Source: a virus. Taken from it: 64,000 bases of DNA. Made by a program: the position numbers and the translations under genes. A model generated the notes under the pieces. The model was not told the origin of the DNA. It ran no database searches and saw nothing but the letters and a program-made list of their open reading frames with translations. This document shows positions 1-64,000 of this stretch, one piece after another. The DNA is taken from the IMG/VR virus record IMGVR_UViG_3300044701_002822, positions 12,828 to 76,827 of that record; one strand, given 5' to 3'. The first letter of the stretch is position 1, and each line of letters opens with the position of its first letter.

Positions 1-668
1 TCGGGTTTTTTTAGTTCAGCAGTTTGATTTCCTTTGCGATCCATTGCTTGGTGAGATTGTTTAGCTTGAGAATCGGATGTTACAAATCTTCCTGTTTTTT
101 TAGCAACAAATTTTTCAAATCCCCAATCGTTAGCTATTTTTTCTGCTTCTTCTATTTGATGTTGATTATGTTCAAAAATTAAAAAATCCCATCGTGCTCT
201 GCCCCCTGCACTAACGAACGCTTTCATACTGCGTTCTACAGCATCCCAATTAACGCCTTGTCTATATATGTGATTGGTATCACGCAACCCATCTACACTA
301 AAAATAACAGTTCCCATTCTGCCATATATTTTTGCAAGTTCTTGCCACCACGTTTCATCTCTTGCTCCTGCATTTGTATTCATGCTTAACCACATGTTAG
401 GGTTATGCTCTCTAAAATACTTAAAAATTTCCAAGGTGTCTCGTGCAACAATAGGATCGCCCAAATTGCCACACATATACATTGTTTTTAGTTGTTTTAT
501 AAAATTGGGTTCGAATATTTTTTTACAATCTTCGAGTGTTAACTCATCTAAATTTATGTGAGGATTTAATGCACCGCCGTTTTGATTGCGATCACACATA
601 GGACAACTTGCTTGACAATTTTGTGTAACTTCTAAGTGAATTGTTTTTATATCTTTATATTCATACAT
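1..668 (-). CDS. Radical SAM protein, 3' end truncated by window edge (not in ORF track)
   Basis: Manual translation from ATG at 668: MYEYKDIKTIHLEVTQNCQASCPMCDR...CGNLGDP...MNTN...IFSVDG; CxxxCxxC motif; paralog of 26562..27608; start overlaps the TGA of the upstream ORF (ATGTATGA). Confidence 0.92.
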   Translation of the reverse strand, partial: MYEYKDIKTIHLEVTQNCQASCPMCDRNQNGGALNPHINLDELTLEDCKKIFEPNFIKQLKTMYMCGNLGDPIVARDTLEIFKYFREHNPNMWLSMNTNAGARDETWWQELAKIYGRMGTVIFSVDGLRDTNHIYRQGVNWDAVERSMKAFVSAGGRARWDFLIFEHNQHQIEEAEKIANDWGFEKFVAKKTGRFVTSDSQAKQSHQAMDRKGNQTAELKKP

Positions 669-885
669 TGTAAATTAACTTTACGTCCTTTCCAGGTCCT
701 GTTTTGCTAGGTAAATCGCCATGTTGTTCAACATACCAAATTATAACTGCTCGATACCAATTTTGACTATTGTGATGAGCTGCTTTGTTAAACTGCCAAA
801 TATTATTATTAGTAGCTTCCATAGTAGTTAGTGCCCTTGCACTTTCCTTTTGCAATTCTCGTAAACTTAACTTATCTAAATCCAA
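661..885 (-). CDS. Hypothetical protein, 74 aa
   Basis: ORF overlaps both neighbours in operon fashion; no recognisable motif. Confidence 0.75.
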   Translation of the reverse strand: MDLDKLSLRELQKESARALTTMEATNNNIWQFNKAAHHNSQNWYRAVIIWYVEQHGDLPSKTGPGKDVKLIYNV

Positions 886-1780
886 TTTTCATAAACCTTT
901 TATATTTAGGCAACTCTAATTTGCCTTCGTAAAGAACAGTAGTCATTGGAGCACTTGCACTAAATTCTTCTAATGTATTGTAAGTATTTACGTGTTCTTC
1001 GACTTCGTGGTAATCGTTTGCTTGTATTACAACTAATTTACCAGTTGGTATTTTGCTATACCATACTATAAAATCATTTAAATGTTCACAACTGGTATTG
1101 ATAACAGTATCTGGACTATCTACAATTTCACTTTCAGACCCATCCGATCTTAACGTTTTATAACAATAATAGTCGTAATCTATATCCATAATATTTTTTG
1201 TAGTTGCTTTAAATTTCCAGTTATCCACTAACCAAGGTTTATTAAAAATTTCCGCAATACTTGCACAACTAGAATCAATGTCAAAGCTACGAATTTTATC
1301 TACTTTGATTTTGCTTTCGAACAACATTGTAGCTAAAGTACCATACCATCCAGCACACAAAAACACTGTGCCTAAATCTACGTCACACTTTTTTAGTTGT
1401 TCAACTAACCATAATTTACTTTGAAGTTGTCCTCTACTAAAACAATCGGGGTCAATTTTTATATTGTTAACAAAAAAGTTTTTAAATGCAGCAACAAACT
1501 GTGTATCAACATATCTTTCAAGAATAGGCCATAGTTTCCATACATTGTCTTCGATAACTAATTTACGTAAATCTTCGTCATCAACAAGTCTAAAGATACT
1601 GTGTAGATTTTTTTCTAACACTGCTTTTCGTAAATCGTCGATATCACCAGATACTGTATTAGGCAATAATCTAAAAATACTGGTTAAATCACGATCGATA
1701 TAAGATCTACGTAAGTCAGATAGTTTTGTATTATATGGATACAGTAATTCAAATCTGTCTAACAATTCGTATATTTGCAT
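872..1780 (-). CDS. Class I SAM-dependent methyltransferase-like protein with N-terminal helical repeats
   Basis: VFLCAGWYG (Gly-rich motif I), IRSFDID (acidic motif II), VINTSCEH; paralog of 32939..33550; start moved to the ATG at 1780 (TAATG overlap with the upstream stop). Confidence 0.72.
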   Translation of the reverse strand: MQIYELLDRFELLYPYNTKLSDLRRSYIDRDLTSIFRLLPNTVSGDIDDLRKAVLEKNLHSIFRLVDDEDLRKLVIEDNVWKLWPILERYVDTQFVAAFKNFFVNNIKIDPDCFSRGQLQSKLWLVEQLKKCDVDLGTVFLCAGWYGTLATMLFESKIKVDKIRSFDIDSSCASIAEIFNKPWLVDNWKFKATTKNIMDIDYDYYCYKTLRSDGSESEIVDSPDTVINTSCEHLNDFIVWYSKIPTGKLVVIQANDYHEVEEHVNTYNTLEEFSASAPMTTVLYEGKLELPKYKRFMKIGFR

Positions 1781-2493
1781 TATATTTTTAAATTCCATTG
1801 TTTATTAGTATAACATGCATAACAAATACTGTCAACGTACAACTTATTATCTTCTAGTTTGTACTCTCTTGGAGGATTAGCTAGGGTAGGTTTTGCATAA
1901 AAATCGTTGTGGTCATTTAACTCTTTAAATACGGTGTTTTTTGCAACATCTCTATATACTCTTGGCGAATCAGATAATTTAGTGTTGTCTATTGCAAATT
2001 TCATTCCTATAACACTTTTTTCAAAAATTTGGTTAGGTTCTACTAAATCTAACCATTTGTGCTTTTGTTTAAACTTGTTTGTGTGATCTGTAATCACAAG
2101 AGGAATTTTTTCTTTATAAACGTCCGCAAGAAGTATACGAGTTGTTCCTGGATGAACTCCATACCTACCTTTTCCAAACCAACTCATACTCATTGGTGTC
2201 GTAATACCTGTTCCACAACGTATGTCATCAATAATTTTAGAAATTGCGTTTATCTTGCCTATGTGACCATCATTTAGCCAAGGATCGCTACTGTAAACTA
2301 CATGAGAAGAAAAAAATAGATTATCAATTAAATGTTTCAAGTAATTATAGATATTTCTATTTACAAAATTATCATTGATTTCTTTTAACGTAAGATAAGT
2401 GATATAGGTTTTTGTTTGATAGAAACTGTCAAATTGATTAGCTAAATCGACAAATTGTTGGTAAGTTTCTATAGGTAAAACTTGTAAGTCCAT
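1780..2493 (-). CDS. Hypothetical protein (weak ParB/Srx-like motif)
   Basis: 237-aa ORF coupled at both ends by TAATG overlaps; TPMSM...YGVHPGTTR loosely resembles the ParB/Srx GxxR motif. Confidence 0.7.
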   Translation of the reverse strand: MDLQVLPIETYQQFVDLANQFDSFYQTKTYITYLTLKEINDNFVNRNIYNYLKHLIDNLFFSSHVVYSSDPWLNDGHIGKINAISKIIDDIRCGTGITTPMSMSWFGKGRYGVHPGTTRILLADVYKEKIPLVITDHTNKFKQKHKWLDLVEPNQIFEKSVIGMKFAIDNTKLSDSPRVYRDVAKNTVFKELNDHNDFYAKPTLANPPREYKLEDNKLYVDSICYACYTNKQWNLKI

Positions 2494-3464
2494 TATTGCT
2501 TAACCTTTAATTCAGTTCCAAGCATTTGACCTACTTTTGCTGTAGGACTGTTACTCCATATTAATACTTCGGCATCGTCGTAGAGAAAATCGCAGTCCTT
2601 GCAGTATGGTATTTCGTCAAATCTACCCTGTTCATGCAACTCTCTCAAACGGTTGTATTTTTCTCCCCAATAGATATCTTCAAAACTTTGTGAGTCAAAG
2701 TGTCCTAGAACACTTGCACTTTCAGTAGGAGGACCTAGAACTTGGCAACAAGGTGTTACTGCTGCACGATGTCCATTTATGCCGCCTGCTCTTACAGTAA
2801 GTTCATCGGCTTCAGGTCTACCGCAGGTTCTACGTTTACCTAGTCTAGTATAATTTGGTTTATAGTTTCCACTCCAGTTGTGCATTTTCCATATATATGC
2901 TTCTGTACCTATCGGAAAAATAAAGTTTTGCTGATATTGATTTACTTCATACTGTACCCGATTAGGATCTAAAATTAAATGGTAACTGTCTAATCTACAT
3001 TTGCTTGATGTTCGAGCAATATAATCTCTGGTATCACAAGCATACTGATATATCATGTCCCAATTATCTACATTCATCCATTGCTTGTACATTTCTCTAT
3101 TATAGCCTATAACACTAAAACGAAACAGACTCAATCCAGCATCTATGCTGTCACGCATTAGATCTCCGGTAAAATTACTGCCGTTACTATAGATATAACT
3201 ACGTAATCCTCTGCGTGTACATGCTTCAATATATTTAGGTAGATCTTTATTCATTGTAGGTTCGCCAGAGCCTTCTAAGTTTATAAGAGGCGTGCCGTAT
3301 TTAGGCGTAACTTGATCAAGAATATTTTCAAACTGTTCAAGAGGCATAATTCGCAGAAAATGTTTTTCTCTACCGGGAGAAGTCTGTGGACACATTTTAC
3401 ATGTGTAATTGCATCCGCCAAATATTTCTATCACTACACGTTGTAAATTTATTTTGTTTTCCAT
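2493..3464 (-). CDS. Radical SAM protein with C-terminal SPASM/twitch domain
   Basis: CNYTCKMC; GSGEPT; C-terminal CGRP...PCC...LGH...CKDC. Confidence 0.93.
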   Translation of the reverse strand: MENKINLQRVVIEIFGGCNYTCKMCPQTSPGREKHFLRIMPLEQFENILDQVTPKYGTPLINLEGSGEPTMNKDLPKYIEACTRRGLRSYIYSNGSNFTGDLMRDSIDAGLSLFRFSVIGYNREMYKQWMNVDNWDMIYQYACDTRDYIARTSSKCRLDSYHLILDPNRVQYEVNQYQQNFIFPIGTEAYIWKMHNWSGNYKPNYTRLGKRRTCGRPEADELTVRAGGINGHRAAVTPCCQVLGPPTESASVLGHFDSQSFEDIYWGEKYNRLRELHEQGRFDEIPYCKDCDFLYDDAEVLIWSNSPTAKVGQMLGTELKVKQ

Positions 3465-6358
3465 GTCTTGTATAAATGTTCTGCATATAATTTATGATAT
3501 TTTTCATCAAACTGTTTCATGAGCCAATCAAAATCGTTGATCTTTTTAAGTAATTCGATGTTACCTTGATTTTGTAATCCGTAAGCACTACCCATTTTAG
3601 CACCTTGTATTGCGTACTTGCCACATTGTCTACCTGCACCAACAGTACACCAAATTCTTAAACGTTCAGCAGTTTCTTCATCTTTTTGTCTATCAATAAC
3701 TTTACTTGCTAATTTAGTGCATTCACGGAATGCACTTTTCCAAGTATTAAAAGGGTCTGTGTTGAATGCAGTAATATTTGATATATCATGCACAGCCTTG
3801 AACTTGCTGCTAATACTTGTAGTCATGTCGGGCTTGCTGATATCCATGTTAATTGTCAATTCTGTAGGAAACAGTTTTACGCCACCATATCCGTATACCA
3901 TGTCGTTTATAGGGTTTTGGCTACGCCACACATGAACTGTTTCTCGATCCCAACGAGCTACTTGATAATCGAATTTAAAATCATCAACAATTATAGCATC
4001 GCCATCTACGATCCAAAACAAATCAGTATCACACAATTTAGCTGCTTCAATATGTGCTTGATGAATACCTTTGACTCCGTGTACACGCTTTGTATTAGGA
4101 AATCGTTCTAATATACGATTATAATTTTTGTCAGCATTAGGTTCTTGATAACTGATAAACACAATATCGTAAGGTTTAGGGGTACTAATAACAATATTAA
4201 TTTCTTTTTTTGCAGCTACAAATTTGTAATCAAATTCTCGTTTGCTAAATTTAGCATATTTACTGCACAGTAAAATACCATCATGATATTTTCCATTTAG
4301 ATAAGCATGAGTTATTGTTCTATCATACTGTTCATCATGACTAAAATACGTGTCAAATCCAAACCTACTAGTAGGATTAACATAATCAGGTACAATCCAG
4401 AACATTTCAGTTTTGCTTGCATTAAGTGCGTCAATATAATCCTCATATGTTTTAGGATAGAATATTTCATATCGACATGGGCCACTTGCAACTATGTTCC
4501 ATTCCTTCCTGTTTAGAATAAATCTGTGCTCCACTTCCTTTTTTGTTAGCAGGCGATGCTTGGATAGCAAGAACAAACCATTATAAAGGTCTTTGCCTTT
4601 TACCCTATGTATGAATGCATGATTTTGCTGTCTGTCATATATATTATCGTGAGTAAAGTAAATATCAAACTTGAAATTTTCTGCAATAGAAATGTTATTA
4701 CTGTTTGCCCAGAACAATTCAGTAGTGGTATTGTCATATGCGTTTAAATAATCTTCATAACTATCCACTACAAATGTGTCGTACTGTTTAGGGCCACTGC
4801 CTACTATTTTCCATTCTTTGCGATTTACGATATGTCTAAATTCAACTTCTTTTTGTGTCAAGGGTCGATGCTTGCTACATAGAAAGAGTCCGTTATACAG
4901 ATCCTTGTCTTGTACCTTGTGAATGAATGCATGATTTTGCATTCTATCATATTTGTTGTCATGAGTAAAATATACATTGGGTATTGTAGCAGAGATATTC
5001 CTACTGCTCATCCAAAACATTTCTGTTTTGCTATCTTCTACTGCTTTTAAGTATTCGTCGTAACTGTCAATTTCGTATACTGAATAATCAACACCAGTTG
5101 ATGCTTCGATATTCCATTCTTTGGCATTTACAAGAAAACGATGTTCTACTTCACGTTGTGTAAGCGGTCTATGCTTACTACATAAAAACAATCCGTTGCG
5201 TTTATCTCCACAGTGTAAAAAGTTGTGATTTGTTTTTCTGTCAAATGCATTGTCGTGTGTAAAGTAGATGTTGGGTATATTTGCAGTAATATTTTTGCTG
5301 CTCATCCAAAACATTTCAGTTTTACTGTTTTCTAAAGCATACAGGTATTCGTCATAGCTATCGATATCAAATACAGGATATGTTAGAGGACCACTAGCAA
5401 CCACGTCCCACTCTTTTGCATTTACAATAAATCTATGCTCAAACTCACGTTGTGTTAGAGGTCTGTGTTTGGTTAACAGAAACACACCGTTGCGATAATC
5501 TTTGCCATCTACTCTATGTATAAAGTTGTGATTGGATTTTCGATCATACTCATTGTCGTGGGTAAAATATAAATCCATTTTAAAGTTAGGATCTAACTTT
5601 ACATTTGATGTAAATGTCCAAAATAGTTCTGTGGTATCTTTACTTTCAATAGCTGCAAGATATTCATCGTAGGTATTGCACTCTACTATGTCATAAAACT
5701 TTTTGGTACTTCCTACAATATTGTGTTCAATGCGATTCACAGGAAATCTATATTCCACTTCACGTTCAGATAGCTCTCTCCGCTTTGTGCATAAAAATAA
5801 CCCGTTATACAGGCGTTGATCATCGACTTGGTTAATAAAAGCGTGGGTTTGATTTCTTAGCTGACTGTCGTGATGCGAAATATAGAAAGTGTTAACAAGA
5901 TGTAGGTCATGCGTTATAACATTACTGCTCATCCAAAACAATTCTGTAGTAGAATTTTCAAGAGCAAACTTATAATCTTGATAACCATTTATAGCAAATA
6001 AGTCGTAGGGTTTAGGAACACTAGCTACTATGTCTATTTCTTTTTTATTAATATAAAATCTATGTTCGATTTCTTTGTTGGATACATATGAATTTTTTGG
6101 TATCAGTGCAATACCGTCATAAGAATTATTGTTCTTAAAAACATGTACATAATTTTGACTCCACTGGTCTGGAACATAAGTAAAGTCAAATTCACTGTTC
6201 ACTATTACATCGTCCGGAACTAACCAGAAGAAATCTGTTAAAGAAATTTTACGTGCATGTTCGAATGAATCGGCTTTTTTAGCAAGAGGAAATTTACTCT
6301 TTAGATCATTCCACTGTTTAGAATTTTTTTGTAATGTTATAAAAATAATATCATACAT
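3449..6358 (-). CDS. Glycosyltransferase-like (GT-A) protein with 7 degenerate tandem domain repeats plus one intact C-terminal domain
   Basis: C-terminal ~240 aa (YDIVFISYQEPNAD...RVHGVKG...WIVDGD...YGYGGVKLFP...AFRE) is homologous to 49498..50427 and has a DxD motif; N-terminal ~730 aa are ~100-aa repeats. Confidence 0.8.
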   Translation of the reverse strand: MYDIIFITLQKNSKQWNDLKSKFPLAKKADSFEHARKISLTDFFWLVPDDVIVNSEFDFTYVPDQWSQNYVHVFKNNNSYDGIALIPKNSYVSNKEIEHRFYINKKEIDIVASVPKPYDLFAINGYQDYKFALENSTTELFWMSSNVITHDLHLVNTFYISHHDSQLRNQTHAFINQVDDQRLYNGLFLCTKRRELSEREVEYRFPVNRIEHNIVGSTKKFYDIVECNTYDEYLAAIESKDTTELFWTFTSNVKLDPNFKMDLYFTHDNEYDRKSNHNFIHRVDGKDYRNGVFLLTKHRPLTQREFEHRFIVNAKEWDVVASGPLTYPVFDIDSYDEYLYALENSKTEMFWMSSKNITANIPNIYFTHDNAFDRKTNHNFLHCGDKRNGLFLCSKHRPLTQREVEHRFLVNAKEWNIEASTGVDYSVYEIDSYDEYLKAVEDSKTEMFWMSSRNISATIPNVYFTHDNKYDRMQNHAFIHKVQDKDLYNGLFLCSKHRPLTQKEVEFRHIVNRKEWKIVGSGPKQYDTFVVDSYEDYLNAYDNTTTELFWANSNNISIAENFKFDIYFTHDNIYDRQQNHAFIHRVKGKDLYNGLFLLSKHRLLTKKEVEHRFILNRKEWNIVASGPCRYEIFYPKTYEDYIDALNASKTEMFWIVPDYVNPTSRFGFDTYFSHDEQYDRTITHAYLNGKYHDGILLCSKYAKFSKREFDYKFVAAKKEINIVISTPKPYDIVFISYQEPNADKNYNRILERFPNTKRVHGVKGIHQAHIEAAKLCDTDLFWIVDGDAIIVDDFKFDYQVARWDRETVHVWRSQNPINDMVYGYGGVKLFPTELTINMDISKPDMTTSISSKFKAVHDISNITAFNTDPFNTWKSAFRECTKLASKVIDRQKDEETAERLRIWCTVGAGRQCGKYAIQGAKMGSAYGLQNQGNIELLKKINDFDWLMKQFDEKYHKLYAEHLYKTWKTK
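4175..6358 (-). repeat. Seven ~100-aa (~300 bp) intragenic tandem repeats
   Basis: Recurrent Y(D/E)xYxxAxxxSxTE(M/L)FW...YFTHDNxYDR...NGLFLCSKHRPLTQREVEHRF..N.KEW; DNA word ctgctcatccaaaaca recurs near 5004, 5298 and 5925. Confidence 0.92.
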
Positions 6359-6364
6359 ACTGTT

Positions 6365-6393
6365 ATTATATAGCAGTTTTATTGTTGTGTCAA
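6365..6393 (-). promoter_or_regulatory. Consensus sigma70 promoter; probably yields a leaderless mRNA for the 969-aa gene
   Basis: TTGACA (6393-6388)-N17-TATAAT (6370-6365); only 6 nt to the ATG at 6358. Confidence 0.85.
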
Positions 6394-6403
6394 CTTTTTT
6401 ACG

Positions 6404-6422
6404 ATAAATAGTTTACAAGGAG
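6404..6422 (+). promoter_or_regulatory. Late-type promoter motif (ATAAATA) and Shine-Dalgarno AAGGAG for 6429..8261
   Basis: gATAAATA gtttac AAGGAG attatc ATG. Confidence 0.65.
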
Positions 6423-6428
6423 ATTATC

Positions 6429-8261
6429 ATGGAATACTACGAAGGTGCATCTTATAAAATAAACATAGAAGGCTATGACAGCACATTAATTTTGGATGGC
6501 TATACCAGAACTCTTAAAGCTACCGTAATTGATCAAAATGACAACATTATGGTAGACCACGAAACTGGTACTCTATATGGAACGTTAGTAGGAAACATTG
6601 TTGACACTGATAATAACCTTATTTTTGATTCGGAAAGAAGAATCATTCATGCAGAGCAATTCAAAGGCAGTATAGTCGACAAGCACGGTGACATAGTTTT
6701 TGACCATAATCAGACTACTTTTTCAGGAACATTCGTCGGCGACTTGCATGGCAATATCATGTCTGGCGAAACAGTTATTTACGATCGCGAAACACAAAGT
6801 ATAAATGCAAACATCATTGGTAATTTGTTTTCAGCAGATGGCGGACTGTCTTATGATCACGACAGAAATATATTTCAAGGAACCTTTGTAGGTAACTTTT
6901 TAGACCAAGACGGCAACCTGTTGTTTTCAAGCAGCGATACTACACAAAACTTTGGTGACAATGTATTAATGTATTCAGATGGCACCATTGCATTAGATTT
7001 GCATACTAAAATTATCACAGGCAGTTTGTGGGGAAATATTGTTACACAAGAAGGTAATGTTCTGCTCAATGCAGAATCCGAAGGCTTTTACGGAAATGTA
7101 CACGGCCATGTGTTTAGTCGAGATGGGGCAATATTGCTTGATGTTGATACAAAAACAATAACAGGCAATTTGATTGGCGATATTTATAACGCAGATGGAT
7201 TTTTAATATTTGACCACGAAACATTTGAACTTAGATCAAACGTAATGGGTAACATACTTGCTTCCGATGGCAGTATTATGGTTGATACACAAACAGGTGT
7301 TATAGTAGGTACAGTTGTAGGAAACGTATCAGGAAATATTGTAAATTCAGATATGATGACTGTATTTGACTCCGATAACGTAACTTTTGCTTTTCCAATT
7401 CGAGCTGATATTATCGGTTCAGTAACCGGTAATATATATGACATTGATGGTGATAAAATATTAGACGCAGATGAAAGAACGTTACAGATCAATTCAATTA
7501 TTAGTAATTCAATATCTTCAAACTTCTTTGGTACCTTTATAGGCAATATTATAGACCCAGATGGTTTGGTTGTTTTAAATTCAGACTCAAATGAATTTTT
7601 AGGAACTGTAACCGGTCAATTAGAAGGAAATATCTTCAATAGCAGTGGCCAAATAGTATATAACTTTGAAGCAAAAGAGTTTAATCTTGATACAGTCAAA
7701 ATTGTAGACCAATTGTTGTCGATAGATTATGAAAATAACTTGTTGAGTATTGGAAAAGCGTCTTCTAGTGTACCATACAGCGGCGGTACTCTAGCAATAT
7801 ATTCAAACAAAGATATCACAGATGACTATGGTCCTTTGAGTATTTACGTTTCTAAAGACAATTCAAATTTAGGAGCTATTACTCTAGTAAAATCAAGAGG
7901 TACAATTGACCAACCTATGCCTGTACAACCAGGCGATAAGTTGAATGGCATATTATTTGGAGCACAATCAGGTTCATCATCCGAAACTATATGTGCAGTA
8001 GGTTCAATAGAATTTTCAGTAGAAGAAAATTCTGTTATTTCTGATTATAAAATTGCAGGACAATTTGATTTACTATTATCCAACAGCAATGGCGAACTTG
8101 TAAACGTTTTGTCTGTAAACTCTGACGGATATTTAAAAACAAAGATCAAAGATCTAAGTATAGTAGGACAAACTTCTAATACACCGACAAATAGTACTCC
8201 TAATAGATGGTTAGAAGTGCTAGTAAATGGTATTACACAGTATATTCCTCTATATTCATAA
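6429..8261 (+). CDS. Repetitive beta-structured fibre/virion-like protein
   Basis: About 15 copies of a ~24-aa G(N/D)IxxxDGxxxxD repeat; C-terminal KSRGT...VQPGDKLNGILFG segment of the kind seen in phage fibre proteins; strong RBS. Confidence 0.7.
   Translation: MEYYEGASYKINIEGYDSTLILDGYTRTLKATVIDQNDNIMVDHETGTLYGTLVGNIVDTDNNLIFDSERRIIHAEQFKGSIVDKHGDIVFDHNQTTFSGTFVGDLHGNIMSGETVIYDRETQSINANIIGNLFSADGGLSYDHDRNIFQGTFVGNFLDQDGNLLFSSSDTTQNFGDNVLMYSDGTIALDLHTKIITGSLWGNIVTQEGNVLLNAESEGFYGNVHGHVFSRDGAILLDVDTKTITGNLIGDIYNADGFLIFDHETFELRSNVMGNILASDGSIMVDTQTGVIVGTVVGNVSGNIVNSDMMTVFDSDNVTFAFPIRADIIGSVTGNIYDIDGDKILDADERTLQINSIISNSISSNFFGTFIGNIIDPDGLVVLNSDSNEFLGTVTGQLEGNIFNSSGQIVYNFEAKEFNLDTVKIVDQLLSIDYENNLLSIGKASSSVPYSGGTLAIYSNKDITDDYGPLSIYVSKDNSNLGAITLVKSRGTIDQPMPVQPGDKLNGILFGAQSGSSSETICAVGSIEFSVEENSVISDYKIAGQFDLLLSNSNGELVNVLSVNSDGYLKTKIKDLSIVGQTSNTPTNSTPNRWLEVLVNGITQYIPLYS
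6500..7690 (+). repeat. About 15 imperfect ~24-aa coding repeats
   Basis: e.g. LVGNIVDTDNNLIFD / IIGNLFSADGGLSYD / LIGDIYNADGFLIFD / VMGNILASDGSIMVD. Confidence 0.8.
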
Positions 8262-10146
8262 TAGACGTGTGATTATGTTTTTTTGTAATATTTGTAATCA
8301 AATTAGTGCCAAATCCTGATCTGTTAAGAAAATGTAACTTTGATCTAAAATCATAAAAATCATCCCAACTTTTTAGTGGTTCAAATGTATATTCAACAAA
8401 CATGTTAACTAGGCTGTCTTCAAACATAATATATTCGTATATATTGTATCTAAAATTGTATTTTTCAAGATTTGGTCTATTATAATCAACTGAAAACATT
8501 TTATTAAATAACATAACATCTTCTTCTAAGGCATTGTTAACATTGTCAAAATACTTGCTTGCCCATTCAGCAATGGCTGCTTCTACTCCGGATCTATTTT
8601 GATGCAGCTCGAATTGATTGTCATACAATACTACATCGTCTCTAGCTTCGCCGCCATTAGATGTTTTGTATTCAACTTGATCCCAGAAGAATGCTTTGTA
8701 AGCTTCTTCGTGTGACTTGTAGATTTTATTTAAAACAGGATTAGTTTGAATAAACTGTTTTAGATCTTCGTACAGATCAAGATAACTAATGCCCTTGTAT
8801 TTGTGCAAAAATCTTGCAATAATCTGTGTCCAACCATAGTTGTGAAAATTTACAAGAATCCAAGAAAACATCCACGATTCTAACATCTCTTCTTTGCTCA
8901 TATACTTGGTTTCAACTACAAGTCTACTGATCTCAGGAATACGTGTAGGTTGTCCGCCTTCAATGTGTGGAACAGTTCTTGTTACTATTCCGTGCTTGTC
9001 TATTTGGTCTGCTAATGGTGAATTTCTAAGAACGTCAAGTGGATATATTTCCAATGATTTATGAAGTCCTAAAGTTAGTGCTTTATCTAAGCCAGTTTTC
9101 CAAGATGCAACAGTTTCTTTAGGTAACCCTAATATTAACTCAGTAAAATATGATATTCTATTTACATTACACTCATGGAAAATTTCGCTGATATCATTTA
9201 TGCCTAAATTTCTTCTTTCAATTTCAACCAATACGTCATTGTCTAGAGATTGTAAACTAAGAGTAAAGCCTCTAAAAATTCCTCCTTCGTTTAATACTTT
9301 AGCAATGTCTAACAGTTGTTTAGTACTGTTTTTATACCAGTTGATAATTATACCATTTGGATATCCATATTTCTTTTTACATTTTACTATGTGTTTGGCT
9401 ATAGCTAAATCTCTTTCGTAAAAGACACCAAAATTAGCATCTCCTACTGATACAAAATCGATTTTATTCTTTGCCATCCACTCAATCTCATTGAACACTC
9501 TGTCGTCGTGCATTTTTTTAATTTTACTAAATGTCATGCTACCCCAATCACAGAATGTACATTTAAACGGACAACCTCGATTGGTTTCAATAGTTGTAGC
9601 CCAAACAAACTCTGGATGCTTTTTCATTACAATTTCATAAACGTTTGATTCATACATTGGACTAGGCAAAACGCTTGTTTCTAATCTAGGACTACGTGGA
9701 TAAGTAGGTTTAACTTTACCTGTTTCATTTATATCACGTAGCATTTTAAGTAATATTTCTTCACCTTCTCCGTAATGAGCACTATCTATAAACTTGTGCT
9801 GTTCAAGATATTCTTCACAATGTTTGTCAACTTGATTTCCACCATATATAATAATGCAGTTAGGAAAACGCTCTTTGATTAATTTTGACAAAATTAGACA
9901 AAAATTTTCATTCCACACTTGTACACTAAACAAGCACACATCCGGATCTACTAATTCTTTTACAATATCTGCAGGTTCATTTCTTACAACATATACATCT
10001 ATTAGTTCAAAGTTATTGTGTATGTCTTGATGTTGTACTGCATATGTCCAAACCGAAGATAGACTAAAAGGCAGCCAATGACTAGTAAAGTTCTTTCCAA
10101 AACCTGCCTGATAATTTGGTTGGAACAAATAAACTCTTTTCTTCAT
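8233..10146 (-). CDS. Cobalamin (B12)-binding radical SAM protein
   Basis: N-terminal B12-binding-type domain (FSVQVWN...IIYGG...GEGE), then ETNRGCPFKCTFCDWG, DANFG, LSLQS, ILGLPKET. Confidence 0.93.
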   Translation of the reverse strand: MKKRVYLFQPNYQAGFGKNFTSHWLPFSLSSVWTYAVQHQDIHNNFELIDVYVVRNEPADIVKELVDPDVCLFSVQVWNENFCLILSKLIKERFPNCIIIYGGNQVDKHCEEYLEQHKFIDSAHYGEGEEILLKMLRDINETGKVKPTYPRSPRLETSVLPSPMYESNVYEIVMKKHPEFVWATTIETNRGCPFKCTFCDWGSMTFSKIKKMHDDRVFNEIEWMAKNKIDFVSVGDANFGVFYERDLAIAKHIVKCKKKYGYPNGIIINWYKNSTKQLLDIAKVLNEGGIFRGFTLSLQSLDNDVLVEIERRNLGINDISEIFHECNVNRISYFTELILGLPKETVASWKTGLDKALTLGLHKSLEIYPLDVLRNSPLADQIDKHGIVTRTVPHIEGGQPTRIPEISRLVVETKYMSKEEMLESWMFSWILVNFHNYGWTQIIARFLHKYKGISYLDLYEDLKQFIQTNPVLNKIYKSHEEAYKAFFWDQVEYKTSNGGEARDDVVLYDNQFELHQNRSGVEAAIAEWASKYFDNVNNALEEDVMLFNKMFSVDYNRPNLEKYNFRYNIYEYIMFEDSLVNMFVEYTFEPLKSWDDFYDFRSKLHFLNRSGFGTNLITNITKKHNHTSIMNIEEYTV

Positions 10147-10793
10147 TATTTGTCCTCAAACAAAAATTCTGTGCTGTTATAAAATCTAAATGTTGCAACA
10201 TTTCTCATTTCGTTTGTTGGATTATACACCCCATGAGGAACATTGACTCTCAAAACGGCTGGTTTGTCTAAAACCAATCTTGCTACTTCTGTAACCGAAT
10301 TAGGATCTACACCGCCACAAAAATAAAAATTAGGATAATAGCAATACTTTGGAGTCTCATCATTTATCTTATAAAATAGTGTTTCACTGTTTTCACAATT
10401 TTCTAGAGGAATATTAATTGCGTTTGTTGGCTCAAATTGAGTTTCTTCCCAGTCTTCTTCGTCCTTGGCATCTATGTGTATAAAAACACAATCTTTATCC
10501 AGTGGGTCTTTAACCTCAATTTTGTTTGGAGCATTTACAAAATAAATTAGTTGGTGAACATCTAATCCCATTGACTTAAATGTTGCATATAAATCTGGCA
10601 ATTCTTTTTCTATTGTATCTTCAAAAAAACAATACCAGCTCACGTGGACTTCTTGTCCTTGTGGCGTCATTTTAGAGTATTCTTTAGTTAATTCATCCGG
10701 CGGTGGATTGTTATTTCTAAAATTTATTAGATCTGCTTGATGTTTTTTCCAATTAGGAATATCAAGATAATTATAATATTTTTTATAAGACAT
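10146..10793 (-). CDS. Fe(II)/2OG oxygenase-like (cupin fold) protein
   Basis: HID (HxD)...INIPL...VNVPHGVYN...RNVATFRF; start moved to the ATG at 10793 (MSYKKY). Confidence 0.65.
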   Translation of the reverse strand: MSYKKYYNYLDIPNWKKHQADLINFRNNNPPPDELTKEYSKMTPQGQEVHVSWYCFFEDTIEKELPDLYATFKSMGLDVHQLIYFVNAPNKIEVKDPLDKDCVFIHIDAKDEEDWEETQFEPTNAINIPLENCENSETLFYKINDETPKYCYYPNFYFCGGVDPNSVTEVARLVLDKPAVLRVNVPHGVYNPTNEMRNVATFRFYNSTEFLFEDK

Positions 10794-11991
10794 CTTCTTC
10801 CTTTGGTATTTGAATATATTTACCGAAATCGTAAGGCACAATAAATTTTCTGGCACTATCGTCAACACAAATGTTATTTAAAAAGTCAATTAAGTCAAGA
10901 TGCTGTTGTTCAATTTTTTTACATATATTAAAATTGTGTTCAACTCCATCTCTTATTTTACTTTGATTTTTGTTAGCATTTTTTAAAAAATATTCTACGT
11001 TAGTAGCAACTGCACAATTTTTTTCATCCCAGTTGTCTATTTTATAATAATCCGGTATAGCAAAAAACTCTTCAAACGTACAAAATCCTAGACTTTTTAC
11101 ATATTCAATTCTATCTTTGTGATCAGCTAAAATAAAAGGAAGTCGATTTCTCATAGGTTTGAATAATCCTTGCGTTAAGTATTTCCAATTTGCATGAGGA
11201 GGATACGCCCATCCTTCGGTTATGACATCAATTGATACTTGGGCATATTCTTCATACGGCGATGATACCATCAAGAGTGCAGCAGGTCCATCCCAAACTT
11301 TATTATCCACAATTTGTTTACCGGTCATATCTGCATAACCTCTGTAAGCACCAGTATTCTCGTCGTGATTGTTAATTGTGTCTTTTAAAAACTTTCTATA
11401 ATCCTCATCGGAGTATTCTTTAAAATAATTTCTAACATATTCTTTGTCACGTTCCGATTTTAATGAATAAAAACTATATAAAGAGTTTTTTAACATATCT
11501 TTTTCGTAAAATGCTTTAAGCAATCCAATCCTATTTGGACGACTTATTTCACCTGTAAAAAACATAAATTTACCAGTATCAGGATTCCATTCATGTTGAG
11601 AATACTCTAAACCATTATTTCTGCGAGAGTCCACAGATTTGATCATTTCTAATCCATAATGCATTTTTAATAATTTAACATCTATGTTTCTATTTTCAAA
11701 TTCTTTGTCAAAGTCATGTGCTTGACCTAATAATAGATAGGTTGTATTAATATTGATTTTTTTAAATTCTGCTATTAAATCTTTTAACCAATCATAAAAA
11801 ATATCATTATCTTTGTATGCCATTCCATCAATTAACATCAATCCTACTACTGTATCAATATTGTAATTTTTTTGATATTCTTTAACTTGCTTTAATATAA
11901 GCTTCCTATGAAACTCATACATTTCTATATCAGTATAAGTTTTGTCTGAGTATATCCACCATAACTCAAACTTTATTATAGCTGCTTTCAT
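10783..11991 (-). CDS. Glycosyltransferase-like protein of the 'TEK' (GT10/fucosyltransferase-like) phage family, divergent copy
   Basis: RPNRIGLL...IDVITE...TQGLFKPMRNRLPFIL...LGFCTF; aligns by eye with 33541, 35548 and 39835. Confidence 0.55.
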   Translation of the reverse strand: MKAAIIKFELWWIYSDKTYTDIEMYEFHRKLILKQVKEYQKNYNIDTVVGLMLIDGMAYKDNDIFYDWLKDLIAEFKKININTTYLLLGQAHDFDKEFENRNIDVKLLKMHYGLEMIKSVDSRRNNGLEYSQHEWNPDTGKFMFFTGEISRPNRIGLLKAFYEKDMLKNSLYSFYSLKSERDKEYVRNYFKEYSDEDYRKFLKDTINNHDENTGAYRGYADMTGKQIVDNKVWDGPAALLMVSSPYEEYAQVSIDVITEGWAYPPHANWKYLTQGLFKPMRNRLPFILADHKDRIEYVKSLGFCTFEEFFAIPDYYKIDNWDEKNCAVATNVEYFLKNANKNQSKIRDGVEHNFNICKKIEQQHLDLIDFLNNICVDDSARKFIVPYDFGKYIQIPKEEDVL

Positions 11992-13130
11992 TGATTCTTA
12001 TCCCATATCATATCCATAAAGTTGTTCCAATATTCTTTTGCATCGTCAAGTGTTTTATTTACTTTATATGATTTTATATAGTTATACAACCATGGATTGG
12101 CATTTTTAATGCTTTCTTTTCGTATAACATCCAGTTCTTGAGTGTAATGTACAAAATAATCAAACAAATTTTCACCAGGTTCGTTTAACCATTGCAAAAC
12201 TTTTTTGTTTGTTATATTGTTATTAATATACAACTTAAAATTGTCAGGTGTATTTTGTATGTTTAGCTCTCTTGGATAAGTCACAAAGTTTTCATTAAAC
12301 ACAAACTTAGGATAGTTTTTTCTATAGTACGATTGTATATTATCAATCTCATTTGCATTGTAAACATTTATGGTACAGTTTATTGTAACAGAGATTGTCT
12401 CATTAATAATACTATGATAATAATCTAATACCGATTTAACTTTATTAAACTCCGCATTTTTTCTGATATAATTAAACAGTTTATCAGTACCATCTAAACT
12501 GACTGTTAACGCAACTGTTTTAAATCTTTGTATATATTTTTTTATTTTTTTAGTCGGCATTATTGTAGCATTAGTTGTCATCCATAATTCTATGTTTTCA
12601 ATAGTATTTTCGTTGTCTAATCTATCTAGCATAGGTTCAAACTTCGGACTGTACAATGGCTCGCCGCCTTGAAAAACAATTCGTTGTAAATTATGTAAAT
12701 TAACTGTATCAGTTAAAGTGTTTTTTAAATATTTTGTAGGTGATAATGTTCGGCCATACAATAGCTTTTCATCTGCATACCAATTGTGACTATAACCACT
12801 AGTACACATTCTGCATTTAAGATTACAAATATTATCTAACATAAAATCAAGTACAATGAGCTTTGGTTCTGTAACAATACCAAATTCTTCATTTGCTTGT
12901 TGTCGTTCACTAATTAAGCCTGCTGCTTCTTTATTGTAACAGCTTTCACAACCTGATATACATTTACCTTGTAGCATATCTTGTCGAATATTATTCATCC
13001 ATTCACTATCAAAAAAATTTTCAACAGAATCTGTTTGCGGAGGTTCTAAAAAGTTACAACATGGCATAACTTGATTAAAATTTGCTACATACAAATTAAC
13101 AAACGGATACGCACAATAAGTCTTATTCAT
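11988..13130 (-). CDS. Radical SAM protein with N-terminal twitch domain
   Basis: CAYPF...PCC...CESC precede NICNLKCRMC; GGEP; SLDG. Confidence 0.92.
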   Translation of the reverse strand: MNKTYCAYPFVNLYVANFNQVMPCCNFLEPPQTDSVENFFDSEWMNNIRQDMLQGKCISGCESCYNKEAAGLISERQQANEEFGIVTEPKLIVLDFMLDNICNLKCRMCTSGYSHNWYADEKLLYGRTLSPTKYLKNTLTDTVNLHNLQRIVFQGGEPLYSPKFEPMLDRLDNENTIENIELWMTTNATIMPTKKIKKYIQRFKTVALTVSLDGTDKLFNYIRKNAEFNKVKSVLDYYHSIINETISVTINCTINVYNANEIDNIQSYYRKNYPKFVFNENFVTYPRELNIQNTPDNFKLYINNNITNKKVLQWLNEPGENLFDYFVHYTQELDVIRKESIKNANPWLYNYIKSYKVNKTLDDAKEYWNNFMDMIWDKNQ

Positions 13131-13608
13131 ATGCTGTTACCTGTAACACTACTCTCGGTGAATGGCTAATGTTTGCTGCACCATGAATATCTTGACTATT
13201 GTAGTACTCATAAGCTTCATAAGCTAGATAATTCGTTATCATTTTATCTTTGTAAATAAAAACATGTCCAGGTTCATAGTCTTGTAACGGAACCCATAAT
13301 CTCTTACAATTAGCATCATGAGTGTGAGGATCGGTATGCATAGGCATAAACTGTCCAGGATATAATTTAGTGATCCACCAGTGATACTTTTTAAAGGGTA
13401 AGTCAAGTTTTCCTAACTGAGCTTCTTCATACACCCACCAATGTATTGCATGTAAATCATATCCAGCTTCTTTTGCTCTACGATATTCGGCACTTTCAAC
13501 TGCTGTTGCTGCTGGCCAATCTCTAGGTCTAGCTTGTCCTACTGTATCAAGAACACGCTGTCTTAAATTTGCAGGAATTAATTCTTTCCAATTGTCAATA
13601 TACATCAA
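13123..13608 (-). CDS. Fe(II)/2OG oxygenase (Asp/Asn beta-hydroxylase-like)
   Basis: PGQFMPMHTD...HGAAN...RVVLQVT (HxD...H...R). Confidence 0.78.
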   Translation of the reverse strand: MMYIDNWKELIPANLRQRVLDTVGQARPRDWPAATAVESAEYRRAKEAGYDLHAIHWWVYEEAQLGKLDLPFKKYHWWITKLYPGQFMPMHTDPHTHDANCKRLWVPLQDYEPGHVFIYKDKMITNYLAYEAYEYYNSQDIHGAANISHSPRVVLQVTAYE

Positions 13609-14410
13609 GATGTTCTATTCCTAATGTTTTTCTAAACTCATTGCTAAATTTGCAGTCAATGCGAAGCCCGTATTCAATTTCTTTTGATTCTTCGCCGCCG
13701 TGCCAATCCTGATCATTCCAAAATGCAGCATTAGCGTTTATATAATGTTTATTTTCTGTTTCTGGATCCCAAATATAAAATCCACGCTTGGTTCTATATC
13801 TTATGTGTATAAATTCATTGTTATGACGAGAATATTGTTTGTCATCTAATATACCGTTACGTGCATCTAAGTCTCTATGCTCAAATGCTCTACCATTATG
13901 ATCGCAATGAAAAAATATCACTCGTCCAATTCTATCGATGATACCACTGTGTTGCAAATCTTCAACCCAGTTAACAACACCAGGAAAGTATTTTGATTCT
14001 TCAGTTTTTTGACGTTCAGCATTTCGTAAGTTCCAATCACCCTGTTCCCAGAGGAAATAATATATGTATGGGTCATTGGCACCCATTACAGTTTTTAAAT
14101 ATCTAGTAAAGATATTACGGTTTCTAAAATCTTTTAAATCTGTAAAATACATAGGATCGCCTGTGACACGTATAGGATGTGTTTCCGGTAATGCTAAATA
14201 TTCTTCGACTGCCTTGTAAATAGGTTTCCAGTTCATAATATAACTAGCATCGTGCCAATCAAATCCAGGAGCCATCCAAGTGCCTTCTTTTGCATAATCT
14301 CTTGCTAATGAAAATCCCTTTGCAATTTCAGGATGCAATTCTCTAAACTTACTTATAGGCAAATATGGATCTAAATTTATATAAGGTTTACCACCAATTC
14401 CTCTAATCAT
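13595..14410 (-). CDS. Fe(II)/2OG oxygenase-like protein
   Basis: GRVIFF...EHRD...WNDQDWHGG...LRID; start set at the ATG at 14410 (5 nt after TAAGTA). Confidence 0.6.
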   Translation of the reverse strand: MIRGIGGKPYINLDPYLPISKFRELHPEIAKGFSLARDYAKEGTWMAPGFDWHDASYIMNWKPIYKAVEEYLALPETHPIRVTGDPMYFTDLKDFRNRNIFTRYLKTVMGANDPYIYYFLWEQGDWNLRNAERQKTEESKYFPGVVNWVEDLQHSGIIDRIGRVIFFHCDHNGRAFEHRDLDARNGILDDKQYSRHNNEFIHIRYRTKRGFYIWDPETENKHYINANAAFWNDQDWHGGEESKEIEYGLRIDCKFSNEFRKTLGIEHLDVY

Positions 14411-14442
14411 ACACATACTTAGCCGATAAGTATGTGTATGAT
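14406..14442. promoter_or_regulatory. Perfect 16-bp inverted repeat forming a symmetric divergent promoter/start-codon pair
   Basis: ATCATACACATACTTA-gccga-TAAGTATGTGTATGAT; each arm reads TAAGTA-tgtgt-ATG into a divergent gene. Confidence 0.85.
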
Positions 14443-15010
14443 GGATTTTCTTGGGACACTACTTATAATTGCTGCAAAATATTATTACAAAGTTGTACAC
14501 TTTTTTAATAAAAAATTAGCAGTCAATATTGATTATAAAAAATACTACAAAGACAACAATATAACAAAAATAATTAACAGTTTACATTCTAAAAAAGCAA
14601 ATATAATAAATGAATTCGATTTATCATCATACGTTTATATAAAAATGTGGAATTCTCGTGTTATAGATTTATTAGATGGTGACGAAAAAGTGTATAAAAC
14701 ATTTCAAAAAGAAATTGCAATGTTAGAAAAACTTCCAAACATAGAACGAGCATTGTATATGTTTGTTGATCCTAATTCTGATATAACCGAGCACCTTGAC
14801 GACGATGATAAAACAACTTACCGTATATTAATAGGAGTTTGTGGCGAAGGAGAATTTTCTAATGTCAGCAAAAAACAAACAAATGTTTTAACTAAAGGAA
14901 AATCTATTGGAGTTGATGTAGAAGTTGAACTACACAAAGGTAAAAACTATACTAACAATCTTTGGTCAGTGCTGATCGTTTGTATCTCGAAAGAATCATA
15001 CCGTGTTTGA
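14438..15010 (+). CDS. Fe(II)/2OG oxygenase (Asp/Asn beta-hydroxylase-like)
   Basis: PNSDITEHLD...RILIG...LHKGKN; start set at the ATG at 14438. Confidence 0.65.
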   Translation: MMDFLGTLLIIAAKYYYKVVHFFNKKLAVNIDYKKYYKDNNITKIINSLHSKKANIINEFDLSSYVYIKMWNSRVIDLLDGDEKVYKTFQKEIAMLEKLPNIERALYMFVDPNSDITEHLDDDDKTTYRILIGVCGEGEFSNVSKKQTNVLTKGKSIGVDVEVELHKGKNYTNNLWSVLIVCISKESYRV

Positions 15011-15677
15011 GTACTATTATAATAATGTACCAGGAAAAGGATTGTGCAGAAACAATCTTATCTACACAAGTTTAATTTCACGAGATCGAAAGACTTTTTG
15101 TCAGTGGTATTACAACGACGAAAACTATCACGGCGGGCACAACGAAGTTGTTGATCCACGGTTAATGGAAGAAAAATGGCATAGAGAAATTAAATTTTTA
15201 ACTATTATGTCCAGACATTATCCCCAGCATGTTCCGACAATTGACACTGTAGATCACATAAACAAAAAAATATACTTTGATATAGATGGAGCAGATTTTT
15301 GGGAATTGTCCGGATGTAACAAAAACAATTTCGATAGTGTTTTACCCAATTGGCGAGAACAAATGCTAGATATTTTGAAGTCACATCAAAACTTGGGCAT
15401 TTACAAATATAGTTTGCATCCTAGCAGTTATTTTATTGTAAATGGAAAACTAAAAAGTATCAATTATTTTTTTGCATATGATGGCAACGATAAACCTATC
15501 AGTCTTAAAAGTGTGTTGAGTCATATAAGTGAAAATAGGCGTAATCTGTTGTTTCCGCAGATGGAACAAATGGGAATCAACTTGTACATGTCAACAGAAT
15601 TTAAAGTTATTCAAAAGTTAGCATATCGCAGTTTTGCCACAGATTATCCAGAAGGGTTGTTTGATGAGTTATTGTAG
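15003..15677 (+). CDS. Atypical protein-kinase-like-fold protein
   Basis: REIKFL (helix C Glu), HVPTIDTVD, GIYKYSLHPSSYF (catalytic-loop position), LKSINYF (DFG position); paralog of 20577 and 41903. Confidence 0.55.
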   Translation: MFEYYYNNVPGKGLCRNNLIYTSLISRDRKTFCQWYYNDENYHGGHNEVVDPRLMEEKWHREIKFLTIMSRHYPQHVPTIDTVDHINKKIYFDIDGADFWELSGCNKNNFDSVLPNWREQMLDILKSHQNLGIYKYSLHPSSYFIVNGKLKSINYFFAYDGNDKPISLKSVLSHISENRRNLLFPQMEQMGINLYMSTEFKVIQKLAYRSFATDYPEGLFDELL

Positions 15678-16794
15678 TATGCTGTACAGAGAACTAACAG
15701 TTGCAACTGGTAACAAATTGCTTCCATGTTGTTTATACAAAGAAGATATCGACGTTGTTGGATCTGTGAAAGAAACATTTTATCACGGGGAGTTCGAAAC
15801 ACTAAGACAACGTATGCTTTCAGGAGAACGTATAAGTGCATGTGAGCAATGCTATGATAAAGAAGCACTAGGGCTATCATCTCTTAGAACAGAATCAAAT
15901 ACCAAATGGAACAATCCTCAAAACGTTAAACTAAAAGTATTAGAATTAGAGTTTGATAATATTTGTAATTTAAAATGCAGAAGCTGTAATAGTGTTCACA
16001 GTCATCAGTGGTACAATGACGAAAACAAAATATTTGGAACATCACTGCTTGGCAAAAAGCATAGACAGATTGACGATTATTTGAGTCTTGATTTATCCGA
16101 GATAGAAACACTAAAGTTTTACGGCGGCGAACCTTTTTATTCACCAATGTGCAAAGAGTTTTGTACACATCTTAAAAAAAGTACAGATGTTTCTCGATTA
16201 GAAATTGTTACATTTTCAAATTGCACTGTTTTACCATCCGACGAAATTTATACAATATTAAAAGAATGCAAGTCTTTGTACATGATTTTAAGCATCGATG
16301 GCTATGGAAATTTTAACGATTATTTTAGACACGGATCTAAATGGGACAAGATTGTCGAAAGTTTAAATTTTTATACAGATTTGTTAAAAATTAGATCGGG
16401 CGAAACAGAGTTACTAGTAAACACAACTGTTAGTGTTTATAATGCTAACTTATTACAAGAATTTGATAGTTTTATGATTAAACACTATCCACATATTAAA
16501 TTGCAAAAAAGTGCGTTAACTTATCCAGAATATCTTTCGATTGCAAATTTACCAAAAGAATATAAAGTAAAATTAGAATCATATTTACAAAGTTATCCTG
16601 ATATACTAACTTACATGAATCAAGAAGGAAATAGTAAAATGTTTGATTACTTTTTGTATTTTCATCATTCATTAGATCAATTACGAAATGAAAAATTAGA
16701 AAACAATTTGCTAAACGATTTTATAAAACTTTATAACTGTAATATAACAAAAGAAGATATGAAAGTGTTAATTGAATCTTATGTACAAAATTAA
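15664..16794 (+). CDS. Radical SAM protein with N-terminal twitch domain
   Basis: YCSM...PCC...CEQC, then NICNLKCRSC; GGEP; SIDG; start set at the ATG at 15664. Confidence 0.92.
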   Translation: MSYCSMLYRELTVATGNKLLPCCLYKEDIDVVGSVKETFYHGEFETLRQRMLSGERISACEQCYDKEALGLSSLRTESNTKWNNPQNVKLKVLELEFDNICNLKCRSCNSVHSHQWYNDENKIFGTSLLGKKHRQIDDYLSLDLSEIETLKFYGGEPFYSPMCKEFCTHLKKSTDVSRLEIVTFSNCTVLPSDEIYTILKECKSLYMILSIDGYGNFNDYFRHGSKWDKIVESLNFYTDLLKIRSGETELLVNTTVSVYNANLLQEFDSFMIKHYPHIKLQKSALTYPEYLSIANLPKEYKVKLESYLQSYPDILTYMNQEGNSKMFDYFLYFHHSLDQLRNEKLENNLLNDFIKLYNCNITKEDMKVLIESYVQN

Positions 16795-17389
16795 AGAATA
16801 TAATAACAATTTAGATTTAACAGAATACTATTGTCTTGCACATGAGCGTGGATTTTATAATAACAACAGCAAAGAAAAACTAGTTGACACTTGGTTACAC
16901 ATGGACCGTTGGCAAGTATGGATCCTTTACTACAACGATCAAGTTGTGGGCTCAATTGCTGCACACAGTTTAGAAGAACTAGGAGTATTAGGTGATGCAT
17001 ATCGTATTGCTGCTAGAACTTGTACGTTCGACGATTTAACTGGGCAACGTAAAACTTTAAGAACAGCAAACACTATTATTGCAAAGCATCAAAATTTAAC
17101 AGCACAGTTGCTATTGCCATTGTGCGTTGAGTGGGCAGGCAAAGACAAAGACCTATACATAAGTTCAAACGAAAACGACACAGGCACACAAAAGTACGTT
17201 CATAGACTGTATTGCCCAGGGCTTAAAAAAGCGGGCGTATTAGAAGAACCCGTTGACTTAGAATACAGAGGTGCTATTCAAAGTTTTTGGCGTATGAATG
17301 TTGATGAATTTTATCGTCAAATGGATGAACATTGGTGGCCCGAAGCACGAGCAGCACTAAATGCATATAGAGCATCTATTGCAGAATGA
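16781..17389 (+). CDS. GNAT-fold acyltransferase-like protein
   Basis: VWILYYNDQVVGSIAAH...YRIAARTC pattern resembles GNAT beta2-beta4; canonical acetyl-CoA motif not clear. Confidence 0.45.
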   Translation: MYKIKEYNNNLDLTEYYCLAHERGFYNNNSKEKLVDTWLHMDRWQVWILYYNDQVVGSIAAHSLEELGVLGDAYRIAARTCTFDDLTGQRKTLRTANTIIAKHQNLTAQLLLPLCVEWAGKDKDLYISSNENDTGTQKYVHRLYCPGLKKAGVLEEPVDLEYRGAIQSFWRMNVDEFYRQMDEHWWPEARAALNAYRASIAE

Positions 17390-17961
17390 TCTGAGTTAAT
17401 ACGTTTTAATTCTGTATAAACGTGATTGGTTAATTTCCATCTAAACTCCACTTGTCTAATACTGGGTTTTTGAGCCCAAAACATAATAGTCTCGACAACA
17501 TCATCCAACGGGGTTGTGTAATCGCTGGTAAAAGCTGATGCATGATCTGTATCAACTGTTGTTCCTTCTAAGAAACTTAAATCAAGATGCAGTATAGGAA
17601 TACCGTTGGGATTTATGCTTTCTAATCTGCAAGCTTCTGCAAGTGCTTGCTTGTCATGTACATAGTCAGTAGGAACAAGTTCCGGGTACAGTCTGCTTAC
17701 ACTACCCATTACGACCATCATACCAACTTTATCTTTTAGGGCGTGGAACAATTTCAATTGCTGAGAATCTCTATAAGCATTATTGATAAACAATTCTGCA
17801 CCGGATGCTTGCTCAACAATTTTATCAAAGTCTTTTTCAATGTCATAACCGTTGCTGCGACTCATACCTATTATGTTATGACAGCTTACATCTTTAAATT
17901 TATCGTAAATGGCTTTTCCTATGCCACTTGTATGTCCTGTAATTATTATGTTTTTGCTCAT
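17317..17961 (-). CDS. Short-chain dehydrogenase/reductase
   Basis: IIITGHTSGIGKAI, FINNA, VMGS, YxxxK (YVHDK). Confidence 0.88.
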   Translation of the reverse strand: MSKNIIITGHTSGIGKAIYDKFKDVSCHNIIGMSRSNGYDIEKDFDKIVEQASGAELFINNAYRDSQQLKLFHALKDKVGMMVVMGSVSRLYPELVPTDYVHDKQALAEACRLESINPNGIPILHLDLSFLEGTTVDTDHASAFTSDYTTPLDDVVETIMFWAQKPSIRQVEFRWKLTNHVYTELKRINSDHSAIDALYAFSAARASGHQCSSI

Positions 17962-18431
17962 ACATTAAATCCTATTTGTGTTATAGATGTATTTTTACAC
18001 CAAAATTGTATAGTGTTCCAAATCAATTCATAATCCTCATATGACTTTCCAGTTAGTTTAAGATACAGCCACTGATGCCCTTCTAATACTGTTTTTTCAA
18101 AATATTTTTCTAATGTTTGTTTTTCTTGACTATACTGTGCCATTTTAGTATCAGCAAAGGTAGCTGCAATACTACCCATCACTATAACTTTAATATCTTT
18201 TACATGTGTTAACTCTTTGAGATAATACAGCTGACTTCCGTTAGCGTGAGCATTTAATATTACAAAATCATCAGGTTCTACTTGATAACATATTTTCATA
18301 ACATCTTTGCTAATATCATAACCGTTGTGTCTACTATAACCCCGCACTTCAGTTTTAGGCAATGACGTGTTAAATTTGTCATACAAATATGCTCCTAATC
18401 CTCTGCTATTTCCTACAACATGAATTGTCAT
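17958..18431 (-). CDS. Short-chain dehydrogenase/reductase, minimal paralog
   Basis: VVGNSRGLG, SRHNGYDI shared with its neighbour, ILNA, VMGS, YSQEK. Confidence 0.82.
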   Translation of the reverse strand: MTIHVVGNSRGLGAYLYDKFNTSLPKTEVRGYSRHNGYDISKDVMKICYQVEPDDFVILNAHANGSQLYYLKELTHVKDIKVIVMGSIAATFADTKMAQYSQEKQTLEKYFEKTVLEGHQWLYLKLTGKSYEDYELIWNTIQFWCKNTSITQIGFNV

Positions 18432-18598
18432 TTAACTAAATCATCAATACCATCAAAATAATCTATACCAACAATATCTACAATTTGCTGATTTTCTTTT
18501 AAGGTTTTTAATTTTCTCCACAGTACAACATTTGCCCGTTGTATTTCCATAAACTTTTCTAAATAAAATTTGTCGGTTATTTCAGTTTTATTATTCAT
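18428..18598 (-). CDS. Small hypothetical protein (~56 aa)
   Basis: Fills the gap between coupled genes; the ATG at 18598 overlaps the upstream stop (ATGAATAA). Confidence 0.6.
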   Translation of the reverse strand: MNNKTEITDKFYLEKFMEIQRANVVLWRKLKTLKENQQIVDIVGIDYFDGIDDLVK

Positions 18599-19469
18599 AG
18601 TCTTTCCTTGAAGAATAGCCAACTCTAGGACGGTCGGCAAAAAAGCAACTGGCTATCCATTTAGTACCAGACGTAATTAATGTACTCTCGTGTATAGTGC
18701 TCCAGTTTGTTGCTTCGTCGTAACATTGTTTAAAATATAAAAAACTTCCTTTTTTAGGCTTTATATCTACACCAAGCTTAGGAAAACTTGTAATACCGCC
18801 TTCAAAGTCATCATTCAAATAAAATATGCCTGTTCCAACTCTATCGCCGCCGTGCTTGTAATAATTTATTTGCTTTGGATCATACGGATAGTCATGGTGT
18901 AAATCTAAGAATTGTCCTGTTTCATAATTGTAAATATCACAGGCTTCAATATGACTAAACGGTATTTGTGCATATTGTACAATAGCACTAGCTAGTATGT
19001 CATAATGTCTAGGATCCATGCCTAAACTTATACCTCTGTTTTCTACTTGTTCAGTAACTTGAGCAAAGCTTTCTTTCCTGCTTTGGTATCCGCTATTAGG
19101 ATTCATGCTATCACGTATATGCTTTTCAACAATCGTATCACACTGCTCGTGTGTTAGTACATTTTCAAAAACAACAATACTCGGAGTTTCGTAATACTCG
19201 ACTTTTTTAACAATGGAATTTTCTTCAAAGCTGTTTTCAAAATCATAGTGTATTTTAAAATTGTTTGTATCTAATACTCTTATATCAACTCCGTAATAAC
19301 CGTACTCAGGATCTTCTTTTAAAATAAATTCAACAGTTTGATATTCAAACAATGTAGGTATATTGTGATTTACCTCATGACGTTGTGCAATTACCATTTT
19401 ACCTGTTTGTGATTTGATATAACCAAAGCCTTTGGCTTCATTGTACCATTTTACTATACCACGTTCCAT
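18591..19469 (-). CDS. Cold-shock domain fused to a prolyl-4-hydroxylase-type Fe(II)/2OG oxygenase
   Basis: N-term GIVKWYNEAKGFGYI (CSD RNP1); C-term HHD...RVGTGIFYLNDDFEGGITSFP...PKKG...HES...GTKW. Confidence 0.9.
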   Translation of the reverse strand: MERGIVKWYNEAKGFGYIKSQTGKMVIAQRHEVNHNIPTLFEYQTVEFILKEDPEYGYYGVDIRVLDTNNFKIHYDFENSFEENSIVKKVEYYETPSIVVFENVLTHEQCDTIVEKHIRDSMNPNSGYQSRKESFAQVTEQVENRGISLGMDPRHYDILASAIVQYAQIPFSHIEACDIYNYETGQFLDLHHDYPYDPKQINYYKHGGDRVGTGIFYLNDDFEGGITSFPKLGVDIKPKKGSFLYFKQCYDEATNWSTIHESTLITSGTKWIASCFFADRPRVGYSSRKDYE

Positions 19470-19472
19470 ACA

Positions 19473-20015
19473 TCACCATATGTTAAAAAGATATTTAGGC
19501 TTAAAGCCACTGTTGCCGCCGGCATGCCAACTGGTTCTTGCGGGCCATTCATACACAGATCCTTGTTCTTGATAGTACAGGCATTCTTCGTTTACTATAA
19601 ACACATGACCAAAATCTGGTTTACCTATGTGACAATGAAACCGACGTATACCTTCTACTTTTGAAAGTTGTTGTTCATCGTCATGAACGTCCCAATGCAA
19701 CGCTGCAATTCTTCCAATATTAACTCTGCTTATCCACGCCGTCTTGTAAGAATCAATACCTACAAAATTACAAAATTTATCAACTACTGCTTGATCAAAT
19801 TCGTGTCCCGGTAAAAACATATCCCATTCTACTGTGCCTCCCGAACTTGCTGTTTTTAATCCAGCCGCTTCCCACATATCAAGAATTGAATCCAGTCCCG
19901 GTAAGTTATCGCCACGCTTGTGACTAGGACCCACATAATGCGGTTGTGTGTTTTCACAATCTGCTATTACTGCATCCCAGTCTATTATATTAGAGCAGTT
20001 TCCTACATACTTCAT
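19473..20015 (-). CDS. Fe(II)/2OG oxygenase-like protein
   Basis: LHWD...RRFHCHI...WHAGGN...KYLFN. Confidence 0.75.
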   Translation of the reverse strand: MKYVGNCSNIIDWDAVIADCENTQPHYVGPSHKRGDNLPGLDSILDMWEAAGLKTASSGGTVEWDMFLPGHEFDQAVVDKFCNFVGIDSYKTAWISRVNIGRIAALHWDVHDDEQQLSKVEGIRRFHCHIGKPDFGHVFIVNEECLYYQEQGSVYEWPARTSWHAGGNSGFKPKYLFNIW

Positions 20016-20584
20016 TATCTTGGCTTTCCTAAAAAATGAAACAGGTAATGCGGTTCGAACCCAAGATTAATTCCACTATGCCAGTTTTTATAACTATCCC
20101 ATTCCCACACATCGCCCTGTGGCATGTTATAGAATGCATGTTTTTCTAAAGGAAGTATATGTCCTGTTTGTGGTTTTTGCATAAACACTACATATCTACG
20201 TAACTCGCCTTCAGCTAACCATTCTTCTTCGTGATCCTCAATATCCCAATGCCATGGAACAATTTTTCCTGGAAACACTTCACTTACAAAAACACGACGA
20301 GGATCTGCGTTAACAAAGTTTGCAATTTTTTCTTGCACGTCAATTGCAAAATGTTCACCAGGATAATAGTCAAACCATTCTATTTCTTTCATGTTGTATC
20401 CTGCATCAATCCAGTTTTTCATTAATACATGATAGTCACTTAATAGTTCTCCTTCGGCATATTCTTCAGAACGTTCTATTACACCAGAAGGAGTATTCTT
20501 GTCGCCGTGATTGCTTTCTCTGCAAATTTTTACAATACTGTTCCAATCTATAATGTCGGATGTGTTTCCGATATATTTAGGCAT
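20015..20584 (-). CDS. Fe(II)/2OG oxygenase-like protein, tandem paralog
   Basis: KYIGNxSxIIDW N-terminus shared with 19473; PWHWD...WHSGIN; start set at the ATG at 20584. Confidence 0.75.
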   Translation of the reverse strand: MPKYIGNTSDIIDWNSIVKICRESNHGDKNTPSGVIERSEEYAEGELLSDYHVLMKNWIDAGYNMKEIEWFDYYPGEHFAIDVQEKIANFVNADPRRVFVSEVFPGKIVPWHWDIEDHEEEWLAEGELRRYVVFMQKPQTGHILPLEKHAFYNMPQGDVWEWDSYKNWHSGINLGFEPHYLFHFLGKPR

Positions 20585-21254
20585 CGAATATTTCCTCATA
20601 TATGTAATTCATATTACTTTTGCCCCAAAGAACATGTGTGCTTAAACTACGTTTAAACATTTTTTCTAAATCGATTAATCCGTTATTGCGTGGTCCAGTT
20701 TCGTCTAATCTAAATCTTGCACTATCATGAACTATTGCTTCCATGTATCGTTCTTCTATGTATGGACGATCAATCGGAACAACTCCATACCAGTCTATTG
20801 CTCTCATATTACCGTGATTGTCAATGTAATGGCAATGAGGATACATTGTTAATTTATAGTAACCTGTATTATATTGATCCGTTACAATATTTTTTATCAT
20901 TTCAAACCAACGCAAATCTAGCATGAAATGTCGATATATTGTATGATTACAATTATTATTATACCACTTTATAAAAATACGTTTGCGTTGATGATCTATA
21001 TCGATAACTTCTGGTGCATAAGGTTTATTAGCAAACAGTTCTATATACTTTACTTCTTGTTCGAAAAAATAATCGCACACTTCTTTTGTGTACAAAGGTC
21101 TTTCGCCGTCTTGCCGCTGGTACTTGTTTTGCCAATCATAATTTGCACAAAACGTTTTTCCGTCTAAACTTATCAACGGTTCATACGTCTGTTGAGCCAT
21201 ACCTATATTACTGTCGTGGTATTTTAGATATGGTATCCAATTACTGATATTCAT
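20577..21254 (-). CDS. Atypical protein-kinase-like-fold protein
   Basis: EVKYIE...APEVIDID...IFIKW...GYYKLTMYPHCHY...RAIDWYG; start set at the ATG at 21254. Confidence 0.55.
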   Translation of the reverse strand: MNISNWIPYLKYHDSNIGMAQQTYEPLISLDGKTFCANYDWQNKYQRQDGERPLYTKEVCDYFFEQEVKYIELFANKPYAPEVIDIDHQRKRIFIKWYNNNCNHTIYRHFMLDLRWFEMIKNIVTDQYNTGYYKLTMYPHCHYIDNHGNMRAIDWYGVVPIDRPYIEERYMEAIVHDSARFRLDETGPRNNGLIDLEKMFKRSLSTHVLWGKSNMNYIYEEIFDA

Positions 21255-21897
21255 ATTTAAACTGCTCCGGTATTTGTTTGACACATTCGTTTATATAGAT
21301 ACTTTCCAAATCAAAGTAAACACTTGCCATACTTACTTCAAAATTATTGATTATACCACGCTTTACTGCATTGTTAAGCCACGGGCTAAGTGCATTATCA
21401 AATCTGTAACGTGCGTTTTCTCCAGATAAACGTATAAAAAAATTAACAGGATTGATCAACTTATTGTAAGGCAATAATTCTCTTACTAACAATTGTACTC
21501 TAGAATATTCTCCTGCGTTTATTGCTGTGTGTATTCTTCCTGCATCCATACGATACCATATGCCATCTTGAGTTAAGGGGTACGAAACATTATATTCAAG
21601 ATCATGTAGACTGCAATATGTGCCAGAAAGATTTAAATGATATCTATCGTCAATATCTGCATGAGCAAAATAACACTTGCCAGGTTCTAATTTTACTAAT
21701 CTTGCTTCACCTATAGGAAATGATAAAGCTTCAATTGCAGTGGCAATTGCAGTGTCTTTATATTCTGGCAATATTTCCCAAGGATCATAAAAAAAATTTC
21801 CTGTAGAACGATTCAATGCTAGTTTGCCGTCTTGAGCATACTCCGCACACACAGGCAAAATATCTTTGTAAACACTATATTCTGTTTTTTGTAACAT
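21241..21897 (-). CDS. Asp/Asn beta-hydroxylase-like Fe(II)/2OG oxygenase
   Basis: ARLVKLEPGKCYFAHADIDDRYHL...IHTAINAG...RVQL. Confidence 0.85.
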   Translation of the reverse strand: MLQKTEYSVYKDILPVCAEYAQDGKLALNRSTGNFFYDPWEILPEYKDTAIATAIEALSFPIGEARLVKLEPGKCYFAHADIDDRYHLNLSGTYCSLHDLEYNVSYPLTQDGIWYRMDAGRIHTAINAGEYSRVQLLVRELLPYNKLINPVNFFIRLSGENARYRFDNALSPWLNNAVKRGIINNFEVSMASVYFDLESIYINECVKQIPEQFKYEYQ

Positions 21898-21902
21898 ACA
21901 GA

Positions 21903-21946
21903 TATTTACCGCATTATCTTTAAGTGCGTATATAACTTGATAAGTA
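21903..21946. promoter_or_regulatory. Divergent late-type promoter pair
   Basis: Minus TAAATA (21908-21903)-N5-ATG 21897; plus TAAGTA (21941-21946)-N4-ATG 21951. Confidence 0.7.
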
Positions 21947-21950
21947 CGTT

Positions 21951-22646
21951 ATGTACATTGATGGCGTAAATATACCTCTAGAAAAATCTTGGAAGCGTAT
22001 AGGTGTAAGTTTAAGCGGCGGTGCTGACAGTGCATTGCTTGCCTATTTGTTGTTGAGAAACACCGATGCAGATTTTTATTTTACAACACAAATACGAATG
22101 TGGAAAACTAGACCATGGCAAAAATACGTTGCCAAGGATGTTGTAGGTTGGTTTACAGAAAAATTTAAAAACAAGATCTTTCATTTAGAAAATTTTGTTC
22201 CGCCGGAAATGGAAGAACCTAATACAACTTTTATTACTGACGAATACGGCAAATCTAAACCTGGAAATAGAATTATTCTTAGGGCATACAACGAATATGC
22301 TGCCCATACATATAAATTAGATGCATGGTACGCTGGTGTAAATCTAAACCCTAGTGAAATATTCAACGGTGCTCCACAAGACAGAAACAATGCTGTTATT
22401 CCTGTTCAATTAGAACACATGGGTATTCCAGTAATTCATCCTTTTGTGAATATACAAAAAGACTGGATCATACGACAGTATATAAATCAAGGTGTTGGTG
22501 AGTTGCTAGAAATTACACGCAGTTGCGAAGGTGAGTTTACAAACTTAGATTATACAAATTATAAACCTTATCAACCGGTACCTGTATGTGGAACTTGTTT
22601 TTGGTGTAAAGAAAGAGAATGGGGCATATCAAATGCACTCAAGTAA
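21951..22646 (+). CDS. QueC-like PP-loop ATP pyrophosphatase
   Basis: IGVSLSGGADS (PP-loop); PF...K..I; TRSC...CGTCFWC Zn site. Confidence 0.82.
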   Translation: MYIDGVNIPLEKSWKRIGVSLSGGADSALLAYLLLRNTDADFYFTTQIRMWKTRPWQKYVAKDVVGWFTEKFKNKIFHLENFVPPEMEEPNTTFITDEYGKSKPGNRIILRAYNEYAAHTYKLDAWYAGVNLNPSEIFNGAPQDRNNAVIPVQLEHMGIPVIHPFVNIQKDWIIRQYINQGVGELLEITRSCEGEFTNLDYTNYKPYQPVPVCGTCFWCKEREWGISNALK

Positions 22647-23898
22647 AACCTTTTGTATGCATCCTTTTACAGGACTTGCTACACGAGAAGACGGAGCAAT
22701 TAAAGTTTGCTGCCGCAGCCAACCTGTTGGATGGATACAAAACGAAAGTTTAGAATCGGCTTGGAACAACGATACTATGAAACGTATACGTCGACAGGTG
22801 CTCAACGATCAACAACCTGCAGAATGTGTTCCATGCTTTGATTTAGAAGCACAGGGTGTCGAAAGTTTAAGACAGCGGCACATACGAGATAGTTTTCCTG
22901 ATGCTCGTGTTAATTTGTACCCAAATGCATTAGATAAATTAAACGACGATTACACTATGCCATTTGAATTTCCTACAATTGAAATCAAAATTAACAATCT
23001 ATGTAACTTAAAATGTCGTATGTGCAACCCGTTAGACAGCACTCAATGGAAAGACTGGGAAAGTGTAGAAGAGTTTTATGCTGCGGAAAACAACTATCTT
23101 GTAGATGCTGTTCGTAAGCTAGGATTAACCAAGGCACCGTTTGTAGGACTGTTCGAAGATACAGCTGAGTTTTGGAACAATTTGGAAAAACTGTTGCCTT
23201 ACTTTAGACGTGTAGAATTTGCCGGTGGCGAACCGCTGATGGATCCTACACATTACAAGATATTAGATGTACTTGCACGTAACGGTAAGAACATAGAAAT
23301 AAAGTACGCTACAAACGGCACAGTGACGGGTATAAAGGGCGGAAGGACAATACACGACTATTGGCCCAAATTTAAAAGAGTAAGCGTAAACGTAAGCATA
23401 GACGGGCTGTATGACGTGTATGAATACATACGCGGCAACGGAGACTTTGAAACTGTAAAGCAGAATGTAGAAATATTTAAAAGTTTTCCTAATGTAGATT
23501 ATGTTGTAGGTGCATGTACAGTACAAGTTGGCAATATTATGCAGTTGCCCGACATCATTCCTTACTTCTTAAACGAAATGGGCATTGTGTTTTATTCTCA
23601 CAGAGTAAATTATCCTAATGTATTAAGTGCTCAAACCGTTCACCCTAAATTAAAACTTAAAGTAGTTAGACAATTAGAAATGTTAAAAGCAGAAGTGGCA
23701 AATTATCCTATAATGAATTTGCACAAAGATGTGTTGCCAGTAACACTGAGACAAATTGATGACAACATAAACTTTTTACAAGCACGTGACTTGCACAGCA
23801 AATGGACACAAACTGTAGCATTTAATCATCGCTTAGACAGTACACGCAAACAAGGACCTTTTGAAAAGGTTATACCTGAATATGCTCCGTACATTTGA
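22633..23898 (+). CDS. Radical SAM protein with N-terminal twitch domain
   Basis: FCMHPF...VCC...CVPC, then NLCNLKCRMC; AGGEP; YATN; SIDG; start set at the ATG at 22633. Confidence 0.93.
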   Translation: MHSSKTFCMHPFTGLATREDGAIKVCCRSQPVGWIQNESLESAWNNDTMKRIRRQVLNDQQPAECVPCFDLEAQGVESLRQRHIRDSFPDARVNLYPNALDKLNDDYTMPFEFPTIEIKINNLCNLKCRMCNPLDSTQWKDWESVEEFYAAENNYLVDAVRKLGLTKAPFVGLFEDTAEFWNNLEKLLPYFRRVEFAGGEPLMDPTHYKILDVLARNGKNIEIKYATNGTVTGIKGGRTIHDYWPKFKRVSVNVSIDGLYDVYEYIRGNGDFETVKQNVEIFKSFPNVDYVVGACTVQVGNIMQLPDIIPYFLNEMGIVFYSHRVNYPNVLSAQTVHPKLKLKVVRQLEMLKAEVANYPIMNLHKDVLPVTLRQIDDNINFLQARDLHSKWTQTVAFNHRLDSTRKQGPFEKVIPEYAPYI

Positions 23899-24715
23899 AA
23901 TAGAAATAGGCAATAATGCCGACAGTAGTAAAATTGAGTTTTATATCCTACAAACTGATATTGCACAACTATGGGCAAAAGAAATTGCAAAAAAATATCC
24001 ATTGTACGAAACCAACAGATTTACCAACTGGCCTAACAGTACAAAAAGCAAAGCATACTACGAATATTATCTTAAACTTCATATGAATAACATACAAGAA
24101 TACGGGCATGTTATTGATATAGAAGATTTCGATTTTCAAAATGCACTGAACGAGATGCATAAACATTTTGAAGATTTGCGTGGTCATATCGATTATCCTT
24201 CCAAATGGTACCAATCTGCACCGGCAAAAGTTAAAAACAGTGTTGATAAATTTAACGTGTTAATACACGAATATGAAAACTTGTTAGAAGAAGAAAAACA
24301 AAGTTTTCGTAATCCTACTATTGTATGCACATTTAGTGACAGGCCTAAGTTTGATTTGTTGGAAGAACATTACAAACATTTTACACATTGCTGGGAACAC
24401 GGAACTGTTTATATAAATTATTGCGAGGTAGGAAAGCCATTATTAGATGTGTTTAAGGACAAGGACGATCATGCAGAAGCAATACGTCCTCAAAGCACAT
24501 GGAGTGCAGATTTTATGATCAAGTTTGGTCCAAGTGTTACAGAATCTTTTGCTGCACACAAAGAAAAACAGTTTATAGAATGGTATAAACAAAAAGGATT
24601 TGACTTTGAACATCTTAGTTTAGGTATGATACCAGTTGCTAAAATTAAAAAACCAGTTGATTTAAACAAATATAAAAGTTATAATAGAGTTATAAATGTT
24701 ACGTGTAGAAAATAG
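23882..24715 (+). CDS. Hypothetical protein
   Basis: Long ORF coupled to its neighbours; conserved-looking LNEMHKHFE, IHEYE and YINYCEVGK motifs; start set at the ATG at 23882. Confidence 0.8.
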   Translation: MLRTFEIEIGNNADSSKIEFYILQTDIAQLWAKEIAKKYPLYETNRFTNWPNSTKSKAYYEYYLKLHMNNIQEYGHVIDIEDFDFQNALNEMHKHFEDLRGHIDYPSKWYQSAPAKVKNSVDKFNVLIHEYENLLEEEKQSFRNPTIVCTFSDRPKFDLLEEHYKHFTHCWEHGTVYINYCEVGKPLLDVFKDKDDHAEAIRPQSTWSADFMIKFGPSVTESFAAHKEKQFIEWYKQKGFDFEHLSLGMIPVAKIKKPVDLNKYKSYNRVINVTCRK

Positions 24716-25583
24716 ATGGCCGCACTATTATGATAGTTGCAAAATAGAATGGAACATAGGAAAAAGATGCAACCTTGATTGCACATATTGCCCTGCTGAA
24801 ATTCATGACAATCATAGTCAACACAGGCCTATAGAAGAATTAGAATCTGTTGCCAATACCATTTCATCTATTCCTAATGTTAGAGTTAGTTTAACCGGTG
24901 GCGAACCTTGTGTACATCCTAAATTTGAAAGTTTAATTTGGTATTTAAAAGCAAGAGTAAAATGGATTAGTGTTACAACAAATGCAACAAGAAACGGACG
25001 CTGGTACGCTAATCTTCCTGTTGATTACATAGTGTTTAGTTTACATTACGAAGATGTTAGTTGGAAAACAAGATTACTAAGCATTTTAGATTTTGATAAT
25101 TTTAAATATCAACAACAATACCATGTAAACATAATGGCACATCACGAACATATGGACAAAGTAAAAGAATCAGTTCGTGCGTTTCAAGCCCATAATGTTC
25201 CATATGCTATTCGAAGAATACGCTGGACAGAAAAACACGATTGGTTTGATGATTTAAAATATCAACCTGCTGATTTAGAGTGGATAATCAGTAACGAAGC
25301 AACAGCAGCACCAAATACATTAATCGATAACAAAGAATTAGCACACACCAACGACTTAATCAAAGAACACAAAAATAAATTTAAAGGCTGGACTTGCAGA
25401 GCCGGTATAGAAAGTCTAATGATAAATTGGGATGGCGAAGTACATAGAGCTACATGTAGAGTAGGCGGGAGTTTAGGAAACATTTATACAGGAAATTTTC
25501 AAATACCTAGTGACCCAGTAGTATGCACCAGAGAATGGTGTACTTGTGCAGCAGATGTGAACATAACAAAATGGAAGCAATAA
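24696..25583 (+). CDS. Radical SAM protein with C-terminal Cys cluster
   Basis: IEWNIGKRCNLDCTYC; TGGEP; FKGWTC...ATC...C.REWCTC. Confidence 0.92.
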   Translation: MLRVENRWPHYYDSCKIEWNIGKRCNLDCTYCPAEIHDNHSQHRPIEELESVANTISSIPNVRVSLTGGEPCVHPKFESLIWYLKARVKWISVTTNATRNGRWYANLPVDYIVFSLHYEDVSWKTRLLSILDFDNFKYQQQYHVNIMAHHEHMDKVKESVRAFQAHNVPYAIRRIRWTEKHDWFDDLKYQPADLEWIISNEATAAPNTLIDNKELAHTNDLIKEHKNKFKGWTCRAGIESLMINWDGEVHRATCRVGGSLGNIYTGNFQIPSDPVVCTREWCTCAADVNITKWKQ

Positions 25584-26605
25584 ATTTAAAAAACAACGAA
25601 CCTATGATGATTACCTGGGACACAGGTAGACGTTGTAACTTTGATTGTAGTTATTGTGATTTGTCTAGACATAATTTAACTAGTCCGCTTACATCTTTAG
25701 AAGATCTTAGAAATACATATAAGTTTATACAAGATTATACAACAATATACAATCAACCAAATGCTAATATAGCATTTACTGGTGGCGAACCAACAATTAA
25801 TCCAAACTTTTGGATCCTAATCAACGAAATAGAAAAGTACACTCTAGGATTAACTACCAATGGCACGTTTGCTCCTAAACATTTAGATACTATAAAACAA
25901 AAGTTTGTAGCAGCAACTATTAGTTGGCATGCCGAGATTGATAAAAAATTGCGAGACAGAGCTATTAACAATGCCATTGAATTACATCGTTCAGGTTTTG
26001 ATGTGCGTGTTAATGTAATGATGCACAGTGATTTATGGTTAGACTGTGTAATAGCACATGATAAACTGGTCAGCGAAGGTGTAAAAACAAATCCTGTAAT
26101 TGTAGGCGACGGACTTACTGGCAATACTGATTTTTTCAAAGACGAAACTGGTATACTAAGAAGAACCAGCCATTCTTATACTGTGGAACAGCAAGAATGG
26201 TTTTATAAAGTTAAAAATTTAGACATTCAAACAATCGATAAAATAAAAGCCGGTAATCAGCTGCCTAGAAGTTGTTGCGGTAATAGAGATCTAATGGGAA
26301 AATGCAACGGGTGCTGGTCAAATATAACTGCAATTGAAACAAACTTTAAAGGTTGGTATTGCAGTGTTAACAAATATTTCATGCATATAGAACAGCATAC
26401 AGGAAATGTTTATCATCATCAAACATGTCAAGCAACATTTCAAGGCAAAGGTCCTATCGGCAATTTAAAAAATAGTGTCGGAATATTAGAATATGCAAAA
26501 CAAAACTTACAAAATACAATTGTATGTCCTAATAATCGTTGCGGCTGCGGAATGTGTGCTCCTAAAGCACTTGATAAGATTGAATTTGATCGTTTGGTTT
26601 ATTAA
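25571..26605 (+). CDS. Radical SAM protein with C-terminal Cys cluster
   Basis: ITWDTGRRCNFDCSYC; TGGEP; RSCCG...GWYC...CPNNRCGCGMC; start set at the ATG at 25571. Confidence 0.92.
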   Translation: MEAINLKNNEPMMITWDTGRRCNFDCSYCDLSRHNLTSPLTSLEDLRNTYKFIQDYTTIYNQPNANIAFTGGEPTINPNFWILINEIEKYTLGLTTNGTFAPKHLDTIKQKFVAATISWHAEIDKKLRDRAINNAIELHRSGFDVRVNVMMHSDLWLDCVIAHDKLVSEGVKTNPVIVGDGLTGNTDFFKDETGILRRTSHSYTVEQQEWFYKVKNLDIQTIDKIKAGNQLPRSCCGNRDLMGKCNGCWSNITAIETNFKGWYCSVNKYFMHIEQHTGNVYHHQTCQATFQGKGPIGNLKNSVGILEYAKQNLQNTIVCPNNRCGCGMCAPKALDKIEFDRLVY

Positions 26606-27608
26606 ATTTATTACCGCAGGTTCTTGCACAGGTCCACAATTTGTTAATAGTCCAATACTTTTCCCAAACAGTTTGAAAACTTTTAGATTCTAGTACACTT
26701 TGAATACTGCCAGTTGTGTCGCCTAGCTCTTGCAACAGCTTTTTGTATTGTATTTTTATTGTATCTTTTGCTGGTTGTAAAGAATCATTTTTTGTATAAT
26801 AATCATATGGTATTGCTGCAAGAAAACAACAAGGCATAATGCAACGATGAGCATCTATGTACAATTCCGACTGATGTTTAGCATAGCAAGAAATTTCTGT
26901 TTCGTCTACTAGATTTTGTATTAAATTTAAATCTCGTGCATTAAAGTATTTTGTGTCAGTTAAAGTAGGCGGTTCTAAATAATATTCGGTCTTGCCATAC
27001 TTATTGTATACTGCAAAACGTTTTTCAAAGTTAAATCTACTGCTGTCTTTCACACTAAAATATTTAAACCCGTGAGTTTTGGCTAATGCTTCGGCTGCTT
27101 GTTCTTGATGCTGGTTGTGTTTAAATTTTATAAAACACCATTCTGCTATGCCGCCTGCATTTATAAACGTTTTAGCGTTATCCAATATACGATTAAAATC
27201 TGTTCCTATTCTGTACATGCTGTGAGTGTCTCCTAACCCATCGATACCAAAAACAACTCTATGAGAAGCAGGTAAGTGTTTAGGAAACGATGTCCACCAT
27301 TTGCTGTTTCTCAAACTGCCATTGGTGTGAACATCTACATGTATATTTTTATTTTTAATTAAATCAGTCATTAATTGCAGATTAATGTTTAAAAGAGGAT
27401 CGCCAAAGTTTCCACAGAAATTAATTTTTTTTAATTGGTCTGCTACCGGCAAAACAATGTTTTGAAAATCACTTAAACTCCAGTCTGCATTTTTTATTAA
27501 AGTGTTATCTAGTCCGCCATGATAGTTGCGACTGCACATAGGACATGCTGCCTGGCAACGATTTGTAATTTCTAAATGTAAACTTTTTAAATCAGCTAGT
27601 GCAAACAT
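26562..27608 (-). CDS. Radical SAM protein with C-terminal twitch-like domain
   Basis: LHLEITNRCQAACPMC; CGNFGDP; ISC...PCC...CARTC; paralog of 1..668. Confidence 0.93.
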   Translation of the reverse strand: MFALADLKSLHLEITNRCQAACPMCSRNYHGGLDNTLIKNADWSLSDFQNIVLPVADQLKKINFCGNFGDPLLNINLQLMTDLIKNKNIHVDVHTNGSLRNSKWWTSFPKHLPASHRVVFGIDGLGDTHSMYRIGTDFNRILDNAKTFINAGGIAEWCFIKFKHNQHQEQAAEALAKTHGFKYFSVKDSSRFNFEKRFAVYNKYGKTEYYLEPPTLTDTKYFNARDLNLIQNLVDETEISCYAKHQSELYIDAHRCIMPCCFLAAIPYDYYTKNDSLQPAKDTIKIQYKKLLQELGDTTGSIQSVLESKSFQTVWEKYWTINKLWTCARTCGNKFNKPNDQIQSYQVL

Positions 27609-27613
27609 ATTTC

Positions 27614-27642
27614 TATTTATATGCGTATATTATCTATAAATA
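27614..27642. promoter_or_regulatory. Back-to-back T4-like late promoters (TATAAATA on each strand)
   Basis: Minus TATAAATA (27621-27614)-N5-ATG 27608; plus TATAAATA (27635-27642)-N5-ATG 27648. Confidence 0.8.
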
Positions 27643-27647
27643 TTGTT

Positions 27648-28394
27648 ATGGAAACAGCAGACAGATTTTTTCATCAAAATAATACATTCAAATACAAGCT
27701 AAACGGATTACCTAGTTTAACAATGAACGATGAAGAAATTGCATTGTGGATACTGCAAGGCGGTGCTGGTGCATGGCTTGAATTAGATTTACATGTTGAC
27801 CATAAAAGTTTTTTTGAAGAATACAATTGTGTCAAAGACATGTTTGTTACGCACAGAGATGGAGCAACAGGCGAAGGTACGCATGACGGATGGGAAGCAT
27901 GTGCTTTGCATGGTATTGAGTGGGACAAAACCAATGTGTGGCAAACCTATGATTATGAAACAGAACCCGATTATGCATGGACCAAAGCCGGCGTCAAATG
28001 TATAGAAATACAAAAGTTTTTTAATTCTTTACCTTGCCAACAGTTAGCTAGAGTAAGATTTATGAAATTAAAAAGCAAAGGTTGGATTTCACCTCACAAC
28101 GACAAACCCGATTCGGATATAGACTGGAATATGATTTTTGAACATCCATTGCCGATTAATATTGCAATAGAGCATCCACAGGATTGTCATATGGTTGTAA
28201 AAGACAACGGAGTAGTACCATTTGTCAATGGAAAAGCGTTTCTGGTCAATATTTTTAATGAACACTCAGTAATAAATTATAGTAATAAAGACAGGATACA
28301 CGTAATTGGACATTTGTTAGTAGGTAATCGCAAAAACGAATACTGTTCAATGCTGGCCAACAGCTACAGGAAACAATATGTATTACAAGGGTAA
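27648..28394 (+). CDS. Asp/Asn beta-hydroxylase-like Fe(II)/2OG oxygenase
   Basis: RVRFMKLKSKGWISPHND...INIAI...HSVIN...RIHVI; start set at the ATG at 27648. Confidence 0.85.
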   Translation: METADRFFHQNNTFKYKLNGLPSLTMNDEEIALWILQGGAGAWLELDLHVDHKSFFEEYNCVKDMFVTHRDGATGEGTHDGWEACALHGIEWDKTNVWQTYDYETEPDYAWTKAGVKCIEIQKFFNSLPCQQLARVRFMKLKSKGWISPHNDKPDSDIDWNMIFEHPLPINIAIEHPQDCHMVVKDNGVVPFVNGKAFLVNIFNEHSVINYSNKDRIHVIGHLLVGNRKNEYCSMLANSYRKQYVLQG

Positions 28395-29586
28395 AGAAAA
28401 CAATACAGATTTATGTGTTTGTATAATAGATGATACAGATCAATATAACCCATGGATGCGTGAACTTGTAAAAAATACTGCCGACTATACAATTACAAAT
28501 GTAACAGGGTTTGGGTATGATGTGTATGTAAGTCGTAATCAAGACCAAGTATTAAAACAAGTGTCAGGTCTATATAAAAAAGCAGTTGTGATAAGTGCTG
28601 GTACAGAATTTATCAATGGCAGAAAGTTTTTCGATAACATACCAGACGATTTCTTTATACTTGGACATATATTAGATATGGGCGAGGGATATTATGGGTT
28701 ACATTATCAATGCTATATAATAAACCTTGATCTGTATGCAAAATTAAATTGTCCTGCTATAGGCGATACCAATTTTCTGTCACAACATACTCAAAAGACA
28801 CCAATAAGAAGTAAAGAAAATATTCACGACGATTATACACCATTGTGGATTAAGACAGGTAAGATACAAAATGTATACAAAAGTAAATTTCACGGGTGGA
28901 GAATAATCAGTGCCGGTCTTGAGGCAAATTATGAAATACGTGCTTTTGATGCAACACTTAGAGATAGTAAACATTACTTGTATAGAGATGTCGATACCAG
29001 CGACTGGATATACAAAAGATACAATTATTGTTTAGCCAACCATATTTTTGAACAAAGCACAGGAAGCTTACTATTTCCACGTCCGTATACATGTCCTATA
29101 ACACACCTAATACATCCAGCAGCAGGCATGAATTGGTTAGAAAAAATAAAAAATTCCGGCGGCTACAATTCCGATACGAAAGTTACTTTTTTTGATTACA
29201 ACGAAAATGCATTAGAAGAAATGTATAACAAAACCAAAGGCATAAAAATGAATTTTGATTTTATACCTATAGATGTTATTGCCGAGCCAGAAGAACTTGT
29301 TACCAAAGTAGATAGTTCACACGAACCTGTGGGTGTTGTTTTTCATATGAGTAATATTTTTGCTTACGAGGGTACAGCAAGCTTGATGCCATTAAAATAT
29401 AGAGTAGCACAAGAAAACAAATTTATAAAAAGTGTACAGAAATCTATGCCAATATGCTGTATAGATTTTGATCAACGGGCAGCTGAAGGATTTGTTTCAT
29501 GGAGAGAAGAAACAGGATTAGCCAAGGATTTGTTGCTCACTGATCTTTCAACTGTGGACTTGCCGTTTTGGCATACTTATGGTTGA
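28378..29586 (+). CDS. Hypothetical two-domain protein (possible GT-A-like N-terminus, methyltransferase-like C-terminus)
   Basis: 402-aa ORF; GHILD...LHYQCYIINL...NIHDDYTPLW; C-terminal PAAG...TFFDY...IDVI...MSNIF. Confidence 0.6.
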   Translation: MYYKGKENNTDLCVCIIDDTDQYNPWMRELVKNTADYTITNVTGFGYDVYVSRNQDQVLKQVSGLYKKAVVISAGTEFINGRKFFDNIPDDFFILGHILDMGEGYYGLHYQCYIINLDLYAKLNCPAIGDTNFLSQHTQKTPIRSKENIHDDYTPLWIKTGKIQNVYKSKFHGWRIISAGLEANYEIRAFDATLRDSKHYLYRDVDTSDWIYKRYNYCLANHIFEQSTGSLLFPRPYTCPITHLIHPAAGMNWLEKIKNSGGYNSDTKVTFFDYNENALEEMYNKTKGIKMNFDFIPIDVIAEPEELVTKVDSSHEPVGVVFHMSNIFAYEGTASLMPLKYRVAQENKFIKSVQKSMPICCIDFDQRAAEGFVSWREETGLAKDLLLTDLSTVDLPFWHTYG

Positions 29587-30619
29587 TAATTTCAAAAGCT
29601 ACTGGAGTTTCTGCTTTAGGAGCACACAGTCCACACCAACATTTCTTTTTCTTACAAACAATAGTAAGTGTACCTAATAAAAGTCTATCTATAATGCTTT
29701 GAGTATCTTTAAGATTTCCAATTGGACCTACACTGTTATCCCAATTCATACGACAATCCTTGTTTGTAAAGACTTCACCGGTGTGTTGTCGTATATACAA
29801 AAAGAATTTATCTACTGCACAACTCCAACCTTCGAAATTATTACCTTCTATATAGGTTGTATTGTAAGATGAATTAACACACATGTCGTTGCCTCCACAA
29901 CAGGCACGACCGGTACTATCTAAGTCAACACCTCGAGTAACAATTGCTTTTATTTTTTGAAGTAATTTAGTAGGAGGTTTTCCAGTCAGATATTCAACTT
30001 GGTCAGCAGTATAATTAAATCGAGTATCAAACCAATGATGGTCGATTTGTCTTTGCACAAACTTAAAGTTATGTTTCTTACAAAAATTGATTATTGACAT
30101 GCATTTTTCCCAATACTTTGGATGCATCATAACATTGACTTGAAAATTCTTTTGTTCAAACTTTAGTGTTATTAAATTATGTCTAAACAGTAATTCTTGT
30201 TTGGAAGTCATTTCTGCATGATAACTTACTGTAAAATAATCCACATGCTTGACAACTTCTTGCCATTTTTTTGATCCGGCAATTGAATTGGTAATTAATG
30301 CAACAGTTAATGTGTAATCAACCGATTTCTTTTTTTCTTGTATGTATTCAAGTATTTTTATAATATTAGGATGAAATATGCTTTCACCACCTTGAATATT
30401 TAATCCTGCAATTTTTAAATGATCGGGTTTCGAATTCATTTGTATTTGCAAATATTCAAATATAAAATCAACTGTTTTGATAATTTCATCTAAAGAAGGA
30501 TGAGACAATTTGTTGTTATGTCCATCGCCACAATAGCTGCAATCCATGTTACATTTAAGTGTAATTTCCCATGCGATTTGAAAACTTAAATTTCCTACAG
30601 GTTCTACTGACTTAAACAT
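29537..30619 (-). CDS. Radical SAM protein with C-terminal Cys cluster
   Basis: IAWEITLKCNMDCSYC; GGES; RACCGG...GWSC...CKKKKCWCGLC; close paralog of 25571..26605. Confidence 0.92.
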   Translation of the reverse strand: MFKSVEPVGNLSFQIAWEITLKCNMDCSYCGDGHNNKLSHPSLDEIIKTVDFIFEYLQIQMNSKPDHLKIAGLNIQGGESIFHPNIIKILEYIQEKKKSVDYTLTVALITNSIAGSKKWQEVVKHVDYFTVSYHAEMTSKQELLFRHNLITLKFEQKNFQVNVMMHPKYWEKCMSIINFCKKHNFKFVQRQIDHHWFDTRFNYTADQVEYLTGKPPTKLLQKIKAIVTRGVDLDSTGRACCGGNDMCVNSSYNTTYIEGNNFEGWSCAVDKFFLYIRQHTGEVFTNKDCRMNWDNSVGPIGNLKDTQSIIDRLLLGTLTIVCKKKKCWCGLCAPKAETPVAFEIINHKYAKTASPQLKDQ

Positions 30620-31560
30620 TTTTTAATTCCTATTTCTCCAGTACACCCACAAATTTCTTTTGTGCAAGTAACAGGTTTTATCACAGGAGAAAAACTAAAG
30701 TTAGGATCATTTATATTATAAGGTTTATCAAAAAGTTTTTGCTGACAGTTACCTGTAAGTAAGCCATTGGTTATTTTTAAATGATCAACTCCTAAATTGC
30801 AACTCCATCCACGAAAATAATTTAAATTATTTCTAGTAATCCAACTGTCGCTGTTTGTAACAACTTTAGTATTGTCTGCTTGTGTAATTGTTATTTCAGT
30901 TTGCGGCTTACGAGAGGTATGTTCAAACCATTCTGTATCAGGGTATCGTTTAATTGGATCATCAAAGAATTTTAACTGTTCTATTTTATACTTGTGTATT
31001 CCATCAAAGTGTACTACCTTAGCAATTATTGGCCATGCATATACACTGGTTTGAAAATAATCTACTAGGCTAACACATTTTTCAAATGCTGCTGGATCCA
31101 TCAATACATCAACATTTACAAATACACCTGCTTGATATAAAAAATCAGCAAGTTTAGCAATTTTACCCTGCTTGGCATATTCATGATGAACACTAATATT
31201 AACATGATCTAAAACTCTGCCAGCCTTGGTCCACCAAATAATTCCTCTAGTGGCATTTGTACTAATTTCTAAAATGCAATTGTAATTCTGTTTAAGCCAT
31301 TCGATTAATGGTAAAAAATCATCCCATAGTGTAGGCTCTCCACCTACAAAAAAAATGTTAAAAATTTCTTTACCATTATTTTTGTAATGATCTAAAACTT
31401 TTTTAAGATTTTTCTTAACTGTTTCTAATTCTGGCCAAGGCAAATCGCCTTCGTTACTTCCCGGAAAGCAGTAATTACACTTTTGATTACAAGTGTTTCC
31501 TAACATGTATTCTATTCGCAGTACATTATCAGGCTGATTGTTTTCAACTTTAATAATCAT
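30604..31560 (-). CDS. Radical SAM protein with C-terminal Cys cluster
   Basis: GNTCNQKCNYC; GGEP; FRGWSC...GNC...CTKEICGC. Confidence 0.92.
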   Translation of the reverse strand: MIIKVENNQPDNVLRIEYMLGNTCNQKCNYCFPGSNEGDLPWPELETVKKNLKKVLDHYKNNGKEIFNIFFVGGEPTLWDDFLPLIEWLKQNYNCILEISTNATRGIIWWTKAGRVLDHVNISVHHEYAKQGKIAKLADFLYQAGVFVNVDVLMDPAAFEKCVSLVDYFQTSVYAWPIIAKVVHFDGIHKYKIEQLKFFDDPIKRYPDTEWFEHTSRKPQTEITITQADNTKVVTNSDSWITRNNLNYFRGWSCNLGVDHLKITNGLLTGNCQQKLFDKPYNINDPNFSFSPVIKPVTCTKEICGCTGEIGIKKCLSQ

Positions 31561-32942
31561 AGTAAATGAGCCAACTCCGGAAAAACTTTTTTAGCTTCTA
31601 GTCCACGAATTTTGTCCAGTTTATTTACGTATTCTTTAAATCCAGATAAAAGATGGCTGTTGTCGGCACTGTCCATGTGATTAAGTATTGCTTCCCAACG
31701 TCTCCATCCATACGGATTATGTTCCCAAAAGTCTGTGTCAGTTGTATACCAGTTATACAGCCAACCTTTAAAACTCATAAATGTATCTCTTATTTCTTCT
31801 TTATCTTCTTTAGGAAGCATTTGTATGCTTAAAAATGTAGGAATATAAAGCAAGTGCATGTTGATTAAGCCGCCGCCGGCTGCAACACCTCTTATAACTT
31901 CTGTGTTTACCTTTTTAAAATTGCTGGTTACTTTCCAGTGTATAAAATCTGGTAAGTGTTTGATATTAAAAATTTGCACGGCTGTTGCAATACTAGGACG
32001 TATGTTTTCAGGTGTATTATCTAACATATGCAGATTGCGTTCAACAGTTTCCCAGTCTGTGGGATATCTTATATAGTTATTGCGAGAACCTGCTGCATCT
32101 ATACTAACTCCAACTTTGACTTTACCGAAATATTTCCATAGATTTATTAAATCTTCATCAATTAATATTCCGTTGGTGTTGTATCTTAATGTTATATTAG
32201 TGCTGAATCCTTGTCTTACAATTTCTTCTATAAACTTTTTATGCTCTTTAATCATAAGAGGTTCACCGCCAGCAAAATAAACTTCACGTAGATTTGGTAT
32301 TTGTTTATAAAGTTGATTCCAAAATTCTTCGCTTTCGTGCCATTTATTGTTAAAGGAATCTTTGTCCCATTGCATCTGATTTTTTACAGTTGCATTTTCA
32401 AGGTTAGGATATAATTCTTTCCAATCTTTTACCCACTTGCTACTGTCATGTGGACTGCACATCACGCACTTAATGTTACAAGTGTGTCCTAGTCTTAGGT
32501 CAAGATAAACTAACTTTTCAGGAACTCTGCCATCAGCCTTGGTGTTATTTAATAGCGTTTTAAGATTTTGTCCTCGTTCCATCCACGATGTTGTTTCCCA
32601 CATGCGTTTGCTAACTATGCCTTTGTCTTCTTCTTCGAAGCATTTAGTACAACTTGCAGGAACTTTTCCTTCCATCATAGTTTTACGGACATTTCTCATG
32701 TAGTCGCTGTTCCATGCCTCCATAGGTGTAGTGTTTGCAAAATTGATATGTTCACCTATATCGTTTTTTACAATGCCTATTGTGTGATCGTTACCAGCAC
32801 CGCTGGCGTTGGCACTACAGCACAATCTCATATCACCATTGGGTCTAGTTGCCATATGTAACCACGGCAAAGCACAAAATGTAGGAGTTGCTTGATCAGA
32901 AATTGTTTCTTGCCATGTTTCTAAATATTTTGCTACAGTCAT
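31557..32942 (-). CDS. Radical SAM protein with N-terminal twitch domain
   Basis: FCALPW...LCC...CTKC, then TCNIKCVMC; AGGEP; YNTN. Confidence 0.93.
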   Translation of the reverse strand: MTVAKYLETWQETISDQATPTFCALPWLHMATRPNGDMRLCCSANASGAGNDHTIGIVKNDIGEHINFANTTPMEAWNSDYMRNVRKTMMEGKVPASCTKCFEEEDKGIVSKRMWETTSWMERGQNLKTLLNNTKADGRVPEKLVYLDLRLGHTCNIKCVMCSPHDSSKWVKDWKELYPNLENATVKNQMQWDKDSFNNKWHESEEFWNQLYKQIPNLREVYFAGGEPLMIKEHKKFIEEIVRQGFSTNITLRYNTNGILIDEDLINLWKYFGKVKVGVSIDAAGSRNNYIRYPTDWETVERNLHMLDNTPENIRPSIATAVQIFNIKHLPDFIHWKVTSNFKKVNTEVIRGVAAGGGLINMHLLYIPTFLSIQMLPKEDKEEIRDTFMSFKGWLYNWYTTDTDFWEHNPYGWRRWEAILNHMDSADNSHLLSGFKEYVNKLDKIRGLEAKKVFPELAHLL

Positions 32943-33550
32943 TTGTATCCTATTACTAGAAACCTATTGTACAAAGGTAATTCTAATGTATCTGTTTTTA
33001 ATATATTACTTAGCCCGCTATGTGTAGCAAAATTTTCTACAGTATCAAAACACCGTATATGTTCAGGTAATGCATAGTAATTGTTATTTTGTAAAACAAT
33101 TAAACTGTCGTTTGGAACATTTTTTAGCCAGCGGTTGTATTTGTCTTGTGCTACATGTTCAGTGCTAGTATTGATAACAATGTTAGGAGTTTTATTGTAA
33201 ACGTAATACTCCATATCTTGTATAACTTGTAAAAATCTACCTTCAATTTCTTGACGTTTGCAGATATCACTAGCAGGACCTGCTGTTTCACTTTCAATGT
33301 CTACATTTTCTATACGATTAATACTTATACCACTGTTAAACAGTAAACTTGCTAGTACACCATTCCAGCCGCCATGTATTACAATATCAAGTGGATTTCC
33401 GTTAACAGGTATATAAGGATAAAGATTTTTTATCAGCCACTCTTTACTGCGAAGTTGTCCTTTCCAAAAACTTTCTAAAACGCCATAGTGATTTTCACTG
33501 TTACGCACAGCGTCCATCCAATACGCTACGTCTTCTAAGCTTATGTACAC
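32939..33550 (-). CDS. Class I SAM-dependent methyltransferase-like protein
   Basis: GQLRSKEWL...IHGGWNG...NVDIE...VINTSTEH; paralog of 872..1780. Confidence 0.75.
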   Translation of the reverse strand: MYISLEDVAYWMDAVRNSENHYGVLESFWKGQLRSKEWLIKNLYPYIPVNGNPLDIVIHGGWNGVLASLLFNSGISINRIENVDIESETAGPASDICKRQEIEGRFLQVIQDMEYYVYNKTPNIVINTSTEHVAQDKYNRWLKNVPNDSLIVLQNNNYYALPEHIRCFDTVENFATHSGLSNILKTDTLELPLYNRFLVIGYK

Positions 33551-34683
33551 AACACTTCTCTTAGCGGAATGTCTAAATTTTTAATGCCAAATAAAAACTT
33601 TTTTCTATTTAGAATTCTTCTTTTTTGTGTTATTAGGTTTAGCTGTTGTATGTTGTTAGTTGACATTACTTTATGCATACTTTCTATAGCTTTAAAAACA
33701 CGAACACTATCATCGGCAGTATCGTAACTATGATCAACAATATCATCAAACATGTCAAACCCTAATAATCGTAATCTTTGTACTAACCCTCTTGGTCCTA
33801 TTATAACAGGTATTTGTCCTGCTGTAAAGACTTTCCATGTTTTTTCAGTAATAAATGTTTCATCTATAAAATTGTACTCGGGCAAATAATATGTTTCTGT
33901 AACCAAATTTATAAGTGTATTATCATAGATTTTTGGATGTAAATCATTTGGTAAACTTTTGTTTGATAAATCATATGTGTCAACAACTAGAGGAAGTTTT
34001 TTATTTGTTATACTTACTTTTTGTTTTATAATATTTTGATATTCTGTGGGTATTTCGGGCAGGCGAGATAAAATTGAGTTTTCAAAATTGTCGTCACTAT
34101 CAAATTCATAACTACGATCGTTAGCTGTTACAATACCATCCTCTAAAATGTCAACAACGTCTAAGTAAGCAATTGTAAATAATCTATGCAATCTTGGGCG
34201 ATTATTCATACAGCAATACCAAATATTTTTTTGATACTTTACTGGAATTTCGCAATCATTTACCCAATCACGCATCCGGTGATACCAAAGATTGTGACTC
34301 CACACATAAAAAGCACTTGGCACTTTTTTCTTTTCCAACCAATGGTCATATACTTTTTGTGATTCTAAGTGACCTGTAGCATAAATTATTTTTTTGTGTA
34401 AAGTGTGTTTGTTTACAAATTCGTGTACATCACTAAAGCTAAGATAAGCATACCCCTCTTCGGTGTCATCAAGGACAATATAAAAGTGTTCACGCTGTCT
34501 TGCTAAGTCTATTAACCAAGTGGGTACAGGTTCGGATGCGTTTCTAAATCTTACAAAATAAAAATAGAATCCGTTTGGATTGTTTTGCCAAACGGATAAC
34601 TCTTGTTGTATTAGTCCAATCTCATCGAGATTGTTTATTCCATTGTAATTTGTATAACAATTTACTTGATTATTTGTTTCCAA
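33541..34683 (-). CDS. Glycosyltransferase-like protein ('TEK', GT10-like family)
   Basis: NNRPRLHR...NLVTET...FITEKTWK...P...GFDMFDDIVDHSYD. Confidence 0.65.
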   Translation of the reverse strand: METNNQVNCYTNYNGINNLDEIGLIQQELSVWQNNPNGFYFYFVRFRNASEPVPTWLIDLARQREHFYIVLDDTEEGYAYLSFSDVHEFVNKHTLHKKIIYATGHLESQKVYDHWLEKKKVPSAFYVWSHNLWYHRMRDWVNDCEIPVKYQKNIWYCCMNNRPRLHRLFTIAYLDVVDILEDGIVTANDRSYEFDSDDNFENSILSRLPEIPTEYQNIIKQKVSITNKKLPLVVDTYDLSNKSLPNDLHPKIYDNTLINLVTETYYLPEYNFIDETFITEKTWKVFTAGQIPVIIGPRGLVQRLRLLGFDMFDDIVDHSYDTADDSVRVFKAIESMHKVMSTNNIQQLNLITQKRRILNRKKFLFGIKNLDIPLREVLCT

Positions 34684-35573
34684 TGATGGATAGTCCTATC
34701 AATACCTTCTTCATAAGAAATTTTAGGTGCCCAACCAGTTTTGCTGGTTAAAAGGTTATGGTTACTATTCAACCAATAAATTTCCCCATGTCTTGGCGGC
34801 TTAGTATTCCAATTAACTTGACCATTCCATTGTAGCTGTTCAGCAATGTAGTTGGCACAGTCTTTGATTTTTCTAGGATCATCTGGGCCAATAGTGTAAA
34901 AGTTTCCTTTACACGCAGCTCTATTTTCAATAACAGCCATCCATGCGTCTAACAAGTCGTCAATGTATATAAAGTTTCTATAAGGCTCAGCATATCCTAA
35001 GTTACAAACATCACCCTTTAACATCTGGCTAATAATTTGTTCGGTTACAAAATAATTGTTGTCTTTACGACCATAGCTGTTGGTTTGTCTAAAACTTGCA
35101 AATTCTAATCCGTATGCTCTTGAAGCGTACTCTAAATATTTTTCACAACCATATTTTGCTACAGCATAAGGTGCATTAGGGTTAGGTTGAGTATGCTCGT
35201 CAAATGCTACGCTGTTTACATAAGTTCCAGTTTCCTCTACTTCATCACTGATAGGTTGCCATCCATAAACTTCCATTGTGCTAGCAAACACAAAGTAAGG
35301 CATTGGATCTAGCTGTCTACAAGCTTCGATAAGATTTACAGTTCCTACATAATTTACTTCACTAAACTCAATTTGTTCATAGAAACTTTCTTGAACTTCA
35401 GTTCGTGCAGCAAGATGAACAATTATATCAGGTTTTGCTTGTGCAACTTCAGCCTTTACATCACTGTGTTTTTTTAGATCACTTTTTAACTCATGTACTT
35501 CTCCCATGGCCTTTAAACGCGGCAACAAATGTTGACCTATAAATCCGCTACTTCCTGTTATTAATATTTTCAT
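34662..35573 (-). CDS. NAD-dependent nucleotide-sugar epimerase/dehydratase (extended SDR)
   Basis: ILITGSSGFIG, HLAA, ASTMEVYG, PYAVAK (YxxxK), RNFIYIDD. Confidence 0.93.
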   Translation of the reverse strand: MKILITGSSGFIGQHLLPRLKAMGEVHELKSDLKKHSDVKAEVAQAKPDIIVHLAARTEVQESFYEQIEFSEVNYVGTVNLIEACRQLDPMPYFVFASTMEVYGWQPISDEVEETGTYVNSVAFDEHTQPNPNAPYAVAKYGCEKYLEYASRAYGLEFASFRQTNSYGRKDNNYFVTEQIISQMLKGDVCNLGYAEPYRNFIYIDDLLDAWMAVIENRAACKGNFYTIGPDDPRKIKDCANYIAEQLQWNGQVNWNTKPPRHGEIYWLNSNHNLLTSKTGWAPKISYEEGIDRTIHHWKQIIK

Positions 35574-36651
35574 AATGCTCTCTCAAAAATTTAAATTTGT
35601 TTTGATAACCTTCGGTACTTGCTATATTTAAAAATTCTAAATGATTATGTACGTGAAAATGGTTAGAATTTTTTGGAAGCAATTTGTTTATGCGTTTGCG
35701 AGTTTTTTTATTTTCCACTATAGACAACATATTCAACCAGTTATGATGTACTTTAGACTGTACAGCATCTCTCAAATACTGAATGTTATAAGTAGTTAAT
35801 TTTTTAATTTGCTGCATGTACATATCGCATCTTATTTCGTCGTCTTCAATTTCGTCAAAACTGTAGTCAATTATGTCATCAAAAATTTCAAAACCTAAAC
35901 TTTTCATATATGCGTTTGCCAATGGATGTCCGTAAATAACAAATGGTCTTCTGTGGTAGATAGGAATATATGTTTTTTCTGTAATGAATTGAACGTCAGT
36001 TGCTGATTCGCAAATTACACTGAATACACTATTTTTAAAATGTTGTGGCGGTCTTAGTATGTCTGCTATTCCACCCTCTGGCCTTGTAAATTCTTCGTCA
36101 AACTTTAGTGACTCCGGCGACCACCATTTAAATTTGTAACTATCAAATGTTCTATTTTCAAAATTATGAAAACTGATATAACCTTTTTCAAACAATTGTT
36201 CTTTATACATATAATCTAAAAACATTTGTCTGTGAGGATGAGCTCTACCATTCATACTAACAAAGTGTTTTGTTGGGTTAGCATTTATTCCATAAGGATT
36301 TAAATCGTGGGTTAGTGCATGACAGATAACTTGATGTGCAAACCAAGTTTCCCATGGCACTAAATTTTCTGAAAACATATTTAAGTCATGCCTGTATCCA
36401 AATTCGTTTGATATATTGTTACCAACTAAACACGTAAGTTCTACATTATAGTATTTGCAAAATCCTAGAAATATGTCAAAACTTTGCTGGTCTTGAAACC
36501 AAGGTTGAAAATTATATTCTGACGGCATCAAAAGTATTATTTTGTATATTTTTTTATTTTTTACAGCATCAACTAAAATTAAGTAATCTCGATGATCAAA
36601 TCCCCATACGTCACAAAAATATACTCCATCTATTATTCTTCCGAAATTCAT
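35548..36651 (-). CDS. Glycosyltransferase-like protein ('TEK', GT10-like family)
   Basis: MNGRAHPHR...VICES...FITEKTYIP...PF...LGFEIFDDIIDYSFD. Confidence 0.65.
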   Translation of the reverse strand: MNFGRIIDGVYFCDVWGFDHRDYLILVDAVKNKKIYKIILLMPSEYNFQPWFQDQQSFDIFLGFCKYYNVELTCLVGNNISNEFGYRHDLNMFSENLVPWETWFAHQVICHALTHDLNPYGINANPTKHFVSMNGRAHPHRQMFLDYMYKEQLFEKGYISFHNFENRTFDSYKFKWWSPESLKFDEEFTRPEGGIADILRPPQHFKNSVFSVICESATDVQFITEKTYIPIYHRRPFVIYGHPLANAYMKSLGFEIFDDIIDYSFDEIEDDEIRCDMYMQQIKKLTTYNIQYLRDAVQSKVHHNWLNMLSIVENKKTRKRINKLLPKNSNHFHVHNHLEFLNIASTEGYQNKFKFLREHYENINNRK

Positions 36652-36670
36652 TTTGTAATTGGCATCCTTT

Positions 36671-36678
36671 TATAAATA
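36671..36678 (+). promoter_or_regulatory. T4-like late promoter TATAAATA
   Basis: TATAAATA-tttt-ATG (36683). Confidence 0.7.
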
Positions 36679-36682
36679 TTTT

Positions 36683-37279
36683 ATGTTTGATATTGTGTCT
36701 CAGTTTGAAGAAAAAATTGCAGATTTTTATGGTGCACCATATGCAGTAGCAACTGATTGTTGCACACATGCTATCGAACTTTGTTTAAGATACACAAAAT
36801 CAAACAATTTAACTATTCCTACTCATACATACTTATCGATTCCTATGACAGCAATGAAATTGAATTTGAACTGGCAGTGGAATGATTCGATCTGGGAAAA
36901 TTACTATTATATTACAGAAAATATAATTGATGCTGCGGTTTTGTGGAAACCCAATAGTTACATACCAAATACATATATGTGTGTGAGTTTTCAATTTAAA
37001 AAACATCTGAGCTTAGGAAGAGGCGGTATTATACTTTTAGATAATTTGCAAGCCAAAAATGATTTAATAAAATTAAGTTATGACGGACGTCACAGAGATG
37101 CACCATGGCCGGCTCAATCTATAGATAGTTTAGGCTATCATTATTACATGACTCCTGAGACTGCACAATTAGGTTTAAACAAATTAGAAGATGCAATTAT
37201 CAAGCAACCTAAAATATGGGGCACAAACGATTATCCCGATTTAAGAACTATGCCGGTTTTTGATACCAAACTTCAATAA
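36683..37279 (+). CDS. DegT/DnrJ/EryC1/StrS-family PLP aminotransferase, minimal (~198 aa)
   Basis: FEEKIADFYGAPYAVATDCCTHAIEL, IDAA, SFQFKKHLSLGRGG (PLP Lys), GYHYYM; start set at the ATG at 36683. Confidence 0.88.
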   Translation: MFDIVSQFEEKIADFYGAPYAVATDCCTHAIELCLRYTKSNNLTIPTHTYLSIPMTAMKLNLNWQWNDSIWENYYYITENIIDAAVLWKPNSYIPNTYMCVSFQFKKHLSLGRGGIILLDNLQAKNDLIKLSYDGRHRDAPWPAQSIDSLGYHYYMTPETAQLGLNKLEDAIIKQPKIWGTNDYPDLRTMPVFDTKLQ

Positions 37280-38066
37280 TGTTATAGTGATCAATACAAT
37301 TATCAAACACTGTTTTATATCGTATATCTACTAATCTATTAAAGTACTCTATAGTTTTTGGAACATTGGGTTTATAAACTGTTTTTACATGATTTTCAAC
37401 ACAGGTTTGTAATTCGTTAAATAATTCAACTGTTGTGGATTTTAATGTTAATCCTAATTTTGGATATATCCAATCTTTTACAATATTCATATGCCCTTTT
37501 ATATCAGGATGACAATCAGGAATCACTCCAAATGGTTTGTTTGTTTCGGTTAATTCAAATGTATAAACAGGAATTTCAGGCAACATAGCTGTGTAAAAAT
37601 CTACTAATTCTTTTGATTTTTTACTTACATTTGTTATAAATGCCTCGTTGGTTGCTAATTCAAATGCACTGCCTTGCCAAACAATGTTTTTATGAAATAG
37701 GTCATTGGCAATCTTTATTGCTGTAGCATTTTTTACTATATCGTTGTCGTAACTCCAATATCGTTTAATATAGTAATTACTGTATTCTGGATTATTTGAA
37801 TTGAATACACTACCAGCAGCTACCCATCGCCGATCTCTTACACGATCTTCTCGACTCCAACTTGTCCATAATATAAAAATTTTATCATCATCTGTAAATT
37901 TTAATTTGTTGTTAGCTTCAATCATTCTATGCAAGATGCCAACATTACCCAACCCTGCAATGCCAAAGTTATGGTATTCAACTCCTTGATCGTAACCTAT
38001 AACTTTAGCCCATGTTGGCCACCCATATTGAGTAAAACTACAACCAAAAAATATTAATCTGCTCAT
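37248..38066 (-). CDS. SGNH/GDSL-like hydrolase/acyltransferase
   Basis: FFGCSFT (block I Ser), GIAGLGN, WT...R, DCHP (DxH). Confidence 0.72.
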   Translation of the reverse strand: MSRLIFFGCSFTQYGWPTWAKVIGYDQGVEYHNFGIAGLGNVGILHRMIEANNKLKFTDDDKIFILWTSWSREDRVRDRRWVAAGSVFNSNNPEYSNYYIKRYWSYDNDIVKNATAIKIANDLFHKNIVWQGSAFELATNEAFITNVSKKSKELVDFYTAMLPEIPVYTFELTETNKPFGVIPDCHPDIKGHMNIVKDWIYPKLGLTLKSTTVELFNELQTCVENHVKTVYKPNVPKTIEYFNRLVDIRYKTVFDNCIDHYNIIEVWYQKPA

Positions 38067-38075
38067 CCAAAACCT

Positions 38076-38099
38076 TAAATAATGTTATGAATATTTATA
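38076..38099. promoter_or_regulatory. Overlapping divergent late-type promoters
   Basis: Plus TAAATA (38076-38081)-N5-ATG 38087; minus TATAAATA (38099-38092) upstream of the ATG at 38066. Confidence 0.62.
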
Positions 38100-39061
38100 G
38101 TAAAAACGAATGGGATCCTCTAAAAAAGGTAATAGTTGGTGTTGCTGACTATTGTCGTATTCCTGAAATGGATAAAAGTTTACGAGTAATAAATTATGCT
38201 GACCGTAAGGATGTCAGCGATGTTGTGTCCGGATTATATCCCGATCAAGTTGTTGAAGAAAGCAACGAAGACTTAGAAACCTTTGTAAAATTCTTAGAAG
38301 GTGAAAGTGTTGAAGTTGTAAGACCCAATCGCTCACCATCAGTTGAATATTACAACTACTGTCCTAGAGATACTGTATTTGTTCACGGAAACAGATTGCT
38401 TGCAACTCCTATGAGTTTACGAGCAAGAAGTAGCGAGTTTCATCATATGCTCCCTCATATAGCAGGTGTAGAACTTAGCCCGAGATATAAAGACGACGAC
38501 TTGTATGATGAAACCTGTGTAGGTGATCCAGATCGTCTTGCTTTAACTGAAGTAGCACCTTGCTTCGATGCTGCTAATACAATACGTGCAAATGATGATA
38601 TTTTGTATTTGGTAAGCAACAGTGGCAACAAAGCAGGTGCTGCTTATTTACAGGAGTGGGTAGGAAATCCAAAAGTTCATATACTTGAAAATGTATACAG
38701 TTATATGCACATAGATAGCACTATTGCATTTTTACGTGAAGGACTATTACTTGCTAATCCTAGTAGAATCAAAAGCCGTGATGCATTGCCAGGACCCTTC
38801 AAAAACTGGGATATTATTTGGGCACCAGAACCGATAGATATGGGTCATTACCCCGGATATTGTAATGCAAGCACCTGGATAAATGTTAACTTGTTTAGTG
38901 TTAATCCTAATCTAGTTGCACTAGAGGAACATCAAGAACCTACACGCAAGGCGTTAGAAGCACATGGCATCGAATGTGCTATGTTGCCACTTAGACATTC
39001 TAGAACCTTAGGCGGATGCTTTCATTGTTGCACATTAGACCTTGTGCGTGAAGTCGGGTAG
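38087..39061 (+). CDS. Amidinotransferase (glycine/inosamine-phosphate amidinotransferase family)
   Basis: NEWDPLKKVIVG, CPRD, FDAAN, HIDST, GGCFHCCT (Asp/His/Cys catalytic residues). Confidence 0.93.
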   Translation: MNIYSKNEWDPLKKVIVGVADYCRIPEMDKSLRVINYADRKDVSDVVSGLYPDQVVEESNEDLETFVKFLEGESVEVVRPNRSPSVEYYNYCPRDTVFVHGNRLLATPMSLRARSSEFHHMLPHIAGVELSPRYKDDDLYDETCVGDPDRLALTEVAPCFDAANTIRANDDILYLVSNSGNKAGAAYLQEWVGNPKVHILENVYSYMHIDSTIAFLREGLLLANPSRIKSRDALPGPFKNWDIIWAPEPIDMGHYPGYCNASTWINVNLFSVNPNLVALEEHQEPTRKALEAHGIECAMLPLRHSRTLGGCFHCCTLDLVREVG

Positions 39062-39790
39062 TTTTAACAACGAGGAAATAATTTCAGCAGTTTCTTTATG
39101 AAACTTCGGACCATCGTGTTGTCCATCTCTGGCTTTGTCTCTGGCTAACGGATGTATGTGCCAAATCTTATATCTACTACGCTGTAGTTCTTCTTCTAAA
39201 TCATCATCCCAAGTGAAATTAAGAACAGGCACGCCCAACATCTTCCAGCTATTGTTCACTGCTTCAAACCAAGACCATACATTGAGACTAAGATCTCCTG
39301 TGTCTGTGATATAACGTTTTCCCCACCATCTGCCGTCATGAGTAGCTGTTTCGCTCATATCTTCAAATCTTATTCCGTAGTTTTCTTTAAATCCAAAACT
39401 CTTTCTGTGTTTTTGAGGCCATTGAATTATCACAATTTTTGGTTTAGGCAGTTGTGAATTTATCCACATAAGATTATTTAAATAAACAAAGTCAATACCT
39501 GTGGCTTGTTTAGCAGCATTGTAGTAATCTATACCAAGTGTTTTAGCAACTTGATCTATCCAAATTTGTTCTACATTTAAACCAACACCTTCGGTATAAC
39601 TACAGCCATAACTTAAAATAAAATCATTATCAAGAGTTTCAATTTCTTTTGTTCTATAGCCAAGACTGTTGAATTTATATTGTATTGGCCAACGAGGATT
39701 GATAACTCTATCAGTACTAAAAATAGCAGAAGTTTTATTCATATATGAATAATCGATTATTATTGGTGCATCAGGTTTAATCAAGTACAT
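39035..39790 (-). CDS. SGNH/GDSL-like protein
   Basis: YKFNSLGYR...YGCSYTEGVGL...QWP...ARDGQHDG. Confidence 0.72.
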   Translation of the reverse strand: MYLIKPDAPIIIDYSYMNKTSAIFSTDRVINPRWPIQYKFNSLGYRTKEIETLDNDFILSYGCSYTEGVGLNVEQIWIDQVAKTLGIDYYNAAKQATGIDFVYLNNLMWINSQLPKPKIVIIQWPQKHRKSFGFKENYGIRFEDMSETATHDGRWWGKRYITDTGDLSLNVWSWFEAVNNSWKMLGVPVLNFTWDDDLEEELQRSRYKIWHIHPLARDKARDGQHDGPKFHKETAEIISSLLKLPDFTHKV

Positions 39791-39801
39791 AAAAACTACC
39801 T

Positions 39802-39829
39802 TATAAATACAACATATTTAAAGTTGGAG
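39802..39829. promoter_or_regulatory. Overlapping divergent late-type promoters plus RBS
   Basis: Plus TATAAATA 39802-39809 and GGAG 39826-39829 before GTG 39835; minus TAAATA 39820-39815 before ATG 39790. Confidence 0.68.
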
Positions 39830-39834
39830 AAACT

Positions 39835-41154
39835 GTGAGTTATCAAATTTGGTACTTGTCTATATATTTTAGACCAAAAAACAAACTTTTACCAGAGTTA
39901 ATTAAAAAAGACGGTACTAGAACACCCTTAATGGACATTGGTAAAATAGAAATGTTAATGCTAATGATAAAAGAAAGTTTTCTTAGAAATGAGGACAGAC
40001 CGGTATTAATTTTTAATGGCACACATTCTATAGAACATCTAGATAAGTTGTTTATAACACCAAGACATAAGAAATTATTACAAGAAGAAGAGTGTGCTTT
40101 TTATTTTTTCGAGCCTCTTACACATTACATTTGTAGAGAAGGACGTGATCCAAATTTAGAACCTCATATTTTAAGATGCAATAACGATCCTTACGAAATT
40201 GCCAATGTTCGCTGCTTAGAGTTAGACAGTTTGCAAGCATGGGTAGAAAAATACAACATAAAAAATTTGCATGTTTACTGTACAGATTATAAAAGCTGTG
40301 AATATTACAAAGATCTTTATCCAAATTTAGTTCTCAAAGAAATGGATTTTTTTGTAAGTTGGTACTGTACTAGATATATGGCTCAAATAATTAGAGGTGA
40401 TAGTTTAGGCCATTTAGAAAAAGAATATATGAAGCCCGAAAACATTACAAAAAAGTTTTGGAGCGGGGCTTGGCGATATGATCCTAGCAGACATTTTATT
40501 ACTGCATATCTTGCTGGAAAAGATTTAATAAAAGAAAATAATGTAAGTTTTTATTTTAAACTTCCTAACTCAGAATTTAAAAGACGTATGTGGTTTGGAT
40601 GGAAAGAGTTTTCATTAAAATTTCCTCGTATGGCCGAGATATTACTAGAAGGCAATACAAAATTACAAGAACTAGTTCCACTAAGTATAGAAATTGACAA
40701 CCCAGCGGCTTTAGAGGAACGTGCTCAAGATCCCGAAGCAGACAGCGATGGCAAAAACACAAGAAAAAATCACGATCCTGTCAATTCTTATTTAGAATCA
40801 TTTTGTGCAATTGTACAAGAAACACGAGTTACACAACCGTGGGCAAACATCAGCGAAAAAACTCTTAACGCAATGAAAAATTATAGACCATTTGTAATTG
40901 CAGGAGCACCAGGAACAATAAAAATGTTGAAAGACATGGGCTTCAAAACGTTCGATCGTTGGTGGGACGAAAGCTACGACGATGTAGTTGGAAACAAAGA
41001 ACGTTTGGTAAAATTGTGTGAAACAATTGATTACATAAACAATTTTAGCATAGAAGAAATGAGAGAAATATACAAAGAGATGACTCCCATACTAAAACAC
41101 AACGTAGAAAATTTTGCTAAAATTGAAGACTGGTACAACAATCGGAATATTTAA
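39835..41154 (+). CDS. Glycosyltransferase-like protein ('TEK', GT10-like family)
   Basis: WRYDPSR...AIVQET...ISEKTLNAM...PFVIAG...MGFKTFDRWWDESYD. Confidence 0.65.
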   Translation: MSYQIWYLSIYFRPKNKLLPELIKKDGTRTPLMDIGKIEMLMLMIKESFLRNEDRPVLIFNGTHSIEHLDKLFITPRHKKLLQEEECAFYFFEPLTHYICREGRDPNLEPHILRCNNDPYEIANVRCLELDSLQAWVEKYNIKNLHVYCTDYKSCEYYKDLYPNLVLKEMDFFVSWYCTRYMAQIIRGDSLGHLEKEYMKPENITKKFWSGAWRYDPSRHFITAYLAGKDLIKENNVSFYFKLPNSEFKRRMWFGWKEFSLKFPRMAEILLEGNTKLQELVPLSIEIDNPAALEERAQDPEADSDGKNTRKNHDPVNSYLESFCAIVQETRVTQPWANISEKTLNAMKNYRPFVIAGAPGTIKMLKDMGFKTFDRWWDESYDDVVGNKERLVKLCETIDYINNFSIEEMREIYKEMTPILKHNVENFAKIEDWYNNRNI

Positions 41155-41906
41155 ACAAAGTTATCTTCAAACAACTTGTTTGCCCAATATTCGTGAGCTT
41201 GTTCCTTATGATGATGTAATAGTTGTCCTTCAATGTTGAATCCATTGTTTAGACAATTTTCATAAAAACTTTGTTTAATATTTGTAAACCCTTTAAAATT
41301 AGAAGGATCAACTCTACTTCTATAATACAAATAACGATCGTTACTGTTGCACTCTTCAAGAGCATTTCTAAAAATGTAAGGTATTTGATGTACCTTCAGC
41401 ATATTTTGCAAATTAATAATATTCATATATCTGTTGATATCCCAATGAACATCGCTAAAAAAGTTAGACTTTGCAATATGTTGTGCCATCCACATTTCGT
41501 GTTCAGGTACAAAACTTTGATATCCAGGATGTACATGTCCAACATTTTCGTCAGGCACAAACGGAATAAATTGCCAAAAAATTTCATTTTTAATTTTTGG
41601 CATGCCTGTATGGAAAAATTCTGTTCTAGCACTGCCAGTCCAATGAATCAAAAACAAACTGTTTTTTGCTTTGTGAATATTATCTTGCAACCAAAAATTA
41701 CTGGTTCTAAAAATGTAATCATTGCTAGCACCAGGCATTGCAATGTTGGTATAGTCAACACCTAAACGTCTTGCAAGTTTAGCACCAAAGCATTGCAGTC
41801 TGTTGTATTCAGTATCTCCAAGTCCGCTACCTTCAATTTCACTGCCTGCTGTATGACTGCACCCGTTTATAAAGATGTGTTCGAAGTTGTATTTTTTAAT
41901 TATCAT
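41151..41906 (-). CDS. SGNH/GDSL-like protein
   Basis: FINGCSHTAG, NIAMPGASN, HWT...R, C-terminal HH. Confidence 0.72.
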   Translation of the reverse strand: MIIKKYNFEHIFINGCSHTAGSEIEGSGLGDTEYNRLQCFGAKLARRLGVDYTNIAMPGASNDYIFRTSNFWLQDNIHKAKNSLFLIHWTGSARTEFFHTGMPKIKNEIFWQFIPFVPDENVGHVHPGYQSFVPEHEMWMAQHIAKSNFFSDVHWDINRYMNIINLQNMLKVHQIPYIFRNALEECNSNDRYLYYRSRVDPSNFKGFTNIKQSFYENCLNNGFNIEGQLLHHHKEQAHEYWANKLFEDNFV

Positions 41907-42532
41907 ATTATCTCAAAAGGCCATTCGCCCGAATTTACTTGTAACAATAATGCATACACTTGTTTCATATCAACTAAACCGTCTGTATTATATTGTTCAA
42001 ATCTCCAAATATCCATTTTACCAAGAATAGGTGTTAACATGTTCATGGGTAAAAAACTATTTGCATTAGACACACATCCATAAAAATCATGTACTCTTAT
42101 ATTGTTATTTAGGTCAACATAGGTGGTATGAGGATAGTAATTGATTTTTAAAACAGTTTTGCTTAATTCAGCAAGTATGTTTTTGATTTCGTTGTGATGT
42201 TCGTCAATTGTTTTTTTATCTTCTAGAATATGATTTAAACTGGTATCATACCATTTAAAAAATACACGTCTACTAGTTTTGTCAATGTCAATTAAATCGG
42301 GTGCAAATGTTTTGTTTTGAAAATGTTCAAGCCATCTTATTTCATTATCGAAATAAAATTGAGCTATATTGTCTGTGTATAAAGTTCTATCAAAAAAGTA
42401 TCTTTTATCAATATTAAAATCCATGCAAAAAACATTTCGGTCAGGACTAATACGTGGAACATAAACAAGGTTAGCACGTAATTTACCACCTTGTTTATAT
42501 TTGTAAAAAATGTCCCAGGACGAAATGTCCAT
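41903..42532 (-). CDS. Atypical protein-kinase-like-fold protein
   Basis: NEIRWL...APDLIDID...VFFKW...KINYYPHTTY...VHDFYG; start set at the ATG at 42532 (TAATG overlap). Confidence 0.55.
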   Translation of the reverse strand: MDISSWDIFYKYKQGGKLRANLVYVPRISPDRNVFCMDFNIDKRYFFDRTLYTDNIAQFYFDNEIRWLEHFQNKTFAPDLIDIDKTSRRVFFKWYDTSLNHILEDKKTIDEHHNEIKNILAELSKTVLKINYYPHTTYVDLNNNIRVHDFYGCVSNANSFLPMNMLTPILGKMDIWRFEQYNTDGLVDMKQVYALLLQVNSGEWPFEII

Positions 42533-44658
42533 TACCATTTGCCTTTATTAATATATCTGTAATTAAAACTAAAATCAATAGTATCATTTAGTTTTTGTTC
42601 TTCTTCTAGCAAATCAGTAAAATCTTGATCGCCTCTACCTGTTTCCAAATCCCAATCTGGCTTGGCAATACGTCTTGCACGTTTAGCTGTGTTACTCATC
42701 ATACGCGAATAATCTTGTGCAAAAAACGGACCTTTACGGCCTTCGGGCGGAGGTAAACGATTGTCAAAAGGATTGTCTATTTGTTTAAAATCCCAACTGA
42801 AATCTGCATCCCAGTTTCCTGCATCATTAATACTAAACTTGTAAACAGCATTTAACATTCCTGGGCCAAATTGACTGCCAAATTCTTTTAAATCAATATC
42901 AGGATTAAATCTTATTTCGGCGTCATAACCTCCTCTTGTACGCCAAAGCATACGAAAGAAAGGCCACATCTCATTTACAAGTGTATCTGCAAATGGACTA
43001 ATACCAGGTTGAATAATGTTGTAGTCAAACTGTTCGTACTCGTCAATTTCTTTAATTGTATCAAGATTGTGCAAGTTGATTATGTAGTGTTCACGTTTAA
43101 GGCTATCACGAATAGGATATCCAAACGGCGTTTCTGTACATCCGCTTATAAGATCTAAAAACATATGAAATGCTTTTACACGATGCATAACATGAGTACC
43201 ACCTTTTGTAAAGTCATTGGTAATCCAATGACCTTGGTACTTGTGATAACTTAGATTGAATTTGTGCGGATTTTGGCCCATAATAGTTTCAGGACCTTGT
43301 CCGTATCCAACACCTGCTCCAACGTTATTGATATTCATATTACGCATACGCCACAAGAATGTCATGCTGTCTGCAAAGTCTTTGTGATCTTCTGTAGGAA
43401 ATCCTACAATCCAATTGGTTGCAGCATAAATGCCAACTTTTTTGCCGTCGCGGAAGTTTTGTTCCATTTCTTCAACAGTAACACCTTTGTGCATGTCATC
43501 AAGTACTTTTTGACTTCCACTTTCAATACCATAGTTAAGCATGATACAACCGCCTGCTTTGAGATCTTTGAAATATTCAAGATCCATACGGCCATCACAT
43601 CGTGCATAACCTGTCCAATGTATTTTTAGACCCTTGGCATCTACTGCTTTACAAAATGCTCGTAATTCATTTACGTTACCATTTACAAGACTATCAATGA
43701 ACCAAAAGATATCTGTACCTTTGTTGTAGTACAACCATTCAACTTCTTCAATTAAGTCAACTGCTTGACGTTGACGGTATTTCCAGAAGTGAGTTTCTTC
43801 GCAGAATGTACATTTTGCAGTACATCCTCTACTAAATTCAGTGTTAACGCCATTTGGAATTTCGTATTGACTAAAATCAATACTTTCATAATCCGGCATA
43901 GGCATGCTGTTGATATTGATCTTTTGATTGAATTCTTGTTCAATGAATTGAGGTTCGTCGTGTTCTTTACCTAATTCAATATCAGCAAGAATTTTTAATA
44001 TTGCTGCTTCACCTTCTCCATTTACAACATAATCGTAATAAGGATGACGTTGAAACCAACTTTTTTGTGCATTACTGCCGCCGACTGCGATCTTAATATC
44101 TGGACGCAGCTCTTTGATACGTTGTGCCATCCATTTTGTAGGTTCTTCACTAATATAGTATACTGTGAATCCTACAACTTGAGGATTAAGTGCAAGAATT
44201 TCATGTACTGCTTCTTCAAGCATGGGTTCAAGTACAGGATGAATATCTCTCATGTAACTTTCGCCTTCCCAATGCCAACTTGCACTAGGATCCCACAATC
44301 TAAATGGAAACAGTTTTAACGGACGCCATTCGTGTTGATACTTGTTGTATGCACGAACATTAAGATCTAAAATGTGTGTTTCATAACCGGCAGTTTTTGC
44401 AACACCACTTAGACGTGCTAAATTAAAAGGTGGAAACTGTGGTGCCCATTCAGGACATAAGACTAATACTAATTTTGTATTGCGTCTTTTATAATCTACA
44501 TATACCGGAGTTAGATTTTTTTCTATTAATGCAGTAGGGCGAGCATAAGGCTTAATTGCCTCTAGCATATTAAGATGTTTATCATCAGCAGCATTAGCAG
44601 AAATCTTATCAGGTATTTCAGGTTGTGCTTTTGCTAATCCTTTTAGATTAAAGTCCAT
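42532..44658 (-). CDS. Cobalamin (B12)-binding radical SAM protein
   Basis: PPFNLARL...DLN...VGFTVY...VGG...GEGE; FSRGCTAKCTFC; GIESGSQKVL; IVGFPTE. Confidence 0.93.
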   Translation of the reverse strand: MDFNLKGLAKAQPEIPDKISANAADDKHLNMLEAIKPYARPTALIEKNLTPVYVDYKRRNTKLVLVLCPEWAPQFPPFNLARLSGVAKTAGYETHILDLNVRAYNKYQHEWRPLKLFPFRLWDPSASWHWEGESYMRDIHPVLEPMLEEAVHEILALNPQVVGFTVYYISEEPTKWMAQRIKELRPDIKIAVGGSNAQKSWFQRHPYYDYVVNGEGEAAILKILADIELGKEHDEPQFIEQEFNQKININSMPMPDYESIDFSQYEIPNGVNTEFSRGCTAKCTFCEETHFWKYRQRQAVDLIEEVEWLYYNKGTDIFWFIDSLVNGNVNELRAFCKAVDAKGLKIHWTGYARCDGRMDLEYFKDLKAGGCIMLNYGIESGSQKVLDDMHKGVTVEEMEQNFRDGKKVGIYAATNWIVGFPTEDHKDFADSMTFLWRMRNMNINNVGAGVGYGQGPETIMGQNPHKFNLSYHKYQGHWITNDFTKGGTHVMHRVKAFHMFLDLISGCTETPFGYPIRDSLKREHYIINLHNLDTIKEIDEYEQFDYNIIQPGISPFADTLVNEMWPFFRMLWRTRGGYDAEIRFNPDIDLKEFGSQFGPGMLNAVYKFSINDAGNWDADFSWDFKQIDNPFDNRLPPPEGRKGPFFAQDYSRMMSNTAKRARRIAKPDWDLETGRGDQDFTDLLEEEQKLNDTIDFSFNYRYINKGKW

Positions 44659-45622
44659 GTATTCTCTCTTTGGGTATAATAATGTCTGTTCCGCAATGAC
44701 AGTGTTCTTTATTACATATAACAGGTTTTAAATCAAATGTCAAGTTTTCATCTAATATGTTGCCGTGGCGATTTCCTACACCGCAACTTGCACTGCTAAT
44801 TTGTCCAATAGGATTTATAAAAAGTGCATCATCTACATAACATTTCCACCCACTAAAAAAGTTTTGTCTGTCAGCAATAATTTTATTACTGTTTGTGGAT
44901 TCTATTACTCCATTGTCATAATGACTAATACTAATAGCACTGTTTTCTCTATAAGGTTTTGGTAAACGCATCATAGTTTCAAATCTTGCGTTTTCTAGAA
45001 ACTCTACTTTTGCAGGATCATCATATTTCCACGGTCCAGCATTCACACTCATTTCATCAAACAGAGGTGTCCATTCTAAGTTATAGTTAGGCACTTCGTT
45101 ACGTACACGTTCACCAAACTCGGCTACTTCCCAAAAACGTTCTTCGTGCATCAACATCTTGGTGCAAAGATAATCTACCTTATCGCAAAGAAAACGTGCA
45201 TTTTCAATATAACGATCTTTTTTACTAAATTCAACATGAAAACTTGCAACAATGTCATCAAATAACTTGTAGTGTTCTTCCCAATAACGCAATGGTCGTG
45301 ACAGGTTTGTATTAACTGCCACTGTTAAACTATTTCCTAGCCAACCTTTTAGATGCTGTGTTAATGGAATAAAGTTTTCCCAATGCGTAGGCTCGCCGCC
45401 ACTGTAAAATATTTTAAAATGTTTGTAGCCACGATCTTTGTATTGTTGGAAAATATTAGTAACATTTCTAATATAAACATCTAAGTTACTGTTGTTACGA
45501 CTGTCACCAGACCAGTTTCCTGGGTTACAATAGCTGCACTGAAAATTGCAAAAATTGTTTACTTGCCAAGTAATAGTTGCATACGGTTCTGCAATAGGAG
45601 TAATTTTTACTAACTTAGACAT
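44648..45622 (-). CDS. Radical SAM protein with C-terminal Cys cluster
   Basis: ITWQVNNFCNFQCSYC; SGGEP; FSGWKC...ASC...CNKEHCHC. Confidence 0.92.
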   Translation of the reverse strand: MSKLVKITPIAEPYATITWQVNNFCNFQCSYCNPGNWSGDSRNNSNLDVYIRNVTNIFQQYKDRGYKHFKIFYSGGEPTHWENFIPLTQHLKGWLGNSLTVAVNTNLSRPLRYWEEHYKLFDDIVASFHVEFSKKDRYIENARFLCDKVDYLCTKMLMHEERFWEVAEFGERVRNEVPNYNLEWTPLFDEMSVNAGPWKYDDPAKVEFLENARFETMMRLPKPYRENSAISISHYDNGVIESTNSNKIIADRQNFFSGWKCYVDDALFINPIGQISSASCGVGNRHGNILDENLTFDLKPVICNKEHCHCGTDIIIPKERIHGL

Positions 45623-46904
45623 ACTTTCTTAACCACTCCATTTCTGGAAACACATTCCAAAAATCTTCTTGCCGATGTTGATCTAACCCATGGTTTTTTT
45701 CGAAAAACTGTTTTAATTTTTCTTGGTCTAGTTTTCCTGCATTCATAAATTGAATGACACTATCAATTTTGCCAAGTACGTCCTTAACTACACCTGGCTT
45801 TGCAATAATACGATCTTTGATCTTATCATATGCCCATGCTTTGTAGTCAATATACTTTGCTCGTAATTCTATTTTTACATCTTCAGGAATATTATCAATA
45901 CGCATAAAATCTGGTCCAGTAAGCACATTAAGTCTACAGTTTTCAATATCTACCAATCCACGTTCTACCCAATCCATATGAAAGTCTGGCCAATTCCAAG
46001 CGTTATACAAACTGATAGTAGGCGTAAGTTCAAAATAAACGTGCGGCAATTGTTCGAGCATTTCGATTCTGTTGCGTTCTATTTGCTGCCAATCAGTGCC
46101 GTGACGTATAAATTCAGCTCTTGCACCATTGGCATCAAGGCTTGCACTAACTTGTATGTCTTGGAAACTTTTCCAATAGTGGATGATACTTTTCTTTTTA
46201 AAACGTAAATTGCTAAAGTTTGTAGTATAACGCAATCTTACATCTGTTTTGCCTGCTGCAATCCATTCATCAAGTATTTTGTAGTGTTCGTTTGTAATCA
46301 AAGGTTCGCCGCCGGCCCAATACACTTCTTCTACATCCGGCAAATATTTTTGCAGTTGATCCCAATAATTCTGATGTTTAGCAATATTAACAATGATGCT
46401 ACCGTCGTTACGTAATATGTTAGCAACTTCATGCTCGCCATATAGTTCGCCGTGTTCTTGAGCATGTAAACTACTAAGTTCAGGACCACAAGTTCTGCAC
46501 TTCATGTTACAGATATTGCTGAATCTAATGTCCATGTATGCCATACGCATATCTGATTCAGGAATACTACCATCAGATGCAGTCTTTTCAACCAAGTCAA
46601 AATGTTTATCACCAAACCACTGATTGTGATTTTTACGCAGTGTCCAAATATATGTGCTGTCTTCTAATTCGTAGCAACGTCTGCAACAGTCGAGTTTTTT
46701 ACCTTCCAGCATAGCAAGACGTAGTTCTTTGTAGCGTTCACTGTTCCATACTTGCTCGATAGTGCCTTCTTTAACATTACCAAAAGGTTGATCGCTATCT
46801 GCAATACAGCAAGGCATTGCACGACCATCTGGCCATACGTGCATATGAATCCAAGGTAAAATACAAAAGGCTTTGTTTTCGTTTAGTAATATATCTTTAA
46901 GCAT
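45615..46904 (-). CDS. Radical SAM protein with N-terminal twitch domain
   Basis: FCILPW...PCC...CRRC, then RFSNICNMKCRTC; AGGEP. Confidence 0.93.
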   Translation of the reverse strand: MLKDILLNENKAFCILPWIHMHVWPDGRAMPCCIADSDQPFGNVKEGTIEQVWNSERYKELRLAMLEGKKLDCCRRCYELEDSTYIWTLRKNHNQWFGDKHFDLVEKTASDGSIPESDMRMAYMDIRFSNICNMKCRTCGPELSSLHAQEHGELYGEHEVANILRNDGSIIVNIAKHQNYWDQLQKYLPDVEEVYWAGGEPLITNEHYKILDEWIAAGKTDVRLRYTTNFSNLRFKKKSIIHYWKSFQDIQVSASLDANGARAEFIRHGTDWQQIERNRIEMLEQLPHVYFELTPTISLYNAWNWPDFHMDWVERGLVDIENCRLNVLTGPDFMRIDNIPEDVKIELRAKYIDYKAWAYDKIKDRIIAKPGVVKDVLGKIDSVIQFMNAGKLDQEKLKQFFEKNHGLDQHRQEDFWNVFPEMEWLRKYV

Positions 46905-48123
46905 CTAGCATCTCTTTTAATTCTGGAAATACACTTACAAAACTTTCATTGCGGATTTCGTCTCGTCTCTTTACATGATGTTGAAAATCAGTTTTATATT
47001 CGTTCCACTGATCTTCTTCATTGGTAAAATTAATAGCATCATTTACATGTACTCCTTGATACCAATCATTAGTAATCATAAAATCGTAAACTTTTTTTAG
47101 TTTATCCGATCCTACTTTTTTAATCGACGACGGTAAAATTTTAGAACAGTAGTATGTAGGAGTTAATGCACGATAGATACTAATCATATCTTTTTGTCTT
47201 AACAAGCAGTTTTCAATCATGTAAAAAAGAAACTCGTCCATTGTAGCATAATTAAATGCACTCAAAACAGTATTAAACTGAAAGTCAATATAGTCAACAT
47301 CTCTGATACTTTTTAAGTTCTGTTCTACTACGCCCCAGTCAGTTCCGTGCCGCAAATACTCAGCACGTTCCCCGTAATGATCGAGACTTGCTGAGATTTC
47401 TACACGTTTAAACTTACTCCACATGTTCATTATGTCGTATTTTTTATATTTAAAATTACTCATGTTAGTGTTATAACGAAGTGTAATACGTTTGTTTGCA
47501 CCTGTGCGAATCATTTCTTCTAGAATAACATAATGCTCGTCTGTGATAAGAGGCTCACCGCCTGCAAAGTATGCAAGATCCATATGACACACTTGCGATT
47601 TAATTTCTTCTAATAAGGCACCTGTACTATCGGCATGTTGGATAATTCTATAATCAGGAGGCGTCCAATCGTGTTGCTTCATTTCTTGAGCCCACTGACT
47701 GCTGAATTCGCTACCGCATGTACGACACTTAAAGTTACAGATATTACTAAATCTCACATCAAAATATTTCATTTTGAATTCGGGTACAGTGCCATCCGAT
47801 TGTGTAGTTGTTACAACTTCGTCAAAGTCTTTACCAAAATGTTCAATGCTATATTTGCGAAAACTAAACGGCGATGTTTCTTCATGTTTATAACAGTAGT
47901 CGCATATGCTGCTTTTTTTACCTGCAAGCATGTCTAAACGGAGTTGACGTATCTTATCTCCATTGAATACTTCTTTTAGACTTTTTCCCTTGATGTTGTC
48001 AAACGGTGCAGTATAGTCTGAACTACAGCACGGATAAACATTACCCAACGGTGTAACATTCATATGTACCCAAGGAAACATACAAAATGTTTTACTTTCG
48101 TTTAATAACTTTTCTTTATCCAT
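46897..48123 (-). CDS. Radical SAM protein with N-terminal twitch domain, tandem paralog
   Basis: FCMFPW...PCC...CDYC, then RFSNICNFKCRTC; start set at the ATG at 48123 (MDKEKL). Confidence 0.93.
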   Translation of the reverse strand: MDKEKLLNESKTFCMFPWVHMNVTPLGNVYPCCSSDYTAPFDNIKGKSLKEVFNGDKIRQLRLDMLAGKKSSICDYCYKHEETSPFSFRKYSIEHFGKDFDEVVTTTQSDGTVPEFKMKYFDVRFSNICNFKCRTCGSEFSSQWAQEMKQHDWTPPDYRIIQHADSTGALLEEIKSQVCHMDLAYFAGGEPLITDEHYVILEEMIRTGANKRITLRYNTNMSNFKYKKYDIMNMWSKFKRVEISASLDHYGERAEYLRHGTDWGVVEQNLKSIRDVDYIDFQFNTVLSAFNYATMDEFLFYMIENCLLRQKDMISIYRALTPTYYCSKILPSSIKKVGSDKLKKVYDFMITNDWYQGVHVNDAINFTNEEDQWNEYKTDFQHHVKRRDEIRNESFVSVFPELKEMLDA

Positions 48124-49498
48124 TTGCTGCATCCTTACACAGTTGGAAGAAATCTGACATTTCTGGAAATGCAGATTCAAAATCTAGACTACGTCTACGA
48201 TCTTGCTCTTTAAAAAAGTTCCAAAAATCTTTACGTCCTTCGAGTATGCGTTGAGGAGTATACTCTGTGGTTTTCATATAGTCAACTACACGTCTAAACT
48301 TTTCATATTCCAAATTACTAAAATGATGCTTGCTACCTTCTTTTACATGATACTTGATAAAGTCCAAATGACTTTCCATATACGGCATGTAATTTTCCTT
48401 AGGAAGTATATTCATATCATATTGTAGAGGCTCTTTGAGATAAGGAGTATCAAAATGAATACGTTGCCAACGTCCGCTGTCAACATCATTATATTTGCTT
48501 CTCCATTCCAACATTTTTTCTAGCAAACTTTGAAATGTTGTAACACTGAACAAATTAAATGTAATCATAAATGTTACAGGTGCGGTAGTATTGAGCATGA
48601 AATAATCTAAATTACGTTCAAATACTTCAAGGTCAAGTCCATCACGAATATATTCAGCACGTGGTCCCCAGGTGTCAACACTGGTAAACAACTTAAACTG
48701 CTTGATTTTATTCTGTGTCAGCAAACTGTTTACACTGTCGGTAAACTTTTCAAGTTGCTTTTCTTTGCCGCCAAGGTTGCTGTTAACATTCAACTCAAGA
48801 TGCGGCTTTGGTTCTTTTTCTAGTTCTTCAAACAGTCGGTACGTGCTTTTTTGAATAGTAGGCTCGCCGCCTGTAATACGCAGGATGTTTAGTGTCTTGC
48901 TAACTTCCGGCCACCATTTCCACCAAGCACGTACATAAGGATTCGAATCTTCTTCGTAGATACGGAACCAGTCAATGTCATTGCGATGATTGCGAACATT
49001 GGTGTAAGGACCGTGTTGACGTATTTCGTTGTAGTAACGACTGCTAGCCTTGGGATGGCAATACCCGCAACGGAAATTACACTCGTTGCCAAATGAAATT
49101 TCAATGTACTCAGGATTTACGTTAAAGTCCCAGGGATTAAATTTTACTTCCTGCAAACGTTCTTCATTGTAGATACTGCCACTGCGAATGTGACGATCAC
49201 TGATGTAATCTTCACCCATGTTTTCAATATTCCAGCAGTACTGACAACCAACACACTGCTTGCCTTCTAACATCTCTTTGCGTTCTTGCTTTTTTTGTTT
49301 TGTGTTATGCAACGCACTAGGATTGGTTAGTAGCTCATCTACATCAATTTGATGCGGAGCAGGGTGATAACAACTGTGTGTTTCACCTGTTTGCAGATAG
49401 ATTGTTGTATGATACCATTTAGCAAAACAAAATGTTGGACTAAAATGACGTTTTGTAATACCGTTAATTGTTTTTAAACGATCTTCATTCAATGACAT
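48116..49498 (-). CDS. Radical SAM protein with variant N-terminal Fe-S domain
   Basis: FCFAKW...SCYHP...CVGCQYC, then ECNFRCGYC; TGGEP. Confidence 0.92.
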   Translation of the reverse strand: MSLNEDRLKTINGITKRHFSPTFCFAKWYHTTIYLQTGETHSCYHPAPHQIDVDELLTNPSALHNTKQKKQERKEMLEGKQCVGCQYCWNIENMGEDYISDRHIRSGSIYNEERLQEVKFNPWDFNVNPEYIEISFGNECNFRCGYCHPKASSRYYNEIRQHGPYTNVRNHRNDIDWFRIYEEDSNPYVRAWWKWWPEVSKTLNILRITGGEPTIQKSTYRLFEELEKEPKPHLELNVNSNLGGKEKQLEKFTDSVNSLLTQNKIKQFKLFTSVDTWGPRAEYIRDGLDLEVFERNLDYFMLNTTAPVTFMITFNLFSVTTFQSLLEKMLEWRSKYNDVDSGRWQRIHFDTPYLKEPLQYDMNILPKENYMPYMESHLDFIKYHVKEGSKHHFSNLEYEKFRRVVDYMKTTEYTPQRILEGRKDFWNFFKEQDRRRSLDFESAFPEMSDFFQLCKDAANG

Positions 49499-50427
49499 TA
49501 ATTTTCACGATCTATAAATTGTTGTTGTGCGGTTCTTGCAGGATTTTGATATACTGTTTTAAAAAAGAGGCTGCCGCCAGCATCCAAAGGCGTGATACCG
49601 ATTGGAAGATCTAGCTCTGCCTTTAACTTATCGCCGTAATCTTCGATTGCTTCTATCAAGTTTTCTTCGTTAACAGTAAGCTCTAGATTTTTCCACATGT
49701 TATTTAGATAATCGAAATCACGTACATTTACAAAGTCCCAATCAGTAAGCATTGTCATGTATAGACCTTGTCTAGCACCATAGATTGCCCACAGACCATT
49801 TTCTACATCTGCACCAACCATCAACCAAATGTAAAGTCTATGAAGATTTTTCCAATGATTTTTTTGGAATTCATTGATAGTTACTCGTAAACCGCGATCC
49901 AATGCCATTTTAACACCTTCTCTAAATCCAGCACGCCATGCCTGATGCGGTGTAGCGTTGTTGTAGATTTCACTATAACAACTGTTCATTTGAATGTATT
50001 CAATGTCCCAACAAAAGTCTACTTGTGCGTGTTGATTATTAGGATCTGCGTTTTCGTGTGTACGCATATTTAAAACATACTCTTTTGGCCAGCATTTTAG
50101 GCCGCCGTTTCCGTACATTAATCCATTAATTGTATTGCGGGCTGTCCAACTAATAACACACTTTTCTAGATCTTTGTTTTCATCGAAATCGAATTCTTTA
50201 GTAAGGAATTCTGCATTGACAATATTATCGCCATCAACTGTAATAAATCTGTCAGTTTCAGAAAGTCTAGCACAAGCCTTGTGTGCAGCATCACTGCCTT
50301 TGACACCATGTACACGTTTTGCCCATGGAATTTTTTTACACAAATTTGCGTAATTTTCTTCTGCGTTTGGTTCATCATAGCTTAGATAGATAATATCGTA
50401 ATCTAAAACTTTGAACTTGTTGCTCAT
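49498..50427 (-). CDS. GT-A-fold glycosyltransferase-like protein
   Basis: YDIIYLSYDEPNA...RVHGVKGSDAAH...TVDGD (DxD)...YGNGGLK...AWRAGFRE. Confidence 0.7.
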   Translation of the reverse strand: MSNKFKVLDYDIIYLSYDEPNAEENYANLCKKIPWAKRVHGVKGSDAAHKACARLSETDRFITVDGDNIVNAEFLTKEFDFDENKDLEKCVISWTARNTINGLMYGNGGLKCWPKEYVLNMRTHENADPNNQHAQVDFCWDIEYIQMNSCYSEIYNNATPHQAWRAGFREGVKMALDRGLRVTINEFQKNHWKNLHRLYIWLMVGADVENGLWAIYGARQGLYMTMLTDWDFVNVRDFDYLNNMWKNLELTVNEENLIEAIEDYGDKLKAELDLPIGITPLDAGGSLFFKTVYQNPARTAQQQFIDREN

Positions 50428-51011
50428 TTGGTTACCTCGTGTAGATAAGTTTCTAATCTCTTTGTAGTATATACACTTAATGCAGTTGGGTCAAGTTCTA
50501 TTTCGGATTCAAATTCAAATTCAACATAGTCGTTGACTAATAATTCAACAATACGCATAGTAAAAAATTTTTCCAACTGATGAGGATCATTATAACGGGT
50601 AATACTAAAAGTTAACGTTTTATCAAGATGAATTTTTTTTGTTTTAAAGTTTTCTTTAATTGCTTCATCTAAACAAAATTGCCATTTTTTTCCTTTTATG
50701 TTTTGTATTACAACCAAGTCTGATCTATCAACCTTGTTTCTGGTAATTTTATGTACATCGACGTTTACATTAAGATTAATTTTTTCATTGTTAAACATAT
50801 GTTTTAAAACATACGTTTTTTTAATTGTATCAAAGATTACTTGATAGTGCCAGAATTGTTCTTTTCCTGTAAGAATATTTTCAATTTCAAACAATTCAAC
50901 TTGAATAAAATTTCCAGGTTCGGTGTTTGTATTCGAAACACTTATTAAATTTCCATTATCATCAAAGTAAACATACTTTTGTGTAGGAATTTTTACAATA
51001 ATATCATTCAT
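50424..51011 (-). CDS. Hypothetical protein
   Basis: 195-aa ORF translationally coupled on both sides. Confidence 0.8.
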   Translation of the reverse strand: MNDIIVKIPTQKYVYFDDNGNLISVSNTNTEPGNFIQVELFEIENILTGKEQFWHYQVIFDTIKKTYVLKHMFNNEKINLNVNVDVHKITRNKVDRSDLVVIQNIKGKKWQFCLDEAIKENFKTKKIHLDKTLTFSITRYNDPHQLEKFFTMRIVELLVNDYVEFEFESEIELDPTALSVYTTKRLETYLHEVTK

Positions 51012-51849
51012 AGTGTGTTTCCAAATAATTTTCGTAAATTGAAATTATTTCATCTGACATAAAATCTTTTTCTGTATAATGAAAAATTCCATTTTGTTTA
51101 TAGTTGCCAATTTTTAAATTTAATTGCTTATCTAAGTATACGCCGACTTTGTCTTGCCACCGCTCAGTAACATACAATTTCCAATCTTGGCATTTTACTT
51201 TCATATGAACGAAGTTAGGAAAGTCGGTTTTTGCAGTAACTTTGTCTTCAACGTCTAATATCTTTGTAACAATGGCTGCACTAACATCAACACTAGGCCA
51301 TTTTTGAAAATGTTTACCTCCTGCATACTGTCCATAAAACAATTCCCAATTGTTCATCACTAACTCTAGCCATTTATAAAATTCATGTGCAAATTCTGAT
51401 TTTTTAAAATAGTGAAATCCTGCATACAGATCAGGCAACTGATGATTTATAAATGCTTTACGATAATAAACGCTGGTTACCGGATTGCCTTTATAAGTTT
51501 TAACATTTGTGTTAAAAAAAACTTCTTTGGTTTGTAAAAAGTTCCACCAATTACCGATATCTTCTAAGACCAACATATCTGTATCTAGTACAATTGTTTC
51601 GTCAAATGGTGTAGCATGATAGATTTTCCATCTATTTTCTACTTTCCACTCACTGTCTTTGGCCTGATCATTCCATGGTATGTCGACTACATGATCAAAA
51701 ACACTAGCAGTTTTAGCGTCTAAAGTTGCATCAGTAATCAAACAAATCTTACTAGTAGGGTTAGTTGCACGAATACTTAAAGCACACAAGTATGCCTGTT
51801 TTACATAATCATCCTTACTGTTTTGAGCTAACATAGTAAAATTAGGCAT
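51004..51849 (-). CDS. GT-A glycosyltransferase (GT8/GT77-like)
   Basis: LALSI-type helix (LCALSIR), ICLITD, TPFDETIVLDTDML (DxD), FVHMK. Confidence 0.78.
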   Translation of the reverse strand: MPNFTMLAQNSKDDYVKQAYLCALSIRATNPTSKICLITDATLDAKTASVFDHVVDIPWNDQAKDSEWKVENRWKIYHATPFDETIVLDTDMLVLEDIGNWWNFLQTKEVFFNTNVKTYKGNPVTSVYYRKAFINHQLPDLYAGFHYFKKSEFAHEFYKWLELVMNNWELFYGQYAGGKHFQKWPSVDVSAAIVTKILDVEDKVTAKTDFPNFVHMKVKCQDWKLYVTERWQDKVGVYLDKQLNLKIGNYKQNGIFHYTEKDFMSDEIISIYENYLETHYE

Positions 51850-52675
51850 TGTCGATTTCCCTGTTTAGGCTAAATTTATTCATTATATGCACATTACTAT
51901 CAGCAATTCTTGCAGGAAAGTACTGTCCATTTTTATATTCAATTAAAAATTTAAATACAGTTTCGTCTAAGTCAAGAAGAACATCTCTATCTGTAGTATA
52001 ATACATAGTACCAGGAAGTGCAGAAACAAATGAACCTTTTTGATATCCATTCATAATATGTATAGCAATACTAAAGGCATGATCATTTCTAAAAGTTTCT
52101 GTATTTAAACTATACAAACTTCTGTAATGTGGCCAAGTGTTTTGTATGTGTTTTAGTAAATCAAAAAAGATTTTATTAGTTTCTGTTTTCCTAAAAAACA
52201 CAACAGTAGCCCAATAAAACTCAGGACCTGTTTCGCTTATATATTCAAATTCTGTTAAATCACGCCAGTTGCTTAATTCAAATGCCGACTTATAAAGTGC
52301 AAAGTCATTTTCTTGATTGAAACATTCTTTTAAAACAGAATTGGCTAATATAAAATCTGTGTCCATTAATAGTGTTTCGTCATATGGTGTTAAGTCATAT
52401 ACACTCGACCGACTGGTATTTTTAAATTCTAGATTTTTTCTAGAAAAGTTTCCATCATTGTATTTTTTGTAAGTATAACTTTTATCAGATGATATAGCAA
52501 TAACTTTATCAAACGTATGATTTGGAAACGTTTTGTCAAGATACTCGACATTATCAGTTATTAAACTAACAGGAATTTCTAAAAATTTAGATATTCTATT
52601 TGCACAAAAAACAGCCTGTTTGATATAATCTATTTCGGTATTGTTACGTGCAATTAATAACGCACCTTTACTCAT
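51842..52675 (-). CDS. GT-A glycosyltransferase (GT8/GT77-like), tandem paralog
   Basis: VSLITD, TPYDETLLMDTDF (DxD), RND.AF, VHIMNK. Confidence 0.78.
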   Translation of the reverse strand: MSKGALLIARNNTEIDYIKQAVFCANRISKFLEIPVSLITDNVEYLDKTFPNHTFDKVIAISSDKSYTYKKYNDGNFSRKNLEFKNTSRSSVYDLTPYDETLLMDTDFILANSVLKECFNQENDFALYKSAFELSNWRDLTEFEYISETGPEFYWATVVFFRKTETNKIFFDLLKHIQNTWPHYRSLYSLNTETFRNDHAFSIAIHIMNGYQKGSFVSALPGTMYYTTDRDVLLDLDETVFKFLIEYKNGQYFPARIADSNVHIMNKFSLNREIDNA

Positions 52676-53019
52676 AAATCTACAATACCTTTAACTGTTC
52701 TGTTTGTTTTTAATTTATTATATTCTGTATGATATTTGTTTGCAGCTTTCCAATACACACTAACCAATGCATCGGCAAATTTTTCTATATCTTCAATCAC
52801 AACAGGAATATCATTATCATCAACAAGAATAGTGCTTGTTTGATGCAAAGCAACTAGACTTTGACAAAAGCTGATTAAACTTGTAGTGACAGTGAAGGTA
52901 CCGCCGTTGTAGTAATGTATACTATCATTTTGAAACTGTTCTTTTAAAATACGCTTTTGATTATTAAGCGTAATCATATAATTGCTAAAGTCTAATGCTT
53001 TTTCTAGTCTCGAATCCAT
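52672..53019 (-). CDS. Hypothetical protein (possible tail-fibre assembly helper)
   Basis: 115 aa; AGGAG RBS; first gene after a sigma70 promoter; lies at the structural/enzyme junction. Confidence 0.75.
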   Translation of the reverse strand: MDSRLEKALDFSNYMITLNNQKRILKEQFQNDSIHYYNGGTFTVTTSLISFCQSLVALHQTSTILVDDNDIPVVIEDIEKFADALVSVYWKAANKYHTEYNKLKTNRTVKGIVDL

Positions 53020-53041
53020 TTCATACTCCTATCCTAATGAT

Positions 53042-53070
53042 AGTATATATGAATCAGCGACTTATGTCAA
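53042..53070 (-). promoter_or_regulatory. Sigma70-type promoter heading the 53019-to-41151 operon
   Basis: TTGACA (53070-53065)-N17-TATACT (53047-53042); AGGAG at 53030-53026. Confidence 0.82.
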
Positions 53071-53073
53071 CTG

Positions 53074-54108
53074 TTATACTGGGGGAGACACATAATCAGT
53101 TGTCAACACTGCCTGATTAGCACCAGTTGGTGCAGCAACGTCGACTGCGGTATATGTTATAGAATCAAATACAAAACTACTACTTGGTCGTGCAGGTTGT
53201 ACGCTACTATTTAAAATACCATTTACCTGTTCATCAATTGGATTGTCAACAAAGTGTGGTGGTAACCCGCCCGGAGTACCTACGTCTCCGTCATTGAATG
53301 TAATTCTAAATCTCAGCTGTGTAGTGCTAACACTTCTACCTTCAATAGTATAATCATTGTCTGCGTACACACCGCTACCGGTTTTAATAAACAACTGTTG
53401 ATATGTACTGGTTAAATCTTGTTCGCCTAACCCAGCACTAGTTCCGCTAGATGCTGTAACATTCCATTTGTTTAGTTTTACAGTTCCCATGGCACTTAGC
53501 AATGCAGCCCAGTCTGTGGTTTTAGAACCGCTTGCACCTGTTATAGAGGCAGCAAATCTTATTTCGCCTCCTGCATTAAAATAATTGCTTCTTTGAGCAA
53601 CACTAGCAAAAGTTATTGTTACAATATGGTACAGATTTTGAACTTGACCTGCACCGCCCCATGTGCCGCTAGTACCAGTGTCTCGTTGACTGGTTGTAGC
53701 TACTCCAGGCAACAGATTGCCGATTGGAAATCCTGTAACTTCAGGATTGAAGTTTGCAATATCTGTAGCAACTGCAACATAATCATTAACACCCATTTTA
53801 GTACCATCTGTTACGGCACTAAACACACCAGTACTTGTGTTATAAGAAAATGCAGTATCAGCACCAATGGAATAACCTGTTACAGGTACAGCAATAGTAG
53901 TGTTAATACTTCCAATTTGATGTACGTATGCTGCTTGTAAGTCTAAAAATAAGTTTCTCAGTTGACTAGCTGCAACTGTAGTTGTGGAACCGCCAGATAC
54001 AGAACTACTAATTAATGTAGAACCGTAAAGGGTTGATAACACAGAACTAACTGTTGTTCTGATGTTATTGTAATCACTGGCAAATATTGTTCCACCGGTA
54101 CTTACCAT
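53074..54108 (-). CDS. Putative virion structural protein
   Basis: Thr/Ser/Gly-rich; YFNAGGEIRF.AS.TG.SG.K...W...L.AMGTVK shared with 54163..55086; lies in the tail module. Confidence 0.72.
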   Translation of the reverse strand: MVSTGGTIFASDYNNIRTTVSSVLSTLYGSTLISSSVSGGSTTTVAASQLRNLFLDLQAAYVHQIGSINTTIAVPVTGYSIGADTAFSYNTSTGVFSAVTDGTKMGVNDYVAVATDIANFNPEVTGFPIGNLLPGVATTSQRDTGTSGTWGGAGQVQNLYHIVTITFASVAQRSNYFNAGGEIRFAASITGASGSKTTDWAALLSAMGTVKLNKWNVTASSGTSAGLGEQDLTSTYQQLFIKTGSGVYADNDYTIEGRSVSTTQLRFRITFNDGDVGTPGGLPPHFVDNPIDEQVNGILNSSVQPARPSSSFVFDSITYTAVDVAAPTGANQAVLTTDYVSPPV

Positions 54109-54137
54109 ATAAAAACTCCTAATTTTATATTTCTACT

Positions 54138-54166
54138 ATTATATGGTAAACCAAACATCATGTCAA
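54138..54166 (-). promoter_or_regulatory. Consensus sigma70 promoter
   Basis: TTGACA (54166-54161, overlapping the upstream TGA)-N17-TATAAT (54143-54138); AGGAG at 54120-54116. Confidence 0.82.
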
Positions 54167-55086
54167 GATAAATTTGTAGTTGTTTGATATACAGGCGAAG
54201 TAACAGAAACATATATTCCAGTAGGTCTTAATTGAGTGATAGTGCTTGTTAATGTGCCAGTCACAGGATCGTCAACAGGACTAAAACCGCCGCCACCGCT
54301 TCCAGTTGCACCATCATTGAATTCAACTGTAAACTCTACTACTCCTGCACTGACTTTTCTAGCATAAATTATAACATCATTTGCAGAATACACGCCGCTA
54401 CCTGACTTAATCCAAATAATTGCATCTGTATTGGTTAGTTCAAAATATCCGATTCCGTTTGGCGATGTTCCGCTGCCACCGGTTGTAGTGTTATACTTAA
54501 ACTTAACAGTTCCCATAGCAGTCAACATTCCAGTCCATTCAAGATATTTTGCTCCACTGCCGCCTGTTAAGCTAGCAGAAAATCTAACTTCTCCACCTGC
54601 GTTGAAAAAATATCTTGCCTGATTGTCGTCTGTGAATGTAACTCTAAATCTATGATAAACACTTTGAGGTTGTGAATTTCCGCCCCACGAAGTTGTTCTT
54701 TGATTGGTAAGCTTTGCTTCAACACTGGCTTGTGTTGCTTCAAAAATATCATTTTTATTATTGAAAATATAATTTGCAATTGTTTCATAAGCAACATATT
54801 GAGCATCTTGAATTCTTGCAGCATCGGTTGCTAATGGCAAAGTCGGAATATTTGTAACAGTTGGCAATCCTGGATCGTTTCCAGTCTGGTGAACATAGGC
54901 TTTTATTAAATCAGTTTTTATCTGATCCATGTGAGTTTTATTTACAGTATTTGTGTCGCTAACTTGGGTACTTGCCAACGGCACTTGACCATATCCAAAT
55001 TGCCCAGACCCTACTCCTAACACATTGCCAACTTTAGTTTGCATTGCATTATATCGAGCTGCGGATATTATTTCACCTACTGCCAT
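54163..55086 (-). CDS. Putative virion structural protein, paralog of 53074..54108
   Basis: FFNAGGEVRFSASLTGGSGAK...AMGTVKF; preceded by TATAAATA. Confidence 0.72.
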   Translation of the reverse strand: MAVGEIISAARYNAMQTKVGNVLGVGSGQFGYGQVPLASTQVSDTNTVNKTHMDQIKTDLIKAYVHQTGNDPGLPTVTNIPTLPLATDAARIQDAQYVAYETIANYIFNNKNDIFEATQASVEAKLTNQRTTSWGGNSQPQSVYHRFRVTFTDDNQARYFFNAGGEVRFSASLTGGSGAKYLEWTGMLTAMGTVKFKYNTTTGGSGTSPNGIGYFELTNTDAIIWIKSGSGVYSANDVIIYARKVSAGVVEFTVEFNDGATGSGGGGFSPVDDPVTGTLTSTITQLRPTGIYVSVTSPVYQTTTNLS

Positions 55087-55109
55087 AGTTTTCCCCTATA
55101 ATATGCTAA

Positions 55110-55117
55110 TATTTATA
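55110..55117 (-). promoter_or_regulatory. T4-like late promoter TATAAATA
   Basis: Exact TATAAATA overlapping the upstream stop, 23 nt before the ATG at 55086. Confidence 0.72.
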
Positions 55118-56567
55118 CTTTTAGCACACACTCAACTAATTTTTCATCGTCGCTGTCGTTTGATTCTAATGCAACGCCGACTAACGCACTTGTTGCTATT
55201 GTAGAACAAACTCCGTGTTCCCATGCATATATAGGTTGACCTTTTTTAACTGCACCTTTTACTCTAACAGGCACTCGACCTTTTAGTGCTATATACTGAC
55301 CTTCAGCTTCGCTATTCATCATAATTGCAGGATCAGTGCTAACTACGCCAATACAAAGTTTACTTGCATTTGCAGGTTCTACTTCGTGGTTAGGATGAGC
55401 ACAAACTGCAACTGCGGTGCCTGGTACTAATTCTTCTGCTGTTGTATATTTTTCTGCAAGGTCGGCATATCTAGCTTTAGTTGCAGTACCATTGAAAACG
55501 ACTGCTGTTAAATCTCCAACGCCGTCTCTGGCTGCAATAGTATTTTCTGTGCCTGCTGTTGCTGCTGTTCTATATGAACTTCCTACTTTAAGAGAATCTG
55601 CTTTTGTTGCTGTACCAGTAAATGTATTGCCGTAAACAGTATCCCAAGCTAGTCCCGGTCCTCCTAAATTAAAACTAGAATCCGAACCAGGTTTAATACC
55701 AGTATTATCAATTTGTGCAACAAGAGTGTTTAACGAGTCTCTGATTCTTACGAGATTTCTTAGCATTTTTATAACAGGTGTTACTGTATCAGTATCTATG
55801 TTTACTTGTAAATCTACGTCATCACCTAAGGTAGAACCATAATCATTAAACGCCACAGGAGTTGTTCGGTCTGCAAAATTAGTGTCTATGTTGTAACTGC
55901 TTGCATCTTGTCCGTTTAATTGTAATGCGTTAGATGCGGTACCATAAAAACGGTGATCACTACTAGTAATTCCGTTTGTACTCAATGTTGTGTTAACTAA
56001 AGTAGTTCCTTTTCTAATTCTGTCAAAACCTGGTATAGCACTTGCAGAAGCTATGGTAAACTCTGTTGCACTGATTATGAATATTACAGTATCTGATACG
56101 TATGCTGCAATAACAGGATTTGATGCTCCAGCAGTATCTTGAAGGGTTAAACTTCTCATTTGTGTAACACCTGAGCCAGCACCTTGTGGGCCTACTAGTA
56201 TAAAATCACCGTCAGCATTTTTGGCTTTTAATTGGTTAGTTGAACTATCCCACCAAAGGTCGCCCTCAGACAACGCTGTCGGAGCAACTGCACTTACTTC
56301 TGCACCTCCAACCCCTTTGAAGGTAGACCCGTCATAGACTTTAATTTTTTGTGTAGAAACATCAAACCAAAGCATTCCGCTAATAGGTTTAGTAGGAGCA
56401 GCGTTACTAGCAAAGTTTTCTAGTAAGAATAAAAAGTTTTCGTTTTGAGCTTCACCATAACCGGCAAAGTTTTTACCTACAAACTTTACTTCAGTGGTTG
56501 TATTAATTGTTCCATCTTCTACGTTGGTTAATACAGTTCCGTTGTATCTATTAATTATATAAGCCAT
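55113..56567 (-). CDS. Tail fibre/baseplate-associated protein with C-terminal autocleaving chaperone (peptidase G2-like) domain
   Basis: Shared fibre N-terminus (GYGE..NENF..LLENF...P..G.LW); C-terminal ARYADLAEKY...GVVSTDPA..MN...IALKGRVPVRV. Confidence 0.78.
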   Translation of the reverse strand: MAYIINRYNGTVLTNVEDGTINTTTEVKFVGKNFAGYGEAQNENFLFLLENFASNAAPTKPISGMLWFDVSTQKIKVYDGSTFKGVGGAEVSAVAPTALSEGDLWWDSSTNQLKAKNADGDFILVGPQGAGSGVTQMRSLTLQDTAGASNPVIAAYVSDTVIFIISATEFTIASASAIPGFDRIRKGTTLVNTTLSTNGITSSDHRFYGTASNALQLNGQDASSYNIDTNFADRTTPVAFNDYGSTLGDDVDLQVNIDTDTVTPVIKMLRNLVRIRDSLNTLVAQIDNTGIKPGSDSSFNLGGPGLAWDTVYGNTFTGTATKADSLKVGSSYRTAATAGTENTIAARDGVGDLTAVVFNGTATKARYADLAEKYTTAEELVPGTAVAVCAHPNHEVEPANASKLCIGVVSTDPAIMMNSEAEGQYIALKGRVPVRVKGAVKKGQPIYAWEHGVCSTIATSALVGVALESNDSDDEKLVECVLKV

Positions 56568-56591
56568 TTTTAGTTTACCCTTATTGCAATG

Positions 56592-56597
56592 TATTTA
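56592..56597 (-). promoter_or_regulatory. Late-type promoter core TAAATA
   Basis: Intergenic GTAAATAC upstream of an AAGGG RBS and the ATG at 56567. Confidence 0.55.
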
Positions 56598-56601
56598 CCT
56601 G

Positions 56602-58431
56602 TTAAACGCTTGAAACAAGATCTGTCTCATGGACCCATTGCCCTGCACCGTTGATGATAAATCTTTTCAAACTTCTAGTTATAGACAACGTAACTGGTTG
56701 TGAAGTTTGTGCTGTAAAACTAAAATCTTGTATAACTGATTGATTTTCTGTACCGTTTTTGTCTACTGCAACAAAACTTTTTGTAAGACCGTCGTTTGCA
56801 TTATAACTGTATGTTCCTGTATAAGATGTACCGTGTACTGTGCATCTTATTCCTGTATTTTTTGTTGCTGGCGGAATTAGATCTCTAAGCACTAGTGCAA
56901 TTTGACTGTTATTCAATCCCGTAATATCCAGTGATAAAAACTCGTCTTGATCTAAGAATCTTTCATCTACATATTCTTTTGTTGCAACTGTATCAGGATC
57001 GTCACTAACGCTAGGAGTTGCTACTCCGTTAAGTATAACCGGACCACCGCCGTTGTTGAATGTTACTGTGCCTGACACATTTACAGTTAATCCTCCACCA
57101 ACTGTAATTGCGTTGCCATTTAGATTTATATTGTCAACATCTAAACTTACCAGTGTGCCTATTTGTGTTAAGCCTACTGCTGACGATACTGTAGCAGCCA
57201 ATGTTGTACTGGTTAATATGTCTGTATTGTTGATCTTGTAGGCAAACCCAGTAGGAATATTAACATTGCAACTATGATCCCAACTGTTATAGGTATTGTT
57301 CCATGTAATACTTTTGTCATTGCCAGTTACTCTTACTACAATACCTGCTCCATCTACTTCTGCGTCTGTAAGCAAAGAGCTGTCGCTGGTAACTGCTAAT
57401 TCAATTAATTTATCCTCAACTCTTAATGTAGACACATCAAGGCTGGTTGTATCGCCTTCAACTGTAAGGTTACCAGATATTCTTACGTCACCGTTCAAAT
57501 CAAGGTCATACTGAGGATTGGTTTGCCAAAAACCTATTCTGCTGTTCTGAGTGTTTATTGTAATTGCTTCTATTGTAGAACCACCAGATGTAACTTGAAT
57601 TCTCATGTTTGCATTGGACAACTGATTTCTCAACGCAACTTCAGTTCCAAAAACTTTGATAGCAAAATCGCTGTCATCGCCGACTATTAGTCCAATATCA
57701 TTTTTTACATGTAATGAACCTGTTGTTGTGTTGTTTGCTGCAATCTTAAGAAAGTCGTCAGGTGAATAAGGATTGTCTCCTGAATCCAGTAGTGTATATG
57801 TTGATTCGGCTGGACCATAAAAAGTAAAGTCACTGTAATTACTGTTGATGTTGATACCTACCTGGATTGCAAAATTGTATCCATTGAGATATTGTATATT
57901 CTCCGAAATGTTTGCTGCGGTAAAAGATTCTTTAGAATATATGGCAATTGAAGTTCCACCGATCATCAATCTAGAAACTGTTCTGTTAACACCAAATATA
58001 TCTCTTAGTTGAATAACATTCCAACCTGTTTCACCTTGATCCACATTGTAGATAGGTCCTGCCAATATTACATCAGTGCCATCGCTAAAATATATTTGAT
58101 TTTTTAAACTGTTAATCCAAATATCACCAGCTAACATAGTTGGTTGAGTGCCAGAGACAGTGGTAGTATCTGTTGATTTCCAAAATACACCTGTGTAAAC
58201 TTTTAATCTGCCTTCGCTTGTGTCGTACCATAGCTGACCTGTTAATGGAGTACTTGGAGGTGCTACATTTTTAAAATTTTCTAATAATCTAACAAAGTTT
58301 TCATTAAAGAATTCGCCGTACCCTGTATAATTTCTTCCAACCAAAACTAGATCCGTAGTTTCATCATCAATTCTTCCATCTACTAGGTCAACTAATAATG
58401 TTCCGTCTGTCAAATTTATTTTATAACTCAT
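56602..58431 (-). CDS. Tail fibre/baseplate wedge-like protein
   Basis: Shared fibre N-terminus; GNLTVEGDTT...VEDKLIEL and ATKEYVD fibre motifs. Confidence 0.78.
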   Translation of the reverse strand: MSYKINLTDGTLLVDLVDGRIDDETTDLVLVGRNYTGYGEFFNENFVRLLENFKNVAPPSTPLTGQLWYDTSEGRLKVYTGVFWKSTDTTTVSGTQPTMLAGDIWINSLKNQIYFSDGTDVILAGPIYNVDQGETGWNVIQLRDIFGVNRTVSRLMIGGTSIAIYSKESFTAANISENIQYLNGYNFAIQVGININSNYSDFTFYGPAESTYTLLDSGDNPYSPDDFLKIAANNTTTGSLHVKNDIGLIVGDDSDFAIKVFGTEVALRNQLSNANMRIQVTSGGSTIEAITINTQNSRIGFWQTNPQYDLDLNGDVRISGNLTVEGDTTSLDVSTLRVEDKLIELAVTSDSSLLTDAEVDGAGIVVRVTGNDKSITWNNTYNSWDHSCNVNIPTGFAYKINNTDILTSTTLAATVSSAVGLTQIGTLVSLDVDNINLNGNAITVGGGLTVNVSGTVTFNNGGGPVILNGVATPSVSDDPDTVATKEYVDERFLDQDEFLSLDITGLNNSQIALVLRDLIPPATKNTGIRCTVHGTSYTGTYSYNANDGLTKSFVAVDKNGTENQSVIQDFSFTAQTSQPVTLSITRSLKRFIINGAGQWVHETDLVSSV

Positions 58432-60524
58432 TATACAACTCCTGTGTAGATGATAAAGTTTAGTGATAAGAATGGAGGAACAGTTGTAAACTTTTCTCCT
58501 ACTACTTCTGGCACACCGTCAATTGTTTGTGTGCTTGTAACAAGACCATCTACGCCTTCGGTAATTTCTAATCCTGTGCCAGGGCTGCCACCTGTGATAG
58601 AAATTCCAGTAGTATTAGAATCGCTTGCACCGGTAACTCCTGTAGTTGCATAGAACTGAGTGCCGGCGTCGCCCATTAAGCTGTGTTGGTGTTCCGGCAA
58701 GTTGTCTTTAATTATCCAACGTCTTTGAGCACCGCCATCAGCACCAAGTATGTTTGCTGCACCATCATCGTACAATCTGTCTTCGTCAGTGGCCAGTGTT
58801 CTAGTAACACCTGCCATAAATCCCATAGGAAATCTACCTCTAAGGTCAGGCAAATTAAATACACCAGATCCTAAACTGCCGCCATATGTAAAGCTAAGAA
58901 CCGTAAACAAAGGTGCATAATCGGATGACGATATAGAAATTGCATCTCCGTTACACAGTCTCCAACCCGACGGTGCAGTAGTACCTGCATATGGCATTAC
59001 CATACCTATTGCAAAAGTAGGTATTGTACTGGTAATATCTTGCACTGTGGTTACATAAAAACGATTTATGTCCTGTACGTCTCCAGTTTCTGTTGTTGTT
59101 TTACGAATTAGTATTTCTTCTGTACCTGAGACATTGTCAGTGTAGTCGTCTTTACCTGTAAAGAATGTATCATTTAAAGATACAGTAAAGGTTTTTGTTA
59201 GACCGCCAGTTTGACCATCAAATGTAACAGCTGAACTTGTGCTAACATCGCCTGTAATACTAAATGATGTTGTGCTGTTTAACTTTGCTGCACTTCCTGC
59301 ACTGCCAGTAACGTTACCAACTACATCCCCGATAATATTTCCACGTAAATTATTTGCGTATACGTTGTTGTATTTTAAATCTACAGATCCAATATTTCGT
59401 GAGTTTGTTATATCTGGTAAAATGTTTGCTGCTTCAATGTTTCCTGTAACTGTAGCATCGCCACCTACATTTATATTTTTTGCAATTCCTGCACCGCCTG
59501 CGGTTATAAAAGATCCAGTACTTATGCTAGTACTTTCTGTAGTAGAGTTATTCTTTAAACTTCCGCTGATTAGTACGTTTCCGGTAACATCGAGAGCCTC
59601 TTGTGGTGACTCGTTCAAAATACCAACTTTACCATCATTTTTTATTCTAATTGCAGTTGTGTTGTTTTGTACTCTTAGTGCAATATAACCATCATTAGAT
59701 TTGTTGGTGATTAGAGCGTTCGAACCTCCAGTAACGCTTAAGACCAAGGTTTGTGGGTCGCCAACATCAAGACCATTATTGTTTCTAATTTTAATAGGTT
59801 GTTTAAAAATGTTTGTTGCATCTAATTGTGCAAATTTGTCACCCCCAAGTGAACCCACTGTGTTGCTTACAAACAACGTTTCGGCTTTTTTGGCTGTACC
59901 ATAATACTTTGCATTTGATCTTAAATTAACGCCTGCATTAATTTTAAATCCAGTTGTGTCGTCTGCTATATCAAACCCACTTATATTAGACTTTGGCGTA
60001 AAGCCAGTCGAACTTATAATCGATACCGGTATACCATCAACGTAATTTATCAAACAAGGTCTTGACACATTTGTAGTGTCCACTATGTTTTCAAATTTAG
60101 TGCCGGTGTTTATTCCTTCGGCAAAATCAGGACCTATTAAAGTCCAACCAGATCCACTAAAAAGATACAGTTGTTGATTACTAGTATCTACCCATAGATC
60201 TCCGACTAAACTTTGTTCGGCAGCAGGAGCACTGCTTGATTTTTTAAGACCGCCTGCACTAACCCAATTGACGCCATCATAAATTTTTAATTGATCTACA
60301 CCGGTGGTATTGTCGTACCATAGTTGTCCTTCCACTGGATTAGAAGGACTGGTATTATTGGCAAAATTTTCCAACAAGTGTAAAAAGTTTTCATTGATTT
60401 TTGTACCGTAATCAGTTAAGTTTCGACCAGTAAGTTGCAAACTGGTTTCAGTATTAACACTTCTATCTTCAACTGTGATGGTGCCTTTGTTAACACTGTC
60501 GGTAAAATTTATTTCATATGCCAT
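58431..60524 (-). CDS. Tail fibre protein with phage tail-collar domain
   Basis: IGMVMPYAGTTAPSGWRLCNG...LF..L..TYG...FNLPDLRGRFPMG; C-terminal LPEHQH...PPFLSLNFII. Confidence 0.9.
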   Translation of the reverse strand: MAYEINFTDSVNKGTITVEDRSVNTETSLQLTGRNLTDYGTKINENFLHLLENFANNTSPSNPVEGQLWYDNTTGVDQLKIYDGVNWVSAGGLKKSSSAPAAEQSLVGDLWVDTSNQQLYLFSGSGWTLIGPDFAEGINTGTKFENIVDTTNVSRPCLINYVDGIPVSIISSTGFTPKSNISGFDIADDTTGFKINAGVNLRSNAKYYGTAKKAETLFVSNTVGSLGGDKFAQLDATNIFKQPIKIRNNNGLDVGDPQTLVLSVTGGSNALITNKSNDGYIALRVQNNTTAIRIKNDGKVGILNESPQEALDVTGNVLISGSLKNNSTTESTSISTGSFITAGGAGIAKNINVGGDATVTGNIEAANILPDITNSRNIGSVDLKYNNVYANNLRGNIIGDVVGNVTGSAGSAAKLNSTTSFSITGDVSTSSAVTFDGQTGGLTKTFTVSLNDTFFTGKDDYTDNVSGTEEILIRKTTTETGDVQDINRFYVTTVQDITSTIPTFAIGMVMPYAGTTAPSGWRLCNGDAISISSSDYAPLFTVLSFTYGGSLGSGVFNLPDLRGRFPMGFMAGVTRTLATDEDRLYDDGAANILGADGGAQRRWIIKDNLPEHQHSLMGDAGTQFYATTGVTGASDSNTTGISITGGSPGTGLEITEGVDGLVTSTQTIDGVPEVVGEKFTTVPPFLSLNFIIYTGVV

Positions 60525-60526
60525 TA

Positions 60527-61138
60527 TTATACCTCGTTAAATCCGCTAAGACTTTGTACCCTTACAGTGTAATCAATTTGAATCAATCTGTTTAAACTTT
60601 TTTGTACTGGATGGAATATTACATGAGTAATTAATCTTCCGGTTCCGCTTGAGCTAAAACTGCGTAAACCAAGCTCGTCAAATACATAAAGTTGTTCGGT
60701 GTTGCCGGCAGTATCAAATGCATCCTGACCATCGGGTTCGCCGTAATCTAATAGACAACTTACAAGTATATCTGTGTAATTTGTTCCAGCAACATGTCTT
60801 ATTTCTGTTTTGTTTCTAGTAGGGTCTAAATTGTTTACACTAGTATCGTCCACAACCTTAGTATAGGTTTGATTGTATAAACTAGCGTTTGTACCTGTGG
60901 TATTAGGTGTCAAATATGTGATAATACCTGTAGGATCGACACTGGTACCGCCGTTACCAAAACTCATTTCATATATAAATCCTTGCCCTTGATTAGCTAA
61001 ACTTTCAGCAAGGGCCAAACTCATATTTTCGTAATGAATAGCATTACGTTGATTTATTAATATCTCTCCACTAGAAGGATCATATATTTTAATATGTCCT
61101 TCTACATGTATACCGTTTAGTTCTTTAATCTCTGTCAT
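60527..61138 (-). CDS. Putative baseplate/virion structural protein
   Basis: GHIKI...NAIHYEN...M.FGNGG...FDELGL...THVIFHPVQKS...IDYT beta-rich pattern; lies in the tail module. Confidence 0.7.
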   Translation of the reverse strand: MTEIKELNGIHVEGHIKIYDPSSGEILINQRNAIHYENMSLALAESLANQGQGFIYEMSFGNGGTSVDPTGIITYLTPNTTGTNASLYNQTYTKVVDDTSVNNLDPTRNKTEIRHVAGTNYTDILVSCLLDYGEPDGQDAFDTAGNTEQLYVFDELGLRSFSSSGTGRLITHVIFHPVQKSLNRLIQIDYTVRVQSLSGFNEV

Positions 61139-61156
61139 TTATTACACCCTATACTG

Positions 61157-61163
61157 TATTTAT
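61157..61163 (-). promoter_or_regulatory. Late-type promoter ATAAATA
   Basis: Overlaps the stop of the giant protein, upstream of the ATG at 61138. Confidence 0.55.
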
Positions 61164-64000
61164 TTTGGTAAACGAATTGTTGCTTTACGGAGAAAATCAG
61201 TAATTGCATTATTGGTTTGTGTTAACGACTTACCTGGATCATTCCAAGTTTGTCCTATTTTTCTAACTATATCAATCTTTTGATCTGCCCAAAGGCTAGG
61301 TTCAATTATTTCTCCAGTTGACATGTCTCTTGGTTCTATATATAAATTTAGCCCAATGATTCTAAAATCAGCTGGAATAGTGATGTTGCCTTCATTGCTG
61401 TCCAATGCAAGAGTTGGCTGGAACACATCTAATGCAGATTTTCTTAGACGACGACCACCTAAAAATACATCAATTTCGTTTATGCTGTTAGGAACATAAT
61501 CTAATGTGTATTCTGTACTTGTGCCATCGGCTATTAGTGTTTGTCTTAAAATACGATCTTGATAGCTTATATTTTCTTCTGGACCTTGTCCATAAGCTGT
61601 CGAACCTTCAGAATAAACATTCTTAACACCAGTACCTAGTGTACCTCTACGTAATTGTAATAATGCATTTCCTCTAACTTCGAAGTATTCAATTCTTTCA
61701 CCATCAAGGAAAATTACACCTGGTATATTTTTACTTCTGTTAGGTTGGAATATTCCAGTTGCATCATCCAACAATATTCTTGCATCATAATAGTACAACG
61801 GTACTGCTAATTTATAACTGTTTGCTTCATTGAGTCTCTTGTAATGAGTTCTATTGAGCATGTCTTTAAATATGCGATATCCAAACTTACGAGTAGTTGG
61901 AGCAGCACCAAATTGTAAGACATCAATTCTGTCATTTTCATTTGGAACAACTTTTAATTGCACAGCATCAAGAGTATCCACAACTGTATAATCAACATAA
62001 GGAGTTAGCAACTCGCCGTTTACAGATACCCACACATACGGTGTTCCATACACTGTATTTCTCAGTTGAACGATACCGCGAGTTAAAAGATTTCTCTTTA
62101 CATAATCGTCGGTGCCTTCTGCTACAGTTGTTGTGCTTAAAACATCGTAAGTAATTCTAGAGAAATTGTTTACATCATGATTGCTGAAAGTATAAATTTC
62201 AATTTGCTCTCCGCTAGTAGGCGGCACAGCAAAAGTCAAACTATCGCTTTCAACATACGCAACATCTGTTATATTTAGAAGTGTACTGTCAGCTTCGTTG
62301 ATGTGAACAAGGAATTCGGCATCGGCTGCAAATGCAGTTCGTATTTCTGGTCTGTACTTTTCTACAACAACACTAGCAGCATTTACAGCTTTAACAACTG
62401 CTTGATAGCTTGTGCTATCATTGGTTGATATAAGTGTTATTGTGTCTCCTACAGCAATAAACGAAAGATCTATCACACTACTATCTAATGTATCAAATGT
62501 AATTTCAGTGTCTACAAAATAATAATCAGCACCGTTGATAACAAAAATATCTATTGTACTTCCTATAGTTGCAATATCATTTCTTAAAATTCTAATTCTA
62601 CTGTTTACAGGATCATATGTAACTTGTTCTTTTGTAAGTCTTACTCCGTCTACATATACCAACACTTCAGCAGCTGGAATATAGCTGGTGCTATCAAACT
62701 GCCATGATTCAATATCATAATCTCTTTCAGTTGTAGCAGTATATCTTATGCTATACCCCGGACTTAGAATGTTATTGTTGCTCTTAACAAGAATGTTATG
62801 CGAGAAAGGTCTCGCATTAAACGGTATAGGACCTTCGGTTACATTAAACACATGATAGTCATTTTCTCCGTTCGATTCAAATGTATTATCAATTTGAATT
62901 CTACTAAAGGTTTGAATTTCACTGTCATATATTGTGTACTGTATTAAATTATCCACTGCAATATTTTCAGTAAGAATGTTAATAGCTGTACGACCCGAAT
63001 CGTTTTCTACTAGTTCATAATCTATAGCATCCTGTAGTAGGGTTCCATTGACTGTGATAACAGCATTGATTTGATTGCTGTAATTTGCTATAGTATCAAT
63101 TACTCTAGTACTACCGTCGAAGTACACAGTTTCTGTATCTAACATGTCAATGCCGTTGGTTCCAACAGTAACAATAGTAAGATTTGAACCACTAGATGTG
63201 CTATCTTCAAATACTACTTTACGAGCTTTCCAATCAAACGAATATCTAGATGAGTCTAATATTTGACCGTCTAGTTTGACAATAATACTATCACCGGTTT
63301 GTGGTATATCTGGAAGTGCAAATTCAGTTGTGTTGCCGTCTAATTTATAGCTAGCAACTCCTATTATACCTACCCCGTCGTTTGGTCTGTGATAAACTTT
63401 GATATCTAATGTATCAATTAGCTGACCAGGTACAAGTTCTTCTGGGCCGCGGCTGGTTGTTGGTGTAACAAATCCGTCGCCATCAACAGTTATGTCTGCA
63501 CTAGCTAGACCAGTTGCAGTGCTATAAGTTAAGTTACCGCCGCTTAATGCAGTATCATAACTTTCGCTAGTTGGCGTAAAGCTACCATCACTGGTTGATT
63601 TTCTAATAATAACTACATCATCTACTGCGGTAGGAATCAAGGATGAATCAATAGTTACAGTTGTGGTTACACCGTCTCCTGTAATTGTTTGCAGTGCTGC
63701 ATTAGGATTGGTAATAGCACCGCTGGTATCAAAATTAGGATCGTCTAAACGAACATTATTTAGATAGAAGTTATATTCAACATCTAATTCAAGTGGTGAA
63801 CTTAGATTAAATGTAGTAGTGCTTCCATCTAACACAAATATTTCATCTTCAAATGTGTTCTCAAATGTATCCCAAGGAGTACTGCCAAAACCTTGATCAA
63901 ATCTAGCTTCAGGATCAAATCCTTGAGTATTGCCAAAATCAATGCTGTTGTAACGAGCACCAGTGTATTCAACACCGTCCATAAGTTGATTGAGATCTTT
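61160..64000 (-). CDS. Very large virion structural protein (baseplate-like), 5' end outside window
   Basis: Frame stays open to the window edge (KDLNQL precede the listed Met); repeated DG.T..F.L...V.VNG beta modules; C-terminal GVIFLDGERIEY...LRRGTLGT. Confidence 0.82.
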   Translation of the reverse strand, partial: KDLNQLMDGVEYTGARYNSIDFGNTQGFDPEARFDQGFGSTPWDTFENTFEDEIFVLDGSTTTFNLSSPLELDVEYNFYLNNVRLDDPNFDTSGAITNPNAALQTITGDGVTTTVTIDSSLIPTAVDDVVIIRKSTSDGSFTPTSESYDTALSGGNLTYSTATGLASADITVDGDGFVTPTTSRGPEELVPGQLIDTLDIKVYHRPNDGVGIIGVASYKLDGNTTEFALPDIPQTGDSIIVKLDGQILDSSRYSFDWKARKVVFEDSTSSGSNLTIVTVGTNGIDMLDTETVYFDGSTRVIDTIANYSNQINAVITVNGTLLQDAIDYELVENDSGRTAINILTENIAVDNLIQYTIYDSEIQTFSRIQIDNTFESNGENDYHVFNVTEGPIPFNARPFSHNILVKSNNNILSPGYSIRYTATTERDYDIESWQFDSTSYIPAAEVLVYVDGVRLTKEQVTYDPVNSRIRILRNDIATIGSTIDIFVINGADYYFVDTEITFDTLDSSVIDLSFIAVGDTITLISTNDSTSYQAVVKAVNAASVVVEKYRPEIRTAFAADAEFLVHINEADSTLLNITDVAYVESDSLTFAVPPTSGEQIEIYTFSNHDVNNFSRITYDVLSTTTVAEGTDDYVKRNLLTRGIVQLRNTVYGTPYVWVSVNGELLTPYVDYTVVDTLDAVQLKVVPNENDRIDVLQFGAAPTTRKFGYRIFKDMLNRTHYKRLNEANSYKLAVPLYYYDARILLDDATGIFQPNRSKNIPGVIFLDGERIEYFEVRGNALLQLRRGTLGTGVKNVYSEGSTAYGQGPEENISYQDRILRQTLIADGTSTEYTLDYVPNSINEIDVFLGGRRLRKSALDVFQPTLALDSNEGNITIPADFRIIGLNLYIEPRDMSTGEIIEPSLWADQKIDIVRKIGQTWNDPGKSLTQTNNAITDFLRKATIRLPK

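Follow-up and report, generated by a model that had tools for sequence, protein, structure and literature searches.

A conserved pair of a half-size DegT-like protein and a StrB1-related amidinotransferase in a marine T4-like phage: a possible route to a guanidino sugar

Genes at the locus

The window, i.e., the whole analysed stretch of 64,000 nucleotides, comes from a large marine phage that is regarded as T4-like from the Gp23 found in related contigs. Within 4.4 kb of it, an extended SDR gene, a DegT-type gene and an amidinotransferase gene are all present, as an earlier note on this DNA had described, and they are interleaved with a GT-B glycosyltransferase paralog (35548-36651) and a virus-only SGNH-like, DUF6071-related gene (37248-38066). 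The module adjoins fibre genes, not replication genes. The surrounding island consists mostly of radical SAM genes, of which there are 14, together with one B12 radical SAM C-methyltransferase-like gene and one Asp/Asn hydroxylase-like gene; the substrates of these radical SAM enzymes could be peptides or proteins.

The amidinotransferase (38087-39061, plus strand, 324 aa) is annotated as an L-arginine-dependent, StrB1-related enzyme of a viral clade. It has no Pfam or NCBIfam match, and the assignment is therefore based on PDB sequence matches, namely StrB1 (1bwd, E 1.9e-62 over residues 6-321), HsvA (1e-43) and AGAT/SxtG (1e-30). Residues D95, D161, H208, D210 and C314 align to StrB1 D108, D179, H227, D229 and C332, where C314, H208 and D161 correspond to the catalytic triad and D95 and D210 to the substrate-binding Asp residues, and all five are invariant in the alignment of its relatives (A6); in the wider alignments (A4/A5), D95, H208 and D161 (or the adjacent F160/A162) are also seen. 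Judged from these matches and residues, the protein is a genuine member of its family (EC 2.1.4.x, pentein/GME superfamily). More than 6000 homologs (sequence clusters) were found at E <= 1e-10. In the tree, the enzyme falls within a viral/metagenome clade of 29 rows (SH-aLRT 98), with the StrB1-like anchor P0139 (1bwd, E 6e-132) on the opposite side of the branch. The phylogenetic comparison with StrB1 and glycine amidinotransferases that the earlier note had proposed thus places it in a clade of its own, outside both; the note had also named clustering with arginine deiminase-type hydrolases as contrary evidence, but the enzyme does not group with pentein enzymes of the hydrolase type, and the full-length matches are transferases only. 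Identity to the closest cellular amidinotransferases is only about 40%, and none of their neighbouring genes recurs beside the phage gene. It should be noted that the amines taken by amidinotransferases differ widely (glycine, lysine, polyamines, aminoketones, inosamine phosphate), so that the acceptor cannot be read from the sequence.

The DegT-type gene (36683-37279, plus strand, in an ORF that opens at 36659) encodes a half-size PLP protein of the DegT/DnrJ/EryC1/StrS type, 198 aa in length, which we call miniDegT. PF01041 matches it in two stretches (E 2e-15, 57.2 bits versus a cut-off of 19.8). T28, D83, S102 and K107 (SFxxxK...GxGG) are invariant in its homologs (n = 22); the PLP Schiff-base lysine is K107 in SFQFKK...GRGG, and D83, which lies in IIDAA, may by motif alignment be the Asp partner of the pyridine nitrogen. 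The AF2 model (pLDDT 94.9) retrieves GDP-perosamine synthase as the first Foldseek match, along with ArnB, BtrR and AHBA synthase (E ~1e-9 to 1e-10; TMq 0.63-0.73 for targets of 365-410 aa); over structural targets of 364-439 aa, TMt is only 0.32-0.40. The best structural matches are sugar aminotransferases throughout and, as modelled, miniDegT folds like them. It does not have the two-domain DegT architecture of ~360-400 aa: profile positions ~110-178 and 257-360 are missing. Because the C-terminal domain and ~70 canonical profile positions are absent, its aminotransferase role is only putative. The short length is conserved among at least 8000 scored homologs (sequence clusters) of ~195 aa, and the family is abundant in marine metagenomes. 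The start of miniDegT is likely the ATG at 36683, 4 nt downstream of a T4 late-promoter-like motif, TATAAATA (36671-36678, plus strand), and the same motif occurs at 39802-39809 (plus strand), followed by a GGAG ribosome-binding site and the GTG at 39835. Motifs of this type number 7 in the window versus 12 expected, which is not above chance, and their position alone is only suggestive of late expression.

The SDR gene (34662-35573, minus strand, 303 aa) encodes an extended SDR, putatively a nucleotide-sugar enzyme, with Pfam matches to PF01370 (E 1e-40) and PF16363 (GDP_Man_Dehyd, E 1e-36). Its glycine-rich GxxGxxG motif (GSSGFIG), the T-M-E motif (ASTMEVYG) and the YxxxK motif (YAVAK) are invariant in orthologs (n = 14). 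It does not appear to be a canonical 4,6-dehydratase. In the acid/base pair that follows the Thr, the Glu is kept and Met takes the place of Asp/Ser (T-M-E versus T-D-E/T-S-E); the best NCBIfam match, dTDP-glucose 4,6-dehydratase (111 bits), is under its cut-off, as are the scores for every other NCBIfam model, those of the equivalogs far below; and the top PDB match is a GalE-like epimerase (3e-26), followed by tyvelose epimerase and RmlB.

Three genes encode GT-B glycosyltransferase paralogs, which have in common the C-terminal motif E(T/S)..(I/F)(T/S)EK...P(F/V)VI.G...GF..FD...D.SYD. The GT10-like paralog at 33541-34683 (minus strand, 380 aa) matches PF00852 below the cut-off (E 2.4e-4, 21.3 bits versus 23.9). 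The second (35548-36651, minus strand, 367 aa) had no match in Pfam and PDB sequence searches and is connected by hhalign to the family of the third (probability 99.7%, E 2e-25). For the third (39835-41154, plus strand, 439 aa), an AF2 model (pLDDT 92.8) aligns with T4 beta-glucosyltransferase (VIA-align Z 11.5), H. pylori alpha1,3-fucosyltransferase (Z 10.7), and FUT11, FUT9 and FUT13 (Z 8-9), and every Foldseek match is a GT-B; the model identifies it as a fucosyltransferase-like GT-B.

The remaining neighbours, all on the minus strand, are the virus-only protein (37248-38066, 272 aa), which has an SGNH-like N-terminal GCSFT motif, is related to clusters of DUF6071 and gave no match in Pfam, NCBIfam and PHROG searches; a possibly SGNH-like protein of 251 aa (39035-39790), which carries a GCSYTEG motif, has no family match and is present in 42 of 59 related loci; and a 251-aa DUF6071 protein (41151-41906; PF19547, E 5.5e-13), present in 30 of the 59.

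Gene neighbourhoods in related viruses

We compared these genes with related viral loci. In 53 of 59 loci, across which amidinotransferase identity goes down to 36%, no more than 8 kb separates miniDegT from the amidinotransferase; the clustering of the two is not due to chance. The most frequent neighbour of the amidinotransferase is the 439-aa GT-B (54 loci, versus 53 for miniDegT), and the glycosyltransferase at 33541-34683 is present in 51. In most cases, the operon that holds miniDegT and the amidinotransferase also encodes a GT-B transferase and a small Fe/2OG oxygenase; in divergent loci, the four genes follow one another as miniDegT, amidinotransferase, Fe/2OG oxygenase and GT-B, all on one strand and with overlapping ends, and the stop and start codons of miniDegT and its amidinotransferase partner often overlap. 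In one locus (L048), the oxygenase is fused to a glycosyltransferase, and in one lineage (L039) miniDegT is ~18 kb from the amidinotransferase on the same contig. This conserved partnership of a DegT-type and a StrB1-related protein fits a keto-to-amino-to-guanidino order of reactions.

Outside the window's own clade, the SDR is kept in just a few lineages, and many amidinotransferase loci do not have it. In one lineage (L030/33/34), a fusion of a nucleotidyltransferase-like domain and a PMI-cupin lies beside its ortholog, and a UGDH-family gene adjoins 13 amidinotransferase loci. Among the best 80 miniDegT loci, the amidinotransferase is absent in 53, and a canonical GDP-mannose 4,6-dehydratase (GMD; PDB E 5e-93) occurs in 37; in 36 of these 37, it begins 0-150 nt downstream of miniDegT. 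The miniDegT family is always found in a nucleotide-sugar context, be it that of GMD, of the UGDH family or of the window's SDR, and its position beside the GMD and UGDH-family genes points to nucleotide-sugar chemistry rather than cyclitols. The GMD-linked miniDegTs form their own clade and never have an amidinotransferase nearby, and so the link to GMD indicates the class of substrate, not the exact substrate. The search of the phage's record and the related fragments revealed no gene for an NDP-sugar pyrophosphorylase.

A proposed guanidino-sugar pathway and its alternatives

The module is most likely a conserved, virus-specific set for amino-sugar tailoring. As for its chemistry, the leading reading, to which we assign about an even chance of being correct, is that a keto group on a sugar is converted to an amine and then to a guanidine, followed by the action of glycosyltransferases. 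A nucleotide sugar, made by the host or by the phage, would be oxidised to a keto sugar, here by the 303-aa SDR and elsewhere by a UGDH-family dehydrogenase, possibly aided by the small Fe/2OG oxygenase. MiniDegT would transaminate the keto group to an amine. The amidinotransferase would move the amidino group of L-arginine onto C314 (with H208 and D161) and pass it to the amine made by miniDegT, yielding a guanidino deoxy-sugar and ornithine, and the three GT10-like GT-B paralogs would place the sugar or sugars on an acceptor. We infer both this order of steps and the identity of the miniDegT product as the amidino acceptor. Candidate sugars would be a GDP-4-amino-4,6-dideoxyhexose (perosamine-like) or a UDP-4-amino-pentose/uronate, and the final acceptor may be a virion fibre, the host envelope or another structure; virion decoration is no more than suggested by the fibre genes nearby and the motifs that resemble late promoters. 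The fuller proposal, that abundant marine T4-like phages build an N-amidinated (guanidino), strongly cationic deoxy-sugar with a minimal, half-size DegT and a virus-specific clade of amidinotransferases, and install it late on the virion (e.g., on tail fibres) or on the host envelope, is tentative and, taken as a whole, rather more doubtful.

Alternatively, the amidinotransferase may act on a non-sugar amine, i.e., a free amino acid or polyamine (giving homoarginine, guanidinoacetate or an amidino-polyamine) or a lysine or ornithine of a peptide or virion protein, as a part of the island rich in radical SAM and 2OG enzymes, with miniDegT serving a separate sugar step. This is possible, if somewhat unlikely. 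Among characterised relatives, the acceptor is glycine, lysine, a polyamine or an aminoketone (PMC4887976, PMC12371840), the 14 radical SAM genes and their C-methyltransferase-like and hydroxylase-like companions would suit such a role, and miniDegT is often found without the amidinotransferase (53 of the best 80 loci). However, the amidinotransferase is hardly ever found without a nearby miniDegT (53 of 59 paired, with L039 ~18 kb off), the two are packed closely into one operon together with a GT-B gene, and no precursor peptide was identified.

A streptidine-like guanidino-cyclitol appears improbable; on this reading, which follows the StsC/StrB1 steps of streptomycin synthesis, the DegT protein would transaminate an inosose, which would then receive a phosphate and an amidino group. 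StrB1 is the closest solved relative of the amidinotransferase, the cyclitol aminotransferase BtrR is among the structural matches of miniDegT, and many radical SAM enzymes lie nearby; twitch radical SAM dehydrogenases exist in aminocyclitol pathways (BtrN). Nevertheless, the amidinotransferase is outside the StrB1-like clade, the genes conserved around it encode nucleotide-sugar enzymes and GT-B transferases, and a six-frame search of the phage's own record and four related fragments (~650 kb) revealed no myo-inositol-phosphate synthase, DHQS-like cyclase, GFO/IDH dehydrogenase or APH-type kinase. The earlier note had suggested that a kinase-fold gene could supply the phosphorylation; Pfam and NCBIfam searches of the ORFs at 10-55 kb gave no kinase family. 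The analysis thus supports the note's keto-to-amino-to-guanidino logic where the substrate is a sugar, but not the streptidine/phosphocyclitol version.

Hypermodification of DNA, in which the GT-B paralogs would glycosylate modified bases and put an amino or guanidino sugar on phage DNA, is very improbable: T4 beta-glucosyltransferase tops the structural matches of the 439-aa protein (within ~1 Z unit of the fucosyltransferase), the phage is T4-like and viral glycosyltransferases that decorate DNA with diverse glycans are reported (Pyle et al. 2024, as cited in PMC12619734), whereas the sequence motifs are closer to GT10 than to BGT, the module is beside fibre rather than replication genes, and neither the five fragments nor the complete genome of phage S-SCSM2R, which carries the module, has a ThyA/dCMP-hydroxymethylase family gene.

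Guanidino sugar decoration has not yet been described for any virus, nor in any glycan. If the guanidino-sugar reading is true, such a sugar would be a new, permanently cationic building block for glycobiology, widespread ocean phages would run multi-step sugar chemistry otherwise tied to antibiotic pathways, and the decoration could alter how the phage adsorbs, which hosts it infects or how well it resists their defences. Since both proteins are very common in marine metagenomes, the function would matter ecologically. The half-size DegT, as a putative minimal scaffold of a PLP aminotransferase, is of enzymological interest.

Comparison with known systems

The phage enzyme shows full-length homology to StrB1, the L-arginine:inosamine-phosphate amidinotransferase of Streptomyces griseus (PDB 1BWD); both belong to the same compact length class without the AGAT-type N-terminal extension, and the two align both at the catalytic Cys, His and Asp and at the Asp residues that bind arginine. 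However, the two are not orthologs, given the separate, well-supported viral/metagenome clade, and the search of the phage's own record and four related fragments revealed none of the str/sts-type cyclitol genes that neighbour StrB1. AGAT/CyrA (glycine), AmtA (lysine), HsvA (polyamines) and SxtG (aminoketone) have the fold and the ping-pong mechanism, with a covalent Cys-amidino intermediate, that are expected of the phage enzyme as a member of the family (PMC12371840, PMC4887976); they are more distant from the phage enzyme (E 1e-30 to 1e-43, versus 1e-62 for StrB1) and belong to other clades and gene contexts.

The GDP-perosamine pathway (GMD and a DegT-type synthase) and the ArnA/ArnB pathway to UDP-Ara4N follow the same logic, in that the NDP-4-keto sugar produced by an SDR is aminated by a DegT protein, and the sister clade of miniDegT directly adjoins canonical GMD. 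However, miniDegT is half-size, these pathways have no counterpart of the amidinotransferase step, and the SDR of the window does not appear to be a canonical GMD, RmlB or ArnA.

The cultured T4-like Synechococcus phage S-SCSM2R has the module, with an amidinotransferase 69% and a miniDegT 56% identical to those of the window and with flanking glycosyltransferases; however, the gene order is unlike that of the window, and the window's SDR and SGNH-like genes are absent. Its ORF305-ORF309 are annotated as "AHBA synthase", radical SAM, GT, 2OG oxygenase and "inosamine amidinotransferase", and the 2025 paper on this phage names them "antibiotic synthesis genes" and gives no function (PMC12801897). 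With this cultured phage, the guanidino-sugar question becomes directly testable.

Three-gene site and its enzymes

The window spans bases 12828-76827 of its parent record, a 76.8-kb IMG/VR sequence with a completeness of 21% (CheckV) and an implied genome of about 350 kb; T4-type Gp23 capsid protein is encoded on related contigs that share this module. The window has a GC content of about 34%, fibre-like genes at 55-64 kb, and no tRNA genes that we could find. The earlier note had placed epimerase/dehydratase, DegT and amidinotransferase genes at one site, and this was confirmed when the ORFs were listed and scanned for families. The genes form part of a long run of tailoring enzymes: an extended SDR (34662-35573, minus strand; PF01370 1e-40, PF16363 1e-36), a DegT protein (36659-37279, plus strand; PF01041, 57 bits), and an amidinotransferase (38087-39061, plus strand) that matches StrB1 (1bwd), the inosamine-phosphate amidinotransferase, over its whole length with E 1.9e-62. 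The gene between the latter two encodes a 272-aa protein of virus-only families related to DUF6071, with an SGNH-like GCSFT motif; its pairwise similarity to the 251-aa SGNH-like protein was not significant.

The surrounding tailoring island has 14 radical SAM genes in about 37 kb (11988-49498). Four of the encoded proteins (31557-32942, 45615-46904, 46897-48180, and 48116-49498) score 303-401 bits against NF033640 (cut-off 170), the N-terminal-twitch radical SAM subfamily, and have a SPASM/twitch domain ahead of the radical SAM core according to Pfam. A 708-aa B12-binding radical SAM protein (42532-44658, minus strand), kept beside the module in several loci, is best matched by RiPP C-methyltransferase, PhpK, and BchE-type enzymes, none of which reaches its cut-off. 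Cold-shock DNA/RNA-binding and 2OG-Fe(II) oxygenase domains (PF00313 + PF13640) are fused at 18591-19469 (minus strand).

The likely start of the DegT gene is the ATG at 36683, with the motif TATAAATA ending 4 nt before it, which gives a protein of 198 aa (hereafter, miniDegT) that covers only positions ~25-109 and 179-256 of the 360 in the profile. The shortness does not reflect a broken gene: 22 homologs (195-226 aa) can be aligned over their full length, and T28, D83, S102, and K107 (the lysine of SFxxxK...GxGG) are invariant among them. There are at least 8000 sequence clusters of the ~195-aa form, and marine sampling, Tara included, accounts for many of them. The AlphaFold2 model has a pLDDT of 94.9, and its top Foldseek matches are all sugar aminotransferases (GDP-perosamine synthase, ArnB, BtrR, AHBA synthase, and PglE), with E ~1e-9 to 1e-10 and TMq 0.63-0.73; TMt is only 0.32-0.40, since the targets have twice its length. 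The protein retains the family's PLP-binding core and lacks the C-terminal domain. A protein 60% identical to it is encoded by the 642-kb uncultured phage LR756502.1 (461770-462345), and a version of ~30% identity adjoins a mannosyltransferase in Flavobacterium phages.

The amidinotransferase has no match in Pfam or NCBIfam, and its only match in PHROGs is one unannotated PHROG; it was identified by PDB sequence matches, where StrB1 is followed by HsvA (1e-43) and AGAT/SxtG (1e-30). In the HMMER alignment, D95, D161, H208, D210, and C314 correspond to D108, D179, H227, D229, and C332 of StrB1. More than 6000 homologs with E <= 1e-10 were found in a set of 5.8 billion proteins, and when representatives at 50% identity were searched exhaustively, 853 clusters scored E <= 0.001; one 78%-identical protein (P0034) is encoded on a 374-kb contig. 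The earlier note had proposed a phylogeny with StrB1 and glycine amidinotransferases as a check. In a maximum-likelihood tree of 124 sequences, the window protein belongs to a separate 29-row clade (SH-aLRT 98) made up of viral-contig and unnamed metagenome sequences only; a StrB1-like anchor (P0139, 1bwd E 6e-132) falls outside, and so do the members of another clade, large and with good support, most of them 340-400 aa long, which we provisionally take to be of the glycine-amidinotransferase type. The StrB1 match, the aligned residues, and the tree placement show a true amidinotransferase that has StrB1 as its closest relative among solved structures and is not a StrB1 ortholog. Cellular relatives reach ~40% identity at best (Pseudomonas, Streptomyces, and Pseudonocardia, in a single-protein scan of 185,579 species genomes), and none of the window's other genes was found next to them in these genomes. 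The amidinotransferase family accepts a wide range of acceptors (PMC12371840, PMC4887976). The amidinotransferase gene of a divergent clade (37% identity; L057:7291-9765) has a GTP cyclohydrolase I and a phosphoribosyltransferase as its flanking genes, and these surroundings may point to another use of the enzyme there.

Pairing of miniDegT and amidinotransferase in viral loci

We assembled 59 viral loci with amidinotransferase homologs of 36-85% identity and assigned labels to their ORFs by comparison with the window. A miniDegT gene lies within 8 kb of the amidinotransferase in 53 of the 59. Two of the remaining six are contig ends, and the other four represent one lineage, in which the contig does carry miniDegT, at a distance of ~18 kb (L042 and L087 are one contig). 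In loci farther from the window, there is a recurrent one-strand order of miniDegT, amidinotransferase, a ~165-aa protein, and GT-B, with overlapping stops and starts. The ~165-aa family was found in 28/28 loci outside the window's close clade (e.g., L049:8969-9466), in many of them directly downstream of the amidinotransferase; in L048 it forms a fusion with the GT-B gene. The motif of the family, HxD...H...R, is a small Fe/2OG oxygenase signature, with no Pfam match. The window has only distant paralogs of this family, elsewhere in the island (13123-13608 and 20015-20599, both minus strand). A UGDH-family nucleotide-sugar dehydrogenase adjoins in 13 of these loci (PF03721/PF00984; TIGR03026, 141-160 bits). 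The SDR of the window type is limited to the window's clade, three further loci (L030, L033, and L034; 52% identity), and distant copies in L059 and L060. The amidinotransferase is very probably a competent catalyst whose function is linked to that of miniDegT.

Substrate of the paired enzymes

In a reverse search, at least 599 viral contigs were found to encode miniDegT, and the best 80 were fetched. The amidinotransferase occurs within 8 kb in 27 of these best 80 loci; in its place, 37 have a canonical GDP-mannose 4,6-dehydratase (GMD), whose start lies 0-150 nt past the stop codon of miniDegT in all but one of them (36/37; L081-L152). The GMD of one such locus (L111:7989-9562) matches PDB GMDs at 5e-93. 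Other fetched loci have a UGDH-family gene directly downstream. A tree of the miniDegT proteins groups those linked to GMD in a single clade (SH-aLRT 97), which is nested among amidinotransferase- and UGDH-linked ones. The miniDegT and GMD pair is probably a minimal GDP-perosamine-type pathway, widespread in viral contigs. A 252-aa fusion of cytidylyltransferase-like and PMI-type cupin parts (L033:5317-6075, minus strand; also in L030 and L034) adjoins both the SDR ortholog and the operon of miniDegT and amidinotransferase. In the cultured T4-like Synechococcus phage S-SCSM2R, genes for an MPI-type cupin and an RmlC-like epimerase lie a few kb from the module. Given the GMD, UGDH, and cupin/epimerase neighbours, the miniDegT family is consistently within nucleotide-sugar chemistry, with GDP-perosamine-type synthesis as the clearest case. 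The window SDR keeps GxxGxxG, YxxxK, and T-M-E, with the Glu of dehydratases/decarboxylases present and the RmlB Asp absent, and scores alike against epimerases, 4,6-dehydratases, and UDP-GlcA decarboxylase.

The 439-aa protein (39835-41154, plus strand) is a GT-B enzyme: its model (pLDDT 92.8) matches T4 beta-glucosyltransferase (Z 11.5), H. pylori alpha1,3-fucosyltransferase (Z 10.7), and EXT1, FUT11, FUT9, and FUT13 (Z 8-10), and its Foldseek matches are GT-B throughout. The 367-aa protein (35548-36651, minus strand) is its paralog (profile-profile probability 99.7%, E 2e-25); a match of this protein to N-succinylarginine dihydrolase (AstB), with E 0.096 only, was dropped given the clear GT-B paralogy. 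Both share with 33541-34683 (minus strand) a C-terminal motif that resembles the GT10 signature, and 33541-34683 has a sub-threshold match to PF00852. GT10 enzymes use GDP-6-deoxyhexose donors; GT10-type donor use would suit a GDP-linked 6-deoxy-amino sugar.

The earlier note had proposed a guanidino-sugar or guanidino-cyclitol building block, after the keto to amino to guanidino sequence of streptidine biosynthesis on a phosphorylated cyclitol, with a kinase-fold gene that could supply phosphorylation. The coupling of miniDegT and amidinotransferase is conserved and supports the sequence of steps, but not the cyclitol. Six-frame family searches, in which control genomes were detected, covered the record of the phage itself together with four related fragments (~650 kb in total). 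In these five records, we found no DHQS-like cyclase, myo-inositol-phosphate synthase, APH-type kinase, or NTP_transferase, and no GFO/IDH above the cut-off (there is one sub-threshold match, in the record G004); since the searched records are fragments, the absence of cyclitol genes is not proof. The kinase-fold gene was not recovered: Pfam and NCBIfam scans of the ORFs at 10-55 kb gave no kinase family. All of the positive context speaks for sugars, and we rejected the streptidine-type phosphocyclitol route, for which the searched fragments gave no cyclitol-forming cyclase or synthase, no GFO/IDH above the cut-off, and no APH kinase. Glycosylation of DNA is judged unlikely, as no ThyA/dCMP-hydroxymethylase family member occurs in the five fragments or in the complete 244-kb genome of S-SCSM2R, which has the module. 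A sugar, either nucleotide-activated or bound in a glycan, is the most likely substrate, and we give the guanidino-sugar reading an even chance.

Timing, target, and known systems

The motif TATAAATA occurs 7 times in the window, versus 12 expected by chance, and is not above chance. Its placement just upstream of the starts at 27608/27621, 36683, 39835, and 55086 is suggestive: a copy at 36671 precedes miniDegT, and another at 39802, followed by GGAG and GTG, precedes the 439-aa glycosyltransferase, while TAAATA stands before the amidinotransferase start. Because the count is not above chance, this placement does no more than agree with late transcription of the T4 type. The motifs and the adjacent fibre genes make the virion, or the cell surface late in infection, a plausible candidate target. 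An Asp/Asn beta-hydroxylase-like protein (27621-28394, plus strand; PF05118, E 7e-8) has a divergent pair of the motif at 27614 and 27635. Three successive fibre-like proteins (55113-60524, minus strand) have a common ~80-aa N-terminal module (phrog_14394/15511) and differ in their C-terminal parts, which suggests exchangeable receptor-binding tips.

In S-SCSM2R, AHBA-synthase-like, inosamine amidinotransferase, and radical SAM genes were described as "antibiotic synthesis genes", the first in cyanophages, and competition with other microbes was proposed for them without assays; a second, different amidinotransferase (ORF266) was reported in the virion proteome of that phage (PMC12801897). A literature search with the phrase "guanidino sugar" found no paper on such a sugar in glycans. 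The enzymes described here are members or variants of known families; the novelty lies in how the genes are combined, in an aminotransferase of half the usual size, and in the viral clade of amidinotransferases.
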